From Cyanidioschyzon merolae (Eukaryota): 64,000 nucleotides of DNA. The notes beneath the pieces are model-generated. The model ran no database searches. It was given only the letters and a program-made list of their open reading frames with translations, and had not been told where the DNA came from. The DNA lies in assembly GCA_000091205.1 (NCBI GenBank), contig AP006489.2. One strand, written 5' to 3'. The first letter of the stretch is position 1, and each line of letters opens with the position of its first letter. This document shows, one piece after another, positions 1-64,000 of the stretch. Both the position numbers and the translations under genes were made by a program.

Positions 1-620
1 CGAAGCTGCCGAAACTACAAACATTCCAATTGATTTCCGTTTTCTCCCGGATGCGTACGGTGCTAGCGTTTCATTGAGAGCGTCGAAGAATATCTCAGGG
101 TAAATGGGAAACGATGAAAGCCTTCCGACTCTGAAAGATAACCAAAGACTTGTTGGCGTCTGGTCGGGTCTTCCCATACCTAGACAACTTTGTTGCCTCG
201 ATTTCAGGGCGAAAGACGCGTCATCACAGCAGCAGAAGATACGTTCATGAGGCAACGTCCGTATACAGCGCGAGAAAGCATAAAAACAGAACCAACACAA
301 GGGGGATGTGACTGCTCGTCTCTTCATTGGCGAGACGACGGACTCGGAAGCGTACAAAACTCATCTGCGAACATACTTGAGCGTGTTCCCCGAATGACTG
401 AAACACATAACTCGTTCTGGGTTGCAGCGACTGCGATTCCTCCGTCACGTGCTCGAACAGAAAGCAACCCACGGGATTTGGACGCCCGTATGCTACTGAG
501 TGACGAAGAGACGGTCATCGGGTGCGAGAACAGAGTGCGAGCGAGCATAGCGTCCGACCTCTCCGTCGCAAACGCGGTGCACTGACAGCGACAGATCAGA
601 AGCTAAGGGAAATGCCGAAT

Positions 621-635
621 GTGTGTGTGTGTGTG
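621..635. repeat. (GT)n microsatellite
   Basis: Perfect gtgtgtgtgtgtgtg run seen directly in sequence. Confidence 0.9.
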
Positions 636-2552
636 ACGAATATCGATGGTTCCCGGATGTCGACCAGGTGTTCCCGTTGCGCAGGTCGCTGCACGATTGT
701 GAAAGCGATGCCGACGAAGTCCATGACCAGCAAAGAAACGAAAGAAAATGACAGGAGGTCGTATGGTACTCGAACTCACAAACTGCTGCACTGAATGCGT
801 GTCAGATGCGAGGGCAGGAGAGTATTCGCCCACCCGAGGTACAACATGGAACTGTGAGGGCAACGAGTGCCGCAACATTCCGGAGATGTTGCGCATCAGC
901 ACGAGAGGAGGTTAACAACCTGCACGGTTTCGCCGCGCGAGAGACAATGAAAAGCATAGTCCCCAGACGAAAAATCTCACCATCCTCCCAGACCAAAGCT
1001 CTCGAAGCGAAACAAACATTGCATGATCCTGGTTCTCGGATATAACGAGAATAATATTCTGGTACGGTCACAAGGAAGCAAGTGGGATGAAACGACTGTC
1101 CCGCAATGTTTACGCATGCCTGTACGGGATCAGCGAACTGCATCGATAAAGACGCCTTGTATAAGCGTTCAACATTATGCGCATGCTTTGTGCATGCTCT
1201 GAAACACAGTTCGTATCACGGCATACTCGTCGTCAGCGACATCCAAAATTCTAGTCTTTGGTATACGATGACACCTTCTGATGACTGATTCAGGGGCTGT
1301 TGTGGCCTCGGCGCCCGTCGCCTTCATGCTGCAACACCCAGCGCACAGGATTCCCCAGTCCGTATTCAGGTGCTTTCATCTACGGCCAGTGCTCTCTACG
1401 CTGAAACTCCTGATCGCCGACCGCAGCCTACACCCGGAACACCTGACCTATCGAGGCTGGAGCGGCTACGAGTGAATCCCAGCGATTGCTGACCAAGTTC
1501 CTACGTGTTCCTCAATCCAGCGATATACGTTACGTGCGAAGAAAAACTCGAGTCCAAACATGATGCGACCCACCTGAGAAAGCGGCATGTCGCCCGGGCT
1601 TGCACCCTCACGGGGACCAGCGTGTCCCCGATTTGTTTCGTGGCTTTCGCATGGGTTGCAGGAGGCGCGTACCCTCGGACCCGCCGTTTCCTAGAAGGAC
1701 GAGCTTGCGCTTTATAAGATGCGCACCGCTCGCTCGCATCCATACGACGGTAGCGGCTGACGTTTAACTGCTTGTCACGAGCATCTGCGGGACATTTCAG
1801 CTGGTGCAGAGGCTTCGACGCGCTTGTTCGGCGCAGGTGCTGTCTACGGATTGTAGGGGGCACTCGTCAGCCCATGAGACTGCAACGGCATTCGCAGGCG
1901 CCTTGCGTCACACTTTTCAAGTCTGGCCCCTGATATCGTCTTTAGCGATTGACTGGCGGGCAGGACGCTTCGCTAAGTGCAATACGTAGCTTGAAGGAAA
2001 CGCTTAGTGATGCTTTGAAACGCAGGCTTCGTCCGCTGTTGGTCACATACGTCGTTCCGTGGCTAGCTGCTTGGCTCGAGAATCTCTGCAGCGTTTCTGT
2101 AACCCGATATTGCAGAACGTTTATCTGTATCATCATTCCAGCGCCTGCGACAGGGGAATCAGTGCCCCCGCGATCGCGTGATTGCAGAGGGTATATTCGC
2201 ATATCTGCAAGGAGCAAAGCGGAAAGCTGGGTCATGCTTTCGTGTAGTGCCCTCTCCGCATCGATAGCTCAAGTGCCTACGCCAGTGACGCCAAAGTTGC
2301 TGACGGGACTGAGCACGCACGATTTGAACGCGAGTACCGGCGCCGACACTGAACAATGATATCTGAAAGGCCCAGCTTGCAGGGCGTACTGAAACGTCAA
2401 GGCACCTACACCGCCGAGCATCCGCTCGAGCAGGTGCATGCGTTGATATCCAGCGCATGCTGAACCAGAGCCATATGCGCGTCTTCGGTGCCGACGGTAG
2501 ATGGTCGGAGACTCCAATCTCACGGATGTAAACGATGATCAACTCATTGTCG

Positions 2553-3767
2553 TCAGCACGGTACCAGCCGCAACGAGGCGGGAACGCGGGCCACGTCAAT
2601 GTTCATTCGGTACGAAGGCTGTAGTAACGGATCGTTGTCGATCCGCTTGATCAGGTGATGAATCATGTCCGCTCTGAGATACTTGCGAACCAGGGCATCG
2701 ACGACGCGATTTTCAAGCCACGTATCAGGAGCGTGGCTCGGCTCGGTTTCCGCCATATCAATCTGTGGACTCGAGTCTGACGAATCTGGTGATAGGATCG
2801 AAGAAGATGACTGCGCGGATAGCCGAGGCAGGAGACGTGGCGTTTCGTGGACCTCACGAGGGCGCCAGTCTCTGTGTGATCGCTCGGTATCGAGCGCCGT
2901 CGGTTCCCGGTGCCATTTGCCATATCCATTAACCACACTGGACTGTAGCTCGTGTGCAAGTCGATCTAGTTCTGCTTTCAAGCGCTGCGATTGCATTGCT
3001 GCTGCTTGCAGAGCAACATTCGCACTCAGTTGCTTGCGCGCTGCTCTGAATCCATACGCGGAAGATTCCCTACACGTCGGCGAATACCGTCGCCTTGAAC
3101 CCGCTTTCGTCGTCACGGCTGCCGGACCCGGTGTCGGCCAGTCATGATCTATGGGGGTATCCGCGGGCTGCCTCGGGGAAATCGTGGAAATGCTCCCGTC
3201 TGAGAGCATCGTGTCGGGTGTCGCTCGTGACGGTGTTTGTCGCGGCTCTGCGGGGTGAGTTCGCTCCCCAGACCGCGCTTTGCGAGCAAGCCGCCTGGTT
3301 TCAATCACCGTTGGCGTGGAAGCAGTGCTCGGAAAAGATGTGGTGTCTGTTAGAACAAATGAATCACTGTCGAATAGACTACTAGCGAAACTCAAGTCAA
3401 CAGTGCTGAGCTCCAAATCAGCTGGTTCCGTCGACCGCGCTATTACTCTTTCCGTTTGTTGCGCAGGTCGGTAGCGAGACGCCCCGGCGCGTACGGGTTG
3501 GTGCTCCCGCTTACCGCTGGGAGAGGCACTTCGACTGATAGCATCCTCTTCCTCCTCATGTTCTTCCAAAATTCTTTCGATCTCTTCGCTTTCAATGTCC
3601 AAGTCCTCGAGGGACAGCTCCTCCTGTAACTGCCGTAACGTGTCCTCGTCCAACAAGCCTTCGCTTTCTGCGAACAACTCGGACTCTACTTCCGAGGCTG
3701 TGCTATCATCAGAGGCCAGTAACGCATCAAAGCTGCTAGAAGCGGACACGTCACCCAGCTCGGGCAT
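2553..3767 (-). CDS. hypothetical protein, acidic/Ser-rich (404-aa ORF)
   Basis: Uninterrupted 404-codon ORF, which is very unlikely by chance at this GC content. The N-terminal region is highly acidic (…EDTLRQLQEELSLEDLDIESEEIERILEEHEEEED…). No domain is recognised. Confidence 0.4.
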   Translation of the reverse strand: MPELGDVSASSSFDALLASDDSTASEVESELFAESEGLLDEDTLRQLQEELSLEDLDIESEEIERILEEHEEEEDAISRSASPSGKREHQPVRAGASRYRPAQQTERVIARSTEPADLELSTVDLSFASSLFDSDSFVLTDTTSFPSTASTPTVIETRRLARKARSGERTHPAEPRQTPSRATPDTMLSDGSISTISPRQPADTPIDHDWPTPGPAAVTTKAGSRRRYSPTCRESSAYGFRAARKQLSANVALQAAAMQSQRLKAELDRLAHELQSSVVNGYGKWHREPTALDTERSHRDWRPREVHETPRLLPRLSAQSSSSILSPDSSDSSPQIDMAETEPSHAPDTWLENRVVDALVRKYLRADMIHHLIKRIDNDPLLQPSYRMNIDVARVPASLRLVPC

Positions 3768-4135
3768 TCAAGCGCTCTGCGAAGGCTCTTCCTTCCAAAG
3801 ACACCAGTGCCGGTTCGAACTCGCCCGTTCGTCTGTGAACACGCGCCTCAATCACCGCAACTACCCCCAAAAAGCAGCTTTCTTTTCGAATCCACCTTGC
3901 CTCGAGGTACGCAGCAGCCCAGGATACCTGAGACGTATCGCCAACCAAGAGGCGCTGCTCCGACCGCGTTACAAACGGGATCCAGCAGGCGTCGCCAGCA
4001 GCCAGCAGCCGGCCGGCGTCATCTGCTTCGCGCACGCCTGCGCACGCCCGCGCGAGCACCGTTTGGAGTGCCGTGGCGTTGTTGACGGCGCGCGCGCGCA
4101 CGCGCCAATCTCGCATCCATGCACACGATAGATAC

Positions 4136-4215
4136 GCAGCTGCCTTTCAAATCGCAAGAGCGATCAGAGCAGCTGCCTTTCAAATTGCATGAGCGATCAG
4201 AGCAGCTGCCTGATG
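4136..4215. repeat. 33-bp tandem repeat (about 2.2 copies), each unit carrying a palindromic CAGCTG E-box-like core
   Basis: The unit agcagctgcctttcaaat[c/t]gca[a/t]gagcgatcag recurs at 33-bp spacing about 770 bp upstream of the GTPase ORF. Confidence 0.8.
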
Positions 4216-4980
4216 CCATCCGAGCAACAGCATGGGTGACAGGGCTCGGGGTTCGGGCGTGTGGATCGATCGATGGATGCTTCGCCGCGCGCTGACCAGC
4301 AAGCGCGCAGTCGAGGAACGCTGAACAGGGTCAACTATTTCCAAAATTAAAACATAAAACAATCACTGCGCTGGTAGTGAACGTCCAGCGTTCTGAGGTT
4401 GCGCGATGCGCGCGAACGCCACGGGCTGTATGCACCTGGGCAGCTCGGGCGTGCGGATCTCTATAGCGCCACCGCCGCCGTCGCAGCAGCAGCCGCAGCT
4501 GCACGTGTCAAGCTGGAGGCTTGTCTGCCAGCTGGGGTCAGCGAGCAGGAACGCAAGACGTGCTTCGCTCACGGGACGTTGCGTCTCGAGACCGCTGTGT
4601 TCTTCGGAACTGGGTGATTTGAAGAGTGCTCACAAACCGTTGGGCCTATTTGGGTTCTCGTGTGAGGGTTTCGTGGAGGTTCCAACGGCGCCTTGAGGTC
4701 GGGTGCTCCTCCCAGACGCACAGCGCTTGCGCCAGGGGGGTGTCTGGTGCGGTTCCCGCTTAGGGAAACGGTGCACCCTATTTTGACAGTTTGTGGTTGC
4801 CGGTGTATTCGTGTGAGAGAAACCGTGGTACGCAGTGTTGTGCTTCAGCCGAGTGGCGCCGGTCGGAAGCCATTGTGATTGTTGATTCTGCGCTAAAGCT
4901 TCGTTTGGGAGCTTTGTGTGTGTGTGTTTGTTTGTGTGTGAATAGGTTCTCGATAACGGGAACAAAGCGCGATAGGGGAC

Positions 4981-5877
4981 ATGTCTGAGTGGAACGAGGT
5001 TGTCTCGCCGAGGCGCCTGGTGTCTGTCAGCCCGCACGGAGAACCAATGACTCGAGCAGAATCGCCGCTGAGAGGTAGTCCGGAGGCGCGGACGCAGCAG
5101 CACGAGGAGGTCGCGCTCGAGCTTGCGAGGGGGGATGTGCCGGCGGAGCCGACGGATGCTGTAGATGAGGCAGCAAGTACGCTAGCCGCTCAAACACTGG
5201 ACGAGAATGAGGTTGAGCAGACTCCCAGCTCACCTCCTTCGTCCTCGTCTGTGTCGATGGGATTCGGAGGCGAGGCGCCGTACCTTGCCCGTCGTCCGCG
5301 CCGATCCTCGCTAACCCTCAAAGTGGGCATGGTGGGCGATGCCGGTTGCGGGAAAACTTCCCTTATGGTGCGATACTGCGAAGGCCACTTCGACGAGGAC
5401 TATATCATGACACTAGGAGTGAATTTTCTTGAACGCTCCGTTTCTCTGCGGCACACAGACATCGTGTTCTCTGTCTGGGATCTGGGAGGTCAAAGTGAAT
5501 TCCGAACGATGCTTCCCCTGGTGACCAGTGACGCCGCAGCCATGCTTTTTATTTTCGACCTCACGAGAAAAACGACGTTGATCTCCATTCGAGACTGGTA
5601 CCAGCAGGTACGATTACTCAACGTCACAGCGGTTCCGATTCTGGTAGGCAACAAGTACGACCTGTTTATATCACTTGCGGCTGATCAGCAGGCTTCGATT
5701 GTTCGTCGAGCCCGGAAATACGCACGTGCCATGCATGCGCCGCTGGTTTTTTGCAGTGCAAGCCATTGTGTTCAAGTGCAGCGAGTTTTCAAGTTGGTTC
5801 TCGTCCGGCTTTTCGATCTTCAGCCGGCTTTCGAGCGCCAAACTGATGCAGCACGAGGCCCACTGTGCGAATGGTAG
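4981..5877 (+). CDS. Spg1/Tem1-like small GTPase with about 110-aa N-terminal extension
   Basis: P-loop GDAGCGKTSL, switch/G-motifs WDLGGQSEF and VGNKYD. Strong collinear similarity to the fungal septation GTPase Spg1/Tem1 (…SLMVRYCEGHFDEDYIMTLGVNFLE…AVPILVGNKYDLF…). Which of two candidate Met codons is the start is uncertain. Confidence 0.75.
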   Translation: MSEWNEVVSPRRLVSVSPHGEPMTRAESPLRGSPEARTQQHEEVALELARGDVPAEPTDAVDEAASTLAAQTLDENEVEQTPSSPPSSSSVSMGFGGEAPYLARRPRRSSLTLKVGMVGDAGCGKTSLMVRYCEGHFDEDYIMTLGVNFLERSVSLRHTDIVFSVWDLGGQSEFRTMLPLVTSDAAAMLFIFDLTRKTTLISIRDWYQQVRLLNVTAVPILVGNKYDLFISLAADQQASIVRRARKYARAMHAPLVFCSASHCVQVQRVFKLVLVRLFDLQPAFERQTDAARGPLCEW

Positions 5878-6865
5878 ATACCAAACCAGGCAGTGAGCGA
5901 GCCCCGAGGAGACGCATTGAATCACACCGCTTTCGTGCCGCTCGCCAAGAATCTATTTGCATGGCCAGTCGGTGCGACCGTCGGAACAAGCTACGCCCCA
6001 GAATCCCTCGTCATTCATCTCTACTGCGCGAATATAGACAGCACGTAAGAATCTATAATCCTGCCGCCGACTCGATTGACATGCAGTAGCGCAGGCGACT
6101 AGGCGGCGTATCGACGCCGGAGGCAAGTCTTTTCAGGGACGTGTGCTGCGGCCATCATCAAAATCACAGCATAGCGCTCCTTTACTCTGGTGATTTTCGG
6201 GTTTATGCTGGAGCAATCGCGAAGCACGACAAGGCATCATGTACAAGCGTCACCCATGCATGGTACAAGGGGGCATATTTTTAGTACCATAAGCAGTTGC
6301 GACACATGGCCTCCCACGGACACATTTCACCATCTCCACAGCAGATCGATCTCAAACTGCGAGCTTCTTCCGCGCAGCGCATATACACGATCGGGACCAC
6401 TGTTTCTCTCATCGTTGCGGTAGCTCGCAAAACCCGCTGGTCATGTACTGGGCTCATACGATCACGCTTTTGGTCATGGTTTTCACGAGGTTGCCACTAG
6501 CCCTATCCATATCTGTGCAGCAGCGCTGTTCCATACCAGGGAATGCTCCTAAACTAAGAAGATGCCCGTAGCGCCAAATCCGCCGCTGTTAGCGTGGCCC
6601 TAAAAATGCCACGCGTACCCGGTCCCTGTGATATCAACAGAAGCATGTGGGTGCCTATAGCTCTGACTTGCACGGTTCGCAGGAGCAAAAATGTTCACGG
6701 GTACATGATAAGATACTCGGCACCAAAGTCCGCAGCCGAGAAGCTATACCACACATCTGCGGCCCTTTGTTTTGTCTCACGCACGCCTTGCCTCGATGCC
6801 CTAGCAAGTCCGGCTGCAAGATCGCCGCCGGCGCGCGCTCATCTGTCTTGTGTCTAAGAGAGGAG

Positions 6866-7381
6866 CTAGCTTCCATGCTCATCAAAGCTTGAGCGAAACT
6901 GGACAAACTCAAGCAAACTCTTCACGAAGCACGCAAACTCGCCCGCCGAAGCAAGCACTCCCGAGAGCCTCTCCATGCGCTTCGTGCGACTCACGCGCGG
7001 CTCCACGATAAACTCTATGGTCTCTCGCTGCTGCTGAACCTGTGCGCGCAAATACTCTAGCGTAGCCTGGTCTTCTACAGAGTCTGCTGTCTGGCCGCTC
7101 GAGCTGTTGTTTACCAGAAGCGCGAGCCGCTTCGCGAACGACTCGGCGCGTGCTGCGGGGTCACGCTCGGGCACCGCGACCCCTTTCGTACGTTTCCAGG
7201 TTGGAGCGCGTTGTGCACCCAGCGTTCTGTACTGACTCGAACAGCGAGGCACATGTTCTTGGAAACACTGTGCACTACCGTAGCGCACCCCGCAGACTGG
7301 ACATCGGTACTTGCTACTGCAGTCGACGCTTGCCCCGAGTCGTGTCCCTGAACACACCTCGCAGCGCCCTGTTTTGTCCAT
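6866..7381 (-). CDS. small zinc-finger (C2HC, UBZ-like) plus coiled-coil protein, hypothetical
   Basis: 171-aa ORF. The N-terminus has CxxC…CPVCGVRYGSAQCFQEHVPRC (a C-x2-C-x12-H-x3-C pattern), followed by a Gln/Glu-rich predicted coiled coil. It is only moderately longer than chance ORFs. Confidence 0.35.
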   Translation of the reverse strand: MDKTGRCEVCSGTRLGASVDCSSKYRCPVCGVRYGSAQCFQEHVPRCSSQYRTLGAQRAPTWKRTKGVAVPERDPAARAESFAKRLALLVNNSSSGQTADSVEDQATLEYLRAQVQQQRETIEFIVEPRVSRTKRMERLSGVLASAGEFACFVKSLLEFVQFRSSFDEHGS

Positions 7382-7557
7382 GAATGATGCTTCGGCTCAG
7401 TGTCTCGACGTTTCCATCAGTAGCTTGACTATGATCGAGTAGGAAGATGCTTGCCTCGTGTTTTTGAGCGCTATCCACACTGCACGCGTAGCACGGAGCA
7501 ATCCAAGCGTAATTGATCGTACGTATGGCAAGCGGTTTACGCTGCAGATTTCTGGGT

Positions 7558-7558
<1 letters not shown>

Positions 7559-7642
<84 letters not shown>

Positions 7643-7644
7643 CG
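7559..7644. repeat. (CACG)n microsatellite, about 21 units
   Basis: Perfect cacgcacg… tract. It generates artefactual RTHA and VRAC repeat ORFs on both strands. Confidence 0.95.
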
Positions 7645-7780
7645 TTCGCATGCGTGCCTATGGACACGTGTCCATTGGGGTATCCATGATCGTTTTTGGG
7701 GTAGCGCGCCTCGACCCATCGTATTGCACAGCTATCTTGACTGGGTGTGTGTGTGTGTGTCCGTGCATAGCGACCAAACA

Positions 7781-8803
7781 ATGCCGCCACCTGGCCCGAT
7801 CGCAGCACTCCGGGACCGCGTATCTTCCATTTTGTTTGATTTTAAGGATGCCACAGAGGTACTGGCCGAAGAGGAGGCGCACCTGGGTCGGCGCTCTGGC
7901 CAGGCGCTCTACAGAGCGCTCGTTGCACTTGAACAAGCCCAGGGGGCGTTTCTTCGCACAAGCGAACGAACACTGGCCTATTGTACCGCTTGGAGCGGTT
8001 TGGCTCGTGCGCTGCGCGCGCTTGCCGAACCCTTGTCGGCCGGTGACCTGGTACCACTCGCGTTTCGGGTTGAGCACGAGGAGCGTGTTGTCGCGCAGTT
8101 ACAAACTGGAGGTGCTTGCGGCGCAACTGCCGAGTCCATAGAGCGCACAGCGAACCGGTTGCGCAACCGGTTGCGCTCACTTCGGGGAGAACTGGACACC
8201 GTGGTCGTGCAGGAGTCGCTTTCGTCGCGGAAAGCACAGTACCGACGCGCGCGAGACAACTATCGCAAACAGCAGGATGAGGCGGCGTTGGAGGTCTGGC
8301 GTGAGGCCAGCCTCGAGTTGCAGACAGCCGCAGTGCGAGCGGTGCAGCGCTTCAGCGATGCTGTCGATGAGGTTGTTAGTATGGTCGCACGCTCCACTTA
8401 TCATATTGGACGCATGCTATCCGAAGAGTGGCGGGAGGCCGCCGCTGCCGTTGTTGGTCTGGACGAGGTTTTTGCAGAGGAAGCCTCTGAGGCAGCGGAT
8501 GCCGCGTTTGCACCGGTGTCTGCAGTGAGGCATGTCGAGGACACTACGAACGCGGATGCGCCAGTGGAAGCGCCGAAGGCGCCAGGGCAGTCGTCAGCGA
8601 CCGCTGCCGACGAGCGTCTCTCCGCCAGCGCGCCTGTTTCTGCATCCGTGCTGCCCAGGAGCAGCACCGGGCCTACCGGTGACGAGCCGGATACCGGGGC
8701 GGCTTTCACGCTTTACGACGAGCTCGATGCAACATTTGACGCTTATTCGAAGGAGGAACCACAAGAACCAGCATCATCATCATCATCATCACCGCAGCAA
8801 TGA
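7781..8803 (+). CDS. hypothetical coiled-coil protein (340 aa) with a C-terminal Ser run encoded by (CAT)n
   Basis: The ORF 7556..8803 starts inside the microsatellite, so the first plausible start is the ATG at 7781 (MPPPGPIAALRDR…). It is uninterrupted for 340 codons and has no recognised domain. Confidence 0.5.
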   Translation: MPPPGPIAALRDRVSSILFDFKDATEVLAEEEAHLGRRSGQALYRALVALEQAQGAFLRTSERTLAYCTAWSGLARALRALAEPLSAGDLVPLAFRVEHEERVVAQLQTGGACGATAESIERTANRLRNRLRSLRGELDTVVVQESLSSRKAQYRRARDNYRKQQDEAALEVWREASLELQTAAVRAVQRFSDAVDEVVSMVARSTYHIGRMLSEEWREAAAAVVGLDEVFAEEASEAADAAFAPVSAVRHVEDTTNADAPVEAPKAPGQSSATAADERLSASAPVSASVLPRSSTGPTGDEPDTGAAFTLYDELDATFDAYSKEEPQEPASSSSSSPQQ

Positions 8804-8925
8804 CCTGATTCGTTGCCGTCTTCGAATCATGCCTGGTCCAGGGTAATCCAAAGCCAGCCAGCCAGCCAGCAGACCCGGAGCTAAGGAAGCCGGTTTCGGC
8901 GAAGGGGGCGCAGCTTCAAACCAGT

Positions 8926-10173
8926 TCAAAGCGACTCCTTCTCAGCGGTCATTGACCATATTTCCTTCCCGCGCAGGCGCTGACGGCTGCGCTGTCTATT
9001 CCGACGCGGCCGGAAACCCTGACCGAGAGTTATACGTATAGTGCTTTGCAGCGGAGTCAACGGCCTCCTGCTGTTGCTAGTGCAATGGCGCCCGCAATCA
9101 ATGTGTTGCGTCCGCGGCCGGAGTTCAGCAGCCACGCAGTATTGACGCCAGTTTTGCATAAAACGCGAATCTGGGGATCCTCGATCAGAATCAATGTTCA
9201 CAATTACTTCCGGATGGAAAAACGAACAAAGCGCCACCAACTGTGCACCGTTCGCGACGCAGGAGAAAAGGCCCCGGCACACCGGCCCCAAACCCGTCCG
9301 CTTTGCAATCGAGACAACGGGGCCTCGAAGGGTCGAGACATTCTCCGCACGACGCATGATTTCCGACGGGATTGGCTCTCGGATCTCACGCCACGAGACA
9401 TTTCTGCGTCGCATCGTCGACCCGAGCCTCCCGGTCGAGTCTACCGACACGTTGACGAGGGGTTTTGCGTTCGAGCGACGCTGCTTGGCATCCGAACCGC
9501 GGATTCCTAAAAGGTCTGCGAATGAACATCTGCCTGCGGCTTGTTGCTCTATGCCAGTGGCGCGACAGTAGAAGGCACGCTCGTGCGACATTGCTTTCGT
9601 TGATGCGATCATGAGTTCCAGCCGCTGTTTCCAAGCGATTTCGCGACGCATTTGCAGAAGGTGGGCCATGAAAATCACGGGCCCCTTGATTCGCCACATC
9701 AAACTCAACGCCAAACCAGAATCCCTACCGCTATGCACGCTAGCCGCGCTAGACAGCACGATCAACTGGAAAAACCAAACATACAGGCGTCTCGAAGCGC
9801 GCCTGATGGAGGACAAACCCGCAGCCGCACATTGCAGATTGCACCAAGCCAGCCAACGGTCTCGAGCCTGCCTCAGCTTAACTCGCGAATCGTCAGTTCC
9901 GAGAGCCACAGTTGATGCACGAGTTTGAAGAGAGCTGCACTCACGCTCACTTTGTAGGGTGTCGGATTCAATGGACGCTTGTAATCGTACCGAAGCGCCT
10001 GCACCTGCTCTCGGCAACGTCGACGAGCCAGCTGAAGACGATCCCGGTCGCTCGCTGTACTCGCGAGGGCATCCTCTGGCATGACGGTACCGTTGATGAG
10101 GCGCAAGTGCAGAATTTCCTCCACTCTCGATGGAGTCATGTAGCATCGTTTGTGTTCTTCGTATGGATGGCAA
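8926..10173 (-). CDS. questionable ORF whose 5' 300 nt overlap the NAPRT 3' end in another frame; hypothetical at best
   Basis: 415-codon ORF. The first about 100 codons overlap the conserved NAPRT C-terminus on the same strand, so any real gene would start downstream of 9873. Its composition is low-complexity. Confidence 0.2.
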   Translation of the reverse strand: MPSIRRTQTMLHDSIESGGNSALAPHQRYRHARGCPREYSERPGSSSAGSSTLPRAGAGASVRLQASIESDTLQSERECSSLQTRASTVALGTDDSRVKLRQARDRWLAWCNLQCAAAGLSSIRRASRRLYVWFFQLIVLSSAASVHSGRDSGLALSLMWRIKGPVIFMAHLLQMRREIAWKQRLELMIASTKAMSHERAFYCRATGIEQQAAGRCSFADLLGIRGSDAKQRRSNAKPLVNVSVDSTGRLGSTMRRRNVSWREIREPIPSEIMRRAENVSTLRGPVVSIAKRTGLGPVCRGLFSCVANGAQLVALCSFFHPEVIVNIDSDRGSPDSRFMQNWRQYCVAAELRPRTQHIDCGRHCTSNSRRPLTPLQSTIRITLGQGFRPRRNRQRSRQRLRGKEIWSMTAEKESL

Positions 10174-11534
10174 CAGAGTATGCGCTCGCCGGGTTGCGGC
10201 TCCGGTTCCGAATCCAACATCATCAGATCGATCATGGAAACACTTGGATCACGCCCGTACAGACGGTAGACTCGTTTGCGCCCGGGTATGGTGGTTTTGT
10301 TGGGATCCTCGCTCACCTTGATGCAAGGCGTCTGATCCACTTGCACGAGCTTGAAAACGCAGCCCAGTGCCGGCTGTTTCTGACAAGTGACGAGGTGCGT
10401 ACCCACCCCGAAGGCGTCAATCGCGTGCCCCTGCTCCTTCAAGGCGTACAAGGTGTCCTCGTGAATATCTGACGAGGCGAATATGATATACTTATTACCT
10501 GGCTTCACCACGTCGAAGATGCGTCTCGCCTGGCTCGAGATGTATGCCAGATCACCCGAATCGATTCGAATGCCGAGTGGCTTATAGCCCTGGTGCTCTA
10601 GAGCCAGCGCCACAGCCAGAAAGTTGGGAACCCCCGATCCCAGCGAATCGTAGGTATCGACGAGCGCGAGAAAAGCGCGCGGAAAAGCCGCCGCATAGGC
10701 AATGAACGCTTCCAATTCCGACTCGTTTGCTGCTTTTGCTGATAGCTGAAATGACTGACGCAAAGCCGGGTCCACAATTTCATCCCGATATCGATACGCA
10801 AGCAGCGCGAGCGCGCTTCGTTCCGTGGAAGCACCAGCGTCAACGGGCGGCGCTTGTGCTGGCCTGACGAAGCTCTGTACAAAGGCGTGCGCATGCGTAC
10901 CTCGACACGGGATACCGTAGGTAAACGCTGCCATCACGTTGCTTGTTGCATCAAAACCTCCGAGATAGGCATAGCGACTGGCAGTCATACCACCGTCGGG
11001 ACCCTGGGCTCTCCGCAAGCCAAACTCCACGAGTTGCACGCGGTCGCCGACTGCAACACGATGTCGAGCAGCATTCGTCGCTACCAGGGATGGAAAGTTT
11101 ACCAGGGTCAAGAGCGTCGTCTCGAGAAGCTGGCAAACAGCGAGCGGTCCGTCCACGCGCACCAGAGGCTCTAGCGGGAAGCAAACACTGCCTTCGGGGA
11201 GCGCTCGGAGCTGCACCACCTGACCGCTGCACTCGTCGGACTGGAGAAACGCTAAAAACGCTTCTAGTTGTTCGGCTTCCGCGAAGACCTCGTGCTGCCT
11301 AATGAATGCACAGTGCTCAGCGGTGAACCGGAACTGCTCTTGCACAAAGTGCAGGACCTCCGTCAGGCCAGCAAACACGGTGTACTCGCCTTGGAAGGGG
11401 TTTTTACGGAAAAAGAGGTCAAACGTAGCCGGGAGGAGATGTCTTCCCTCCCGGAAGTAGGCATACGCCATCGTTATCTCATAGAGGTCCGTTAAGAGCG
11501 GTGTAACGAAGTTATTCCGGGGAAACGGCTCCAT
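9873..11534 (-). CDS. NAPRT: nicotinate phosphoribosyltransferase
   Basis: 553-aa ORF collinear with eukaryotic NAPRT, from the N-terminal LTDLYEITMAYAYF through the GTHAH region to the C-terminal NPTPYKVSVS…LW motif. Confidence 0.9.
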   Translation of the reverse strand: MEPFPRNNFVTPLLTDLYEITMAYAYFREGRHLLPATFDLFFRKNPFQGEYTVFAGLTEVLHFVQEQFRFTAEHCAFIRQHEVFAEAEQLEAFLAFLQSDECSGQVVQLRALPEGSVCFPLEPLVRVDGPLAVCQLLETTLLTLVNFPSLVATNAARHRVAVGDRVQLVEFGLRRAQGPDGGMTASRYAYLGGFDATSNVMAAFTYGIPCRGTHAHAFVQSFVRPAQAPPVDAGASTERSALALLAYRYRDEIVDPALRQSFQLSAKAANESELEAFIAYAAAFPRAFLALVDTYDSLGSGVPNFLAVALALEHQGYKPLGIRIDSGDLAYISSQARRIFDVVKPGNKYIIFASSDIHEDTLYALKEQGHAIDAFGVGTHLVTCQKQPALGCVFKLVQVDQTPCIKVSEDPNKTTIPGRKRVYRLYGRDPSVSMIDLMMLDSEPEPQPGERILCCHPYEEHKRCYMTPSRVEEILHLRLINGTVMPEDALASTASDRDRLQLARRRCREQVQALRYDYKRPLNPTPYKVSVSAALFKLVHQLWLSELTIRELS

Positions 11535-11989
11535 GAGTGCATCAACAAGTCCAGTTACGAAGTGCAGGTATGCCTGGAGACGCTGGCACTGAGGCAGGTC
11601 ATTGACCGACGTGAGCGTGCCGCCGCACCCGTCTTCGGCGACGACCGGTAAGCGAAACGCGTTGCTTTACGCTCGCGTTTTTCGGAGCTTTCCATTTTGA
11701 GAGGTACAGCCTCGAGATTCGAAGTGCAGCCATGAGGGCTTGTGGATTCATATGTGGATTATGGGATCTCGGCGGTCTATTCGGTGTGGCTCTTTCGAGT
11801 CTTTACCGTTGCTCTTCGTTACGTCACCGGTACCAGGATATGATTCGCGACGGCCTCGAAGAGTGGTTCATATAATGACCCACATCATCATGCAAATGAA
11901 ATGAACGTGCATCTACGCGCCTCCTTTCCTTACACGCAGCATACTCCAATCATGCACGGTTTCAGTTTTCGAACGTTGTGGTTCAACGA

Positions 11990-12990
11990 ACTCGTAGGCG
12001 TTGCAGTTTGCGTCGCTGGATCGACGAGCTGTGAAAACCTCGACAGGGTCGCTTGAGGACTTGTTCACAAACGCGCGCCGAAAGATCGCTGAAGCTGCCA
12101 CATCAGGTGATCGATTCCGTTCGAAACGCGAATCCCCCTGTCTCTGTGGCCATCGACGGATCGGCATTCCACTAGGGCATCGTACATCTCGTGGAGTATG
12201 CAACCGGAGGCTCACGACTCTTTTGGTTGCATGAGAAAGGGTCTTGGGCTTGCTCGGAGCGCCAGACATTGCAGCGATCGTTCCCAGTGGAGCGTGCGTC
12301 ACCGTTTTGCATGAACGTCGTGCAGAGAGATCGAGATTTCTCGACGTGTTTCCCAACCTGAATTTTTCTTCTGGCACGTGTTCCATCGCGGATACCATCG
12401 TGTTCCACAAACCTTTTACTGAATGGAGCAACGTGCGCTTGCATGTGCGGCGAGCAGCGTACTCGCCCCGTGAATCGCCCAGTAGAGGCTCGTGTCCGTA
12501 AGGTACGAAACCAGACCCGGAAACGGATGGGGGCATCGGAGGCAGGCCGCTGTACCAGTCCTGGGCATGTATCGACCGATAAAGCAAGCCATCTGCGGTA
12601 CCAAGACGGTCCACCTAGGTAGCGATCTGGTAGGCAGATTGGAATACCTGCACACAGTCAGGTGTCAATGCTGCGAAGCGTGCACCGAGACTGTACTCAA
12701 AAATGATGAGAATCGCAATTGATGCACATTTCGCAACTTTCGCCTGAGGGTGTATGCGTCGACAACAGTCGGAAGCAACGAAATCGGGGCTTGGAAATCG
12801 CACTTGATGCACATTTCGCAACTTTCGCCTGAGGGTGTATGCGTCGACAACAGTCGGAAGCAACGAAGTCGGGGCTTGGAAATCGCAATTGATGCACATT
12901 TCGCAACTTTCGCCTGAGGGTGTATGCGTCGACAACAGTCGGAAGCAACGAAATCGGGGCTTGAACGCAGCCATCAACATGTTTCGTCTG
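11990..12990. repeat. diverged copy (A) of the dispersed repeat family shared with 50.3/55.6/60.2 kb, including an internal 85-bp tandem expansion
   Basis: It shares the core …gtctctgtggccatcgacg…gcagcgatcgttcccagtgg…tgttccacaaacc… and a tgcgaagcgtgcaccga segment with copy B (41.0-41.8 kb) and with the 1.36-kb copies. Its boundaries are approximate. Confidence 0.5.
12719..12973. repeat. 85-bp minisatellite, 3 copies
   Basis: The unit ttgatgcacatttcgcaactttcgcctgagggtgtatgcgtcgacaacagtcggaagcaacgaaatcggggcttggaaatcgca[a/c] recurs at 12719, 12804 and 12889. Copy B carries the same unit once. Confidence 0.9.
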
Positions 12991-13945
12991 CTGACCACGG
13001 GGCCGGAGTGAAACGCGACACATTCGCGTATTGAACGCCAAAGCTAAGAGAGAGACGAAAAGAAAGCAGTCGAACGTATAGCCAGCCAAGTCTGGTGCTG
13101 AGGACAGTGACAGGAGACACATCCTATAAGCATGGACGCTCCAGTTAGCAACGTAGACCTGTTCCATTATACGCTGACAAGAATTTCACGCGATAACGAT
13201 GCCATCCTCAGAGCTGTATGCATGGATGCGCGCCCGTGTCTGCATGCCTGTGCATTCACTTGTTCGTTCGTGCAGACCGCATGTGCACGCGCGGATGACA
13301 AGCGGCCGTGCGTCCGTAGCGAATACGGTTCTGTATCGAGGTAGAGTGCGTCGACTGGCGCTGATCCAAAGCACGCTCACGGCTGGAGTACGTCGCAGTT
13401 CCACAGGCACGAAGAACGATATCCGAAGGTATGTGCTGTGTTGCCGCACACGAGCGCCGCAGCAGCACGTCGGTGGCAAGAAATCCAGCTGGCAGACCTG
13501 CAACGATGCGCCAAGTCGTTCGAGAATCCTAACTGGGCCCAGGGAGATGGGTCGCAGGCCTCGCTCTGGAGGCCAGACAGCCGGTCCCAACGGTAGGTAG
13601 GCAGGTATGTCGTCGATGCGCGGAGGATGCTCTTGGACGAGAAGATTGCCATTGGAGCCGAACAAACCGTGTCGTGGACAGCAACGCCAGAACGGCTTTT
13701 CAGATAGTTTGCGCATTTTACCGCACGTCACACATGATGAAACTGCAGAGCCGCAAGGCAGCACGCGGGATGTTCTCGTTGAGTTCTTTGATAGCGTCTG
13801 CGACGTACGTCACAGCGATATCGCGCTGTACCCATAAACATCTGGACGCTCAGCATTCGCGTGTAAGTCGCGCACCCAGAACGTGAACATAGCGCCCGGC
13901 GCCGTCAGTGCAAACCCCCATGAACCGATGTTGACGCAAGCGTGC

Positions 13946-14377
13946 CTAGTCCACATCCGCCATGACTGCGGAGCGCGACGGCGTCACCCGTGCGTTCATC
14001 AGAGAAGCTCGCTCTTTGCGCTTCAGCAGCGCTATCCGGTCCTTATCCAGACGCAGCGCAATGATCTGGACTTTGCTGGGGTGGATCCCAATGTCAACCG
14101 GGAGGCCCCGGCTGTCCTCGCGCGCAACGCCCTCCACTGCGATTCGGTATTTTTTCCGGTGGCATCGTTTGACTTTTCCTTCCTGCATTTTATACAAACC
14201 TCTCATGATGCGTACTTCGTCTCCAACTCGGATCGGGACAGCGTGCACACCGTACTTCTCAACGAGCTCGCTGCTCAGCGGAGCGGACATTCGAATCCGC
14301 CGCTCGTGACTCGGGGCCGTAAAGTGCGCCTTGCGTTGCTTCCGTCGCGAAGACGATACTTCCTTGCTAAACTTCAT
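13946..14377 (-). CDS. RPL26: 60S ribosomal protein L26 (uL24)
   Basis: 143-aa ORF. MKF…RKAHFTAPSHERR…PIRVGDEV…GIHPSKV…LDKDR is collinear with eukaryotic RPL26, including the KOW motif. There is no intron. Confidence 0.9.
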   Translation of the reverse strand: MKFSKEVSSSRRKQRKAHFTAPSHERRIRMSAPLSSELVEKYGVHAVPIRVGDEVRIMRGLYKMQEGKVKRCHRKKYRIAVEGVAREDSRGLPVDIGIHPSKVQIIALRLDKDRIALLKRKERASLMNARVTPSRSAVMADVD

Positions 14378-15785
14378 GCCTCACTGGGTAAGTAGGGTAT
14401 CTGAACAGCAGGTACCGTGGTCTTCCTCTGAGGCCAGCGGATAGACGTTGTGGATAAACTCCACCGCAACAAACACTCCTCGGTGTTGAGGAATCGGGGT
14501 ACGCGTCGCGGGTGCGGATACAGACGGCGTTCGCGGGCGGACGCATGTGCCGGCGCGGCGCATTGGAATAAACCTAAACAAAAATGTATTTTACTGTACT
14601 TAAGGGATCATTGTGGAATCAACTTGCATGATCATGGAACATGCCCTATGTTCCATATCAGGCATGCCGACACTTTTACCGGACATGCGATCATGAATGC
14701 GACGTGCTCATGTGATCGTCGAAACGGTACGCGAGGCGCATGCGTTCGTTACGTGTCTGGAACGCCGTATGGTAGAGCTACCTGCACGCTACACGAGAAC
14801 AGCTTCGGTGCCTGGACAGCCCACCGTGACGAATAGGTGTCGTTCAGGACCGGCCGAAAGGTAGCTGTGTGCCGCACGGCTGGAGGGCGCGCGCTGGGGC
14901 CGCGCGCCCCTGCTCCGCGTAGGGGCGTGTGTGCGGTATGCGCGCCCCTGCACCAGTCAGGAACGTTGTAAAGTAGACGCGTTTGCCCTCGTGACTCGAA
15001 ACGAGGCAAGCGTTGTCGATAGTCGTAGTATAACGTTGGGCAGTACCGGACACTAGAGCGTCTGTAGCGGCGCAGTGAGACGCTAAACAACTATCGAGTC
15101 GTGCGACGCGCGCCTGCCAGCGTCGGTATGGGCGGTGTCGTTTGCGCTAGAGCGAGACCGTAGCGTCCACTGCGTAATATCCAGCCTTTTTGATGCGGGC
15201 TCCAGTGGAGCCTTGGACGCAGAGACCGGTGCGCCCATAAACCAGGGCGACGATCAGCACTTGCTCTGCAGCGCGTGTACGGTCCAGTGCCATGCCCTCG
15301 GACAACTGGATACAAACGCAGTTTTGCAGTATGGAGTGAGCTCTGTGCAACCCGGAGCGACACCCACTAGCACCTGCGGCAGCCTGAAGCATATCACAGA
15401 AGGAGTATCGCGAGTGTTTTTCGTAAGAGCGTCAGTAGCGCCGAGCTGGTGACGCTCTCCAGCGACATCGCTTGAACAGGACGCGCCTGGAGGTTGCTAT
15501 GGCTTGGGGATCAGCATGGGTTGCAACCGACATTGGGAAGGTGCGGGTCGTTTTCCTTCCACATGCAGCCATGGAGAAGCGGTAACGGCGCATTGCCTCC
15601 GCAAGCCAGCAGGGATACTGTCGTTGTCAAGAACTTCATACCCGCTCCGGATTGTAGACCGATGTTCATCCCACAGCTCGCATCCGGTTGTGCAGCGTGT
15701 TGGCCTGGAACATCCGTCAAACCAACATGATGCGTATTTCGCCTTTGACTGCGAAGCCACCGCCCCAGGAGAAACATCGTCGCCG

Positions 15786-17882
15786 CTAACGCTCTGGGGC
15801 AGACGATACAGAGGATGCGGTAGAAACCGATGTGGATGAAACCGTCACCGCCACAGTGGCGAGGGTACGAGTCCCTGGTGAGGTACTCGGGTCTGCCTCC
15901 GTGTTGGTCTCGGCGCTTGCAATGCCCAGTGGATTGCCCACGCGAGACGTCTCGCCTCTCCAGGACGCGGTACGAAACGTTCTTGTCTTTTGTATGATCA
16001 AATGCGGTGAATCGCCAATTTCAATTGGCGCAGCAGGCATTTCGAAGGGCCGCACATCCTGCAAGGGGCCGAACAGCGCATCGAGTTCCGCTTGCTCAGC
16101 TGAACGATGGGCAGCTCTACGTTGGTGCGACCACCGACTCGCCTCTGGCAGCGCGCAATGATCGGAAGATTCAGCAGCACCAGCGACACATGTCCCCGAG
16201 AACATTTCCCCGCCTCGTTGCTCCGACACAGAGGCCGGTACATCCAGCTGCGATGGTGCTTGCCGGTGCCAGTGGAAAGCGGGTCGCGCGGGCATGTCTC
16301 TGGGCGCTTCCTCCAGGTAGTGCGCTTGGGCGTGCTGGCTTGTAGACGGCGCTCGACGTCTCAGGGATTCTCGAGTTGGAGCCCAGCGCAAATGCGGTTC
16401 CACTCGATCCCACAGATCAGGTCGTTTCGCAACCAGCACTGATTGCTGCTCGGCAATCTGGTGGCTCAACGGACGCCGCACGATGCGGTCGTGGAATTCC
16501 TCTGGAATATTTGCTCGGTTACACACAACGTCGTCGAGCAACTCGATAACGTTAGACTGCACAGCCTGCAGGAAAGCAGAGCAGAAACAAGCTGCCTCGA
16601 AAATGGTTCGATGTCGACGAATGACGTTGCGCACTGAATGACTTGGTGGATAGCGATAGTGTTCTCGCACTTTGCGTTCGATCGTCGCCCGCGATATTTC
16701 TCGTTGAGCGACTGCAGCCGCCGCAGCCGTGATACATGCTGCAGCGTCGTCGCTGTCGGAGCGCCAACGCCTGTGCAGGCATTCGCCCGGTTCATCCGTG
16801 ACCGGGGCCGCGGCTCCAGGCGACGTCAAGCCAGAGTCAGGAAGCTTGGCTGCCTTCTGTTGTGACGCAGACGCCACCGTGGTCATCGTGGCGGCTGCGT
16901 CTGCGTCTGCGACCTCTTGGCGAAATACTGGTGACAGGCTTGGGGGCTTGGACTGATTCCAGTTGTGACCGAAGAAGACGGAGGCTCCGTCGGGGCTCGT
17001 AACGATCGCAGTGAGCTCACCGAGACAGGCTGGTCCACCCCGTGGTGCCGGCGACGACGCGAGCAGTCTGCGAGCAAGCGCAGCACCCTCTAACGTCAGC
17101 GGGAGCTTCTCATTCGGTTTCAAAAGCCCGAACAAGACGCGGAAATTTTCCAGGCGCTCCAGGACGCTTTCGCCATAGCTCCCGCCAACAGGCCGGAACG
17201 TGAAGTGGAATTTGCGCTGTCGTAGAGCGGAGAGAACGGTTTCGTCACGCTGCTGGCGCATATCCAAGTGCGTTGAGGTGGTCTCCATCGCCGTGGTGCC
17301 GCTGGTACCACTGCTGGTGCCCTCTGCGTGCATCAGTGTGCATCCAGTCGACGAAGCGAGCTGCCAAGAGAGCTCCCGCGACGAGCTACGTCTCTCAACC
17401 GATGGTGGTGACGTTGGCGTCCCTGACAGGGCAGAAGGTGGCGAGAACGCGCCGGCTGAGCGCCCACCAGGCCTAACGAGCTTGGGCACCTCTGCTTCGT
17501 CTTGTTTGCTGCTGTGGTACTGCGCTGTCTCAAGCTGCTGACTGCGGCTCTCTGGAACCCGCGCAGTCGTCCAGCTGACCGCTGCGCTCTGCGGGTCGGT
17601 TACGCTCTCCGAAAGCGTCCCCGTCGCCATCGGCGTATCGGTTACGCAGCTTTCCGCGGGTGAGTGCACAGCCACGGACGCAGACGGCAGCAGAGCGTCG
17701 GTTTCTCGTGCCGAACGCACTGCGGTCGACGTGGAAGCGACTCCTGCCGGCACCAGCCTCGCCAGCTGGTGCCCAGGGTTCTCGGCCGGCTGTGTCGCGC
17801 CCGCGAGCGGACGCTTGTCCTCGTCTATTGGAAAAACGAACGCAGGTGCTTGCCGCAAGTCGCCCGAGTTCGAACCGGACAT
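15786..17882 (-). CDS. hypothetical protein (about 700 aa) with low-complexity Ser/Thr/Ala-rich regions
   Basis: The uninterrupted ORF runs to 17978, and the start is probably the Met at 17882 (MSGSNSGDL…). The central region …FHFTFRPVGGSYGESVLERLENFRVLFGLLKPNEK… looks globular, but no family is recognised. Confidence 0.5.
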   Translation of the reverse strand: MSGSNSGDLRQAPAFVFPIDEDKRPLAGATQPAENPGHQLARLVPAGVASTSTAVRSARETDALLPSASVAVHSPAESCVTDTPMATGTLSESVTDPQSAAVSWTTARVPESRSQQLETAQYHSSKQDEAEVPKLVRPGGRSAGAFSPPSALSGTPTSPPSVERRSSSRELSWQLASSTGCTLMHAEGTSSGTSGTTAMETTSTHLDMRQQRDETVLSALRQRKFHFTFRPVGGSYGESVLERLENFRVLFGLLKPNEKLPLTLEGAALARRLLASSPAPRGGPACLGELTAIVTSPDGASVFFGHNWNQSKPPSLSPVFRQEVADADAAATMTTVASASQQKAAKLPDSGLTSPGAAAPVTDEPGECLHRRWRSDSDDAAACITAAAAAVAQREISRATIERKVREHYRYPPSHSVRNVIRRHRTIFEAACFCSAFLQAVQSNVIELLDDVVCNRANIPEEFHDRIVRRPLSHQIAEQQSVLVAKRPDLWDRVEPHLRWAPTRESLRRRAPSTSQHAQAHYLEEAPRDMPARPAFHWHRQAPSQLDVPASVSEQRGGEMFSGTCVAGAAESSDHCALPEASRWSHQRRAAHRSAEQAELDALFGPLQDVRPFEMPAAPIEIGDSPHLIIQKTRTFRTASWRGETSRVGNPLGIASAETNTEADPSTSPGTRTLATVAVTVSSTSVSTASSVSSAPER

Positions 17883-19441
17883 GAAGCGGAACGCCTCCCT
17901 ACTGCACCAGAAGCGCCCCCGTCGCCACCAGACTTGCTCCTCGCAACGCCGTTCACACCCAGACGATACTTTCACCAAAACTAGTCAATGAAAAATCAAT
18001 TTTGGCACCACAGCGTTTCCTGCAACTTCTAGAACGAAAGTTTTCTCTGAAACCGCACGTGTACACGTGCGATCGTGCGCTTGCAGAGAAATCTCTGTTT
18101 GTCGTTGCATTGGCCGGTGGCATCGCACTGGGCGCAGCGCCAGCGGCGTAGAAACGTCCTCGCCATCACCGGGCCTTGGGTTGTCGATACGCTGCCGACG
18201 CCTGCGCCTCTGCTTGGGCGGCTGCACAACACGTGTAGGGTTCCCGAGGCGCGATGCGTCACCACTGTATATATCAGTATACAATGGTATAGAATAGAAC
18301 AGCGACGTCAATCTGGATGAAATGGTATCAAGCGGACAGAGAGGCATCGCGCGCGAGACGCTGCGGGGCGCGAGATGCGTGCGCGCCTTTCTGATTCTAG
18401 TAAAAACGGACTCCTTGTCCATGCGGCCCTGAGCAGCAGGTAGCACCAGCATACCGCAACGCATTTTTTACATAGGCAGCGAGCATACTGGGAAGGGTCA
18501 AGTCCGGGGGCCCCGACATCGGTTCTCCTGGAGGCACCTTAGCCATCGCGGTTGCGCTGCCTCAAGGGCGTAGCTCTCTGGGTATTCGGCTGTGTTCGGT
18601 GGCGTCTGCCGCTGCAACCGTGGGTCCGGTGCCAGAAGCGAAGCGCCTTTGCGTTAGCCGCTTCAGTGGTGCGGTCTGGGCGCACGCGGTCTGCAGCCGA
18701 CACTTGAGGTGCGCTGCGTCCGCGGCTTCGGCGCTCGATAAAACCGTACTGCGGATACCCAAGCGGTAGCAGGCACAGGCTGATCGCCCCGCGTTTTCAC
18801 TGTCTCGGACCCGATGGTCCATGTGCTCTAGACCCAGAGGTAAGCGGTGCCTTCGCACGGAGCTGCGACGAGCGTTCCCTGGGGCAAGGTGCGGCTACCG
18901 GCGTGGCTAGGAGCAGAGCGCTGCGCCCGCCGCAAGTCAAGTCCTACCTGCGACCGTTGAGGCAGCAGAGGCCGTCCACGACAGCGAGCACTCGAGCGCG
19001 GCACGGTGACCGGGTCCAGGATCCAGTCGACAAGCATCGGCTCTTGAAGACCCTGCTTGTACCGAATCTACCAAGGAGGTCGCACAGAATCGGGCTAGCT
19101 TTACTGTACGTGCGCAGTTGCCAGAACGAAGAGCCAGAAAAGCTGCTCGACGTCAAAGTTCGTTCTGTCTTTGTGAGGCGCACTCGAGGATACCAGAGCC
19201 GAGCACCTGGCCTAGCAGGGGCTTCTGACGGCATATCCAGCAACGTCGTTGACGTTTCTATGTCGTTGCTGACACAGTGCGACCAGCCCCGGCATATTGC
19301 ACCTCCTGGCTGATAACGTCAACCAGCTTTGCATTCGGGTGGTCTGCATGAAGCGCCCGAATGAGCATAACCTCGCGGGAATACCGTTTACATCAAGACT
19401 CTCCAAACTATGCGGACTGGAGCCCGCGTTATCTTTCGGAG

Positions 19442-21748
19442 CTAGCGAACCCGCCGAAACCCTTGCTGTACAGCACGTTCAGTGAGTCGGCCGAGCACTT
19501 GCCGAAACAGGTCGCTTGCAGGCGGTGCGAGCTCCAGTAGCCACTCGAGTGCGTCGGGAGCTGGAAGCCACGGTACCAGCGGCAACAATCGCGGTACAAG
19601 CGATACCATTGGCAACGCCCGCTGCGTGCTTCCTCGTGACCAGTAGCTGTCCGATTGCTTTTGTATTCCTGCTGTGAGCAGTGTCGGGGTCAGCTCACCG
19701 AGAAACTGCACCAGCTCACGCAACGTCTCAAGCTTGGCGATATCGTGAGGCGCACGCCGCCCGCGTCGTCTCGGATCCAACAGGAGCTCGACGCCATCGA
19801 CAATCTCGTCCACGAGGAGCTCTCGCAGAACCTTACCGCCATCGCTCGCCAGCACAAACCGCAACGCAGCTCGCATAGCTGCAGCATCCATCTGTTTCGG
19901 TGGAGCGTCAAAGTCTACAAATGCTTTGCCATCGATAAGGAGGCCCTGGCTTGAGCTGATCAGTGTACGCAACCGGGCGATCCGCAGACGCGACCCGTTC
20001 GCGTAGAGAATCTCGCGCAGTGCCTTGCGTAAAGTCTGGTTATTGGCGCTTGCCGCCGTCATGACGCGTCTACTCACAAACGGTAGCGCCTCCATGATCA
20101 TTTTGAAGTTCGGGTCCGCTTTCAGCGCGATGCCTTCGAGCACGCCCAAGGCTCGGATGATCAAGGCAAAATACGGCGGAATCGAGAACGGGAATTCGAA
20201 GGTTACCGCGGCAAGGTCGCTGGACAGGGATCGAAAGTCGATCGCGCGAGCGCCACCACCCTCTAGAGCCTGGTTCAAGATGTTACCCATAACTCCTACG
20301 ATGCGTGAGCGGTTCTCCCGAACCTTCTCGGTATCCGGGAGAAAATCGAGCGCGATAAAGTCATCGACCACGGCCTCAAAGTCGCGATTCGCCAAGTGAA
20401 TGATTGAGGCGACCATCCGATCCATTTGCGGGCGCTCAATCTCAGCCATAAGACCAAAGTCAAGAATCACCAAGCGTCCGTCGGCGGTGGCTAACAGGTT
20501 TCCGGGATGAGGATCTGCGTGGAAAAACCCCGTCTCCAGCAGCTGCGTTAGGAAACACTCAACACCGACGTTCACTAATGCTCGGATACGCTCGGGAGGA
20601 GCGTCTGCCAGTTTGGTTCCGTCGATCCACTCGGTCGTCAGAACCCGTCGTGAAGTGTATTCGAAATAAACCTTGGGAATTTTCACCTGATCAGCAGTGA
20701 TCCTGGCCTCGGGATCGGAACCGCGCTGCTGCAAGCAACCGAGGAGCAGGCGTTCGAAGCGTTCCGCGTTACGACCCTCGTTCACATAGTCGAGCTCGAG
20801 ATACATTCCACGAGCCCATTGGGTAAACAGTGCGATAAAATCCGTTCGATTGGCGGTAAAGAGATTCTGGATGCTCTGCGCCGAACCTGCCAGACGACGG
20901 ATGCAAAACAAATCCAGAGAGACGCGCTGCAGCATATCAGGTCGCTGCACTTTCACGGCGACTTTTTTCTGCGGGTCTCGTGCGAGCGTTCCCCGATAGA
21001 CTTGCCCTAAAGAGGCAGCTGCGACTGGCTCGGGCGTGAGCGTTGCGAAGACGTCATCGACGGAGCACCCCAGCTCCTCTTCGATCATGCGCCGTGCCAC
21101 TGCCGTCGGAAACGGTGGTACCGCATCGTGCAGCTTTTGTAGCTCGCGCATGGTAACCGGGCCGACGAGGTCCGGTCGAACGGCGAGCCACTGCCCGATT
21201 TTGATAAAAGTTGGTCCAAGTTCGGTAAGAATCTCGCGCAGACGAGCTGCTCGTGCCACCTCGAGGTCCGCTTTCGCCGCTCCCGATGCAGTCGACATTC
21301 GCGAAGTCGCCGTCGATACCAGGAAAGGAATCAAGAGCGAAGAAATCTCGCTGAGGCGGCGCGCAACCTCCGTTGGCCTTCGCGACCAGTAGGCGGCAAT
21401 CGCGTCCTCGTCGTAGGTAAGCGGGAGTCCGCGGTCCGCGTCCAGCACTTGACGCGTCTGGACGGCTGCCAACGCCTCAGTGTTATCAGGCGGAGGACTC
21501 AAGACCGCACGGCTCGCCAGCGTATTCATCGCGCGCGATACTCGAGTGCGTCGCGCGGCTTTCCCCTGAACGGCCACAGGCCGCGTACACCAAGTCGCGG
21601 CAGGAGCGGGCAACTCGTGTCTCGTAGGACGCAGTGTCCGCTTGCCAGCCGTCAGGGTGAACGCCTGCTGTGCTCCCACAAAGAGCATGCTCGGCAATGC
21701 TCTAATGAACATTGGTCCCCTTTCATTTGATCTATTTTGATTTCTCAT
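19442..21748 (-). CDS. ABC1/ADCK (aarF domain) atypical kinase with an organelle-targeting-like N-terminus
   Basis: 768-aa ORF with the ABC1 signature …YRGTLA…KVAVKVQRPD…HADPHPGNLL…DFGLM…. The Ser/Arg/Ala-rich N-terminal 80 aa resemble a transit peptide. Confidence 0.85.
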   Translation of the reverse strand: MRNQNRSNERGPMFIRALPSMLFVGAQQAFTLTAGKRTLRPTRHELPAPAATWCTRPVAVQGKAARRTRVSRAMNTLASRAVLSPPPDNTEALAAVQTRQVLDADRGLPLTYDEDAIAAYWSRRPTEVARRLSEISSLLIPFLVSTATSRMSTASGAAKADLEVARAARLREILTELGPTFIKIGQWLAVRPDLVGPVTMRELQKLHDAVPPFPTAVARRMIEEELGCSVDDVFATLTPEPVAAASLGQVYRGTLARDPQKKVAVKVQRPDMLQRVSLDLFCIRRLAGSAQSIQNLFTANRTDFIALFTQWARGMYLELDYVNEGRNAERFERLLLGCLQQRGSDPEARITADQVKIPKVYFEYTSRRVLTTEWIDGTKLADAPPERIRALVNVGVECFLTQLLETGFFHADPHPGNLLATADGRLVILDFGLMAEIERPQMDRMVASIIHLANRDFEAVVDDFIALDFLPDTEKVRENRSRIVGVMGNILNQALEGGGARAIDFRSLSSDLAAVTFEFPFSIPPYFALIIRALGVLEGIALKADPNFKMIMEALPFVSRRVMTAASANNQTLRKALREILYANGSRLRIARLRTLISSSQGLLIDGKAFVDFDAPPKQMDAAAMRAALRFVLASDGGKVLRELLVDEIVDGVELLLDPRRRGRRAPHDIAKLETLRELVQFLGELTPTLLTAGIQKQSDSYWSRGSTQRALPMVSLVPRLLPLVPWLPAPDALEWLLELAPPASDLFRQVLGRLTERAVQQGFRRVR

Positions 21749-23497
21749 ATCCCAAGGTTTTACAGAAAGAAAAACTCCTCAGGGGTACCCAGAACACCGA
21801 GTACTTTGCCTAGATAAACCACAACGCGATCATGGCGTGAAATCCGAACTGGATGCGGTGGCGCGGTGCGCGTAGGGCTTTCTAGTTATTTGCGACAATG
21901 TGGACAGGACCTGGAAGCAGCCGCACGCGTTACCAACCAATGGACGGCGGGCGTGAACGAGGCGTTTCGATCGCGCGCGCAGCTGCCTGCCTGCTTGACT
22001 GCCTGGCTGGCGCAGCGACGTCCCGGGCGCGACGCTCGAGGCAAGAGCGCCTCCATCGCTGCTGGAACGTTTGCGCTGGGCGATGAGCGCACCAGCGATG
22101 ATCACCGGAATGACACCCGACATCGATGAAGCTCTTCGTGAACAAGGTATGATCTCAGGGTGACGTTTCAAGACCGGGAAGCATCGGTACTGTGCGAGGG
22201 ACGCGATCCCGCGGCGTTTCAGCGGACGTCGATTTTCATCGATGCGATGGATGTTGCCATGCCGCGGCTCCTGGGCAGGCACAAAGGCGTTGTCATCCAT
22301 GGTGGATGGCATTGACTACGGCGCGGTGGCGAGTCGTTTCTGCGCGAGCATGCGTCAACACGCGTGCCTTGGGCTGGATGCGGATGAACGCGTAGCGCAC
22401 TGAACGCGAGGTTGCTCACAATCGGACACTTGTCGCTCCTCCGAGCTGCATGGAAGCGACTGCGCGCTCGCACGACTAGGCCAACTGCTCGATGGTGTGC
22501 GCGTCCGCGAAACGGGCACATACCAATGGCTGTTCTGTACTGCACATCTCTCGGAAAGAGGCCAGTGCGGTACACCGGGACGTGCAAGCACTCGGCACAC
22601 CACCGACCTGAGATGCGCCTGTCGCCTCGGGCGACGCTGCCGGGCGGTGGCACGGCAGGCCCTCGCATCCACGCGATCGACCTCATCGAACGATACTCGG
22701 TTCATTTGAGTTTACGCATTCGAGGTGAATATGTGTATCAGGGGCATTAATCTATGAACTGACTCGCGCGTACCGCTGTTCGGATGGAGTACAGAGACCG
22801 ATCTCTCAATGAGAGCATCAGCCACAGGCAGCAGTATCACGGTTATGAATCCATGATCTGATGCACGCATTACGCTTCCCCCTCAAAATGAATATGTTGG
22901 TGTCCCGCACGCCCGGTTTCAATCCAAATCACGCAACGGTTCTCACGTCTTGGCAGATGCCCGCAGAAACGCAAGGCAGCCCAGCCCGACGCGTCCGTGT
23001 CGTCATCGACCAGGACCGCGCTCGGGGGATCCAGCGCCAACGACTCCGACCGCAGGAAGCGTGCGCTCCAGATGTCGCTCATCGCCGCACGTCCACTTTA
23101 TACAGAGATGTACCGAACACCACCATCACGCCACCAGCGTTACGCGGATCAGCGGATCGGCGTTCATGCCTGTGCACGCACGCACGCACGCACCTGCGCA
23201 TGATCGCGGGCGGTGTCGCTCAGCGAGAGCTCCCGCGCGCTCATCATCGCCGTGCGCTCGGCGAGGGCTCGAGCGCGCACGCGCACACACACACCCTTCC
23301 CGCAGCGCTCTCCCGCGGATGGCCTCAGCACGTGAGCAGCGCCTCGGGGGGCGGTGGCTGTGCGCTCACCGATCGCCGTCACGAGGCGAACAGCCGCAGG
23401 GCGTGTGCGCTCAGCGACAACAGGTGTGAGCACGCAGCACACGAACACTTGCCCTGGAACGAGGTTTTGCTAGAAAGGAATAGCCCAGAAGCGTGCA

Positions 23498-24043
23498 ATG
23501 TTTGTAACTACTCCTCTTTCTCTGAAGAATAGTAAGGTCAGCACACGGTCTAGTTGCTGTGTGCAACGAGCACGGCGCTCGACCGGTGTGGCGAAGCTCG
23601 CTATGAAGGAGGCTTGGGTGCGTTTGGTGCCCACGAGCGACTTGCAACCCGGCGAGCTGCGCACGGTCACGGTTGCGTCCCAGCTTGTGCTGGTGGCCGT
23701 AGATCAGGACGGTAGCGTGTTTGCGACCCAGGGCTACTGCAGTCACTTGGCGGTGCCGCTGGATACGGGCTCTATCGGCGACGGCGTGCTCACCTGCTCA
23801 CAGCACCGCTCGTCGTTCGACCTGAAGACCGGTGAAGTGATTTCGTGGTGTACGTTCCCGCCGATTCTGGGTCCACTTCTGGGTAAACTACAACCGCCAA
23901 CACCCATCTCGGTGTACCCGGTTCGTGAGAACGCCGGCTACATCGAGGCGTATCTGCAGGTGGACGCAAAGGATGAGTTCGAGAAGCAGTACTGGAAAGG
24001 CATCTTGGACGCTCAAGGCAAGGCAACAGGTGGTTACTATTGA
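23498..24043 (+). CDS. Rieske [2Fe-2S] domain ferredoxin-like protein
   Basis: Both cluster ligand boxes are present: CSHLAVPL (CxH) and CSQHRSSF (CxxH). The domain is small (about 145 aa). The upstream 35 aa are Ser/Arg-rich, so the start could be 23498 or 23603. Confidence 0.75.
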   Translation: MFVTTPLSLKNSKVSTRSSCCVQRARRSTGVAKLAMKEAWVRLVPTSDLQPGELRTVTVASQLVLVAVDQDGSVFATQGYCSHLAVPLDTGSIGDGVLTCSQHRSSFDLKTGEVISWCTFPPILGPLLGKLQPPTPISVYPVRENAGYIEAYLQVDAKDEFEKQYWKGILDAQGKATGGYY

Positions 24044-24514
24044 GTTACCGCAGCCGTGTACAAGTGCCTACCATGGCGCGAAGCGCTCGCAGTTGAAGGT
24101 GATACTGTGAACGATGGCAACAGCAATGACGCGCAGCGTGGCGAGGCCAGCACTGATCGCAGCACTGGGCTACCACCCGCATGCCACTTGTGCCATTTTT
24201 ACGCGGATACAGGGGATGCACCACGGAAGCGGTCAACCGTTGCGTGCTGCTGGAGCGCACACCTGCATGCGTACGTCTTCCTCTTTCACCTTGGGGTAAC
24301 CGGCACGTTTATCCCAAGCGCCACCGCACGGCATGCTTTTCGGGACCTTGTTTGCAGATGTACGCGCCATGGGCACGAGGCTCGACAGATGCGTGGGTTT
24401 CGGCATACTGGAGGCACCCGTCAGCATCGTCATCATTCTGAGGTATTCATCGCTATGGTAGGTTTCTGAACGGGTAAGCGAGAGGTGCTTTTTCATAAAC
24501 TGCTTCGGGTTTGC

Positions 24515-26149
24515 TTACACGGTTGTCTTTCGATACACCAGACGCGTCTCCCCGTGTCGCCATACTAGGAAATCGTCGCTTGATAAACCTGCTGCAGTTA
24601 GCGCCTGCGCAAGCCTTCGCTCCGGATCGCCGAGGCCCTCGTCCGTCAGCACAAACGTGGAGTGGTGCATTGCAACGCTCGACCTCGCTCGTACATCCCG
24701 ATGAATGGCTACCGAATCCACTGGATCTACATGAAAGCGGCTCATAAACCATCGCGGTGAATAGGCACCAATAGGGATCATGGCGAAATCGAAGGGACCC
24801 CACTTGTCGCCAATCTCTCGAAACACAGGGCAAGGTGCTCGCTGCGGGTGCTGGACCGCCAGCTGCTCGCGTTCTTTTTCTGTCGGATACGGATAGCTCG
24901 GGTCATCCTCTCGAATGACGCGGTAGGCAGTATCTCCGGCAAAATAACATCGAAAGTCCGTCTCGATATCCCGGAGCACCCAACCGCCCCAGAGTGTCTG
25001 ATTTCGATCCCAGAGCGTGCGGCCCGTAGCGTGCTGTGCCGGCACAAACGTGACCTCGAGTCGCCCGAGTCTCCTTTGCTCGTACCAGTCCAGTTCATAG
25101 ATCTGGTGCGAGGCCGGCACTTGTCCGCCCCAAAGCGGATTCTTGTCTCGTAGCAACGACTCGACACCCAGAGGAACCAGCCAGGAGATCGTACGACGCT
25201 GCGCCCTGGCGCTCGCTACGAGCGCCCGAATCGTTCCAATATCACAGTGATCGTAATGGTTATGACTGATGCACACAACATCAGGTAATGGGCATTCTTG
25301 GAGAGGCGCTGCCCTGACAAGCCGTTTCGGGCCCAGGAATGACACTGGACTTGCCCGTTCCGAGAAAATCGGGTCCAAGTACACGGTGGTGATACCGTTG
25401 GGAAGATCGTATCGGCGCCCGGCGCAGTTCGTCGGCTGTGTCGCTTCATCAGTATCGCTTCGCCCAGGAAACTGTAAGATGAAGCTGGCATGACCAATCC
25501 AAGTGGCAGCTATCGCCGCCTGCTGGGGTTCCACGTTGCCCACGAGACTCCAGTCCGGAGTACGTGCTGCTGCCTGCAGTGCTTGTCGCTGCTCCTGCGT
25601 CACTCTACTCGTCTCCTTGTTCCAGACGCTGCGGACGCGCCAGATGTCCTTTAGCGGGGGCGGGTCCGCCTCCGAGGTCCACGGGTTGCGAAAACCGCAC
25701 AGCCGACCGTTCGCGTCGCGCACGTGGTGCTCCCGAGCACCCGACGGTGCGGCTGCCTTGCGTGTTGCATCCGGTGCGGTCGGGGCTGTCGCCTCGAGAT
25801 CAGACTCGCAAGTTCCAGCGCCAACAGCGAGCGGAGAGCTCATGCGCAAACCGCGCTGACGAGCCCCGACACTCGCTTGTTTGGGCGCACTTGCACTCTT
25901 CGTTGTCGCAGTCGTTGCGCTGCGCTGAAACTCAGAATCGTACTCACGTTCGAGTTCCTGAGCCTTCAACTGTACTCTGCTACAGATCCGCCGAAGTTGT
26001 CTCTGCCAGCTGCGGTACAGTGACGCAGCAGCCGTGCTCATGTAGAACCTGCAGCAAGTCTTTGCTAGGCGCATCGGATGCCACCATCCGATGCGAAAAA
26101 CTGCGCTGGCGCCCGGCAGGGCACAGCTGTGCTTTTTCTCCAGTTCCAT
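24515..26149 (-). CDS. NAPE-PLD / FMP30-like metallo-beta-lactamase-fold hydrolase
   Basis: 544-aa ORF with the VVCISHNHYDHCD (HxHxDH) zinc motif and flanking similarity to N-acyl-phosphatidylethanolamine-hydrolysing phospholipase D. Confidence 0.8.
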   Translation of the reverse strand: MELEKKHSCALPGASAVFRIGWWHPMRLAKTCCRFYMSTAAASLYRSWQRQLRRICSRVQLKAQELEREYDSEFQRSATTATTKSASAPKQASVGARQRGLRMSSPLAVGAGTCESDLEATAPTAPDATRKAAAPSGAREHHVRDANGRLCGFRNPWTSEADPPPLKDIWRVRSVWNKETSRVTQEQRQALQAAARTPDWSLVGNVEPQQAAIAATWIGHASFILQFPGRSDTDEATQPTNCAGRRYDLPNGITTVYLDPIFSERASPVSFLGPKRLVRAAPLQECPLPDVVCISHNHYDHCDIGTIRALVASARAQRRTISWLVPLGVESLLRDKNPLWGGQVPASHQIYELDWYEQRRLGRLEVTFVPAQHATGRTLWDRNQTLWGGWVLRDIETDFRCYFAGDTAYRVIREDDPSYPYPTEKEREQLAVQHPQRAPCPVFREIGDKWGPFDFAMIPIGAYSPRWFMSRFHVDPVDSVAIHRDVRARSSVAMHHSTFVLTDEGLGDPERRLAQALTAAGLSSDDFLVWRHGETRLVYRKTTV

Positions 26150-26778
26150 GCAGTGCAGCGATTGTTGGAAAATCCATGCAAGGATACCCTTTTTTTTCTC
26201 TGTTTCCTCGTAGTCGTTCTAAAAAAGGGATTTCTCCCGGAGATTGGAGCAGGATCGCAATAGACTTTATGGTGGCAGGGCGAGCTTGCGAAAGACTGCC
26301 TTACTTGGACATATTGGTTTTTGTACGGTCTGCGGGTGCATGAACTATCCTTCTCATGTCGTCCACATGCTGCACGTTGTGCACTCGAGGCGGAGCTTAT
26401 CAAACTCTATCTAGATGATTGTGCACATGTCCGTGCATTCGACTTCATACGTTGTCTACGAAATATTACGAATGAAGCTAAAGGGTGAGAAGTTTCGATT
26501 CCATTGATCCGGATATGGATGAAGCGACACGAATAGACAACATGAAGAGCACGTCGCAATGCGAAACCACCACGTGTTTATCAGAGATACGACTGATTTC
26601 GTATGGAAGCGCTGAGTCGCATTCCAGGAGAGACGGGTTCGCGTCGCACTCGATGAGACTCCATTCGAGGAACATGGAAAACCTGTATATGGGTACGCAA
26701 ATAGGGGTCAACAGCTGTTCGTAAAGAAGGGACAGGTAACCTTGAAGACAACTTCAGGTCTAATGGCTAATCAGGTGT

Positions 26779-27144
26779 ATGGTCGCCCGCAAATCGCCAA
26801 ACTGGCGGGATCGTTCGACGTCTTGGTGCTTCATCGAACCAGGCCTCGTGGCCTCTCCTTCCCACTTGTTTTGTGTCCTGCTCGTAGACAGCGTCACTGT
26901 GCATGAATCAAAGGCAGTCGAGTCGTCCGCAACAGAGATTATCGTTGAGCTGCTCTTCATGCCTGCCGGTTCTGCCTGGTTCAACGCAGTCGAGGATATC
27001 TGGTGTAGTGTCGAACACCAATTTTACGCGTCCGGATCAATAGCCGAGTCGTTCGCATCCGCACCACTGTCCTTTGATGAATTTTGGTCCACATGCGCGA
27101 GCTTTGATATGCTCTATTCTTGTTTACTCGTGTGCGGAAGTTAG
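26779..27144 (+). mobile_element. degenerate Tc1/mariner-superfamily (DDE_3-type) transposase remnant
   Basis: The ORF fragment contains …IVELLFMPAGSAWFNAVEDIW… (about nt 26941-27019), matching the characteristic …LPPYSPDLNPIExxW motif at the C-terminal end of Tc1/IS630-type transposases. The rest is decayed. Confidence 0.45.
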
Positions 27145-30039
27145 CGGGGGGCTGTCTCAGTCCATGATCGCGTCGCTCCGGAGCAGGCGATCAAGAAAAC
27201 TTTCTTGAGGATTCGCAGGTTCAGCATCGAAAGGTCGAGCTTCACAACGTATGTCCGTCTGGTGCATGTGAATTCCGAGTAAAAACCGGGTACAGAGAAT
27301 GCCGACTGTACTCACGCCACAAGACGAGGAAACCACCAGACAAGGAAATGAAAGATCCGTTGGAACAAAAGGACGAGGAAGGACGCGAAATAGAAACTTG
27401 CTGATCGGAAACATCAGGCTGAAATCGTTGCCAAGATCTCTCCAAAGAATCACGTCAATGTTGAGCACCTCCCGAAAAATGAGATGCAGGACGTAACGAC
27501 GGTTTGCCTGGTTTCCCTCGCCTTGAAGCACCTACTGAAGCGGTTTCTCGGGGGGCTCCGGACGCTATGCTGCCAGTCATCCACATTCTTCCAGCATTTT
27601 TCGATCCAATCTTCATGCAGCAATACAGCTGACACTATGGACCGCAGATGCAACACGGTCTGATTGCAGGATCTGAGCATCGGACACACGCTACCTAGAA
27701 TGGCTTGACGTGGTGCGATGCCACATCGGTGAATGGAACGCCCACAGCGCACGAGCCAAACAGTGTGAAACCCATCTCGAAGTCTATATACTGGTCAGTA
27801 TCGCGCGCTTGTTGAAGTGCATGCCGTCAGCATTCCACCTTCATGTTAGACGACCACAAAATTAGAGTCTTATGAAAGGGATCCTTGGGGTGTCGACAGA
27901 GGCAACTGATGAGCCGCTGGTGCCTGGTTCGGAACTAATGTCGCAACGAAAGCGCACGTCGCAGCAGCTCATCCAAACGCATTGTATTGCTCGCGGCCTC
28001 ATTCCGATGGACATCGTATCCAATGGATGGTTGAAGCGCGATGCCTGCAATCCTCGCATCCCACTCGACAACCATTTCCTGAGCAGAGCCTTCCGAGGTA
28101 AAACGACACGCTGCAGATCCGCACGTCGTCGCTTCATCGAGCTTCGATTCGATATGGTCCAGAAATCCGCGATCGAGACGCATCATATCATAGTAGAATT
28201 TCTCAGTCGTGAAACATCTCGTCAATGAGCTAGGGCTCGTCTCTGCGGGCAAGTATACAGCATTCGAAAAATTCCTCGAAGAGCATGGACAACGTTCATT
28301 CGGGGTTTCTCGTTTCCACGGAGCAAATGTAGAGCAGCGTACAGGCATGACCGAAAGCGGCGGTATATCCATCTGCATGTACTTGGTAAAACTCGGAGAA
28401 TCGTGGTCTAAATCGAGCGCCGATACTCACCTGCAACCGTTTAGTGTAGACGACGAGAAACTCTCCAAAGTGAGTTTTGATCCACGGTTTGAAGAACGTC
28501 ATGGCCGCCGCCATGCCCCTCAATCAAGAGTACGGACCCCAAGACCTGAATGACAGACAGGTGATGCTGGTCAATGGTTGCAGGGCTGGGCATCACCGCG
28601 AGTCGGGCGTGATGCATTCCAGACGGCATCGCAGGACATCGAATGACGGCCTTGGGAAGCATTTCGAAGCGCCAGGCACCGTATCGAGCAGCTAAGGATG
28701 CTTTGTACGCTTCATCTATGGATTACGTCAGCGTCCACGCAGCGCTTGAGGGCGATTTTCGGCAGCAGTGCACGAGATCGAGCCATTGCGATGGCCAACG
28801 GTGTTTGATCCTGCGGAGCCAAGAGGCATGCATTTGCCAACTTCTTTAACTCGTTGGAATGGGGATTGCATTGCGTGTCACGTCGTTTGGTGGTAGCGTA
28901 TGACACCGAACGTGCAGCAGCGTGGAAGCACTGCGCTCGTGCTCGGTCCCTGCGAGCGTCCACCGAGTCCAGGAATCGACTCATTACGACGGACATCGAT
29001 GCGTGCATCACGAGCACGAGTGCACCCTGAAGCGGATAGAGAAGAAGCGCACGTCATAGAGCCGGATGCATGAGATAACGTACGATACGCTGACGGGACA
29101 TCAGTTTGCAAATGAGTCAAAAGTGAGAGCCTTGCTCGGGTCGAATGCCACGCGCAGGTGCTCGCTGTACCAGGACTCGGGCGCATCGGCCTATATCCGT
29201 AATGATGTCTCATGCGATCGGAGCGACCATTGGGTTTGTGTCGGGCGCACTTTCGAAGCAATGGTTTCGTATTCGGTGTGGGTATCATGCTGAAACGCTG
29301 AAGACTCTCAATGAAAGAAATCAGGTACCAGGAGAGATGACCTTGGATTCCCGATCGGAACAAGGCGCTCGTCTTGTACAGTAACCAATCCAGCGGAACT
29401 AGCGCTACGTATCCATATTCACCGAAAAAAGCTTTCCAGGTCAATCGTTCAACGATACTTGTGCTTCATGCCTCGATATCGCTGAGTATCTCAGCTGGCT
29501 GCTGGGCGCAGGTTGCATCGCGGACGCATCAGCAATGCCGCTTGGCTGGGTCCAGGAACGCAACCCGCCGTGCCGGATTGGCATGGCATCATGAAGTGCT
29601 CGCTCTGTTCCCGCCTTGGATGTCTCCGAATCATTCTTTAGATGTGCAACCATGCCATTCGACGTGATGCAACAAGGGCTTGCGGAATCAAGCCTCGTAT
29701 GAGGATTCTCGGTTGCCGTTTCGAAGTGGCGCATCCGATGCATTGTCGCTGAAATTCGTTGCGTTCTCTGTATCAAGAGCGTTCGCGAGGCCCTCAATCA
29801 GGGATTCGGAACGAATGGGTATCACCGTGGAATTCCCGCGTACATGCCATCACCCTTCACCTGTCCACGCGTGTGTGGCAGGGACGAATCACGCATGCTT
29901 CAAGAGTTTGGCACTTGCATTTCATGCCAACACGTTTGTGCGGCATCTCCCCGCCGCTCGATTGGCGAAGAAGAGCATTCGACTTTATTTTTCTTGACGA
30001 CTTTTGCACAAGCCCATGCCAAGAGTTCAATGCTCTTTA

Positions 30040-30400
30040 TCAAGTAATCGATTCCGTTCGGAGAGACAACGTCTCGTCTATTTGTGGCCATCGAAGAAAC
30101 CGTATTCGACAGCAGCATTTTACGGCTTGCGCGATGTGCGCTCTGGGGCTCGCGTCTCGTCGACTTCCACCGGAAAGCGTCTTGGGCTGGGCTTTGATTT
30201 GTGGGAACGATCGCTGGCGGCGGCAAGTGCATCATCGCTTTGCACAATGCAACCCAAGATGGATAGAAAAATTTCCTCGACTTTTTCGTGAGCCTGGCGT
30301 CCACTTTCAATACTGTGTTCATCATCGAAGACACCACGTTTTGCACATCCCCAATCGAATGGAAAGCCCTGCGTCTGTCTGTACGGCAGACAACAACGTC
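30040..30400. repeat. diverged fragment (C) of the dispersed repeat family
   Basis: It shares …ctatttgtggccatcgaagaaacc… and VSSMAT-encoding segments with copies A and B. Similarity is weak and the boundaries are approximate. Confidence 0.35.
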
Positions 30401-32034
30401 CTTTTCAACAGGGTCATACAGACGAAAAGCCGTTGATCATCGGGTACAGCACCGGGCGCGTATACCTAGGCAGGTACCGAGCAGAGGCATCGGTACCCGT
30501 CAGGCGCATGTTCCGAACGATGAAGCAAGCCTGTAGGCGCCGCAGGATAGCATCCGGAGAGGGCGATATTGTGGCCATATAGGAACATCTGACCATGATC
30601 GAGTATCAGTGCTGCGATAAGCGCACCTCCGCTCCATACAAACACGACGAAAATCGCAGTCGAAGCATAGATCGCGTTTACCGTATGCGCACGGAACCCA
30701 TCAACAACCGTCGGAAGCAGTCAAATCGGGACTTGTGCGCTTCCATCAGCATCCTTCGGTTGCGGATGGCGGAGCTGGAGCGAAAGAAGAGACAGGCTGA
30801 TCTAGGGCCGGAGAAACGGGAGCTCCAGGAGGAGGCATCCTCCGAAAAAACCAACCACATTCTCTTGTTCAGCATAGTTGGCTGCATCCGAAGCTTTAGT
30901 GTGTGTACGGCCGTCGCAGACAGCCTGTCCCATTGCATGCTGTCATGATGGTAAAAAAAGCTGCTATGATGCAGCGCTTGAAGCACCGCGGCGGACGTCG
31001 CATGCAGCCAGCACGCCCCTGTGGAGCCGTCAGGGACGTCGCCACGAGGCACGGCAAGTCTACCGTCAGACAGGCATCGTCCGGTGAAGGTGCGCTATTC
31101 TGTGCCATAGGGCTGGTGAAGGCGCCGAGAGACCCACAACGAGCCTCGCCTTGGAGGTCGGGGGGTGTCTTTTCCAGCGTTTTCCCGGGAGGCGTCTGTC
31201 ACGACGGTGCTCGCACGACCAGCACCGAAGCGCCGTCTAGGTACCGAATGTTTGCCGATGCACACGAGGTCATCTCGAATACCTCTGATGCCGCACGTTG
31301 CTTCTCCGGATGGAGCTACGCGAGGCAGCGTTCACGCCGAGCGAGGTGCGCGCCCAGATTACGACGCGATCGAGCCGGGACTGGAGGATACTCGCGCGGC
31401 TCCGTCAGGTTGACGCTTGGGCTGGAAAGGGGGTTTTCGAGTCTCAAAAACATCATTGAAAGTAAAGCGTATTATGATTGGCCCGCCTAACCGCAAACTA
31501 CTGGAATCCACTGGCAGCAACTCGTGACTGACTACTCAGCCACAGCGTAAGCTTTTCCGCCTAGCTCAGTTTCGGTAGGCCGCAATGTCTCCCGCGCGAC
31601 ACCAACGGGTAGTCTGTCAAGAGTCTACAGCAGTCGTGCCCAGTACAGCGTGCACCAGTGTTGTCTATTCGCCTGGGGCTAAACGAACTCTTTGTTCTGC
31701 TGTTGAAAGCAGCCGCCTACTGACGTGCGTGCGCGCTTTGCACCCCTTGTCTGAGACATTTCAGTGAATTCGCTGCTCGAAATGCACACTTCGGGATATA
31801 CCTCCTCTGAGTCCTCTTTTAAGACGTTTCAGAAGCATCGCTGCTTCAGGTGAAAACCTAGGAGCGTGTCCAGCTGAGCTCCAGTCCAAACAGGCTTCGT
31901 GCAAGCTGAGCCTCCAGCGCATCCAAGTGTGGCGCTGTCCGCAGGCGACGGTGCGACACGACCCTGCATTGGCAGCGACACAGCCGACGTATCTCCTGCC
32001 GCCCCAGACACATACCTAGACACCTCTGGGCCTG

Positions 32035-35000
32035 TTGATGGCACTCGGTTTCGTCAATAGCCCTTCTCTGATGCAGTCAACAGTCCGTCTTCACCGAAGG
32101 GCCAGGAGACGAGTGGGTTCCTTTGCCAATCGACAGAACGTGGCTGCAGCGACGTCGCCCTCTGGTAACGGTGACGCGATGCAGCCTCAGACCGCGTCGG
32201 CGCCAAGCGAACAGCCGTCTCGAGACAGACACCCGCAGCGACGACCTACCGCTGGGAAAGCTGATCTCCGTGGCCAGCCGCTCACGTCACCGGCGATGCT
32301 ATCGTTCTACGGTCGCCAGGAGAGCCTCTTTCGAGACGATAGCGATCGCGAGGCGCTCTTTCAGTGTCTCACGCAACCTCTGCCAACCTGTTTTCGTATT
32401 GTGGCGGGGAATCCGTTTAGCAAACTCATCCAACAGCGGCTTGACCAAAAACTATCGCTGATAACGAGCGATGCTGGTCTGGCTGCTGCTCGAGAACCTG
32501 GACTGGTTCCTGGTTCCACCGAGTCGACGAGTACGATGACGACGACCACCGAGCGGACGCGCTGCGAAGCACCGTTTCCTTTGCCCTGGTATCCGGATCG
32601 CTTGGCTTGGCAAGTGAATCTGCCGCGAGCGTTGCTTCGACGGGATCCAGCACTTCAGTGGCTGCATGAATTTCTTGTAAAAGAGCACGAATTCGGCAGT
32701 ATTCATCGTCAAGAAGCCGTCAGCATGATACCACCTCTCGTGCTCGGCATCGAGCCGGGGCAGCGTATCCTGGACCTTTGCGCTGCTCCGGGCAGCAAGA
32801 CAGCTCAGATTCTGGATATGTTGGCGAGCGAACGTTCAGTTCCATTCGAAGTAGCAAACAACACTCTACTCGTGGCGAATGATGTCGACCGAAAGCGATG
32901 CTGGATGCTGGTGCATCAACTACAGCGATATGCGCTCGCGGGAGTCATCGTCACCAACTTTGATGCGTCCTCGTATCCGACCAGAGGCCTGCCGTTCCGG
33001 TTTGATCGGGTGCTCTGCGATGTCCCCTGCACTGGAGATGGTACGTTACGCAAGGCCCCGGATCTGTGGCTGCGCTGGAATCCCCACCAGGCTCGCTCCC
33101 TGCACCGCTTACAGACGCGAATTGCCATTCGTGGTATCGAGGCCCTGGTGACCGATGGTCGGGGTCGCATGGTCTACTCCACGTGCTCGTTGAATCCGAT
33201 CGAAAATGAGGCAGTGGTTGCGGCGGTGTTGCGTCATTTTGGATCAGATCACGTGGAGTTACTCGACGCTGCCGGAATGATACCCGCTATCTATAGGAGA
33301 CCGGGTTTATCGTCATGGGATCCTGGATTCGATGTCGTCGATGAGACGTCGTCCAGCGCAGCGTTTTCACCGCCATCAGCAGCGGAGCGGAGCTGGATGC
33401 ATTTGTCGCGCTGCATTCGAATCATGCCTCATGATCAGAATACCGGAGGGTTCTTTGTGGCTGTTTTCCATCGCAAAAAGCTGCCCGAGCAGCATCTTAA
33501 TGAGCAGACGCAAGCGCACGCTGCAGCAGAGGGAAGCGCGCTCCATACGCTCGACAGCAAGGCAGGATCGGCAGGCGAGGGCTCACCTCAGCCGCAGAGT
33601 GCTTCGCGACTCGAGACCTCGGCAGGCTATGGGGGCGCTTTGCGGCAGCCCTGCCGTCCGGCAGCTTCCCAGGGTGTCTTGGCCAGGGCGAGACCGCCAG
33701 CGGAGGCACAGGGTTGCCCTTTTCTAACGGACGGCAGCAGGGATGCTCACGACGAGGATCACTTGGGAGCGAAAGCGCGCAAATCTCCGCATCCCAGGTC
33801 GCGTTCCGGAGCAGCCGAGCCACAGTCTCCTGGCACCGGGGATGCACTCGTATCAGCGCTTTGCCCGGGACGCTGTCCTGAGGCGTCAGCACCAGTGCCG
33901 GGAGCTGGTCAGCAATGCGGGAACGAGTCGTTCTTGAATAGCAGCTGGAGGTCGACGCAGCACGCCGGGGAACCTGAGCCAGTCCACACATCGAATGCGT
34001 CTCCTGCGCATGTGCCTCTGCCGATGCTCGACAGAGACAGAATGCCGAGCACGGCGATATCAGCCGCCGCAGGAGTCGTCCAAGCGGATTTGATGGGATT
34101 TTCGAATGCAGCTGGTTTCAATGAGGTTGGTGCTGAACAGCAACGTAAGCAGGAACGGTGTTCGCCAGAAAAGAATCGCAGCGACGACAACTCCAACAAG
34201 TGCACCACAACAGGATTTGCGGACCTTTGGAGCGTTTCCGAAACCAGTGCCCCGATCAAGAGAGGCGGTCGCCGGGTGGCGCACTCGGAACCCTCGAATG
34301 TGCCTGGATCAGCGAAGGTTCATGCTGCTGACGATGCTGCCGCGGTTACCTTCGAGATGCCGACGGCTGAAAAGCGAGCCGCTGATGATGGCACGCAATC
34401 TGGATCCGACGAGGATCATGCTACTGCTGTTGTTACCGCTTCACCTGCAGCAAGCTCGGAAACGACGCCCGTTGGCACGCCTTCGGAGAGCTCGCTCTGC
34501 TCGCACCCAGGGCCGTACGCCCACCGCATGCGAGGCCCTCGGGACCCGCCTTTGATACCGGTACGACACGTTCCCTTTGGTGCCATTGTCGTTCAACGCA
34601 TTGCATCAAGCTACGGAATCCCGGTGGAGATCCTGGAAGCACACCTCTACTGCCGTGTCTACCTTGACCAGTGCAGTGCTTCGCCTTCTAAGCGCCTTCG
34701 AGTATACTGGCTTCCGGAAGCGGTGCGCTCTGTACTTGCATCTCACGAGCATCGACCGGAACGGATCCTTTTCGCTGGCATCCGAGCCTTTGAAGCCATG
34801 GAACTTCGCCAAGCACCACAAGGCGCCGCTGACGGAAACGCTGACCTGTGGTTTCGAATCGCCCACGAAGCGATCCCGACCCTGCTCCCGTACCTTCCCG
34901 AGGCCAAAGTTGCAACGCTTACACAAAGCGACTTGAGGAACATGATCAAAGAGATCCTTCAGGGTCGACTCGGCTTGCGCATAGCGATGCTGGCGGAGTC

Positions 35001-35259
35001 ACCAACACGACGCACGCTGGAGGAGTACCCTCTGGGACCCATGATCCTGCGCGGGGCACTCGTTGCTGCTGTCACTGGCAGCTCCCCGGTGGACATTCCG
35101 CTGCTATTATCGTCGTGGAAGACAAGCCCCCAGTTTATCAGCCTCTTCTTGTCCCGTGAAGAGCTCGAAGCGATTCGGCGGGCGATGCCTTTTCTCGTGG
35201 AAGACGGTACGACGGATTCATCCGCGAAGGATCCTGCCCAGGCGCTGGCCTGCGAGTAG
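32035..35259 (+). CDS. NOL1/NOP2/Sun-family RNA (cytosine-5) methyltransferase, NSUN2-like, with a large internal low-complexity insertion
   Basis: 1074-aa ORF carrying the SAM-binding LDLCAAPGSKT, VANDVDRKRCWMLVHQ, the catalytic DVPCTGDG and TCSLNPIENE motifs. A conserved NSUN2-type C-terminal domain resumes after an Ala/Ser/Pro-rich insert of about 330 aa. Confidence 0.85.
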   Translation: MMALGFVNSPSLMQSTVRLHRRARRRVGSFANRQNVAAATSPSGNGDAMQPQTASAPSEQPSRDRHPQRRPTAGKADLRGQPLTSPAMLSFYGRQESLFRDDSDREALFQCLTQPLPTCFRIVAGNPFSKLIQQRLDQKLSLITSDAGLAAAREPGLVPGSTESTSTMTTTTERTRCEAPFPLPWYPDRLAWQVNLPRALLRRDPALQWLHEFLVKEHEFGSIHRQEAVSMIPPLVLGIEPGQRILDLCAAPGSKTAQILDMLASERSVPFEVANNTLLVANDVDRKRCWMLVHQLQRYALAGVIVTNFDASSYPTRGLPFRFDRVLCDVPCTGDGTLRKAPDLWLRWNPHQARSLHRLQTRIAIRGIEALVTDGRGRMVYSTCSLNPIENEAVVAAVLRHFGSDHVELLDAAGMIPAIYRRPGLSSWDPGFDVVDETSSSAAFSPPSAAERSWMHLSRCIRIMPHDQNTGGFFVAVFHRKKLPEQHLNEQTQAHAAAEGSALHTLDSKAGSAGEGSPQPQSASRLETSAGYGGALRQPCRPAASQGVLARARPPAEAQGCPFLTDGSRDAHDEDHLGAKARKSPHPRSRSGAAEPQSPGTGDALVSALCPGRCPEASAPVPGAGQQCGNESFLNSSWRSTQHAGEPEPVHTSNASPAHVPLPMLDRDRMPSTAISAAAGVVQADLMGFSNAAGFNEVGAEQQRKQERCSPEKNRSDDNSNKCTTTGFADLWSVSETSAPIKRGGRRVAHSEPSNVPGSAKVHAADDAAAVTFEMPTAEKRAADDGTQSGSDEDHATAVVTASPAASSETTPVGTPSESSLCSHPGPYAHRMRGPRDPPLIPVRHVPFGAIVVQRIASSYGIPVEILEAHLYCRVYLDQCSASPSKRLRVYWLPEAVRSVLASHEHRPERILFAGIRAFEAMELRQAPQGAADGNADLWFRIAHEAIPTLLPYLPEAKVATLTQSDLRNMIKEILQGRLGLRIAMLAESPTRRTLEEYPLGPMILRGALVAAVTGSSPVDIPLLLSSWKTSPQFISLFLSREELEAIRRAMPFLVEDGTTDSSAKDPAQALACE

Positions 35260-36354
35260 AACCGGTGCTATTCCTTCGAATGCACCAGGTACGGATGCAG
35301 AGTCGGAGAAACGCGGGTATATTTACTGGAGCTTTTGCCCATGGGTACGGATCAATGAGAGGTGCGTTCGGATCGTTGCGCATTCGGAAGAGGCATCGCC
35401 GGGATTCGAGCACCGGATGCCGTCTCATAGAGCGGAGCGCCTGGAAGCACCACAGCTGTGGCGATCCATGAATGCGTCGACGGTGCAGGCAATGAACCAT
35501 TCGCGTGATTGCTCTGAACACGATCGGAGCAAGATCGAGCAGGCATGAGCAGTCGGTTACGGAACGCTTTCCGTGCTAGGCTACGCTGCATTGCTCGACG
35601 CTGCTCCACGAGGTTGCACGCGGGTTGCTGCATGTTGCGCAACTGCGACCCGTCCTTGATGCTGGTTCATTTCGGACTTTCGTCAGATCCATGCATGGGA
35701 CCGGGCATAACGCGTGAGAGAGGTCGCTCCTCCAGAGAATCCGTTGTCGGTACTTGCAGCCCGTGTTGACTCAAGACGCTTTTAGGAGTCTTGTCGGATC
35801 AATGAAAAGCACCAAGCATACAGATCGCTGGCTTGGTCAGAGGCGATAAGCGGTCTCGTGCAGCTGTCACAAGGCGTGCATATCTAGCAGCAGAACAGCA
35901 GACCAGCACGCGTTGTGCCCGTTGATCCTCTGCATTCGCGTCACACGTTTCATTCAACATAAAAGCTGGAACAGGTACGCATTCTCGCGCTCTCGGATGT
36001 CGCTGCTCAATTCGCTGTTGAACGCTGGCGTCTTCCACGCAACGTTCACAGGTGACTCGGGATTCCGATGACAATCCTCTGTGGCGGACACAGTCCGTGC
36101 ACCCATATCCATGACGACGTCGTTCCTATTCGATCAGGTAACATCTAGATATGCTGCGGGCTGCCTGTGTCGGCGCCAAGTGACAGCGCGCAACATCTTC
36201 GGCGTCTTGTTCGTGCGACATATCCGGTGCTATCGATTCTACTGCCGCGAAGCGCACTACAGGGCGCTCTTCGACCGACACGAAAGCATTTGATCCACAG
36301 ATTCCAACGTTTGCACGCTGTACCAAACAGAGGAATGGCCGCCACGGGGACTCC

Positions 36355-36378
36355 ACACACACACACACACACACACAC
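36355..36378. repeat. (AC)n microsatellite
   Basis: acacacacacacacacacacacac seen directly. Confidence 0.9.
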
Positions 36379-36426
36379 GATCAGGTTACCGCTATTTGGT
36401 GACATTGTGGCATCCGGCACCTCCTC

Positions 36427-37584
36427 TTATCGCATTTGCCATGCTCGTTCAGCAAGCGTGCAGGCACCGACAAGTCCTGCATGCGGCCCGTAGGCGCTCG
36501 AAACGATGTACTTCTCAACAGGCGTTTCTATCCCGAGGTAGTCGCGATCGAGCTCCACGAACTTGGACTGGATCTTCTTCAGCAGACTCTTGCGCTGCAT
36601 GACCCCGCCGCCTAGCACGATCCAGTGCGGAGCCAGCACACAGGAGAGGTTCCAGCATAGCTGTGCAAGGTAATGCGCAGCCAGCTTCCAAACCGGATGA
36701 TCGTCTGCGAGATCCGCAAGCTGCGAGGCGTCAACCTTCGCTCGTTCTGCGAGCGCCCCAGCGCAGCAGAGACCCTCCAGGCAGTCCTGATGCCAAATGC
36801 ATGAACCAGAGTACGAATCCGCGGGATATCGGACAACGCGGATGTGGCCTGCCTCTGGGTGAAGGCGTCCATGCAGGGGCTCATCCTGAATCGCGACACC
36901 CACACCTACTCCGGTGCCAACAGTGACGTAGGCGAGCACGAGCGGACCTCCCGGGTCGGTCGGAGATCGCCTAGCAGCCAGTTCGGCTAGAGCGGGAGCA
37001 TTCACATCTGTATCCACCAGGACTGGAATTCTGGTACCAATAGCCTTCGCCAGCTCTTGACTTGCAGGACGCTGCTCATCGCGTTCCCATAACTGTTGCA
37101 GCTCCTCTAGCAGCGCTAGCCCTTGCCATGCTTTCTTCGGTGTCTTTCCGAAGCGAACCTGGTGTGACGCGGCGCTCGACGCGACAGACGGGAGCAGGAT
37201 CGGACCAAAAGTAGCCACACCTAGTGCTGTAATCGGGTGCGTTTCGTGTCGCTCTGCCAGCCAAGCGGTCAGAAGCGTCAGCGTCTCACGAGGTGTACTC
37301 GTAGGAACCTGGAATCGTTCAATGAACTGATCGGGACGACCTACTGCGATTGCCGCTCGTGCACTCGTGCCCCCTAACTCGATAGCGGCAAACACAAGGT
37401 GCTGGTTACGTAAAGATTGTACCGCGGGAACTGTGGTGCTGCGCTCGTCCTCTTCGCCAAGGCTCAGCGCTCGTCGTTGCCGCCATCGAGCCAGACCCCA
37501 ACCGAGTGCAGTCACCGTGCTGAAGAGTGCCGGAGCAGCTGCCCACACCAGCCAAGTCGGTGTCGTTGTCTGCCTGCTCGTCAT
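36427..37584 (-). CDS. ROK-family sugar kinase (fructokinase / N-acetylhexosamine kinase-like) with N-terminal transmembrane segment
   Basis: 385-aa ORF with the ROK motifs ELGGTSARAAIAVG, VDTDVNAPALAE and a Cys/His zinc box CIWHQDCLE. The N-terminal hydrophobic helix is TWLVWAAAPALFSTVTALGWGLA. Confidence 0.8.
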   Translation of the reverse strand: MTSRQTTTPTWLVWAAAPALFSTVTALGWGLARWRQRRALSLGEEDERSTTVPAVQSLRNQHLVFAAIELGGTSARAAIAVGRPDQFIERFQVPTSTPRETLTLLTAWLAERHETHPITALGVATFGPILLPSVASSAASHQVRFGKTPKKAWQGLALLEELQQLWERDEQRPASQELAKAIGTRIPVLVDTDVNAPALAELAARRSPTDPGGPLVLAYVTVGTGVGVGVAIQDEPLHGRLHPEAGHIRVVRYPADSYSGSCIWHQDCLEGLCCAGALAERAKVDASQLADLADDHPVWKLAAHYLAQLCWNLSCVLAPHWIVLGGGVMQRKSLLKKIQSKFVELDRDYLGIETPVEKYIVSSAYGPHAGLVGACTLAERAWQMR

Positions 37585-38000
37585 AGGTTCCTACTTTTCT
37601 GCCACAAGAACGAAAGTCACAGGTTTCCCAGCAGGCACCGTTCCCGGGTGGTTATCGCAGCCGCAACACGCGGAGATGCCCGAATGACGCTGTCCAATGG
37701 GATGCCAGTTTCGCTACCTGTGGTCAGGTGGGTGCTGCCCTAGACACCAAGCAGCACCAGTGCTGGATACAGCGTCCGCTATTGGAGCACAGATCAACGG
37801 GCGTAGCGACAGGCTTCACGTAACGGATTACAACTAAGGAGCTTTTCGAGTCCGTGAGAGCCGCTTTGGCTTTGGAACGGAGCAGGAGCGCTGCAGCACC
37901 GCAAGGAACCGGTCTGCAGGTGCCGGAGCGCGCCCGGGTCGCTCTTGTTTGCGCTTCGGGTCTCAACGCGCCTGCCTTGCAGAGTCCTGAAGCATAAACA

Positions 38001-40022
38001 GTGAGTTTTTCTTTCCTAGAGGAGCGCTGCGGAGTCGTGCCGCCTCTAGACGCTGCAAGCTGGTTGCGTGTCATGAGTGCAAGCGACACGGTTGCGCAGC
38101 GGCTCGACGCTATGTCGGAGCAGATTGACGCGGAGACGTCCCGAAAACTGGAGCTCCAGCGTCGAACCAAGGATCGGCAAGAGCGTGCAACTGTGGAGCA
38201 GGTGCTCGATAGACGCACAAGGGCGTACCTGGCGAAGCTCTTTCGCCAGGGCGCTCTGCTTGCAGTGCACGGCTGCATCGCCACAGGTAAGGAAGCGAAC
38301 GTCTACTTTGGTCGATCGCATCCACCGAATGAACCTGAATCTGTCGTCGTCAGCGCAGCAATCAAGGTATATAAGACCTCAATTTTAATCTTTCGGGATC
38401 GAGAAAAGTACATCGCGGGAGAGCGCCGCTTTCGTTACGGCTATGGGAAGCCAAGAAACCCCAGGAAAATGGTCAAACTGTGGGCGGAGAAGGAGTTTCG
38501 AAACCTATCACGTCTTTGCCGTGCAAACATTCCATGTCCATCACCGTTCTATATTCGTGGCCATGTGCTTGTGATGCAGTTCATCGGCGATGAAGAGGGA
38601 ACACCCGCTCCGCGTCTCCAAGAGGTGCGAGCTCGGCGGCGAGCACCGAGTTTATCGGCAGAGGGTGCATCCCGGGGCGAGGAAGGCGTCAGCTCGGCCC
38701 CGGAGACGATGACGGAAGCTGCCACAACGCCGGCCGAGTCACTTTATGAACAAACCGTGATCAATATGCGCCGTATGTACCAAAAAGCACGTCTCGTGCA
38801 TGGTGACCTCAGTAGTTTTAATATTCTACTTTGGCAAGGTCGAATCTATTTCGTGGATGTCTCGCAGAGCATGGAGCAAGATCATCCGTTGGCCCTCGAT
38901 TTCCTTCGTCGAGACTGCCAGAATATCACAGCCTTTTTCCAGGCCGAGATGGGCAACGCAGAAGCGAACGAGGGCATGATACTATTGAGCGTTCGCAACC
39001 TCTTTGAGTACATCGTGGATGTCTGGGATGACGTGGATGATATTGCACTTTTGCAGAAATATCAGACGAGGCAAGAGGAACAGAGGAGGCGACGCGTCAG
39101 CCGCAGTGCGCAGCATGCGGACGACGAGCTCCTCTCAGATGACTCCACGGACGCCCTGGTATTCCAGTCCGTTCGAATTCCTCGTCGACTCGATGAAGTC
39201 GATGAAGAGCAACTGGACAGGATCTACTACGATCGGCTGTTGCGACTGGCGTCTTCTTCATCATCGAGTAGCTACTCGAGTTCGGCGAGCGACAGCTACA
39301 CAGGTGCCTCATCGGCTTTGAGTGCAGAGGTCGCTCGTTCGGATGACAAGTCCGACCATGAGGTATCGTCGACAGCCTCCTTGCGCCACGCAATAACAGT
39401 CCTTGATGGAGACGGTGATGTCTCCACGAATGACGGGTCGATCGAGGGAGATGCTGCGCCTGCCGTTTTCGACAGACAGTGCCGGCGTTCTACCTCTCGA
39501 CAGAGCGGGAATTCGAGTGCTTCCACGGAAGCCGCCTCGATCAGACAAGTTTCAGCGCAAGCCATGGCATCAGACACAAGGTCTCCGCTGCGTTATCCGG
39601 AGCACCTCGATGCGGTGTCGAGCGCCCGGTCCGCTTCTGGGCATGAGCCTGGGACGCCTTCGACGCCACAACACCCCTGCAAAGTTCCATACAGTGCTGC
39701 GCCTGCAGGCAGCGAGCAGCGCGTGGTACCCGTCGCCGCGCCGCACAACCACAGTGCCACGGAGGATAGCGATACCATCGTGCGGTCGACGAGCAAGTCC
39801 GCGGAAACTCCAGAGGCAGCGTCGGTCGAACGTGTGCATCTGCGCTGTGCTCGAAAAGCTTGGAAGAAACAAGTGAAAGAGCAGAATCGCATTCGGCGAC
39901 AGAACAAGATACCGAAACACGTGAAACGTCAAGCGGTACACCGGCCTGGACGTTTACGGCGGTATCTGGCGGCACGAGAGACCGCTGCTCGAACTCAGCA
40001 AGCGTCGTCTGGAGAGTGCTAG
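38001..40022 (+). CDS. RIO1-type serine kinase with long Ser-rich C-terminal extension
   Basis: RIO domain: …TRAYLAKLFRQGALLAVHGCIATGKEANVYF…LVHGDLSSFNILL…. Total 673 aa, of which the C-terminal about 300 aa are low complexity. Confidence 0.85.
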   Translation: MSFSFLEERCGVVPPLDAASWLRVMSASDTVAQRLDAMSEQIDAETSRKLELQRRTKDRQERATVEQVLDRRTRAYLAKLFRQGALLAVHGCIATGKEANVYFGRSHPPNEPESVVVSAAIKVYKTSILIFRDREKYIAGERRFRYGYGKPRNPRKMVKLWAEKEFRNLSRLCRANIPCPSPFYIRGHVLVMQFIGDEEGTPAPRLQEVRARRRAPSLSAEGASRGEEGVSSAPETMTEAATTPAESLYEQTVINMRRMYQKARLVHGDLSSFNILLWQGRIYFVDVSQSMEQDHPLALDFLRRDCQNITAFFQAEMGNAEANEGMILLSVRNLFEYIVDVWDDVDDIALLQKYQTRQEEQRRRRVSRSAQHADDELLSDDSTDALVFQSVRIPRRLDEVDEEQLDRIYYDRLLRLASSSSSSSYSSSASDSYTGASSALSAEVARSDDKSDHEVSSTASLRHAITVLDGDGDVSTNDGSIEGDAAPAVFDRQCRRSTSRQSGNSSASTEAASIRQVSAQAMASDTRSPLRYPEHLDAVSSARSASGHEPGTPSTPQHPCKVPYSAAPAGSEQRVVPVAAPHNHSATEDSDTIVRSTSKSAETPEAASVERVHLRCARKAWKKQVKEQNRIRRQNKIPKHVKRQAVHRPGRLRRYLAARETAARTQQASSGEC

Positions 40023-40989
40023 TGGGTACACGCCTCCAGAATCGACGCCTTCGACACGCGCACATCACACCCGTTGCTTTGGGAATCTGTCGCTAGGAGG
40101 CTTTGCAACTGAGGCTGGCATACATCGTGACGCAAGCAGCGTTCCGACCTGCGGGACCGTACGCTCGATCACGATGAACGCTGCCGAAGGGTTACTGCAT
40201 CACCTTCACCCTATGCCGGAGAGGGACGCACTGCCCCATTCCGATTCGCTTCGTCCTCAGCTTGATTGTCGTTAGGCATTCACTGCGATGTGGTAGGGCG
40301 AGCGTCCAGGGAGCTCGCCTCGTTCCATGACCAGCGTCGGCATCGGTTGCTGGTCTGGCTTTTGATTTCCGTTCGGTTTCTTTTGCGGAGCTTGTCAGCT
40401 CGCGCAGCGTCGATCCGTAAACGTCATAGCATGTTCTTTTTCTGGTTGTATTCGTTCGTTGCCGCCAGGCACATGCAAAAAAGTCAGCATCGAAGCGAAT
40501 TGTACGAGCGGATACGTATAGGCAAGCGCTTACGAGCAAGATGGTCTCCATTCGCGTCAAACCGTACATGGAACACTGAACCGTTTGCGCTGTACCTGAC
40601 TTTCCGTGCTTTACCAGCTTGCTGGTAGATGTACAGCCTCTGCATTCGAGATGCAGCAAGAAGGGCGTACGAATTCGTGCGTGAAATCAGGATTCTCGGT
40701 CGTCTTTGATTTCAGTGGCTCCTTCAGCGCTTTCCCGCTGGGAATCGTTATCGCACCGGCATGACGGGGACTCACGACGCCCTCGAAAACGGGTACGTAA
40801 AACAACCGAAACGATGATTTCAATACATATGCACAAGCTCTAGTCTTCTCCTTTGTTTTCGTGGAACGTGTTCAAATCACGGATTTGTTGTGTCGTAGAT
40901 CTCTCTGTTCCATGGCAACGGACGAGCGCAGCTACCCGCACCGCTTGATGGATTGCAAATGAAACTCTCGACTTCGTCCATGGACAGCT

Positions 40990-41760
40990 TCTTCAAAAGC
41001 TCATGCCGCAGCTTCACCGAACCTGTTACGTCAAAGAATCCAAGCCGCTCGAAGGACGACCCATCATGTCTTTGTGGCCATCGACGAAACGACATTCGAC
41101 ACCAGCACCATGATACCTCGCATGATATATGCTTCGAGAGGTTCCCCTCTCTTTCGTTTGCGTGGGATCGGGTGTCGAACTCGGACTTGAGTCATCGCAG
41201 CGATCGTTTCCAGTGGGGAACGCATTACCACTTTGCACGACAGGCGCGTAGACGGATCGACACTTCTCGATTTGTTTTCAAGGTGCTCTTTCATCATGGG
41301 AGACATTGCGTTCCACAAAACCTCTATTACATAAGAGGGTTCGCGCGTACACGCTCAGCAGACAGAGGACTTGCCTGCGGAGATCGCCTCCAAGTCGCCC
41401 GAGATCATAGGATACGGAACCGAGCACGGAAACGGAGCAAAGCATCGAGGTGAATCCTCTGTACCAGACCTGCGCATCGACAGAGCGATGAAGCAAGCCT
41501 TCATGCGTCGTGCGGCCATGCCCCGAGGCCGGCATATGGTGGACTCAGGGTACCGCCTGACCCCGGTTAGCTGTCACCGCTGCGAGGCGTGCACCGATGC
41601 AGTATGCAAAGAAGGGGAAAATTGCGATCGAGGCATCCATCGCAACTGCCGCCTGTTCATGAAATGCGTTGACAACTGCCAGACACGGTGAAATCGGGAT
41701 TGAAACAGTTCCGTCGAATCCCTTCAACAGCCGACAATAGAGTTGGAAAGAAAGGAGGGA
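40990..41760. repeat. diverged copy (B) of the dispersed repeat family
   Basis: It contains …tcgaactcggacttgagtcatcgcagcgatcgtttccagtggggaacgc…, which is homologous to the core of the 1.36-kb copies, and a single copy of the 85-bp unit that is expanded in copy A. Confidence 0.5.
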
Positions 41761-42655
41761 CCGGCGAACTTGAAACCTGGGATAAAAGAGAGAAAATGAA
41801 GCTATCACAAAATTCGTCCGCTCAAAGCTGGTCTAAATGACAACGGGAGCATACGCAGGCTTTAGCGTGTACCTCGGAATCAGAAGACGCATTCTGTTTT
41901 GTACTGGGATCGATGTAGCGTCTGTGACGATTCACATATCTCTGTGCGCACCGCAGTAGCTCCAAGTGGCAACGGTACGCACGTCAGCATGGAAACTCCC
42001 GGACATACGCATTCGGAAGCGGGACCAGGAACGTGCGGCTCAGGTCATGCGGGTGGTATCCGCTGCCAGCGCGGGTATCCCCGGCAGGTACACCCTGTGG
42101 GGCATCAGAAATGAGAAATAGGCGCTGATGCACATGCGCGAGAACGCGCCTTCGGTGTCCATGTCGTGCCCTTTTACAGCTTTCGCTTACCTCGGACTTT
42201 CCCTGGACGAGCGCTACACTGCTTGTCTTGCTTTCAAAACGCCGTCCCAGCCTGCTTTGCGTTTCCAAGGGTCTCGGGTTCGTCACCAAAATCGTCCAGT
42301 GCATGCGAGGCCTGCTTTCCGCGATGGAGCGCATCTTCGAGCGCGATCGAGGGCCAAGCTCTGGCTTCCTGAAATACTATACATCTCGAGTGAACGGTTG
42401 CACGCTCGCATAAGGCTGGAGCGCAGCACGCGAGCAACAACGACGCCTGACTCGTGAGTCGCTGCAAACGCTTGCGTCCACGCTCGCTGACCGCCTCCCC
42501 GACAGTGAACCGTGCGCTTGATCCGCCAGAGATGCCCCCCGAGAAATCCGCTTGTGTAGAGGAAGGCACCGAACCCTCGAGAACAGCAGCGATTCCGGTG
42601 CTGCCGCAGCTCCCCATGCTGCTGACCACAACCCCGTTGTGCGGGGAATCAGCGT

Positions 42656-44254
42656 CTACAGACGCTCTGTTGGCATGAGACGGTTCGGGCACTGCGTCGT
42701 ATTCCGAACGAGCCAGGTGCTGTCGGAAGCGATATGCGACTGAGCGGAGTTATCGCCGGGCGTTGCACAGGTGCTCGAGTTCGAGTACTCGCACGCGACG
42801 CGGTTCCATTCGAAGTACGCATGGGTATGGTTGTAGACAACCAGTTTTCCGACACCGAATGAGCCCTCGCGGAAGGCCGACCAAGATGGTTGCGGGTCGA
42901 TGAACGGCAGCGATGGACCTTCGCGGTTGCCGGCATCACCGAGTACCAGCTGCACTGCGCCGCACGGGTTGGTCTGATTGTTGTACACCGGATAGGTGCG
43001 CTCGTAGACGTGGACGTGCCCCACAAGTATCAAATCCACACCATACTTATAGATGAGGTCCTCCATGGCCTCACGCATCAGCAGGCGCGAACCAGTCCCG
43101 AGTACGGAGCAGTACCAGGGTACGTGGAACTGCACCACCAGCCAAGGCGTGCGTGTTCGGTTGACACGCTCGAGCGCACGCATTAGCCAACGGTACTGAA
43201 CGCTCTGCTTATCGAAACGAGCAAAGGAGGCCAGCGTGATCACATGCACCAAACCAGCCTCAAAGGCGTGGTATTCGAAGGTCGGGGACTCGGACTCTTC
43301 GAAGGGCGTCGCGAAACGGAACATGTACGCGACATTGTTCTCGTTGCCGGAGTTGAATTCATGGTTCCCATTGCACCACAGGTGCATCTTCGTAGAGAAC
43401 AGCGGCTCCATGAGCCGCTGCCAGGTATCCCACAGTGGCCAGTATGCGTCTGCATACGAGAGATCGCCGTGCAGCATCACGAAATCGGGGTTCACCTTGT
43501 TCAACATGTACTCCATGTTCATGACGCTGATGTTGGTCTGCCCGACATCGGCCCAGAGTCCAATGGTCATAGGACGGTCCTGGATACCCGGCTCCGGCAA
43601 GGTTGTAAAGTTACCCGAGAATTCGCCATCGATGTCGTAGTAGTACGTCGTTTGCGGGAGGAGATTATCGAGCTTCGCTTGGAAAACCAGCGGCGACTGA
43701 TAGAGTGCTGTCGGGTTGTTGTAGACCGCGAAGACGGAGCGGTTCTCCGGAATGTCTGCCACAGTGGTGTTTCGGTAGACGTACCACCAAGGTTCTGCCC
43801 AGGAGGCGGTATTCATGAATGCCGCTACCTCGGAACGGTTCAACGCGGGCGCGCCCATCGGCGGATTCCACAAGTAGCTGTTGTACTCTTGCATGCCGGA
43901 ATAGACCCTGGCGTTCAGAACCATTTCGTGATCAAGATGCGATGCATTGGTACCGTAGCGAAGCGTGGCCTGCATCGGTAACTCGGTATTCGGTAAATCG
44001 TTAATATCGCGAAGAAAACCGATGACCACGCGATCGTAGCGCAGGACGCTGAGGTGGACCTGTTCGACTTTACCGTGCCGCGACTGCACCCGAATATCAT
44101 GGAACGGGAGCGCCTCGCTCGAAAACTTGGGCCGAATATAGGCGCTGGTGCGAGATAACGTCTGCAGTTTTACGGGCATCGAGAGCGCACCACTGCAAAG
44201 CAGCACGAGCGTGCTCACGAGAACACATACTGCGATGATGTGGCGCATCAGCAT
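42656..44254 (-). CDS. purple acid phosphatase (metallophosphoesterase) with N-terminal signal peptide
   Basis: GDLSYAD, GNHE and VLGHVHVYERT metal-ligand motifs. The ORF extends to 44389, but the Met at 44254 (MLMRHIIAVCVLVSTLVLLCS…) gives a typical signal peptide. Confidence 0.85.
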   Translation of the reverse strand: MLMRHIIAVCVLVSTLVLLCSGALSMPVKLQTLSRTSAYIRPKFSSEALPFHDIRVQSRHGKVEQVHLSVLRYDRVVIGFLRDINDLPNTELPMQATLRYGTNASHLDHEMVLNARVYSGMQEYNSYLWNPPMGAPALNRSEVAAFMNTASWAEPWWYVYRNTTVADIPENRSVFAVYNNPTALYQSPLVFQAKLDNLLPQTTYYYDIDGEFSGNFTTLPEPGIQDRPMTIGLWADVGQTNISVMNMEYMLNKVNPDFVMLHGDLSYADAYWPLWDTWQRLMEPLFSTKMHLWCNGNHEFNSGNENNVAYMFRFATPFEESESPTFEYHAFEAGLVHVITLASFARFDKQSVQYRWLMRALERVNRTRTPWLVVQFHVPWYCSVLGTGSRLLMREAMEDLIYKYGVDLILVGHVHVYERTYPVYNNQTNPCGAVQLVLGDAGNREGPSLPFIDPQPSWSAFREGSFGVGKLVVYNHTHAYFEWNRVACEYSNSSTCATPGDNSAQSHIASDSTWLVRNTTQCPNRLMPTERL

Positions 44255-44788
44255 GGCGTCGTTTACGTGGCTTTTGTTTCGCTGTGCACTGCCTTGGTCG
44301 TGCTGCACTTCGATAAACCCCAATGTATACCGAAGAAAAAGTGCAGGCAGAATTCGCAGCAGATGCCCACTGCCATGGATGTGCTGCATCCCGAGCGCTC
44401 CCGTTTGTGCATCAACCGTATCCCCCAGTGCACGCGATACGCATCTGGCGGACGGGATGCGTCGATGGACGCCCGCCGCAGCAGCGCGCTGGGCACGTAT
44501 GGCGACACGTGTCGTGTGCTGCGATGCAACGCCAACCCTGGATATTTTGGGATGGATATGTACTCATTGGCATACGAACTGATAACGGTTCGCGGGCGGG
44601 ATTGCATCGTGCAGCATGCCACAGGACATCGATGCATATTTATGAATATAAATGTATAAAATGGACATATGCAGGCCTGTCGTCTCTGGCGCACACAGGC
44701 CATCTACCTGCGTACGCGCTCCAAGCAGCAGCAGCGCCAGACTGGCGTACGCTCGTCTCGGCACAAGCCGGGCAGGAGACCAGCGCCG

Positions 44789-45163
44789 ATGCCCGCTCGT
44801 TTCTGCAGGAACTGCAGTAATCTTCTCTATCCTCAGGAGGACAAAGAGTACTTTCTCCGGGAACGACGTCGCCGTCTGCTGTACGTGTGTCGAACGTGTG
44901 CGTACCGAGAGGTGGTTCAGAACCTCGCGGAACCCGTGCATCGTCACGTTGTGCACCACTCGGCTAGCGAAAAGACTACCGTGCGTTTGGATGCACCATT
45001 AGATCCGACGCTGCCGCGGACACATCACGTGACTTGCGCCAAGTGCGGCCACCACGAAGCGGTTTACTTTCAGTCTCCGGTGGGGCGCAACGACGAAGCA
45101 CTCGTACTGGTGTTCATCTGCGTGCACTGCAAGAATACGTGGCTGTCTTCGGACGAGCAGTAG
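44789..45163 (+). CDS. RPB9: DNA-directed RNA polymerase II subunit Rpb9-like (N-terminal Zn ribbon plus C-terminal TFIIS-type Zn ribbon)
   Basis: MPARFCRNCSNLLYPQEDKE…CRTCAY… and C-terminal CAKCGHHEAVYFQSP…CVHCKNTW are collinear with Rpb9/TFIIS-type C4 ribbons, giving 124 aa. The upstream part of ORF 44669.. is non-coding read-through. Confidence 0.8.
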   Translation: MPARFCRNCSNLLYPQEDKEYFLRERRRRLLYVCRTCAYREVVQNLAEPVHRHVVHHSASEKTTVRLDAPLDPTLPRTHHVTCAKCGHHEAVYFQSPVGRNDEALVLVFICVHCKNTWLSSDEQ

Positions 45164-46126
45164 AGATGGTATCGGGACACGAAGTACCCAGTGGGGACGC
45201 ATGAGGCACAGCTTCATCACGCTTTTGTGTTCGTCGACAGCGCTGCTTGGGCGACGAAGCACCACGGTGCTCAGCGCGCGTGCTGAGGACGTTCTGGAGT
45301 CGATGACGAAAATCTCTCGCATACAACGGAGCTGGCGTTATCAGGCGCCATGCTAGGGCCAGCCCAGCTGCTGATACCTGTCTTGCTCTACGGCAGTGGA
45401 CACAGCAGGAAATGCGGCGAAAGTGGCAACGCCGGCTCTGGCCAGGTCCCAGAGACGAGTGCGCCCTGGAGCCACCGAATGAAAAGTGACTAAAAAAGCA
45501 TAGCGTTACGTTTCAGTACGGTGCCTGCAGTGACGAACGTCGACTCGTAACCGCGACATCGAGCGTACGATACTCGTGGACAACGATGCATGCGCCCAGG
45601 CTAGGGACGCGTGCCATGGTGACGCCTCCGCTGGCCTGCAGCGACGTAACCACAAGACCGCATCTTACGCCGTACATCTCCCGAGATGCTTGCACAGCAT
45701 GACGCCACAGCGGGAGTGTGCTCTAGTCAAACGAAGTAGATGCCAGAGACCGGCACATCCGCTGGAAGGCGCGGGGAGACCTCCACCGCCACAATTACAT
45801 TCCAGATCCGTCTCTTCTCCGTAGCAACAGCAACATCTAGTGAAACGTTTGCGCTGCGTATTCAACGCGGTGAGGAGCTCTCGTCGTGGGTCCATTCCGA
45901 ATCGGTGCTGACTCTGCTGCAACATCTGCAGCACCTGCAACAGGTAAACGGGTTGTGCTGTGTATGGTACTCGCATGCTCTACGCCTCTGTTCCAAGTCA
46001 AGGACGGAGCGGAGTTCTACGCGGGCAAGCTGCTATCGCTGCACGAGCGACAGAAACGCCTCCCGCAAGCTGGACGCCGCCCTCACTGGAAGCGCATGTA
46101 TGACGAGACTGTAGTAGGTCCGGTGT

Positions 46127-47269
46127 TTACACGTCAATAATTCGGGATAGCTTTTGAAGTCGATTCAGCAAGGCGTCGCCGTGCTTGAGAACCTCTTGAT
46201 ATAGCCCACTACGAGAATCCGGACGACTCGCTACGATGATGCCGGTAATTCGGTCGATTTTCACGCTCAGCCGATCTGCATTGATGAAACGTGCAAGCTC
46301 CGCATCCAGGAATGCTTCTCGCACCCCGAAAGCGGCAGCCATATTGGTGAGCGAAACGCTTTTGTATGCTCGCAAGTACTGGGCGTACGCGGCCAGCCGG
46401 ATCTCGCGTCCAAGGAACGCCTCATAGCGATGAAGCAATCGCTCCTTTCGAACCTGCTCCAGAATGGATGGTAATGTCTGCATGATTCGCAGATAGTCAC
46501 ATGAAACAAAGGCATTCAAACAGTCGCGTACAGCGGGATAATTGTCGATAACCTGCAAAACTTCCGGAGACGACGCGACGCGTTCTTGTAGAACGGGACG
46601 CTCCCTTGTTGCCAGACAACAGACTACAGCGTAGAAGACGAACTGAGGAAAACTGAGCAGTTCTGTTGCCGTGAAAGTAGCGAGTCCGTCGAGAAATGCC
46701 TCGGATGCCTCCAGCCACTCACCTTCGCAGTACATGCGGTGTAGCGCATCGTACACGCGCAAACGGTTCCGGCGCTCCCAGTCGCTGCCCTTGGCCAGCA
46801 GGTCCCGTGCTCGAGCTAGCTCGCGACGCATGAGTCTCCGATCTTCCATAGCTAAACCCAGGCGAAACAGGGCGAAGCAGATGTCGAGTTTCGGCCCAAC
46901 TGCCACCGTCTCTTGAAACGCCGCTTCATAAGAGCGGGTCGCGTTTTCTATGTCGCCGATGCGAGCCCAGAACGCGGAGCGCGCTTCCAGCGCCTCGCGA
47001 ACCTCGGTTTCACCTTCATGCTCGCGCGCGTCTTGGACGCGCACCTGCAGTTGCTTGATCGTCGACGCTATGCGCTCCCGCAGTGCGTCTTCGGAGACAC
47101 GTGCACTTGGAAGCAGCGGCCGTACCCGCTTCTCGTAAAACGGTAGCGCCAGCTGCGTGTCAATCGCTTGCTCGAGTTCCGAAACGTGCTTCCATCCATT
47201 GATGACCGCGAATGCGAGATCGGCGAGATCCAGAATAGGGTCGCGTTGTGTCTCTCCTTCGGTTACCAT
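46127..47269 (-). CDS. RPN7: 26S proteasome regulatory subunit Rpn7 (PSMD6), PCI domain
   Basis: GSDWERRNRLRVY…RFINADRLSVKIDRITGIIVASRPDSRSGLYQEVLKHGDALLNRLQKLSRIIDV matches the Rpn7/PSMD6 C-terminus nearly residue-for-residue. The ORF upstream of the Met at 47269 runs through a (TG)n tract and is not conserved. Confidence 0.85.
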   Translation of the reverse strand: MVTEGETQRDPILDLADLAFAVINGWKHVSELEQAIDTQLALPFYEKRVRPLLPSARVSEDALRERIASTIKQLQVRVQDAREHEGETEVREALEARSAFWARIGDIENATRSYEAAFQETVAVGPKLDICFALFRLGLAMEDRRLMRRELARARDLLAKGSDWERRNRLRVYDALHRMYCEGEWLEASEAFLDGLATFTATELLSFPQFVFYAVVCCLATRERPVLQERVASSPEVLQVIDNYPAVRDCLNAFVSCDYLRIMQTLPSILEQVRKERLLHRYEAFLGREIRLAAYAQYLRAYKSVSLTNMAAAFGVREAFLDAELARFINADRLSVKIDRITGIIVASRPDSRSGLYQEVLKHGDALLNRLQKLSRIIDV

Positions 47270-47287
47270 AAGTGCAGCCCACACAGT

Positions 47288-47304
47288 GCGTGTGTGTGTG
47301 TGTG
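47288..47304. repeat. (TG)n microsatellite just upstream of the Rpn7 start
   Basis: gtgtgtgtgtgtgtgtg run seen directly. Confidence 0.85.
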
Positions 47305-48006
47305 CGAGTGTCTGGAGCAAGAGGTTCAGCCGGAGCCGCACGCCTAGCTCCACACCTGAGAATCCGCTGCGCGTCGACGCGTGCCTGCGCGTTGGGCGGC
47401 GATCAGCGCGCGAAGCGCCTACGACTCGACGATACGGCGCTATGACAGGGCGTGATGCCCCAGAGGAGCGTCTCTTACGCCACGCTCCCACAGTTTCGTG
47501 TACAGCACGATTGCACACGACCCTGATGCACCCCAATGACCAGAATGAAGGCAAGTGCGCACTGCAATGCTCTCTCAGAGCCGCTGATGCAGCTCGTGCG
47601 CCGAGGCATGCGCTACGCCCGAGGCTGACGTGTCCATCTGCACGGAGGTGTTTCGGGCACAGGATCCCTGAATCGAGCGAAGCGTCATCCCCGATGATGC
47701 AATGGCCATCAGCATCCGGGGTAGCGTCTATCACTTCGCACCAGAGCTGCAGGTTCGACCACTGGCCACCGTCGATGCCTGCTTTCTGGGATCGTTGTTC
47801 ATTCATGTGATCCTAGGAGTACCGAGCCAGGCGTGAGCGCGCGCTCCGCAGCACGTGGAGCGACGGTATGACTGGCGGTGCGCCCCGGGGAGGCGGATCG
47901 ACGCTGCGCTGGTGATGCGGGCGGCGGCGGCGGCGACGGCGGCACGATCGATCCAAATCAGATGGAGGTCCTTCTAAGACTGATCTTATTGGTATATACA
48001 TGGTGA

Positions 48007-50073
<2,067 letters not shown>

Positions 50074-50340
50074 ACAAGCTTGAAACGGATGCGCTCCCAT
50101 TTATCGAGAGCGCACGAGACTGGACGGATGTGTGGTACGCCCGCCTGCCTGCGATTGCGGGTATGAAAAGAGAGATGCCTTTCGGGCAAACCATTGGACT
50201 GGCCTCGGATCAGCATCAGCGTCGAGACGGTACTGACTTGTGAGTTTGAAAGAAGGGCTGACGCTGCAGGAACGCGAAGGTAAAGCTGAATCTGCGAGGT
50301 TGCAGCGGGTTCATGCATGTTCATCTACACCAGTGACAGA

Positions 50341-51703
50341 TTCAAATGGGACGCTAAACGGCTCACTCTGTTCCTGTCTGTCGATTTCTTCGGAATTCAT
50401 TCCTGATTCGTACAGCAGTCTCGACGTGAGAAGCGCGACAATAACGGCTGGCGGATTCATGCCGAATCCAGGAATGCTCCATCGACTTGTCAAGCTGGCG
50501 CGGTGGGTGCTCTCTCTCTCTCTCTCTCCGATCGAATACGTTCTATCGTCAGAGCAGAGATCACTCGCAACGCCCTCGAACACACACTCATACAATAACC
50601 GGTATTCGGATGCAATGCATAGGCGCCCAGGCAGCCACGCTTCTCCTGTACGCACACATAGCATACCCAGAGCAGGCGTGCTTCAAGTCTCCCGTCGTTC
50701 CGGTTCGAGGCAACTCGTGTACACGCGAACGACCAACGCTGGCACGACAAGACGAAACGCTTGACGTCACCGCTTGACGACCTGTTCACAAGCTCGTGCC
50801 CGACGGTCGCTGAACTCGTCACGGCACACGACTGAGTCGCTTCGGAACGCAAGTGCTGCTCGCTGGGTGGCCACGGACGTCACGGCACTCGACAGCGGCA
50901 CGCTGTCTGTGAGGGGATATGCGGCCAGAGGCTTCCGTCTCTGGTGTTGCCGTGCAAAAGCGTCTCGGACTCGGACTGGAGTCATCGCGGTGATCGCTTC
51001 GAGTGGAGAACGCGTCACCGTTTTGCGCCAAAAGCGAACGTAGACGCTTCAGGAGTTCTGGACGTGTTCGCCAGCGCGAGTATTGCCTGCAGCACCTGGT
51101 TCATCGTGGAAACCTGCGTCTCCGTTCCAGAAATCCTCTACGGAACGGAGACGCATGTACCTGCTCGTGTGCAACGGACACGGCACTCGACGAAGCGATC
51201 ACCCGGAAGAAGCGCGTGACAGTAGCGTGCCTCACTAGTCGGAGAAGCGGCGGATGCATCGACGGTAACCTTCGTCGCCCGTCCAGGGCGTGGACCTGGC
51301 GCTGAAGCGAGCGTTCACGAGACACAGGGTAGCGCTCTTAGGAGGGCGTGTGATGCTGGCGGTGCAGCGGTGCAGTGGTGCAGCGGTGCAGCGGTGCATA
51401 TCTGGGTACACCCGGTCATAGCTTAGAGTGATCGCTGCGACCAGCGTACCGCGGCCGTATACGAGGAAGACGAGCGTAGCCATCCGAGTGCAGGTCGCAA
51501 GACAGGTGATCACTTTTCCAGTTGCTGACGGCTGCTCTGAAGACGACAGATAGACCTGTGTACTTCGAGCCGGAAACACACAGTTAGAGAATGAAGCAGT
51601 CCAAGGAAAAGACCCCAGAGGCTTCCGTAGATGATGCAACTGTAAACAGGTCGAAACATTTGTGCATCCACACGTGTTGGAGCACCCGTTTCCTTCCAGT
51701 CTG
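50341..51703 (+). repeat. dispersed repeat, young copy 1 (1363 bp), unclassified probable non-autonomous mobile element
   Basis: Near-identical to 55605..56967 and 60160..61523, with shared termini ttcaaa[t/c]gggacgctaaacgg … cccttccagtctg. It contains internal (CT)n and (GGTGCAGC)n runs and no long ORF. Confidence 0.85.
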
Positions 51704-52262
51704 AAACAAGCATAGGAACACGATACAGTCTGTTCCATACCCGGGGTGCTTTCGTCCAGGTTGTGCGTTTACTCGGGAAATGTCGCATCTTGGACTCCGG
51801 GGACTGCACAGTGTTCAGCTGAGGCTCCTGCAAGTAACCTCAAACGATCAGCAACCTCATGCGAAGGCGTTCGAAAGGTCGTATCGACATCGAACGCCGC
51901 CTCCAAAGCGTTCCACAACAAGTACCCTCACGGCTATCGAGAATCCCAGTATCGAAATCGAGCGAAAGATACTTAGCTCTGGAGCTACGTCCGTCTCACA
52001 GGTCCCAGAATCGCCGCATGAAGCAAGCATATTCATCAACATGGGTAACGGTTCCCGGTGGGGTTACGAGCCGGCTCCTTTGCTTGGGGCGGCGAACTTC
52101 AAGCTCGGAAAACGCAGTCGTATGACAAGCACGCACGCAAGCACCATTTTCATTCCAAATGCACCGCTACCGCTCCAGTGCCGCCCTGATAACGAGCGCG
52201 TACACATCAGGCTCAACAACTGTGACGACGACAGCGGCAGTAGAAACGCCAGACGCGAACCT

Positions 52263-54296
52263 CTAAGGCGCTGATGGCAACGCAGGCACCATTCCAGAAC
52301 GCTCAATCAGCGCCAGTGCCTGCACCACTGTGGCATCATCGTAGGCATCACCAATGAACTGGATGCCTACTGGAAGGTAAACCGGCGGCTCGCTTCCCTG
52401 TGCGTCGGCAGAGGGCACAAGACCTACCGGTGCTGTTCCCGCCGGCAAACCAGCAATGTTTGCCACAAAAGTATAGGTGACGGCTTGCCAGGTCGCCCGC
52501 AGATCCTTGCAAGGTTTCCGATCGGGCCGGAACGCAACCGGAAGCGTATCGGTTGTGGGCAAGGCCAGCACATCCACAATGTTGCGACGAAACAGGGTTG
52601 CCAGTTGCACTCGAAGGGCCGCTCTCGCTCGCCGAGCAACGGCCATATCGGCTCCGGTGATGCCTTTCACCGTGTGCAGAACGAGACGACTCCCGTACTC
52701 AAGAAGCTCGCTGCGTGGTTTGAAGCTCCAGTCTGTGGATAAAAGACATTCGAGGGCATCCAGGGGCAAATAAATTGCTCCAAGAGCTGAGGCAAACGGT
52801 TGCAAAGATATGTGCTCCTGGGGTATCGTCACGAGTTCCGCCCAACCGCGATCCGCGAGCCGATGCAAGGCGTCCAGACCAGTGCGTCGAATCGCCGCCG
52901 AGGAGCATCGCTGCCACTCAGACAATGGTATACCAATGCGGAGCTTTCTCGTGGACCCAACCGCTATTTGTCCGGCATCGTTCAGCGATGCGCTCCATTG
53001 CTCCAAGCGGTCCAGTAGCATCGCCACAGCATGTTTCGCTGAACCTCTCGGAGCGTAACCATCTCCGCTCTCGTCAGCATGCACGAGCAAATGATCCATG
53101 CTCTTCGTGTTGGGTGACGTATCCTGCACCGCGGCGACCAGGAAGGCAACAAGATCAAGCACCGAGACTCCGAGGACGCCACCGTGGCCTACGCTTGAGC
53201 AGGCGATACCGGGGTCACCACGACGCGGAAGCAGAAATGCATGGGTCGGCTTCAATCCGAAAAGGCCATTCCAAGCAGCCGGAATCCGCACGCTACCGCC
53301 ACCATCGGTACCATAGGCAACAGGCACATGCAGCAGCGCGACGCGTGCGACAGCAGCCGCGCTACCCGTTGATGAGCCACCAGCGGCATGCCGCTCGCTA
53401 AAAGCACACGGCGGCATCGCATAGACCTCACTGAAACCGAGCGGGTCGAGTCCAAACTCTGTCATCTTCGTTTTTCCGAGCACAACGGCACCAGCTGCTT
53501 CGAGGCGTTCGATCAAGAGTGCATCCGCGTCGGCGACGCGAGGAGCGTCTCGGTATGGAGGGATCGTATGAATGCGCGTTCCACTGGAGGTCACACGTCC
53601 AGCCACATTGACCGAGTCTTTCACAACGACAAGCACTCCATCCAGGACTGAGAGCGGCTGAGGCTGCGGCTCTCTCGCATAGCGCTGTGCAGAGGCGTTC
53701 GCAGCTCGCCGAGCGCGCTCTTCGAATACCTGTGAAAATGGCGATGGACCCCATGCCGTCATCCCTCCCTGTTCCATCTTCCGGATAGCGCTTAGCGTAG
53801 ATTCCAGGATTTGCAGCGGTGTGCAGACTCGCTGTCGATATAGTTGATGATAGGTTAGGCAGGAGCCGGTGCGGATGCCGCGCTCTTCGAATGCAGTCGG
53901 TGGAGCTGCTTCCTGAACGGAAGCGACTCGCGTTTTCCCAACACTTGCGGAGTATGCTTCGCACAGAGCCCAAACTCGCGCATAGGAGAGCGCTTCTCGT
54001 GGCTGTCGAGTCGCTGAACTGCCATCGATGTGCCGACCCGGCAACGGACGCTCGTCTAGCGCACTCGTAGCGAGTGCCGCGGCGTCGACTGCTGTCGCTG
54101 AACCCTCCGCAGCACCCAGCTCAACGATCGAACGCAGCGTCGTGCATAGCCGGTCGAAGCTGAACAGTCGTTTCGTAAAGGTTGCGGCAAGCCACGAACC
54201 CAGGTTGCCTAGAAGTTCCAGGACCAAAACCAGCACACGGAGCGTTGTGCCGTGGAGTGACGTGAACCGCTTAGGCTTTCTTGGTTGCAAGCTCAT
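52263..54296 (-). CDS. amidase-signature family enzyme (FAAH-like) with N-terminal hydrophobic anchor
   Basis: Amidase signature GGSSTGSAAAVARVALLHVPVAYGTDGGGSVRIPAAWNG with the catalytic Ser-cisSer-Lys context. The N-terminal helix is TLRVLVLVLELLGNLGSWLAA. Total 677 aa. Confidence 0.85.
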   Translation of the reverse strand: MSLQPRKPKRFTSLHGTTLRVLVLVLELLGNLGSWLAATFTKRLFSFDRLCTTLRSIVELGAAEGSATAVDAAALATSALDERPLPGRHIDGSSATRQPREALSYARVWALCEAYSASVGKTRVASVQEAAPPTAFEERGIRTGSCLTYHQLYRQRVCTPLQILESTLSAIRKMEQGGMTAWGPSPFSQVFEERARRAANASAQRYAREPQPQPLSVLDGVLVVVKDSVNVAGRVTSSGTRIHTIPPYRDAPRVADADALLIERLEAAGAVVLGKTKMTEFGLDPLGFSEVYAMPPCAFSERHAAGGSSTGSAAAVARVALLHVPVAYGTDGGGSVRIPAAWNGLFGLKPTHAFLLPRRGDPGIACSSVGHGGVLGVSVLDLVAFLVAAVQDTSPNTKSMDHLLVHADESGDGYAPRGSAKHAVAMLLDRLEQWSASLNDAGQIAVGSTRKLRIGIPLSEWQRCSSAAIRRTGLDALHRLADRGWAELVTIPQEHISLQPFASALGAIYLPLDALECLLSTDWSFKPRSELLEYGSRLVLHTVKGITGADMAVARRARAALRVQLATLFRRNIVDVLALPTTDTLPVAFRPDRKPCKDLRATWQAVTYTFVANIAGLPAGTAPVGLVPSADAQGSEPPVYLPVGIQFIGDAYDDATVVQALALIERSGMVPALPSAP

Positions 54297-55604
54297 GAAC
54301 GCACTGAATCACCACAGCTTTCAGTGGATTCACGTTCAACACGCTGGACAGTGCAGGAACGCTCTGCCCCAATGACATCGCTTCGAATCAATGTGGGGAC
54401 GGGTTCGCGGATACTTGCATTCTCGGTCGATGACAGAAGCGGTATGCAACCTGTGGCACTTCTCTACCTATGCTCTGATGGTTCATGTTCGGCATAGATA
54501 GGTATGGTTGGTGAGGTTATCCCAGGGATTCGAGCTTGCCGCAAATCGGCTGGTGATATCTCGTATTCTGCGAGGCCGATTTTTTGCGGCTCTTGCTGTT
54601 GACACCACCACCACCGTCCGAGTAGCTGCTGTTGCGAACATCTCGGTCTGTGGAAGCACCTGGCTGGGGTAAACGTGAAAAGGCCACGGAATCGTCTAAA
54701 AGGATTTTGTAGACGGAACTTGAACACATATCTGAAACGTGTTTGCCAAGCGAACCTGTGCCCTTGACGTGATGCTGAACCAAGTGCGTACATCGCACGG
54801 TACCTGGCCGGTTTTCAGCATCGATCGATTCTTGTACCCCGAAAAAGGGAGTACGCGTCCGTGCACAAGGCATCAACGTTTAGAGAGCATCTGCATAGAC
54901 CGCAGCTTAACCCCTTCAACCGAGTCGTTCGCCTCGTTCGGATTCCAGGTACGACTCCTGCCGTGTTGACTGTCGAAAACATTCCATGATCGCTTGCTTA
55001 TCAGTACCGCATGTGGCATTACCAATGCAGGTACCTGTTCCGTGAGCCTAATCGTCTACAATCGCACGAGGCACAAGTTTGGTGCCTTGTTTTATATCCG
55101 ATTATCCGGAATGTTGAGCGGTATTGCATGCTCTAGCGCTGGCGAGCATGGACAACGACGATAGACAGAATACCTCGCTGGAATCGGTTATGGAGTGTAC
55201 GCTTTCCTCGCGACGCATAGCGCTCAGATGTCGTGGTGAGGCATACGCTGCGGAGTGTGGTCCCATGCAGACTGCCGGTTAGGATCGGCGTAAACGACGC
55301 ATTTTCGATCCAGTCTCGAAGAAAGGAAGACATTCAGATGATCCGTCGTGGAAACGGGTGCATTTCTGTTTCTTATCAGTCTTTCGAAGCTTTTCGATTG
55401 TACCGTTAGAGATCGCAACGATAGAGGCTACCTCTCACCGGATTGTGAACGGATGTGCGGCATCGACACCACAGGCACAGCTGTTATGCTCGTCTATACA
55501 ATCGCTACGTATCCCAGTTCCAGTCGCAGAACTGCTCCGTTCCCAGCAGAGAGCGATCCATGCTCCGCTCTGATGGTGTTCCAGTGCTCTGAAGCACTGT
55601 AAGA

Positions 55605-56967
55605 TTCAAATGGGACGCTAAACGGCTCACTCTGTTCCTGTCTGTCGATTTCTTCGGAGTTCATTCCTGATTCGTACTGCAGTCTCGACGTGAGAAGCGC
55701 GACAATAACGGCTGGCGGATTCATGCCGAATCCAGGAATGCTCCATCGACTTGTCAAGCTGGCGCGGTGGGTGCTCTCTCTCTCTCTCTCTCCGATCGAA
55801 TACGTTCTATCGTCAGAGCAGAGATCACTCGCTACGCCCTCGAACACACACTCATACAATAACCGATATTCGGATGCAATGCATAGGCGCCCAGGCAGCC
55901 ACGCTTCTCCTGTACGCACACGTAGCATACCCAGAGCAGGTGTGCTTCAAGTCTCCCGTCGTTCCGGTTCGAGGCAACTCGTGTACACGCGAACGACCAA
56001 CGCTGGCACGACAAGACGAAACGCTTGACGTCACCGCTTGACGACCTGTTCACAAGCTCGTGCCCGACGGTCGCTGAACTCGTCACCGCACACGACTGAG
56101 TCGCTTCGGAACGCAAGTGCTGCTCGCTGGGTGGCCACGGACGTCACGGCACTCGACAGCGGCACGCTGTCTGTCAGGGGATATGCGGCCAGAGGCTTCC
56201 GTCTCTGGTGTTGCCGTGCAAAAGCGTCTCGGACTCGGACTGGAGTCATCGCGGTGATCGCTTCGAGTGGAGAACGCGTCACCGTTTTGTGCCAAAAGCG
56301 AACGTAGACGCTTCAGGAGTTCTGGACGTGTTCGCCAGCGCGAGTATTGCCTGCAGCACCTGGTTCATCGTGGAAACCTGCGTCTCCGTTCCAGAAATCC
56401 TCTACGGAACGGAGACGCATGTACCTGCTCGTGTGCAACGGACACGGCACTCGACGAAGCGATCACCCGGAAGAAGCGCGTGACAGTAGCGTGCCTCACT
56501 AGTCGGAGAAGCGGCGGGTGCATCGACGGTAACCTTCGTCGCCCGTCCAGGGCGTGGACCTGGCGCTGAAGCGAGCGTTCACGAGACACAGGGCAGCGCT
56601 CTTAGGAGGGCGTGTGATGCTGGCGGTGCAGCGGTGCAGTGGTGCAGCGGTGCAGCGGTGCACAACTGGGTACACCCGGTCATAGCCTAGAGTGATCGCT
56701 GCGACCAGCGTACCGCGGCCGTATACGAGGAAGACGAGCGTAGCCATCCGAGTGCAGGTCGCAAGACAGGTGATCACTTTTCCAGTTGCTGACGGCTGCT
56801 CTGAAGACGACAGATAGACCTGCGTACTTCGAGCTGGAAACACACAGTTAGAGAATGAAGCAGTCCAAGGAAAAGACCCCAGAGGCTTCCGTAGATGATG
56901 CAACTGTAAACAGGTCGAAACATTTGTGCATCCACACGTGTTGGAGCACCCGTTCCCTTCCAGTCTG
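55605..56967 (+). repeat. dispersed repeat, young copy 2 (1363 bp)
   Basis: About 98% identical to copy 1 by inspection (single-base differences such as gcaggcgtgc versus gcaggtgtgc) and in the same orientation. Confidence 0.85.
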
Positions 56968-57430
56968 GAATTCATGAATACCTTATCTGATCTATATGTA
57001 GAGGTCGCGAGACCCGTCCGAACCCCAACATACGCATATGCGTTTTTTCCTGCACGTTGACGTGTCCATGGGCAGCGCCACTGCCGAAGACATACACGCT
57101 CATGAAACGTGGTATCTGGAGCGGCATCGATGTGATTTCGTAACACTCTACGACATTGCTGCTGACATCGACGCGAGCACAGGGGCATACGCGCTCATCC
57201 GCATCCGACCGTGGAGCCATTTCTGTCATGTGTACCAGATTCAAGAAAAGCCAATTCAAAGCAACCACTTGAAACATAGGGAATTCGTCGTCGTCACTCA
57301 CTTTTGCGTACTTGATCCCTTATTTAACCTGGTTCCCATTGACAATTTGTATGCTTTATGAACCAAAACAGGTCGCGTACGAAAACGAATCTGGCGCGAC
57401 CTTGTTCGAATCGTTTTGGCTTGTACTTGA

Positions 57431-59689
57431 TTGCCCGTGGCTCTTAGGAAGCGTTTCGGTCGGCACGGGGCGTTTCCCATGACTGACGAGCACCAGTCGG
57501 GCACAGCGTGTCAGAGCTCAGCGAGGAAACCGCCCAAGGGAGGTCTGCGACGAAGCACACGCAGCAGGATTCGGGAAGCTCCACCCGAAGACTCACCAGC
57601 GTTGCCGACGCCGCGTACGCCGCAATGGCAGGCCAAGGCGCCCGCTGAAACGCTCTGGAGCCCTTGGCGGGATCAAATAGAGACTGGTTTGGGGTTCGAA
57701 ACGCCGAAAAACTCCGGTAAAGGGGATCGTCGTCGAGGTCACCGTCGAGAGCAGCGGACCAGGCCGGCAGCCGACAAGCGACGCGTTCGCTGGGCGGCCT
57801 CAGTGCGTGGGAAACGCCCGCCGCTGCTCTCGATAGCTGTATCGGTGGCTGGCTGGATCACGCTGGTTATCGTTGCGGTACTTCTTCTGGTGCGTGGGCA
57901 AAAGTGGCAGCAACAGCAAGTGCTGTCGCTTCGGGCGACAACTCGGAGGTACGCGTACGCCACCCTGCTCTGTGATGATGAACGCATGCTCCGGGCAGTT
58001 GCGGCATTGGTGCACTCGCTTCGAGTCCGAGCAAACACCTCCTACCCGATCTTGGTGCTTACCACACCCAACTTGTCAACAGCGGCGTCACAGCATCTGG
58101 AGGCGCTTGGAGCAACAGTAATACGGCGCGAGCCGCTGCCGTATCCGTTTGCCCTGAACGCAGCCCGGCTCCGCGATAACAAACCCTGTCGCTATGCCAA
58201 GTTACACCTGTGGTCGTTAACAACATACGAAAAGATTGTGTTCCTTGATGGAGACACATTGGTTTTGGCACCAATTGATGATCTCTTTGAAAAGTATGAT
58301 GCGCTCGCTGCTGCTCCAGACCTCTATCCGGAGACGTTCAACTCCGGCGTGATGGTGCTCGAACCGCGCCACGATGTGTACGCCTCGATGTTGGCACGAT
58401 ATCGGGAGACACCCTCGTACAACTTGGGCGATCAGGGCTTTCTGAATAGTTTCTTTGGTGAGCAATGGAGAGCGAACCCGAAGCGTTTCCACTTGCCCCT
58501 GGAATACAACACGCTGCTGAAGCTGCGGGAGACCATTCTCTGGGCGAGCCTCCAGCGCCGCGTCCGTGTTGTCCATTTTACTGGAGAAACCAAACCGTGG
58601 AGCTGGCACTTGACCAATTTTCGTGACTGGGATCGTCATATCGATCCTGTCTTCTACTACGAATGGATTCAGATCGACCGATCAGCACGCAACTTATCAC
58701 TTGATGAACCGCACTGGGCCCGTTGCGCTCTGGAAGCCCAGACGCTAGCCATGCACAACGGGAGCCTTGGACAACGCTTTCCGCTTCGCGATCGCTACAG
58801 TGTGGTGCTCAGCACGTATAGCCGCGATGATTTGCTACATAAGCTGTTGCGCATTCATTATCGCCCTGGCCTGTTCCCTGGAAAACCCAAGTCGCGTCAG
58901 AAGGAACAAACATCGGACGCGAGTGCGCTGATCGATAAGGTATTCATTGTGTGGCATGATCCGCAGCGAACACCACCGCCGGACCTTCTTCGTAATCTGC
59001 CGCCGGATCGATTCCTGCTTGTTCAACAGCAGCAGGACTCGCTGAATAACCGCTTTAATCCTCTGGGGCCCGCTCTGCGCACACGAGCAGTGCTCATCGT
59101 CGATGACGATATTCGCATTCATCACGAGGATGCAGCATTCGCTTTCCGAGTCTGGCAGGATAATCCGAATGCGCTGGTTGGCTTCTTCCCGCGTTTTCAC
59201 CGGCGGCATCCTCAGACCGGAACGTATGAGTACCACATTGCTGAGCCCGTGGATCACGATGCGAACGCGAGTCACAGACAGTTCCGTCGCTACTCGATTG
59301 TGCTAACCAAGCACATGTTCATGCGCGCTGACTTTCTCTTCTACTATCGCTGCCTTCTGCCGGATGAACGCATTCATGCTTATGTCGACGAGCATCGGAA
59401 CTGCGAGGATATCGCTTGTCAGTGCATGGTGACCAGTATGGGTGGATCCGCTCCCATCGCCGTTCGTGCGGTGCACCCGGTCGAGGACTACGGCACCCCG
59501 GGTGTAGGCGTTGCCGGTGGTATCAGCGCATCACGGTCTCATTTGGGGTCCCGTTCCCACTGCATTGCGACCTTTTTAGAGACGTTTTGGAAAGGTTCAA
59601 ATGCCCTTCTTTATAATGACGTAATCATGGAGCGTTTTGTGAAGATTCCGTTTGAGAAAAAGCGACTGCGGGACCTGGCGAAAACGTGA
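57431..59689 (+). CDS. type-II membrane glycosyltransferase with fused GT8 (glycogenin/GUX/IPUT1-like) and GT64 (EXTL2/GINT1-like) catalytic domains
   Basis: The N-terminal signal anchor LLSIAVSVAGWITLVIVAVLLLV is followed by a GT8 domain (YATLLCDD…KLHLWSLTTYEKIVFLDGDTLVLAPIDDLF…FNSGVMVLEP…GDQGFLN…KPW). A GT64 domain follows (YSVVLSTYSRDDLL…VFIVWHD…VLIVDDDIRIHHEDAAFAFRVWQD…GFFPRFH…YSIVLTKHMF…CEDIACQCMV), collinear with EXTL2. Confidence 0.85.
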   Translation: MPVALRKRFGRHGAFPMTDEHQSGTACQSSARKPPKGGLRRSTRSRIREAPPEDSPALPTPRTPQWQAKAPAETLWSPWRDQIETGLGFETPKNSGKGDRRRGHRREQRTRPAADKRRVRWAASVRGKRPPLLSIAVSVAGWITLVIVAVLLLVRGQKWQQQQVLSLRATTRRYAYATLLCDDERMLRAVAALVHSLRVRANTSYPILVLTTPNLSTAASQHLEALGATVIRREPLPYPFALNAARLRDNKPCRYAKLHLWSLTTYEKIVFLDGDTLVLAPIDDLFEKYDALAAAPDLYPETFNSGVMVLEPRHDVYASMLARYRETPSYNLGDQGFLNSFFGEQWRANPKRFHLPLEYNTLLKLRETILWASLQRRVRVVHFTGETKPWSWHLTNFRDWDRHIDPVFYYEWIQIDRSARNLSLDEPHWARCALEAQTLAMHNGSLGQRFPLRDRYSVVLSTYSRDDLLHKLLRIHYRPGLFPGKPKSRQKEQTSDASALIDKVFIVWHDPQRTPPPDLLRNLPPDRFLLVQQQQDSLNNRFNPLGPALRTRAVLIVDDDIRIHHEDAAFAFRVWQDNPNALVGFFPRFHRRHPQTGTYEYHIAEPVDHDANASHRQFRRYSIVLTKHMFMRADFLFYYRCLLPDERIHAYVDEHRNCEDIACQCMVTSMGGSAPIAVRAVHPVEDYGTPGVGVAGGISASRSHLGSRSHCIATFLETFWKGSNALLYNDVIMERFVKIPFEKKRLRDLAKT

Positions 59690-60159
59690 TCGCTGCAGAG
59701 CTATCGCCAGTGCTGGTGCGGATGCAGAGGACCTGGACGCGCCCTCCAGTAGTCAAGCGTGCGAAGCATCGCGTCGGATCCAGTGAAGAGGTATTTTGTC
59801 GGCACTCGACTTGGCTGCTGGTGCAGGTTCTATGGTGCGCGGATCCTACGAGCAAGAGGGTCTGCACTCCAACCGTGGTGTAAGCGCTCGGCACACCCTC
59901 TATATTGCGTCAGGGGTTTAGGCTTCGCGTAGGTACACGGGCGAAGCGATCGTCGCATGCCTTGCGTCTGCGGGTTATACTGGCGAAGGACACGTGCGGA
60001 ATTCTGCTCGAAGATTCAAGAACTGTCGGCTAGGAGTTTGAACAGGAATCTGATTGTACCGTGCTTTGCGATGTGAATGCGATCGGGGAGTGCACCAAGA
60101 TGGCATTTGAATAAAATGCTCGTACATCGCTCCAGTTCTTGTTGTAGGTATGTATCGGG

Positions 60160-61523
60160 TTCAAACGGGACGCTAAACGGCTCACTCTGTTCCTGTCTGT
60201 CGATTTCTTCGGAGTTCATTCCTGATTCGTACTGCAGTCTCGACGTGAGAAGCGCGACAATAACGGCTGGCGGATTCATGCCGAATCCAGGAATGCTCCA
60301 TCGACTTGTCAAGCTGGCGCGGTGGGTGCGCTCTCTCTCTCTCTCTCCGATCGAATACGTTCTATCGTCAGAGCAGAGATCACTCGCTACGCCCTCGAAC
60401 ACACACTCATACAATAACCGATATTCGGATGCAATGCATAGGCGCCCAGGCAGCCACGCTTCTCCTGTACGCACACGTAGCATACCCAGAGCAGGCGTGC
60501 TTCAAGTCTCCCGTCGTTCCGGTTCGAGGCAACTCGTGTACACGCGAACGACCAACGCTGGCACGACAAGACGAAACGCTTGACGTCACCGCTTGACGAC
60601 CTGTTCACAAGCTCGTGCCCGACGGTCGCTGAACTCGTCACGGCACACGACTGAGTCGCTTCGGAACGCAAGTGCTGCTCGCTGGGTGGCCACGGACGTC
60701 ACGGCACTCGACAGCGGCACGCTGTCTGTCAGGGGATATGCGGCCAGAGGCTTCCGTCCCTGGTGTTGCCGTGCAAAAGCGTCTCGGACTCGGACTGGAG
60801 TCATCGCGGTGATCGCTTCGAGTGGAGAACGCGTCACCGTTTTGTGCCAAAAGCGAACGTAGACGCTTCAGGAGTTCTGGACGTGTTCGCCAGCGCGAGT
60901 ATTGCCTGCAGCACCTGGTTCATCGTGGAAACCTGCGTCTCCGTTCCAGAAATCCTCTACGGAACGGAGACGCATGTGCCTGCTCGTGTGCAACGGACAC
61001 GGCACTCGACGAAGCGATCACCCGGAAGAAGCGCGTGACAGTGGCGTGCCTCACTAGTCGGAGAAGCGGCGGGTGCATCGACGGTAACCTTCGTCGCCCG
61101 TCCAGGGCGTGGACCTGGCGCTGAAGCGAGCGTTCACGAGACACAGGGTAGCGCTCTTGGGAGGGCGTGTGATGCTGGCGGTGCAGCGGTGCAGTGGTGC
61201 AGCGGTGCAGCGGTGCATATCTGGGTACACCCGGTCATAGCCTAGAGTGATCGCTGCGACCAGCGTACCGCGACCGTATACGAGGAAGACGAGCGTAGCC
61301 ATCCGAGTGCAGGTCGCAAGACAGGTGATCACTTTTTCCAGTTGCTGACGGCTGCTCTGAAGACGACAGATAGACCTGCGTACTTCGAGCCGGAAACACA
61401 CAGTTAGAGAATGAAGCAGTCCAAGGAAAAGACCCCAGAGGCTTCCGTAGATGATGCAACTGTAAACAGGTCGAAACATTTGTGGATCCACACGTGTTGG
61501 CGCACCCGTTCCCTTCCAGTCTG
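60160..61523 (+). repeat. dispersed repeat, young copy 3 (1364 bp)
   Basis: Near-identical to copies 1 and 2 and in the same orientation. Confidence 0.85.
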
Positions 61524-63352
61524 TCATAGGCGTGCAGTAACTTGTTCAGTGATGCATTCCGTTGATGAGGGTGCTCGCGGGCCGTCGCGACGTCAACGCC
61601 CACTTCAAGCAAGCTGCTGGATTCTTGACTTGCTTTCCGCGTTCCTTGCCAGATTTGTCTTGCATGAGCATGTAAGCTGGATCGTACAGAAACGTTGTAC
61701 AAAGCCTAGCGTGGATCAAAGTGCACTGCCCAGTGCCAATGCACGGCAAGTGCTCGCTTCGCATCAAGCGTACGCTGCGTAGCTCCTATGCTGAGAACAT
61801 GCTGGGAAACCGAGCGCTTTACCTTTCACAGGCACGTGCCAAGCACGGGCTACGGCACTGCGTCTTCAGCTGCACAGGCGTTCGTGACAGTGTCGTATCG
61901 CATGAAAATGCAAGCGCTCTTTCTCGCAGTACAAGAGACAACCAGCACGGGTACCATATCGATCGTGATGACGCGTTTATGCTGCCACTTGGCGCCTGTC
62001 ACGCAGCTGGTCAGGTTGCAAGATAGCCAATGACTACACCCGCTTGCGCTCGGTGTTGTGTTGTTTGATAGCTGCCCTGTTCGCAAGTTTGAGTAAACGT
62101 TGTAGCTGCTCTGATCCAAGCAGTCGCACGGCTTCCTGGAGGCCCCGTTCTGATCGTAAACTTTCGAAGCGTTCTTGTAGAACCCGCAGCGGTACGTTCT
62201 TTTCTTCAGAGAGCAGTGTCCATAGCCATTCAGGGTAGGCGGATAACGGCTGCTTTGGCGGTCCTGTTTCGCCCTTGACAATATTAAGCGCGCTCCAGGT
62301 AGTCTCCGTGGCTTCTGACGCCAGCTGGTCTGTGCTTGTTGCGTCGGGAGCTGGACTCGGCTTTTCCGCTCGGTCTGGAGCCTGCTTTCGCGTTTTGGTT
62401 GCAACCCCGCGCCGCACAAGGAACTGGAACCGCTGCCTCAAGGCCCGTACGACGTCTAGCCCTTGCATTCCGTATCCGACGACACCTTCTGACGCAAATA
62501 GAAAAGAAGTTTGGCACCAATGAACGGCAACTACTGCTTTAACAGCGCGCAGCGTCAAGAGCGGTACAATCGACTGAAGAGCATGCGCTTAGGCCATTCG
62601 AACGCTCGTTCACGCGCTCTGCATGAAGCGAACACCGCATGCCGCTCCGGTCGACAAGGCGCTCACAGTGTCGAAACGAGTCCTGACACACACATTGCAC
62701 CTGTTGCTTTATGTCGTGGCTCACGTCATGCCTGGCAGTAGAGACCAGCGAGCACTGGAAAAGTCAGACCGCATCGCATCTGCTCTTCCGCGTATAAGCT
62801 GTCTTGTGGAACGAAATTGTGGACGAAAAATGCCAGAGGTATGTGGACTGCTGGCAGCCCTGCTTGACAACCACCTAGGAACAGTTGCTTGACGACATGC
62901 GTCGAGGTGAGCGTTGCTAGGCAAGACCTGCTCGAGTGCGAAGCATCGCGATCCCTCACGACATCCTATATATTATGATTACTTGGTAGCGAACAATGCT
63001 TCTACTGAACCGTGAGCGTCTACATCGCATTTGACAAGATGAAAGACGTATTTAACTGGACAAAATCAGGGAGAATCGGCTTGCCCGATGAGCGCCTGAG
63101 CACCAATCGCAGCGGTGCACGATTTGATCGCTTTCGAGTCGTGGAAAGCGGTTTGGTCCGAGGGCCGAATCGCGGCCCCTTGAATGAGATGCCATGACGC
63201 GCTTCAACCCTGATTGCGTTCATGAACGATGCTATCGCTTTGGCGGTTTGGATGCAACCACGCAACTGAATCACCGCTAGGTCTGATGTCGTCGGAACGT
63301 TCGCTTGACTCCTCTTTTCGAATAGCGAGTTGCACTTTGTTGCTTGTTCATA

Positions 63353-63882
63353 GACAGGTCTAGCATTTTGTTGGAGTGATCGCTTACGGAATGAGCCGAG
63401 TACTTGTCCCCACTGAAATATTATGATTTAGAAACTCGTAGACAGGTCTAGCATTTTGTTGGAGTGATCGCTTACGGAATGAGCCGAGTACTTGTCCCAA
63501 CTGAAATATTATGATTTAGAAACTCGTAGACAGGTCTAGCATTTTGTTGGAGTGATCGCTTACGGAATGAGCCGAGTACTTGTCCCCACTGAAATATTAT
63601 GATTTAGAAACTCGTAGACAGGTCTAGCATTTTGTTGGAGTGATCGCTTACGGAATGAGCCGAGTACTTGTCCCAACTGAAATAATATGATTTAGAAACT
63701 CGTAGACAGGTCTAGCATTTTGTTGGAGTGATCGCTTACGGAATGAGCCGAGTACTTGTCCCAACTGAAATAATATGATTTAGAAACTCGTAGACAGGTC
63801 TAGCATTTTGTTGGAGTGATCGCTTACGGAATGAGCCGAGTACTTGTCCCAATTGGAATATTATGATTTATAAACGGACAAA
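63353..63882. repeat. 88-bp tandem repeat array, 6 copies (AT-richer satellite-like)
   Basis: The unit gacaggtctagcattttgttggagtgatcgcttacggaatgagccgagtacttgtccc[c/a]actgaaata[t/a]tatgatttagaaactcgta recurs at 63353, 63441, 63529, 63617, 63705 and 63793. The last copy is degenerate. Confidence 0.9.
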
Positions 63883-64000
63883 TTGGATCACCTGTTGATC
63901 GACACGCAGCGGGCTCCCGGTGAAGCACTCGCTTACGCTTACCCATCCGTATCTCTTCGTTGCCGGTCGTATGAACGGTACGGATTCTTCACAGGCTGTT

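Follow-up and report, generated by a model that had tools for sequence, protein, structure and literature searches.

What keeps three 1.36-kb sequences almost identical, in one orientation, around two single-copy genes of Cyanidioschyzon merolae: the recent arrival of new copies, or exchange between copies that have long been in place? The DNA analysed here (the window, 64 kb in all) belongs to chromosome 7 of C. merolae 10D and encodes proteins identical to BAM79673.1 and BAM79671.1. The three repeats, R1–R3, and the genes around them are as follows.

46127–47806, minus strand: RPN7 gene (Pfam)
48052–50073, plus strand: ThiC gene (Pfam), with R1 next downstream
50341–51703, plus strand: R1 near-identity block, 1363 nt, separating the ThiC 3' end from the amidase 3' end
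52263–54296, minus strand: FAAH-like amidase gene (BAM79673.1; Pfam), unique, flanked by R1 and R2
55605–56967, plus strand: R2 near-identity block, 1363 nt, separating the 5' end of the amidase gene from that of the divergent GT8-GT64 gene
57431–59689, plus strand: GT8-GT64 fusion glycosyltransferase gene (Pfam), unique, flanked by R2 and R3
60160–61523, plus strand: R3 near-identity block, 1364 nt, separating the GT8-GT64 3' end from the 3' end of the mitochondrial ribosomal protein L37 gene
62034–62558, minus strand: mitochondrial ribosomal protein L37 gene, the first gene past R3

A repeat search and MAFFT alignment confirmed that the three direct repeats around the amidase and glycosyltransferase genes are real, reproducing exactly the coordinates and shared orientation given in a first-pass annotation of the sequence, and Pfam agrees with its layout of ThiC, R1, amidase (minus strand), R2, GT8-GT64 (plus strand) and R3. 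The closest solved relative of the amidase is the plant FAAH 6dhv. Spacings annotated as 5.26 and 4.56 kb measure 5264 nt (R1 to R2, start to start) and 4555 nt (R2 to R3), while the identity judged by eye at about 98% comes, in the base-level alignment, to 98.75% for R1/R2, 98.46% for R1/R3 and 98.83% for R2/R3. The copies differ by 26 substitutions and one 1-nt indel, every one of them private to a single copy. Their edges are sharp, with identity lost within 1–3 nt at left and right ends alike; the blocks start with TTCAAATGGG and end with CCAGTCTG, and are flanked by GACAGA/AAACAA (R1), GTAAGA/GAATTC (R2) and TCGGG/TCATAG (R3). As annotated, neither the repeat search nor the alignment revealed terminal inverted repeats, TG…CA ends or a target-site duplication, and there is no long ORF, those within R reaching at most 229 aa and lacking a Pfam match. 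Three internal features, given here for R2, recur in R1 and R3.

55774–55792, plus strand: (CT)9.5 microsatellite (TRF), an R-lineage-specific insertion; also at 50510–50528 and 60331–60347
56376–56422, plus strand: internal hairpin with a 14-bp stem, R-lineage-specific; also at 51112–51158 and 60931–60977
56623–56662, plus strand: (GCGGTGCA)5 minisatellite (TRF), an R-lineage-specific insertion; also at 51359–51398 and 61178–61217

Both arrays had been annotated, and TRF found them in each copy, the (CT)n array with 8.5–9.5 units. The hairpin folds as DNA at −21 kcal/mol (z = −5.3) and is missing from the more distant relatives of R described below.

Repeats this similar could be a collapsed or mis-joined product of the reference assembly, and Nozaki 2007 mentions earlier misassemblies as well as gaps with 99.4–100% identity to other regions (PMC1955436). 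This reading, to which we give practically no credence, is refuted by assemblies made independently from many samples (JGI, ENA and Logan), in which each junction recurs: contigs L007, L008, L020 and L021 span a whole repeat copy, and contigs L001, L013 and L025–L030 end 20–150 nt into a repeat. Both the amidase and the GT8-GT64 gene are kept in all sampled strains. No empty-site allele was found, as all contigs carrying RPN7/ThiC or the amidase either stop at the repeats or span them.

R1–R3 belong to a wider family of intergenic repeats of about 1.35 kb, of which three further copies lie in the window.

11673–13137, plus strand: copy A of the family (56% identity to R), carrying a threefold tandem expansion of 85 bp at 12711–12963
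29570–30797, plus strand: copy B of the family (53% identity to R), whose HMM alignment extends to about 30959
40567–41872, plus strand: copy C of the family (53% identity to R), which lies between the genes for RIO1 kinase and purple acid phosphatase

Copies A, B and C are collinear with R over the whole unit (nhmmer and blastn, E 1e-31 to 1e-70), and an HMM made without the R copies matches R1–R3 at E ~1e-130. Eight further copies occur in unrelated loci (L035–L040), and at least 103 ORF clusters are related to the ORF of one family copy, including CYME_CMT320C on chromosome 20; these loci place the family on several chromosomes and in both orientations. Copies are uniform in length (1345–1365 nt, most of them full length), lie in intergenic DNA only, and have a density of about one per 7–10 kb, with the six in the window occupying ~12.7% of it. 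All six window copies share one orientation, which first hinted at a strand-biased mechanism; this was dropped, since copies elsewhere occur in both orientations, and the agreement within the window is read as chance plus the local triplet.

Every one of the 51 pairs that do not involve R is only 52–61% identical, in a star-like pattern, and this low identity points to an ancient burst of the family; no conserved blocks were found among these non-R members. R1–R3 are the sole near-identical set seen. The young, isolated mobile element implied by the first-pass annotation is thereby replaced by one lineage of an old family whose other members have diverged to this extent. No fourth R-type copy turned up: the exact 35-aa R ORF was found in the three known contexts only, and junction scans of JGI metagenome contigs gave known junctions only.

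At the syntenic loci of two related species gene order is the same and the amidase is 66–67% identical. No family sequence was found at those loci, and the intergenic gaps in both species are shorter by about one unit; their intergenic DNA does not align to that of C. merolae, hence no insertion point is definable. This absence matches the repeat-driven intergenic expansion of C. merolae relative to Cyanidiococcus (PMC9812998). The annotation had also named an outcome that would undo its interpretation, namely only three copies, within a larger segmental duplication. R-type copies do seem to number only three, but no larger segmental duplication encloses them, since each intervening gene is unique and keeps its synteny in the sister species.

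Kilobase direct repeats 4–5 kb apart resemble a pair of LTRs, as in LTR retrotransposons and solo LTRs, and R1-amidase-R2 and R2-GT-R3 might therefore be taken for retrotransposons with the R units as LTRs. In line with such a label, a RepeatModeler analysis assigned 1930 copies, 2.09 Mb or 12.66% of the C. merolae genome, to 'LTR elements', compared with 0.59% in Cyanidiococcus (Cho et al. 2023, PMC9812998). Compared by description, these repeats agree with the R family in copy size (~1.1–1.4 kb), density and lineage specificity; their label, however, is contradicted by the anatomy of R, which has no TG…CA ends, no target-site duplication (4–6 bp for LTR elements) and no internal retroviral genes. 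Neither gag nor pol is present, nor are a primer-binding site or polypurine tract, and the supposed internal regions are host genes that are syntenic in repeat-free sister species. Nozaki 2007 moreover reported no LTR retrotransposons in the C. merolae genome (PMC1955436), and we treat the LTR reading as refuted, its chance of being right being negligible.

Another published repeat, the 'WSV repeat', comprises 253 copies with a mean length of 3.2 kb, makes up ~5% of the genome, is present on all chromosomes and has BLASTX similarity to WSSV WSV486 (Nozaki 2007, PMC1955436; Mikulski 2017, PMC5405695). Like the R family, it is C. merolae-specific, dispersed, unclassifiable and left with truncated ORFs only. 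The R family differs in unit length, ~1.35 kb rather than 3.2 kb, and is probably far more numerous than 253 copies, given its density. Literature searches on WSV486 and on the sample accessions brought up no account of the R1–R3 locus.

Other classes of mobile element fared no better. A DNA transposon with terminal inverted repeats, or a MITE, was rejected on account of R ends that carry no inverted repeat and flanks that carry no duplication. Helitrons begin with 5'-TC, end with 3'-CTRR behind a subterminal hairpin and insert between A and T; in R1–R3 the flanking bases are not consistently A/T, the terminal 130 nt fold no more stably than shuffled sequence (z −0.4 to +2.9), and DNA folding of both ends on both strands gave no end hairpin of Helitron or IS200/IS605 type. 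A SINE-like non-LTR derivative was set aside because a poly-A or simple-repeat tail is absent on both strands and most copies are full length, as opposed to the expected 5' truncation. The idea of a decayed protein gene was dropped as well: indels in the family, mainly of 1–2 nt, are not enriched for multiples of three, and codon periodicity is absent. Pfam searches of 20 ORFs, including all long ORFs in family copies, gave matches for host genes only; a broad search with one copy's ORF brought up nothing but short anonymous ORFs, and the concatenated translation of R2 and copy A in six frames (4880 aa) matched no protein. A weakly conserved hydrophobic stretch was seen on the minus strand of the family.

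Could R1–R3 owe their identity to selection on an intergenic element with a function, for instance a regulatory module or the gene for a long non-coding RNA? The strictly intergenic placement, at roughly one copy per 7–10 kb, and the uniform copy lengths would suit such an element, and interspersed repeats of C. merolae are reported to be transcribed (Nozaki 2007, PMC1955436). Yet the other members have diverged without keeping conserved blocks, indels accumulate freely, the family is missing from sister species that have the same genes, and selection cannot account for the same multi-SNP haplotypes at three loci (below). Searches for RNA genes, with Rfam at the gathering threshold on the whole window, with Rfam on R2 at E <= 1 and by tRNA scan, found nothing. 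We consider selection for function very improbable.

We scored the flanks with a position weight matrix (PWM) built from non-R copies only; four extensions beyond the near-identity blocks are as follows.

50323–50340, plus strand: left extension of R1, family-type terminal sequence CTACACCAGTGACAGA with the divergence of an old copy (PWM p ~1e-4)
55587–55604, plus strand: left extension of R2, weakly family-like (PWM p = 0.03–0.04), 11/18 identical to the R1 extension
56972–56980, plus strand: right extension of R2, family terminal motif TCATGAATA, 4 nt past the block (PWM p = 0.005, best of 8 offsets)
61524–61532, plus strand: right extension of R3, TCATAGGCG, collinear with the family terminal motif but weak (p = 0.02 with the position fixed, 0.18 when the best of 8 offsets is taken)

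Over the 16–18 nt left of the block, p is 1e-4 for R1, 0.03–0.04 for R2 and 0.25 for R3 (Fisher combined 1e-4); for the right terminal motif, whose family consensus is nCATGGRTG, it is 0.005 for R2, 0.11 for R1 and 0.18 for R3 (Fisher combined 0.006). The non-R HMM alignment of R1 begins at 50309, left of its block. Judged from these scores, family homology with the divergence of old copies appears to reach past the block by ~18 nt on its left side and ~10 nt on its right side; this shows for R1 (significant on the left) and R2 (significant on the right, marginal on the left), and not for R3. Compared with one another, the 18-nt stretches left of the R blocks match at just 5–11 of 18 positions, in contrast to 98.7% identity within the block. 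The statement that only the 1.36-kb unit is repeated hence holds at high identity, whereas weak family-level homology reaches slightly past it.

Environmental strains provide a second line of evidence. The haplotypes ACATA and GGTCT (columns 55/65/68/69/74) each occur at R1, R2 and R3 in different environmental assemblies, a comparison that pools samples, all three loci never coming from a single one. Because these columns lie no more than 74 nt from unique flank, the haplotypes are anchored by the assemblers' k-mers; variants more than ~130 nt from flank may be assembly chimeras. Towards the right end, variants at columns 1321 and 1326 are likewise common to different loci. Derived variants are therefore common to paralogous R loci within the species, on haplotypes anchored to unique flanks.

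Between the recent transposition and the ongoing gene conversion offered by the first-pass annotation, this evidence favours conversion, as the shared multi-SNP haplotypes, together with family homology past the block, argue for exchange between residents over new insertion. We think it probable that R1–R3 are neighbouring resident copies of an old, abundant intergenic repeat, kept alike by ectopic gene conversion. A non-coding, lineage-specific repeat family of ~1.35–1.4 kb would have expanded long ago in C. merolae, and its copies would later have decayed to ~57% mutual identity. The interiors of R1–R3, close together and in direct orientation, would have been kept or made near-identical by inter-locus conversion without crossing over, while the outermost stretches, ~18 nt at the left end and ~10 nt at the right end, would have lain outside the conversion tracts and drifted like those of any old copy. 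The exchange was presumably gene conversion of the homologous-recombination type. It has probably been uninterrupted since the copies were young, because conversion between 57%-identical DNA is hard to initiate, and both bracketed genes may have been kept through selection against crossover products.

Several observations nevertheless sit uneasily with conversion. A strong family signal past the block is confined to the left side of R1 and the right side of R2, and the signal is non-significant on both sides of R3, so that R3, and conceivably R2 too, could be a newer copy. All three blocks stop at the same nucleotide on each side, an outcome that a unit defined by the element would explain no less well than independent conversion tracts would. 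Since 57%-identical copies do not readily start converting, the model also depends on concerted evolution without a break since the burst of the family, and other near neighbours in the family, 4 kb apart in locus L037 and 2 kb apart in L036, have diverged.

These points bear on a rather less likely history, recent local duplicative copying, in which a resident master was the source of a defined 1363-nt unit placed, through transposition or templated double-strand-break repair, in two intergenic sites close by, and the inter-locus variants arose through later conversion. The master would most likely have been R1, the only copy with a clearly family-type left end. The common block ends and the R3 flanks would then be expected, as would the star-like pattern of private substitutions and the derived insertions common to the R lineage: both arrays, (CT)n and (GCGGTGCA)n, and the hairpin. 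On the other hand, R2 is family-like on either side, and a target-site duplication, terminal inverted repeat, terminal hairpin and poly-A or simple-repeat tail are all absent. The sampled data contain no further young copy, and no other family pair exceeds 61% identity, so the family shows no trace of recent activity.

Conversion between residents has parallels in the concerted evolution of yeast Ty/delta elements and of human segmental duplications and palindrome arms, which show the same identity above age, sharp boundaries and inter-locus polymorphisms. Unlike those systems, the R units are a decayed, non-coding interspersed repeat bracketing single-copy genes in a haploid alga, and here conversion is deduced from its traces.

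A feature of this kind is ordinary, and R1–R3 document it well; they leave the general understanding of repeats unchanged. C. merolae, a model alga, is valued both for having the 'simplest' genome and for the efficiency of its homologous recombination. Flanking two single-copy genes, kilobase direct repeats of 98.7% identity can readily serve as substrates for deletion, circle formation and amplification. It is reasonable to suppose, from the arrangement of the copies, that ectopic recombination between them could remove or multiply the amidase or glycosyltransferase segments, which is relevant to strain stability and to engineering at this locus. Short-read assemblies always break at R1–R3. 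Paired copies also mimic LTR retrotransposons, which may be why automated pipelines assign 12.7% of the genome to 'LTR elements' although manual curation identified none. With concerted evolution at work, repeat identity in the C. merolae genome cannot be read as age.

The dominant intergenic repeat of this alga measures ~1.35 kb, occupies about one eighth of the genome and shows none of the canonical transposon hallmarks. We hold it improbable, but worth stating, that this repeat is a mobile or propagating element of an undescribed type that spreads or replaces residents by homology-dependent copying, possibly through a transcribed or extrachromosomal intermediate. Were that so, R1–R3 would be the single place where the process can still be seen, and a haploid alga proficient in recombination would carry the amidase and GT8-GT64 genes as naturally 'floxed' cassettes.

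Three direct copies of a 1.36-kb unit, R1–R3, were located by repeat finding and base-level alignment exactly where the first-pass annotation had placed them:

50341–51703, plus strand, R1
55605–56967, plus strand, R2
60160–61523, plus strand, R3

Their pairwise identities (98.75%, 98.46% and 98.83% in the base-level alignment) do not fall below the by-eye estimate of about 98%, and the start-to-start distances of 5264 and 4555 nt match the proposed 5.26 and 4.56 kb. Each of the 26 substitutions and the single 1-nt indel among R1–R3 is private to one copy, and both ends of the near-identical block are sharp, with similarity reaching background after 1–3 nt. Pfam confirmed the proposed layout, giving the gene order RPN7 (−), ThiC (+), R1, amidase (−), R2, GT8-GT64 (+), R3, followed by mitochondrial ribosomal protein L37 (−). 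Every copy carries a (CT)n array and a (GCGGTGCA)5 array detected by TRF, the internal microsatellites that had been claimed from inspection, and the unit also contains a strong 14-bp-stem hairpin (z = −5.3). The ends of the unit fold no better than shuffled sequence, Rfam and tRNA scans gave zero matches, and ORFs within the unit had no match in Pfam. The first-pass annotation was likewise upheld in that repeat finding and alignment showed R1–R3 to lack terminal inverted repeats, TG...CA ends and target-site duplications.

Cluster look-ups identified the amidase ORF as C. merolae 10D protein BAM79673.1 and the RPN7 ORF as BAM79671.1. RPN7 (46127–47806, −) has 559 aa in the 10D reference versus 380 aa in most other gene calls and, since its Pfam domains begin only at residue 241, its extended N terminus may reflect misannotation. 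The best solved relative of the amidase (52263–54296, −) is plant fatty acid amide hydrolase. In a large protein search, its closest non-Cyanidiales relatives were bacterial, mostly Myxococcota/Polyangiaceae (33–38% identity), with weaker eukaryotic matches (26–28%), which hints at horizontal gain predating divergence from the sister species.

The same locus is found in many independent JGI, ENA and Logan assemblies at ~99.0–99.7% identity to the window, ruling out an assembly artefact, and the repeat structure is present in every sampled population. The contigs run straight through a repeat copy or break off 20–150 nt into it, the behaviour expected of multi-copy sequence. The internal microsatellites are polymorphic, because environmental strains vary in the number of 8-bp (GCGGTGCA)n units (8-nt deletions in the R1 copies of contigs L007 and L010) and in (CT)n length.

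Searching the window using nhmmer with the R alignment retrieved three further copies, collinear with R (E values 1e-31 to 1e-70):

11673–13137, plus strand, copy A
29570–30797, plus strand, copy B
40567–41872, plus strand, copy C

Together, the six copies cover ~12.7% of the window. The copy-A ORF, searched with phmmer against 1.84 billion representative proteins, matched at least 103 clusters of short anonymous ORFs, including CYME_CMT320C on chromosome 20, and five loci retrieved from those clusters yielded eight more family copies in both orientations. Family units are 1345–1365 nt long, all 51 pairs of copies outside R1–R3 are 52–61% identical, gaps are mostly 1–2 nt without an excess of multiples of three, and neither codon periodicity nor conserved blocks were found in the family alignment; this pattern suggests an ancient burst and subsequent neutral decay. 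Decay throughout the family and its absence from sister species make it unlikely that the unit is a functional element under selection.

All six copies in the window (11673–61523) are on the plus strand, a ~1-in-8 chance event with the R triplet counted once. In copy A, an 85-bp family segment occurs as three tandem copies (12711–12963, 98–100% identical); B and C have this segment once, and R has lost part of it. A second, unrelated repeat family (58–65% identity) has one copy near copy B (26621–27663, +) and another, inverted, near R3, to the right of L37 (62764–63419, −). The latter overlaps the left edge of an array of six tandem 88-bp units (63351–63875, 98% identity; diverged units span 63260–63963) in the window's lowest-GC stretch (46%).

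The high identity of R1–R3 had been ascribed to recent transposition or ongoing gene conversion; our results favour conversion, while new transposition is disfavoured by signs, at R1 and R2, that the block lies within older homology and by haplotypes shared between loci. Aligned non-R copies show family sequence reaching ~18–20 nt beyond the block on the left (consensus CTACAYC..GTG..RGA) and ~10 nt on the right (nCATGGRTG). Position matrices built from non-R copies only were scored against every sub-window of the 64 kb.

Family signal in the flanks of R1–R3 (p values)
Left flank, 16–18 nt: R1, 1e-4; R2, 0.03–0.04; R3, 0.25; Fisher combined, 1e-4
Right motif, best of 8 offsets: R1, 0.11; R2, 0.005; R3, 0.18; Fisher combined, 0.006

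The left extensions of the R copies are mutually 5–11/18 identical, versus 98.7% in the adjoining block. Such family-like flanks would fit conversion tracts in pre-existing copies rather than insertion into naive sites, with good support for R1 and R2 and none for R3.

Additionally, environmental assemblies fall into two haplotypes, ACATA and GGTCT, at columns 55/65/68/69/74 of the R alignment, which lie at most 74 nt from unique flank, within the assemblers' largest k-mers.

Contigs carrying each haplotype
R1: ACATA in L008, L021, L022, L025, L026; GGTCT in L007, L027
R2: ACATA in L009–L013; GGTCT in L018
R3: ACATA in L020; GGTCT in L019

Right-end variants (columns 1321 and 1326) show the same interlocus sharing; variants deeper in the repeat, being possible assembly chimeras, were left out of this argument. 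A set of five linked differences could not have originated independently at each of three loci, so the R loci have exchanged sequence since ACATA and GGTCT diverged.

No fourth R-type copy turned up. The exact 35-aa ORF inside R is carried by seven contigs, each time in one of the three known contexts. A right-end junction scan of JGI metagenome contigs excluding the three known flanks gave no match, and an unrestricted scan returned known junctions only, both with limited sensitivity.

We consider it reasonably probable that R1–R3, old-family copies resident side by side, have been in concerted evolution via non-crossover ectopic gene conversion. Conversion would hold 1363 nt nearly identical, leaving the extreme ends outside the tracts to diverge, and exchange would have to be continuous since the copies were young, because conversion does not start easily between DNAs of 57% identity. 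The weak points of this account are this need for continuous exchange, that the block ends are identical in the three copies, that the R3 flanks lack signal and that other close neighbour pairs have diverged. The main rival, rather unlikely, is that a defined unit was recently copied out of R1 to one or two sites nearby, with conversion afterwards.

Two related species (one being NCBI assembly GCA_041825655.1) keep the order GT8-GT64, amidase, ThiC, RPN7, phosphatase, RIO1, with amidases 66–67% identical. The family sequence was not found in their syntenic loci, where the spacers between genes are roughly one unit shorter. Cho et al. 2023 (PMC9812998) ascribed a C. merolae intergenic length double that of Cyanidiococcus to repeat expansion and reported 1930 'LTR element' copies (2.09 Mb, 12.66% vs 0.59% in the sister species); the sister-species absence and shorter spacers agree with this expansion. 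Nozaki et al. 2007 (PMC1955436) found no LTR retrotransposons and described an unclassified interspersed element of 253 copies. Both published labels are no more than candidates for the present family. An LTR-retrotransposon reading was rejected here because it failed each of the defining tests. R1-amidase-R2 (50341–56967) and R2-GT-R3 (55605–61523) nevertheless have LTR-finder geometry (kilobase direct repeats >98% identical, 4–5 kb apart), and such paired repeats may be part of the reason for the 12.66% 'LTR elements' call despite manual curation finding none.

The feature is of an ordinary kind, probable concerted evolution among members of an already described lineage-specific repeat expansion; anything more novel could come only from the unclassified family itself. 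Crossing over between R copies would remove 5.26, 4.56 or 9.82 kb and, with it, the amidase, the glycosyltransferase or both genes. Both genes are kept in all sampled strains, and crossover products are therefore presumably rare or selected against.

Follow-up and report, generated by a model that had tools for sequence, protein, structure and literature searches.

The gene CMG174C of Cyanidioschyzon merolae encodes a single polypeptide in which a basic, disordered tail and one membrane anchor are followed by two complete catalytic domains, first GT8 and then GT64. The protein is probably a type II bifunctional retaining glycosyltransferase of the secretory pathway that places two neighbouring sugars on one glycan of the surface or wall. 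Published as the glycogenin "CmGLG2", a starch primer, and cited as a starch-priming glycogenin in at least seven papers, CMG174C departs from the defining features of glycogenin in that it lacks the acceptor tyrosine, carries both a membrane anchor and a GT64 domain, and is barely expressed in haploids. The functional label "glycogenin" for CmGLG2 is thereby corrected.

CMG174C lies in a window of 64,000 nucleotides from contig AP006489.2 (assembly GCA_000091205.1), the whole stretch of DNA that was analysed (Table 1). Its product is 100% identical to the 736-aa protein BAM79674.1 of C. merolae 10D, the accession assigned to CMG174C in a supplementary table of 2026 (Data Set S8). A preliminary description of this DNA had placed a single uninterrupted open reading frame at 57431..59689 on the plus strand, with a product of 752 aa. 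The frame itself stands, with neither a stop nor a frameshift, but the length does not: 752 results from taking a TTG as the start, as the bacterial code allows, and translation from the first ATG, at 57479, gives 736 aa. An in-frame TGA at 57428 lies ahead of that ATG. A frameshift or assembly artefact as the origin of the fusion was rejected, as the continuous architecture recurs in four genera and in fungi.

The 1.36-kb repeats said to flank the gene are indeed present on both sides. Together with a third direct copy at 50338-51703, beside another gene, they form a three-copy interspersed family in the window and are mere context for CMG174C. Regional or repeat-driven regulation of the gene was discarded, given that the neighbours CMG172C, CMX044C and CMG177C show no differential expression and that the third repeat copy adjoins a different gene.

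Table 1. Features of CMG174C and its surroundings (positions in the window; residues in the 736-aa numbering)
Feature	Position	Strand	Remarks
1.36-kb interspersed direct repeat, upstream copy	55602..56967		98.8% identical to other copies
CMG174C ("CmGLG2"), complete CDS	57479..59689	+	736 aa plus TGA stop; intronless
N-terminal tail, aa 1-115	57479..57823	+	Basic, Pro/Ser/Thr-rich, predicted disordered
Membrane anchor (signal-anchor), aa 116-138, LLSIAVSVAGWITLVIVAVLLLV	57824..57892	+	Kyte-Doolittle 2.75
GT8 domain, aa 155-377	57941..58609	+	Glycogenin-like GT-A fold
GT8 DxD metal motif (DGD), D257-G-D259	58247..58255	+	Aligns with glycogenin D102/D104
Loop matching the glycogenin self-glucosylation loop, aa 343-358, YNTLLKLRETILWASL	58505..58552	+	Without acceptor tyrosine
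HFTGETKPW motif	58574..58600	+	His366 (metal ligand), Thr368, Lys372
GT64 domain, aa 432-731	58772..59671	+	EXTL2-like GT-A fold; low-confidence insertion at about aa 461-480
GT64 DDD metal motif, D542-D544	59102..59110	+	Aligns with EXTL2 "VDDD"
GT64 NCEDIA motif, Asp644 and Cys642	59399..59416	+	Aligns with EXTL2 NCDDIA and EXT2 NCEDIA
GT64 RSHC motif, Arg692 and Cys695	59552..59563	+	Aligns with EXTL2 RSYC
1.36-kb repeat, downstream copy	60160..61523		98.8% identity

The anchor LLSIAVSVAGWITLVIVAVLLLV is the sole strong hydrophobic segment of the protein on the Kyte-Doolittle scale, and Phobius counts one transmembrane segment (Data Set S8). It follows a tail containing 27 Lys/Arg and 12 Asp/Glu, which is presumed to be cytosolic. 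In the AF2 model, pLDDT stays below 50 across residues 1-118 and a helix is predicted at residues 124-152. Six Lys/Arg residues lie on the N-terminal side of the anchor and three on its C-terminal side, five N-x-S/T sequons are found C-terminal to it, and most orthologs share an N-terminal hydrophobic segment. Moreover, several conserved cysteines have no counterpart in cytosolic glycogenin: C165 (26/30 fusion proteins), C237 (24/30) and C625 (30/30), as well as C642 and C695 (28/30 each). A type II topology in the secretory pathway, with the catalytic part luminal, is predicted for CMG174C. The earlier claim of a membrane-anchored GT8-GT64 fusion encoded in one frame is borne out by this hydrophobic segment, by Pfam and by the structural matches that follow.

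The first catalytic half matches Pfam PF01501 at 69.3 bits (cut-off 24.3) over profile positions 5-250 of 253, corresponding to aa 181-391 in the numbering of the 752-aa frame; the dbCAN call in the 2026 supplementary table is GT8(155-375). Its best sequence matches in the PDB are glycogenin-1 (E=2e-35, about 35% identity) and Gat1 (E=8.6e-30), and Foldseek superposes it on glycogenin with a TM score of about 0.8. The glycogenin ligands of UDP, Mn and sugar are kept as D257/D259, K241, N288, D318, Q319, H366 (glycogenin H212) and K372. All of these are identical in 10 orthologs ranging from red algae to Rhodotorula and are retained in about 24-26 of 30 diverse fusions; for the DxD motif, likewise invariant in the orthologs, the count of Asp is 24-25 of 30. 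A complete GT8 domain with its DxD motif, as first described, is thus present. Thr368 occupies the position of glycogenin Leu214, at which Gat1 shows a change from Leu to Ser. A profile search for the placement of this half among GT8 subfamilies yielded little besides short, anonymous proteins from metagenomes and gave no placement.

According to the CmGLG2 model, CMG174C is a true glycogenin whose GT8 domain glucosylates itself and primes cytosolic floridean starch, with the GT64 domain accessory or irrelevant. This is very improbable. In the alignment, Arg350 stands in place of the glycogenin acceptor Tyr195 (PDB numbering; Tyr194 in the literature), a residue of the loop behind the YN motif, and Thr352 in place of Tyr197; no conserved tyrosine was found in the equivalent of this loop among 30 fusion proteins. 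Asp160, required for self-glucosylation, is replaced by Asn315, and Asn occupies this position in 22/30 fusions (Asp160 is Asp159 in the literature; the reference structure 1zcv is the D159N mutant, the wild type having Asp). PDB entry titles name glycogenin mutants at this position, where a change cripples the enzyme. Because of the Asn, the GT8 chemistry of CMG174C could differ or be weaker.

The architecture and expression of CMG174C also speak against a glycogenin. Glycogenin is soluble and cytosolic, whereas CMG174C carries a membrane anchor ahead of its catalytic domains; in the nearest GT8-only relatives the domain starts at residue 1-5, while in CMG174C the 115-aa tail and the anchor come first. 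The GT64 domain is fully intact and co-conserved, and transcripts are below 1 TPM in haploid 10D, which appears to be the starch-accumulating strain of the starch studies. Complementation in yeast (glg1 glg2) is reported, in the accessible part of the published work, for the paralog CmGLG1 only. The glycogenin model is favoured by the strong similarity to glycogenin-1 given above and by a published phylogeny in which CmGLG2 clusters with yeast and rabbit glycogenin and CmGLG1 with plant PGSIPs. Additionally, overexpression from a strong promoter in C. merolae reportedly raised starch about 2-fold, a doubling that the secretory-pathway model can explain only as indirect or as a consequence of overexpression.

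The second catalytic half matches PF09258 at 158.2 bits (cut-off 21.3) over aa 496-733 in the numbering of the 752-aa frame. EXTL2 matches it with E=6e-24 in the PDB sequence search, with E=3.6e-25 in the alignment and with a TM score of 0.84 in Foldseek. Besides the motifs in Table 1, its LNNRFNP aligns with the corresponding motif of EXTL2 and EXT2. The catalytic residues of this domain do not vary among the 10 orthologs, and 27-30 of 30 diverse fusions have them. The DDD motif, invariant in orthologs, has Asp in 27-29 of 30, D644 is found in 29/30 and R692 in 30/30. The statement that CMG174C contains a complete GT64 domain with an intact DDD site holds as well. Characterised GT64 enzymes move GlcNAc, GalNAc or Man. 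An affinity to plant "GT64 C3" in a GT64 profile search was dismissed as a functional clue, EXTL2 scoring alike in pairwise comparison (92 bits, against 91 for the Arabidopsis protein). The profile that hinted at this affinity itself included plant-like sequences.

In plants, the GT8 enzyme IPUT1 and then the GT64 enzymes GINT1 and GMT1 act consecutively on GIPC, and the preliminary description had likened CMG174C to this sphingolipid pathway. As a synthase of the GIPC head group, its GT8 domain would add GlcA to inositol-phosphoceramide in the manner of IPUT1, and its GT64 domain would follow with GlcNAc or Man in the manner of GINT1 or GMT1; GINT1 is published as transferring GlcNAc from UDP-GlcNAc onto GIPC. 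The predicted Golgi type II topology fits such a role. C. merolae possesses UDP-Glc dehydrogenases (UGD) and UDP-GlcNAc pyrophosphorylase, so that enzymes for the supply of UDP-GlcA and UDP-GlcNAc exist; a missing supply of UDP-GlcA, considered as an argument against GlcA transfer, was dropped given these UGD genes. The analogy is nonetheless not borne out, and a GIPC head-group synthase is an unlikely identity for CMG174C. The GT8 half groups with glycogenin and not with plant PGSIPs in the published phylogeny, and its nearest matches among solved structures are glycogenin and Gat1. The GT64 half is no nearer to a plant GT64 than to EXTL2, and a protein named GINT1 or GMT1 was absent among the best 120 profile matches listed. 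Furthermore, near-zero expression in proliferating haploids would be odd for a housekeeping role in membrane lipids. In the literature searched, IPC or GIPC is not reported from C. merolae. The GT8-GT64 family also occurs in Mucoromycota that are reported to lack IPC, and this too counts against a GIPC function.

A survey for the GT8-GT64 architecture in other organisms, proposed in the preliminary description, recovered it from red algae to fungi, with the two domains conserved together. The fusion was found in all four cyanidiophyte genera, in several fungal lineages and in one pelagophyte. With HMMER, many cluster representatives matched in a single stretch over query residues of about 155-730. 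Representatives of the fusion from outside the Cyanidiophyceae number about 70, and a Pfam check of sampled members identified both domains in 8/10. Carriers include Rhodotorula, Jimgerdemannia, Rhizophlyctis, Mycotypha, Dipodascopsis, Pelagomonas, Amphiamblys and Galdieria. The names given to these relatives by their sources vary from glycogenin to EXTL3 (the Galdieria "EXTL3 isoform") and LPS glycosyltransferase. The combination of GT8 and GT64 as such has already been labelled, both in the 2026 supplementary table, which tags CMG174C as "GT8+GT64", and in the GenBank product name of Amphiamblys OIR58147.1, "glycosyl transferase, families GT8 + GT64"; a literature search did not find a paper on the fusion. 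The AF2 model of CMG174C has a pLDDT of 81.4 and a pTM of 0.77, with GT8 and GT64 above 90 except in the GT64 insertion. Whole-chain superposition on EXTL3 or EXT2 gave an rmsd of about 16-18 Å, and an exostosin-like arrangement of the two domains was rejected for this predicted structure.

Expression of CMG174C is reported to follow the walled phase of the life cycle, at 35-43 TPM in the walled diploid versus 0.3-1.0 TPM in two wall-less haploids (diploid/haploid logFC of 5.7 and 6.2). C. merolae has about 32 glycosyltransferases, only two of which are reported as diploid-predominant, and CMG174C, being one of these two, is therefore a prime, genetically tractable entry to cyanidiophyte wall chemistry. 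The wall chemistry of C. merolae is poorly known; the wall of Cyanidium is described as consisting of about 50% protein together with Gal/Man/Xyl/Glc polymers. UDP-Glc dehydrogenase orthologs are raised in diploids of sister genera. In diploids, the Galdieria partita ortholog of CMG174C rises only about 2-fold. It reaches about 26 TPM in wall-less haploids, and because it is well expressed there, the link to the wall may not be general.

Since both domains are complete, with intact motifs, and are conserved together, an enzyme that adds two sugars, as suggested in the preliminary description, is the natural reading. The topology, donors and acceptor of CMG174C are predictions, and the mechanism proposed is as follows. 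The protein would span the Golgi or ER membrane once, with its catalytic part in the lumen, and both GT-A domains would be independently active, metal-dependent and retaining. The GT8 domain would move an alpha-linked sugar from a UDP-sugar, with Glc/Gal or Xyl best fitting the glycogenin/Gat1-like pocket, and the GT64 domain would add a second, different alpha-linked sugar. Because the domains are tethered, the product of one may be the acceptor of the other, and such coupling would yield two adjacent sugars on one glycan. The target would be a glycoprotein or polysaccharide of the surface or cell wall, mainly in the walled diploid phase, and CMG174C would not serve as a self-glucosylating cytosolic starch primer.

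In a stronger version of this bifunctional explanation, the domains act repeatedly, in the style of LARGE or EXT1/EXT2, and produce a new [alpha-X-alpha-Y]n heteropolysaccharide of the diploid wall. Such alternating co-polymerization is conceivable but rather doubtful. It is consistent with two intact, co-conserved active sites, with the diploid-predominant expression of CMG174C in an organism of poorly known wall chemistry, and with the raised UDP-Glc dehydrogenase orthologs in sister-genus diploids. Yet a polymer of this kind has not been reported, the Cyanidium wall being described in the terms given above, and the predicted domain arrangement is unlike that of EXTL3 or EXT1/2. In addition, about 5/30 fusion members have lost the GT8 DxD motif, which is hard to square with a polymerase that, throughout the family, would need both activities. 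Equally speculative is the wider proposal that the GT8-GT64 family joins EXT and LARGE as a third type of bi-domain polysaccharide polymerase in eukaryotes, making an undescribed alternating alpha-linked heteropolysaccharide. In Cyanidiophyceae this polymer would be a structural part of the diploid wall, and in early-diverging fungi a part of walls or spore walls, and the CmGLG2 starch phenotype would be an overexpression artefact.

The fusion can be regarded as a "Rosetta stone" that places a GT64 and a GT8 of the glycogenin type in the same pathway, in red algae, in a stramenopile and in several phyla of fungi. The co-occurrence of the two domains across these lineages points to an unrecognised conserved glycan.

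With GT8-GT64, a fourth domain combination joins the few Golgi bi-domain glycosyltransferases. Heparan sulfate synthesis is not known in red algae. The other bi-domain fusions, EXT (GT47-GT64), LARGE (GT8-GT49) and chondroitin synthase (GT31-GT7), each couple a pair of transfers on a single glycan; for LARGE, a tandem fusion of the Golgi, the product is cited as an alternating polysaccharide. As predicted for CMG174C, LARGE1 and LARGE2 are type II proteins that carry, on one polypeptide, a retaining GT8 domain on the N-terminal side and a second glycosyltransferase domain behind it. However, this second domain is GT49 in LARGE and GT64 in CMG174C, and LARGE produces the matriglycan polymer, whereas CMG174C has no known polymer product. 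The two GT8 halves are only distantly related, as judged by the absence of LARGE among the PDB sequence matches of CMG174C at E<=1. The exostosins EXT1, EXT2 and EXTL3, along with EXTL2, share with CMG174C the GT64 motifs DDD, NC(D/E)DIA and RS(Y/H)C; they are Golgi type II, Mn-dependent, retaining enzymes, as CMG174C is predicted to be. In EXT1, EXT2 and EXTL3, the N-terminal partner is a GT47 domain of the GT-B type, in contrast to the GT8 domain of CMG174C with its GT-A fold.

Of the proteins with solved structures, glycogenin (GYG1/Glg1) and the protist enzyme Gat1 come closest to the GT8 half. Glycogenin has the DxD, His, Lys, Asp and Gln ligands in common with CMG174C but lacks its membrane anchor, conserved extra cysteines and GT64 domain. 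In plants, IPUT1 (GT8) and GINT1/GMT1 (GT64) bring the same two CAZy families to one glycan in the Golgi, as separate proteins rather than as one chain. The other eukaryotic GT8-GT64 fusions resemble CMG174C in domain order, anchor and catalytic motifs alike.

The open reading frame at 57431-59689 (+) is present and uninterrupted. The continuous frame given in the preliminary description stands, but its length of 752 aa presupposed a TTG start as in the bacterial code. With an in-frame TGA at 57428 and the first ATG at 57479, the product is a 736-aa protein, whose numbering is used here. Its sequence matches BAM79674.1 / XP_005535960.1 / M1V7C8 of Cyanidioschyzon merolae 10D at 100% identity, an entry that the database calls "similar to glycogenin glucosyltransferase". 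In a 2026 Plant Cell paper, Data Set S8 equates BAM79674.1 with locus CMG174C and labels it "GT8(155-375)+GT64(481-712)" with one transmembrane segment (PMC13353863). The architecture is thus already in databases, both in Data Set S8 and under a GenBank name, and its bare observation is not new. A metagenome representative (P0001, JGI) differs from the 10D protein at one residue of the GT8 domain, near aa 298 (RHAVYASM in P0001, RHDVYASM in the window), which shows that natural variants exist in hot-spring metagenomes.

Both domains are recovered by Pfam in the same frame, GT8 (PF01501, cut-off 24.3 bits) with 69.3 bits and GT64 (PF09258, cut-off 21.3 bits) with 158.2 bits. In the Protein Data Bank, the first half matches glycogenin-1 (E=2e-35) and the second EXTL2 (E=6e-24), followed by EXT2 and EXTL3. 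The DxD motif previously assigned to GT8 is D257-G-D259, which together with K241, N288, D318, Q319, H366 and K372 aligns with the residues through which glycogenin binds metal, UDP and sugar. Likewise, the DDD metal site proposed for GT64 (DDD542-544) and the motifs LNNRFNP, NCEDIA and R692-S-H-C695 align with their EXTL2 and EXT2 counterparts. An AlphaFold2 model built from a 77-sequence alignment has a mean pLDDT of 81.4 (above 90 in each domain) and a pTM of 0.77. In Foldseek, one half matches glycogenin (TM about 0.8) and the other EXTL2 (TM 0.84). An exostosin-like arrangement of the two domains was rejected on this model, since bi-domain exostosins superpose on it with an rmsd of 16-18 A.

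Features of CMG174C (amino acids) and of its surroundings (window nucleotides)
Feature	Position	Description
N-terminal tail	aa 1-115	basic, Pro/Ser/Thr-rich, 27 K/R vs 12 D/E; predicted disordered
Hydrophobic segment	aa 116-138	LLSIAVSVAGWITLVIVAVLLLV; sole strongly hydrophobic stretch of the protein
GT8 domain	aa about 155-377	
GT64 domain	aa about 432-731	
1.36-kb direct repeat, first copy	50338-51703	
ORF between first and second copies	52263-54296 (-)	
1.36-kb direct repeat, second copy	55602-56967	
1.36-kb direct repeat, third copy	60160-61523	
88-bp-unit tandem array near window end	63351-63875 (about 63260-63963)	about 6 copies, 98% identity

The hydrophobic segment is preceded by six K/R within 15 residues and followed by three; by the positive-inside rule, CMG174C is therefore predicted to be a type II protein with its catalytic part in the lumen. 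Conserved cysteines without counterpart in cytosolic glycogenin (C165 and C237 in GT8; C625, C642 and C695 in GT64) would fit an oxidising lumen.

Two reviews give CMG174C the name "CmGLG2" and count it, with CmGLG1 (CMK020C), PDR1 and MDR1, among the alga's four glycogenin-like genes. In these texts, CmGLG2 groups with yeast and rabbit glycogenin and its overexpression raises starch about twofold; CmGLG1, which complementation in yeast validated, groups with the PGSIPs of plants. The accessible literature on CmGLG2 makes no mention of the GT64 half. The case for a genuine glycogenin consists of this starch phenotype and the GT8 similarity, and four features that define glycogenin fail. Among the features compared, the self-glucosylated Tyr195 aligns to Arg350, with no conserved tyrosine in the corresponding loop among 30 fusion proteins. 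At the position of Asp160 (Asp159 in the literature) stands Asn315. Gln164 is retained, but the position of Leu214 is Thr368, and is Ser in the related alpha-galactosyltransferase Gat1. Furthermore, the anchor lies N-terminal to GT8, a domain that begins at residue 1-5 in the nearest GT8-only relatives. Because the gene is silent in haploid 10D, the usual laboratory strain and presumably that of the starch studies, its product could not be the normal starch primer there. That CMG174C is a glycogenin is thus very improbable.

Expression points to the walled phase. In the 2026 RNA-seq study, CMG174C reaches 35-43 TPM in MS1, a diploid with a cell wall, whereas the haploid derived from MS1 shows 0.84-1.0 TPM and 10D 0.32-0.82 TPM (logFC 5.7 and 6.2), and only two glycosyltransferase genes of C. 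merolae are diploid-predominant (PMC13353863). The adjacent genes CMG172C, CMX044C and CMG177C show no differential expression in published RNA-seq, so the regulation is gene-specific. The cyanidiophyte wall is described there as mostly proteinaceous, with cellulose synthase absent (PMC13353863); an older analysis reported that Cyanidium walls consist of about 50% protein together with polymers of Gal, Man, Xyl and Glc. The link to the diploid phase is limited by the Galdieria partita ortholog (GT8+GT64, tabulated as "Glycogenin-1"), the ortholog covered by this comparison, which is only about 2.2-fold higher in the diploid and well expressed in wall-less haploids (PMC13353863).

Downstream on the same chromosome lie CMX045C, CMX046C and CMG220C. 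The first two, a few genes away, encode a C2H2 zinc-finger protein (logFC about 5) and a secreted protein (logFC 9.7 vs MS1 Ha3, 5.5 vs 10D) and are also strongly diploid-specific; hedgehog-like genes at the chromosome end are haploid-specific. The 1.36-kb repeats noted earlier on both sides of CMG174C are confirmed and 98.8% identical. Their three copies, about 5.3 and 4.6 kb apart, alternate with single genes, and each carries a (GCGGTGCA)5 microsatellite and a (CT)n tract. The repeat showed no convincing coding potential; it may be a mobile element, a segmental duplication or a regulatory module.

The GT8-GT64 fusion occurs in Cyanidioschyzon, Cyanidiococcus, Cyanidium and Galdieria. HMMER, run exhaustively with CMG174C against 1.84 billion cluster representatives, returned 5231 matches, and among the best 150 are about 70 non-Cyanidiophyceae proteins with GT8 then GT64, most with a hydrophobic N-terminal segment. 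Those with a named source come from Jimgerdemannia (Endogonales), Mycotypha (Mucorales), the chytrids Rhizophlyctis and Irineochytrium, Dipodascopsis tothii, Microbotryomycetes including Rhodotorula, the pelagophyte Pelagomonas and the microsporidian Amphiamblys (GenBank name "glycosyl transferase, families GT8 + GT64"). Pfam finds both domains in eight of ten sampled members; the GT8-like parts of Amphiamblys and lycophyte proteins are detected with the CMG174C query only. A permuted order, GT64 followed by two GT8-like regions, occurs in P0071, P0073, P0075, P0083, P0091, P0092, P0095 and P0121, with the lycophyte Diphasiastrum complanatum (P0073 and cluster members) as the sole named source. 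These regions match CMG174C GT8 at E about 1e-13 to 1e-27, below the Pfam model, and the form suggests an independent second joining of the domains. The Cyanidiococcus yangmingshanensis ortholog is annotated once as a 446-aa GT8 (P0016, KAF6000820.1) and a 281-aa GT64 protein (P0018, KAF6000819.1), both named "Exostoses (Multiple)-like 3", and in another assembly as one continuous 735-aa protein (P0017, KAK4533599.1); the two-protein version probably reflects an artefact, of annotation or frameshift, rather than truly separate domains. A second C. merolae GT64 protein, CMP307C ("similar to Reg receptor"), lies outside the window; its Cyanidiococcus ortholog has GT64(404-695), two transmembrane segments and no phase difference in expression.

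Judged by sequence, CMG174C belongs to CAZy GT8 and GT64 and to a GT8-GT64 fusion family that is so far uncharacterised, and falls outside the glycogenins, the exostosins and the LARGE enzymes. The best-supported prediction is a bifunctional retaining glycosyltransferase of the secretory pathway, of type II topology. The two GT-A domains would each use a separate acidic metal motif to hold a nucleotide sugar, from which an alpha-linked sugar would be transferred, and tethering would pass the product of one site to the other; diploid-specific secreted wall proteins are candidate acceptors. A search of the literature turned up no paper with this reading of the function, with the family's full breadth or with the connection to the diploid, walled stage. 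C. merolae encodes UDP-glucose dehydrogenases and UDP-GlcNAc pyrophosphorylase, so UDP-GlcA, UDP-Xyl and UDP-GlcNAc are all available; CMT471C orthologs are diploid-up in two sister genera. The glycogenin/Gat1-like GT8 pocket would suit a neutral hexose or Xyl more than GlcA. Among GT64 enzymes, EXTL2 transfers from UDP-GlcNAc or UDP-GalNAc onto GlcA-terminated acceptors and GINT1 transfers GlcNAc onto GIPC.

Head-group synthesis on GIPC, proposed earlier by analogy with plant IPUT1 and GINT1/GMT1, is compatible with substrate supply and predicted topology, but is disfavoured by the subfamily affinities of the domains, the silence in haploids and a literature search that found no report of IPC in C. 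merolae, and is quite unlikely. Mucoromycota are not known to contain IPC, and the Arabidopsis "GT64 C3" is presumably the uncharacterised At1g80290. A true alternating polymerase has precedent in the known Golgi tandem enzymes; no polymer is known, however, and the family includes members lacking the DxD, which makes this doubtful. The GT8 DxD/His ligands are lost in about 5 of the 30 fusion proteins (e.g., P0064, P0156, P0158), with all GT64 catalytic residues kept; these may carry pseudo-GT8 domains, much as EXT1 and EXT2 contain dead domains. By analogy, the predicted bifunctional enzyme would, with a domain pair as yet unstudied, work in the tandem Golgi mode shared by EXT (GT47-GT64), LARGE (GT8-GT49) and chondroitin synthase (GT31-GT7).
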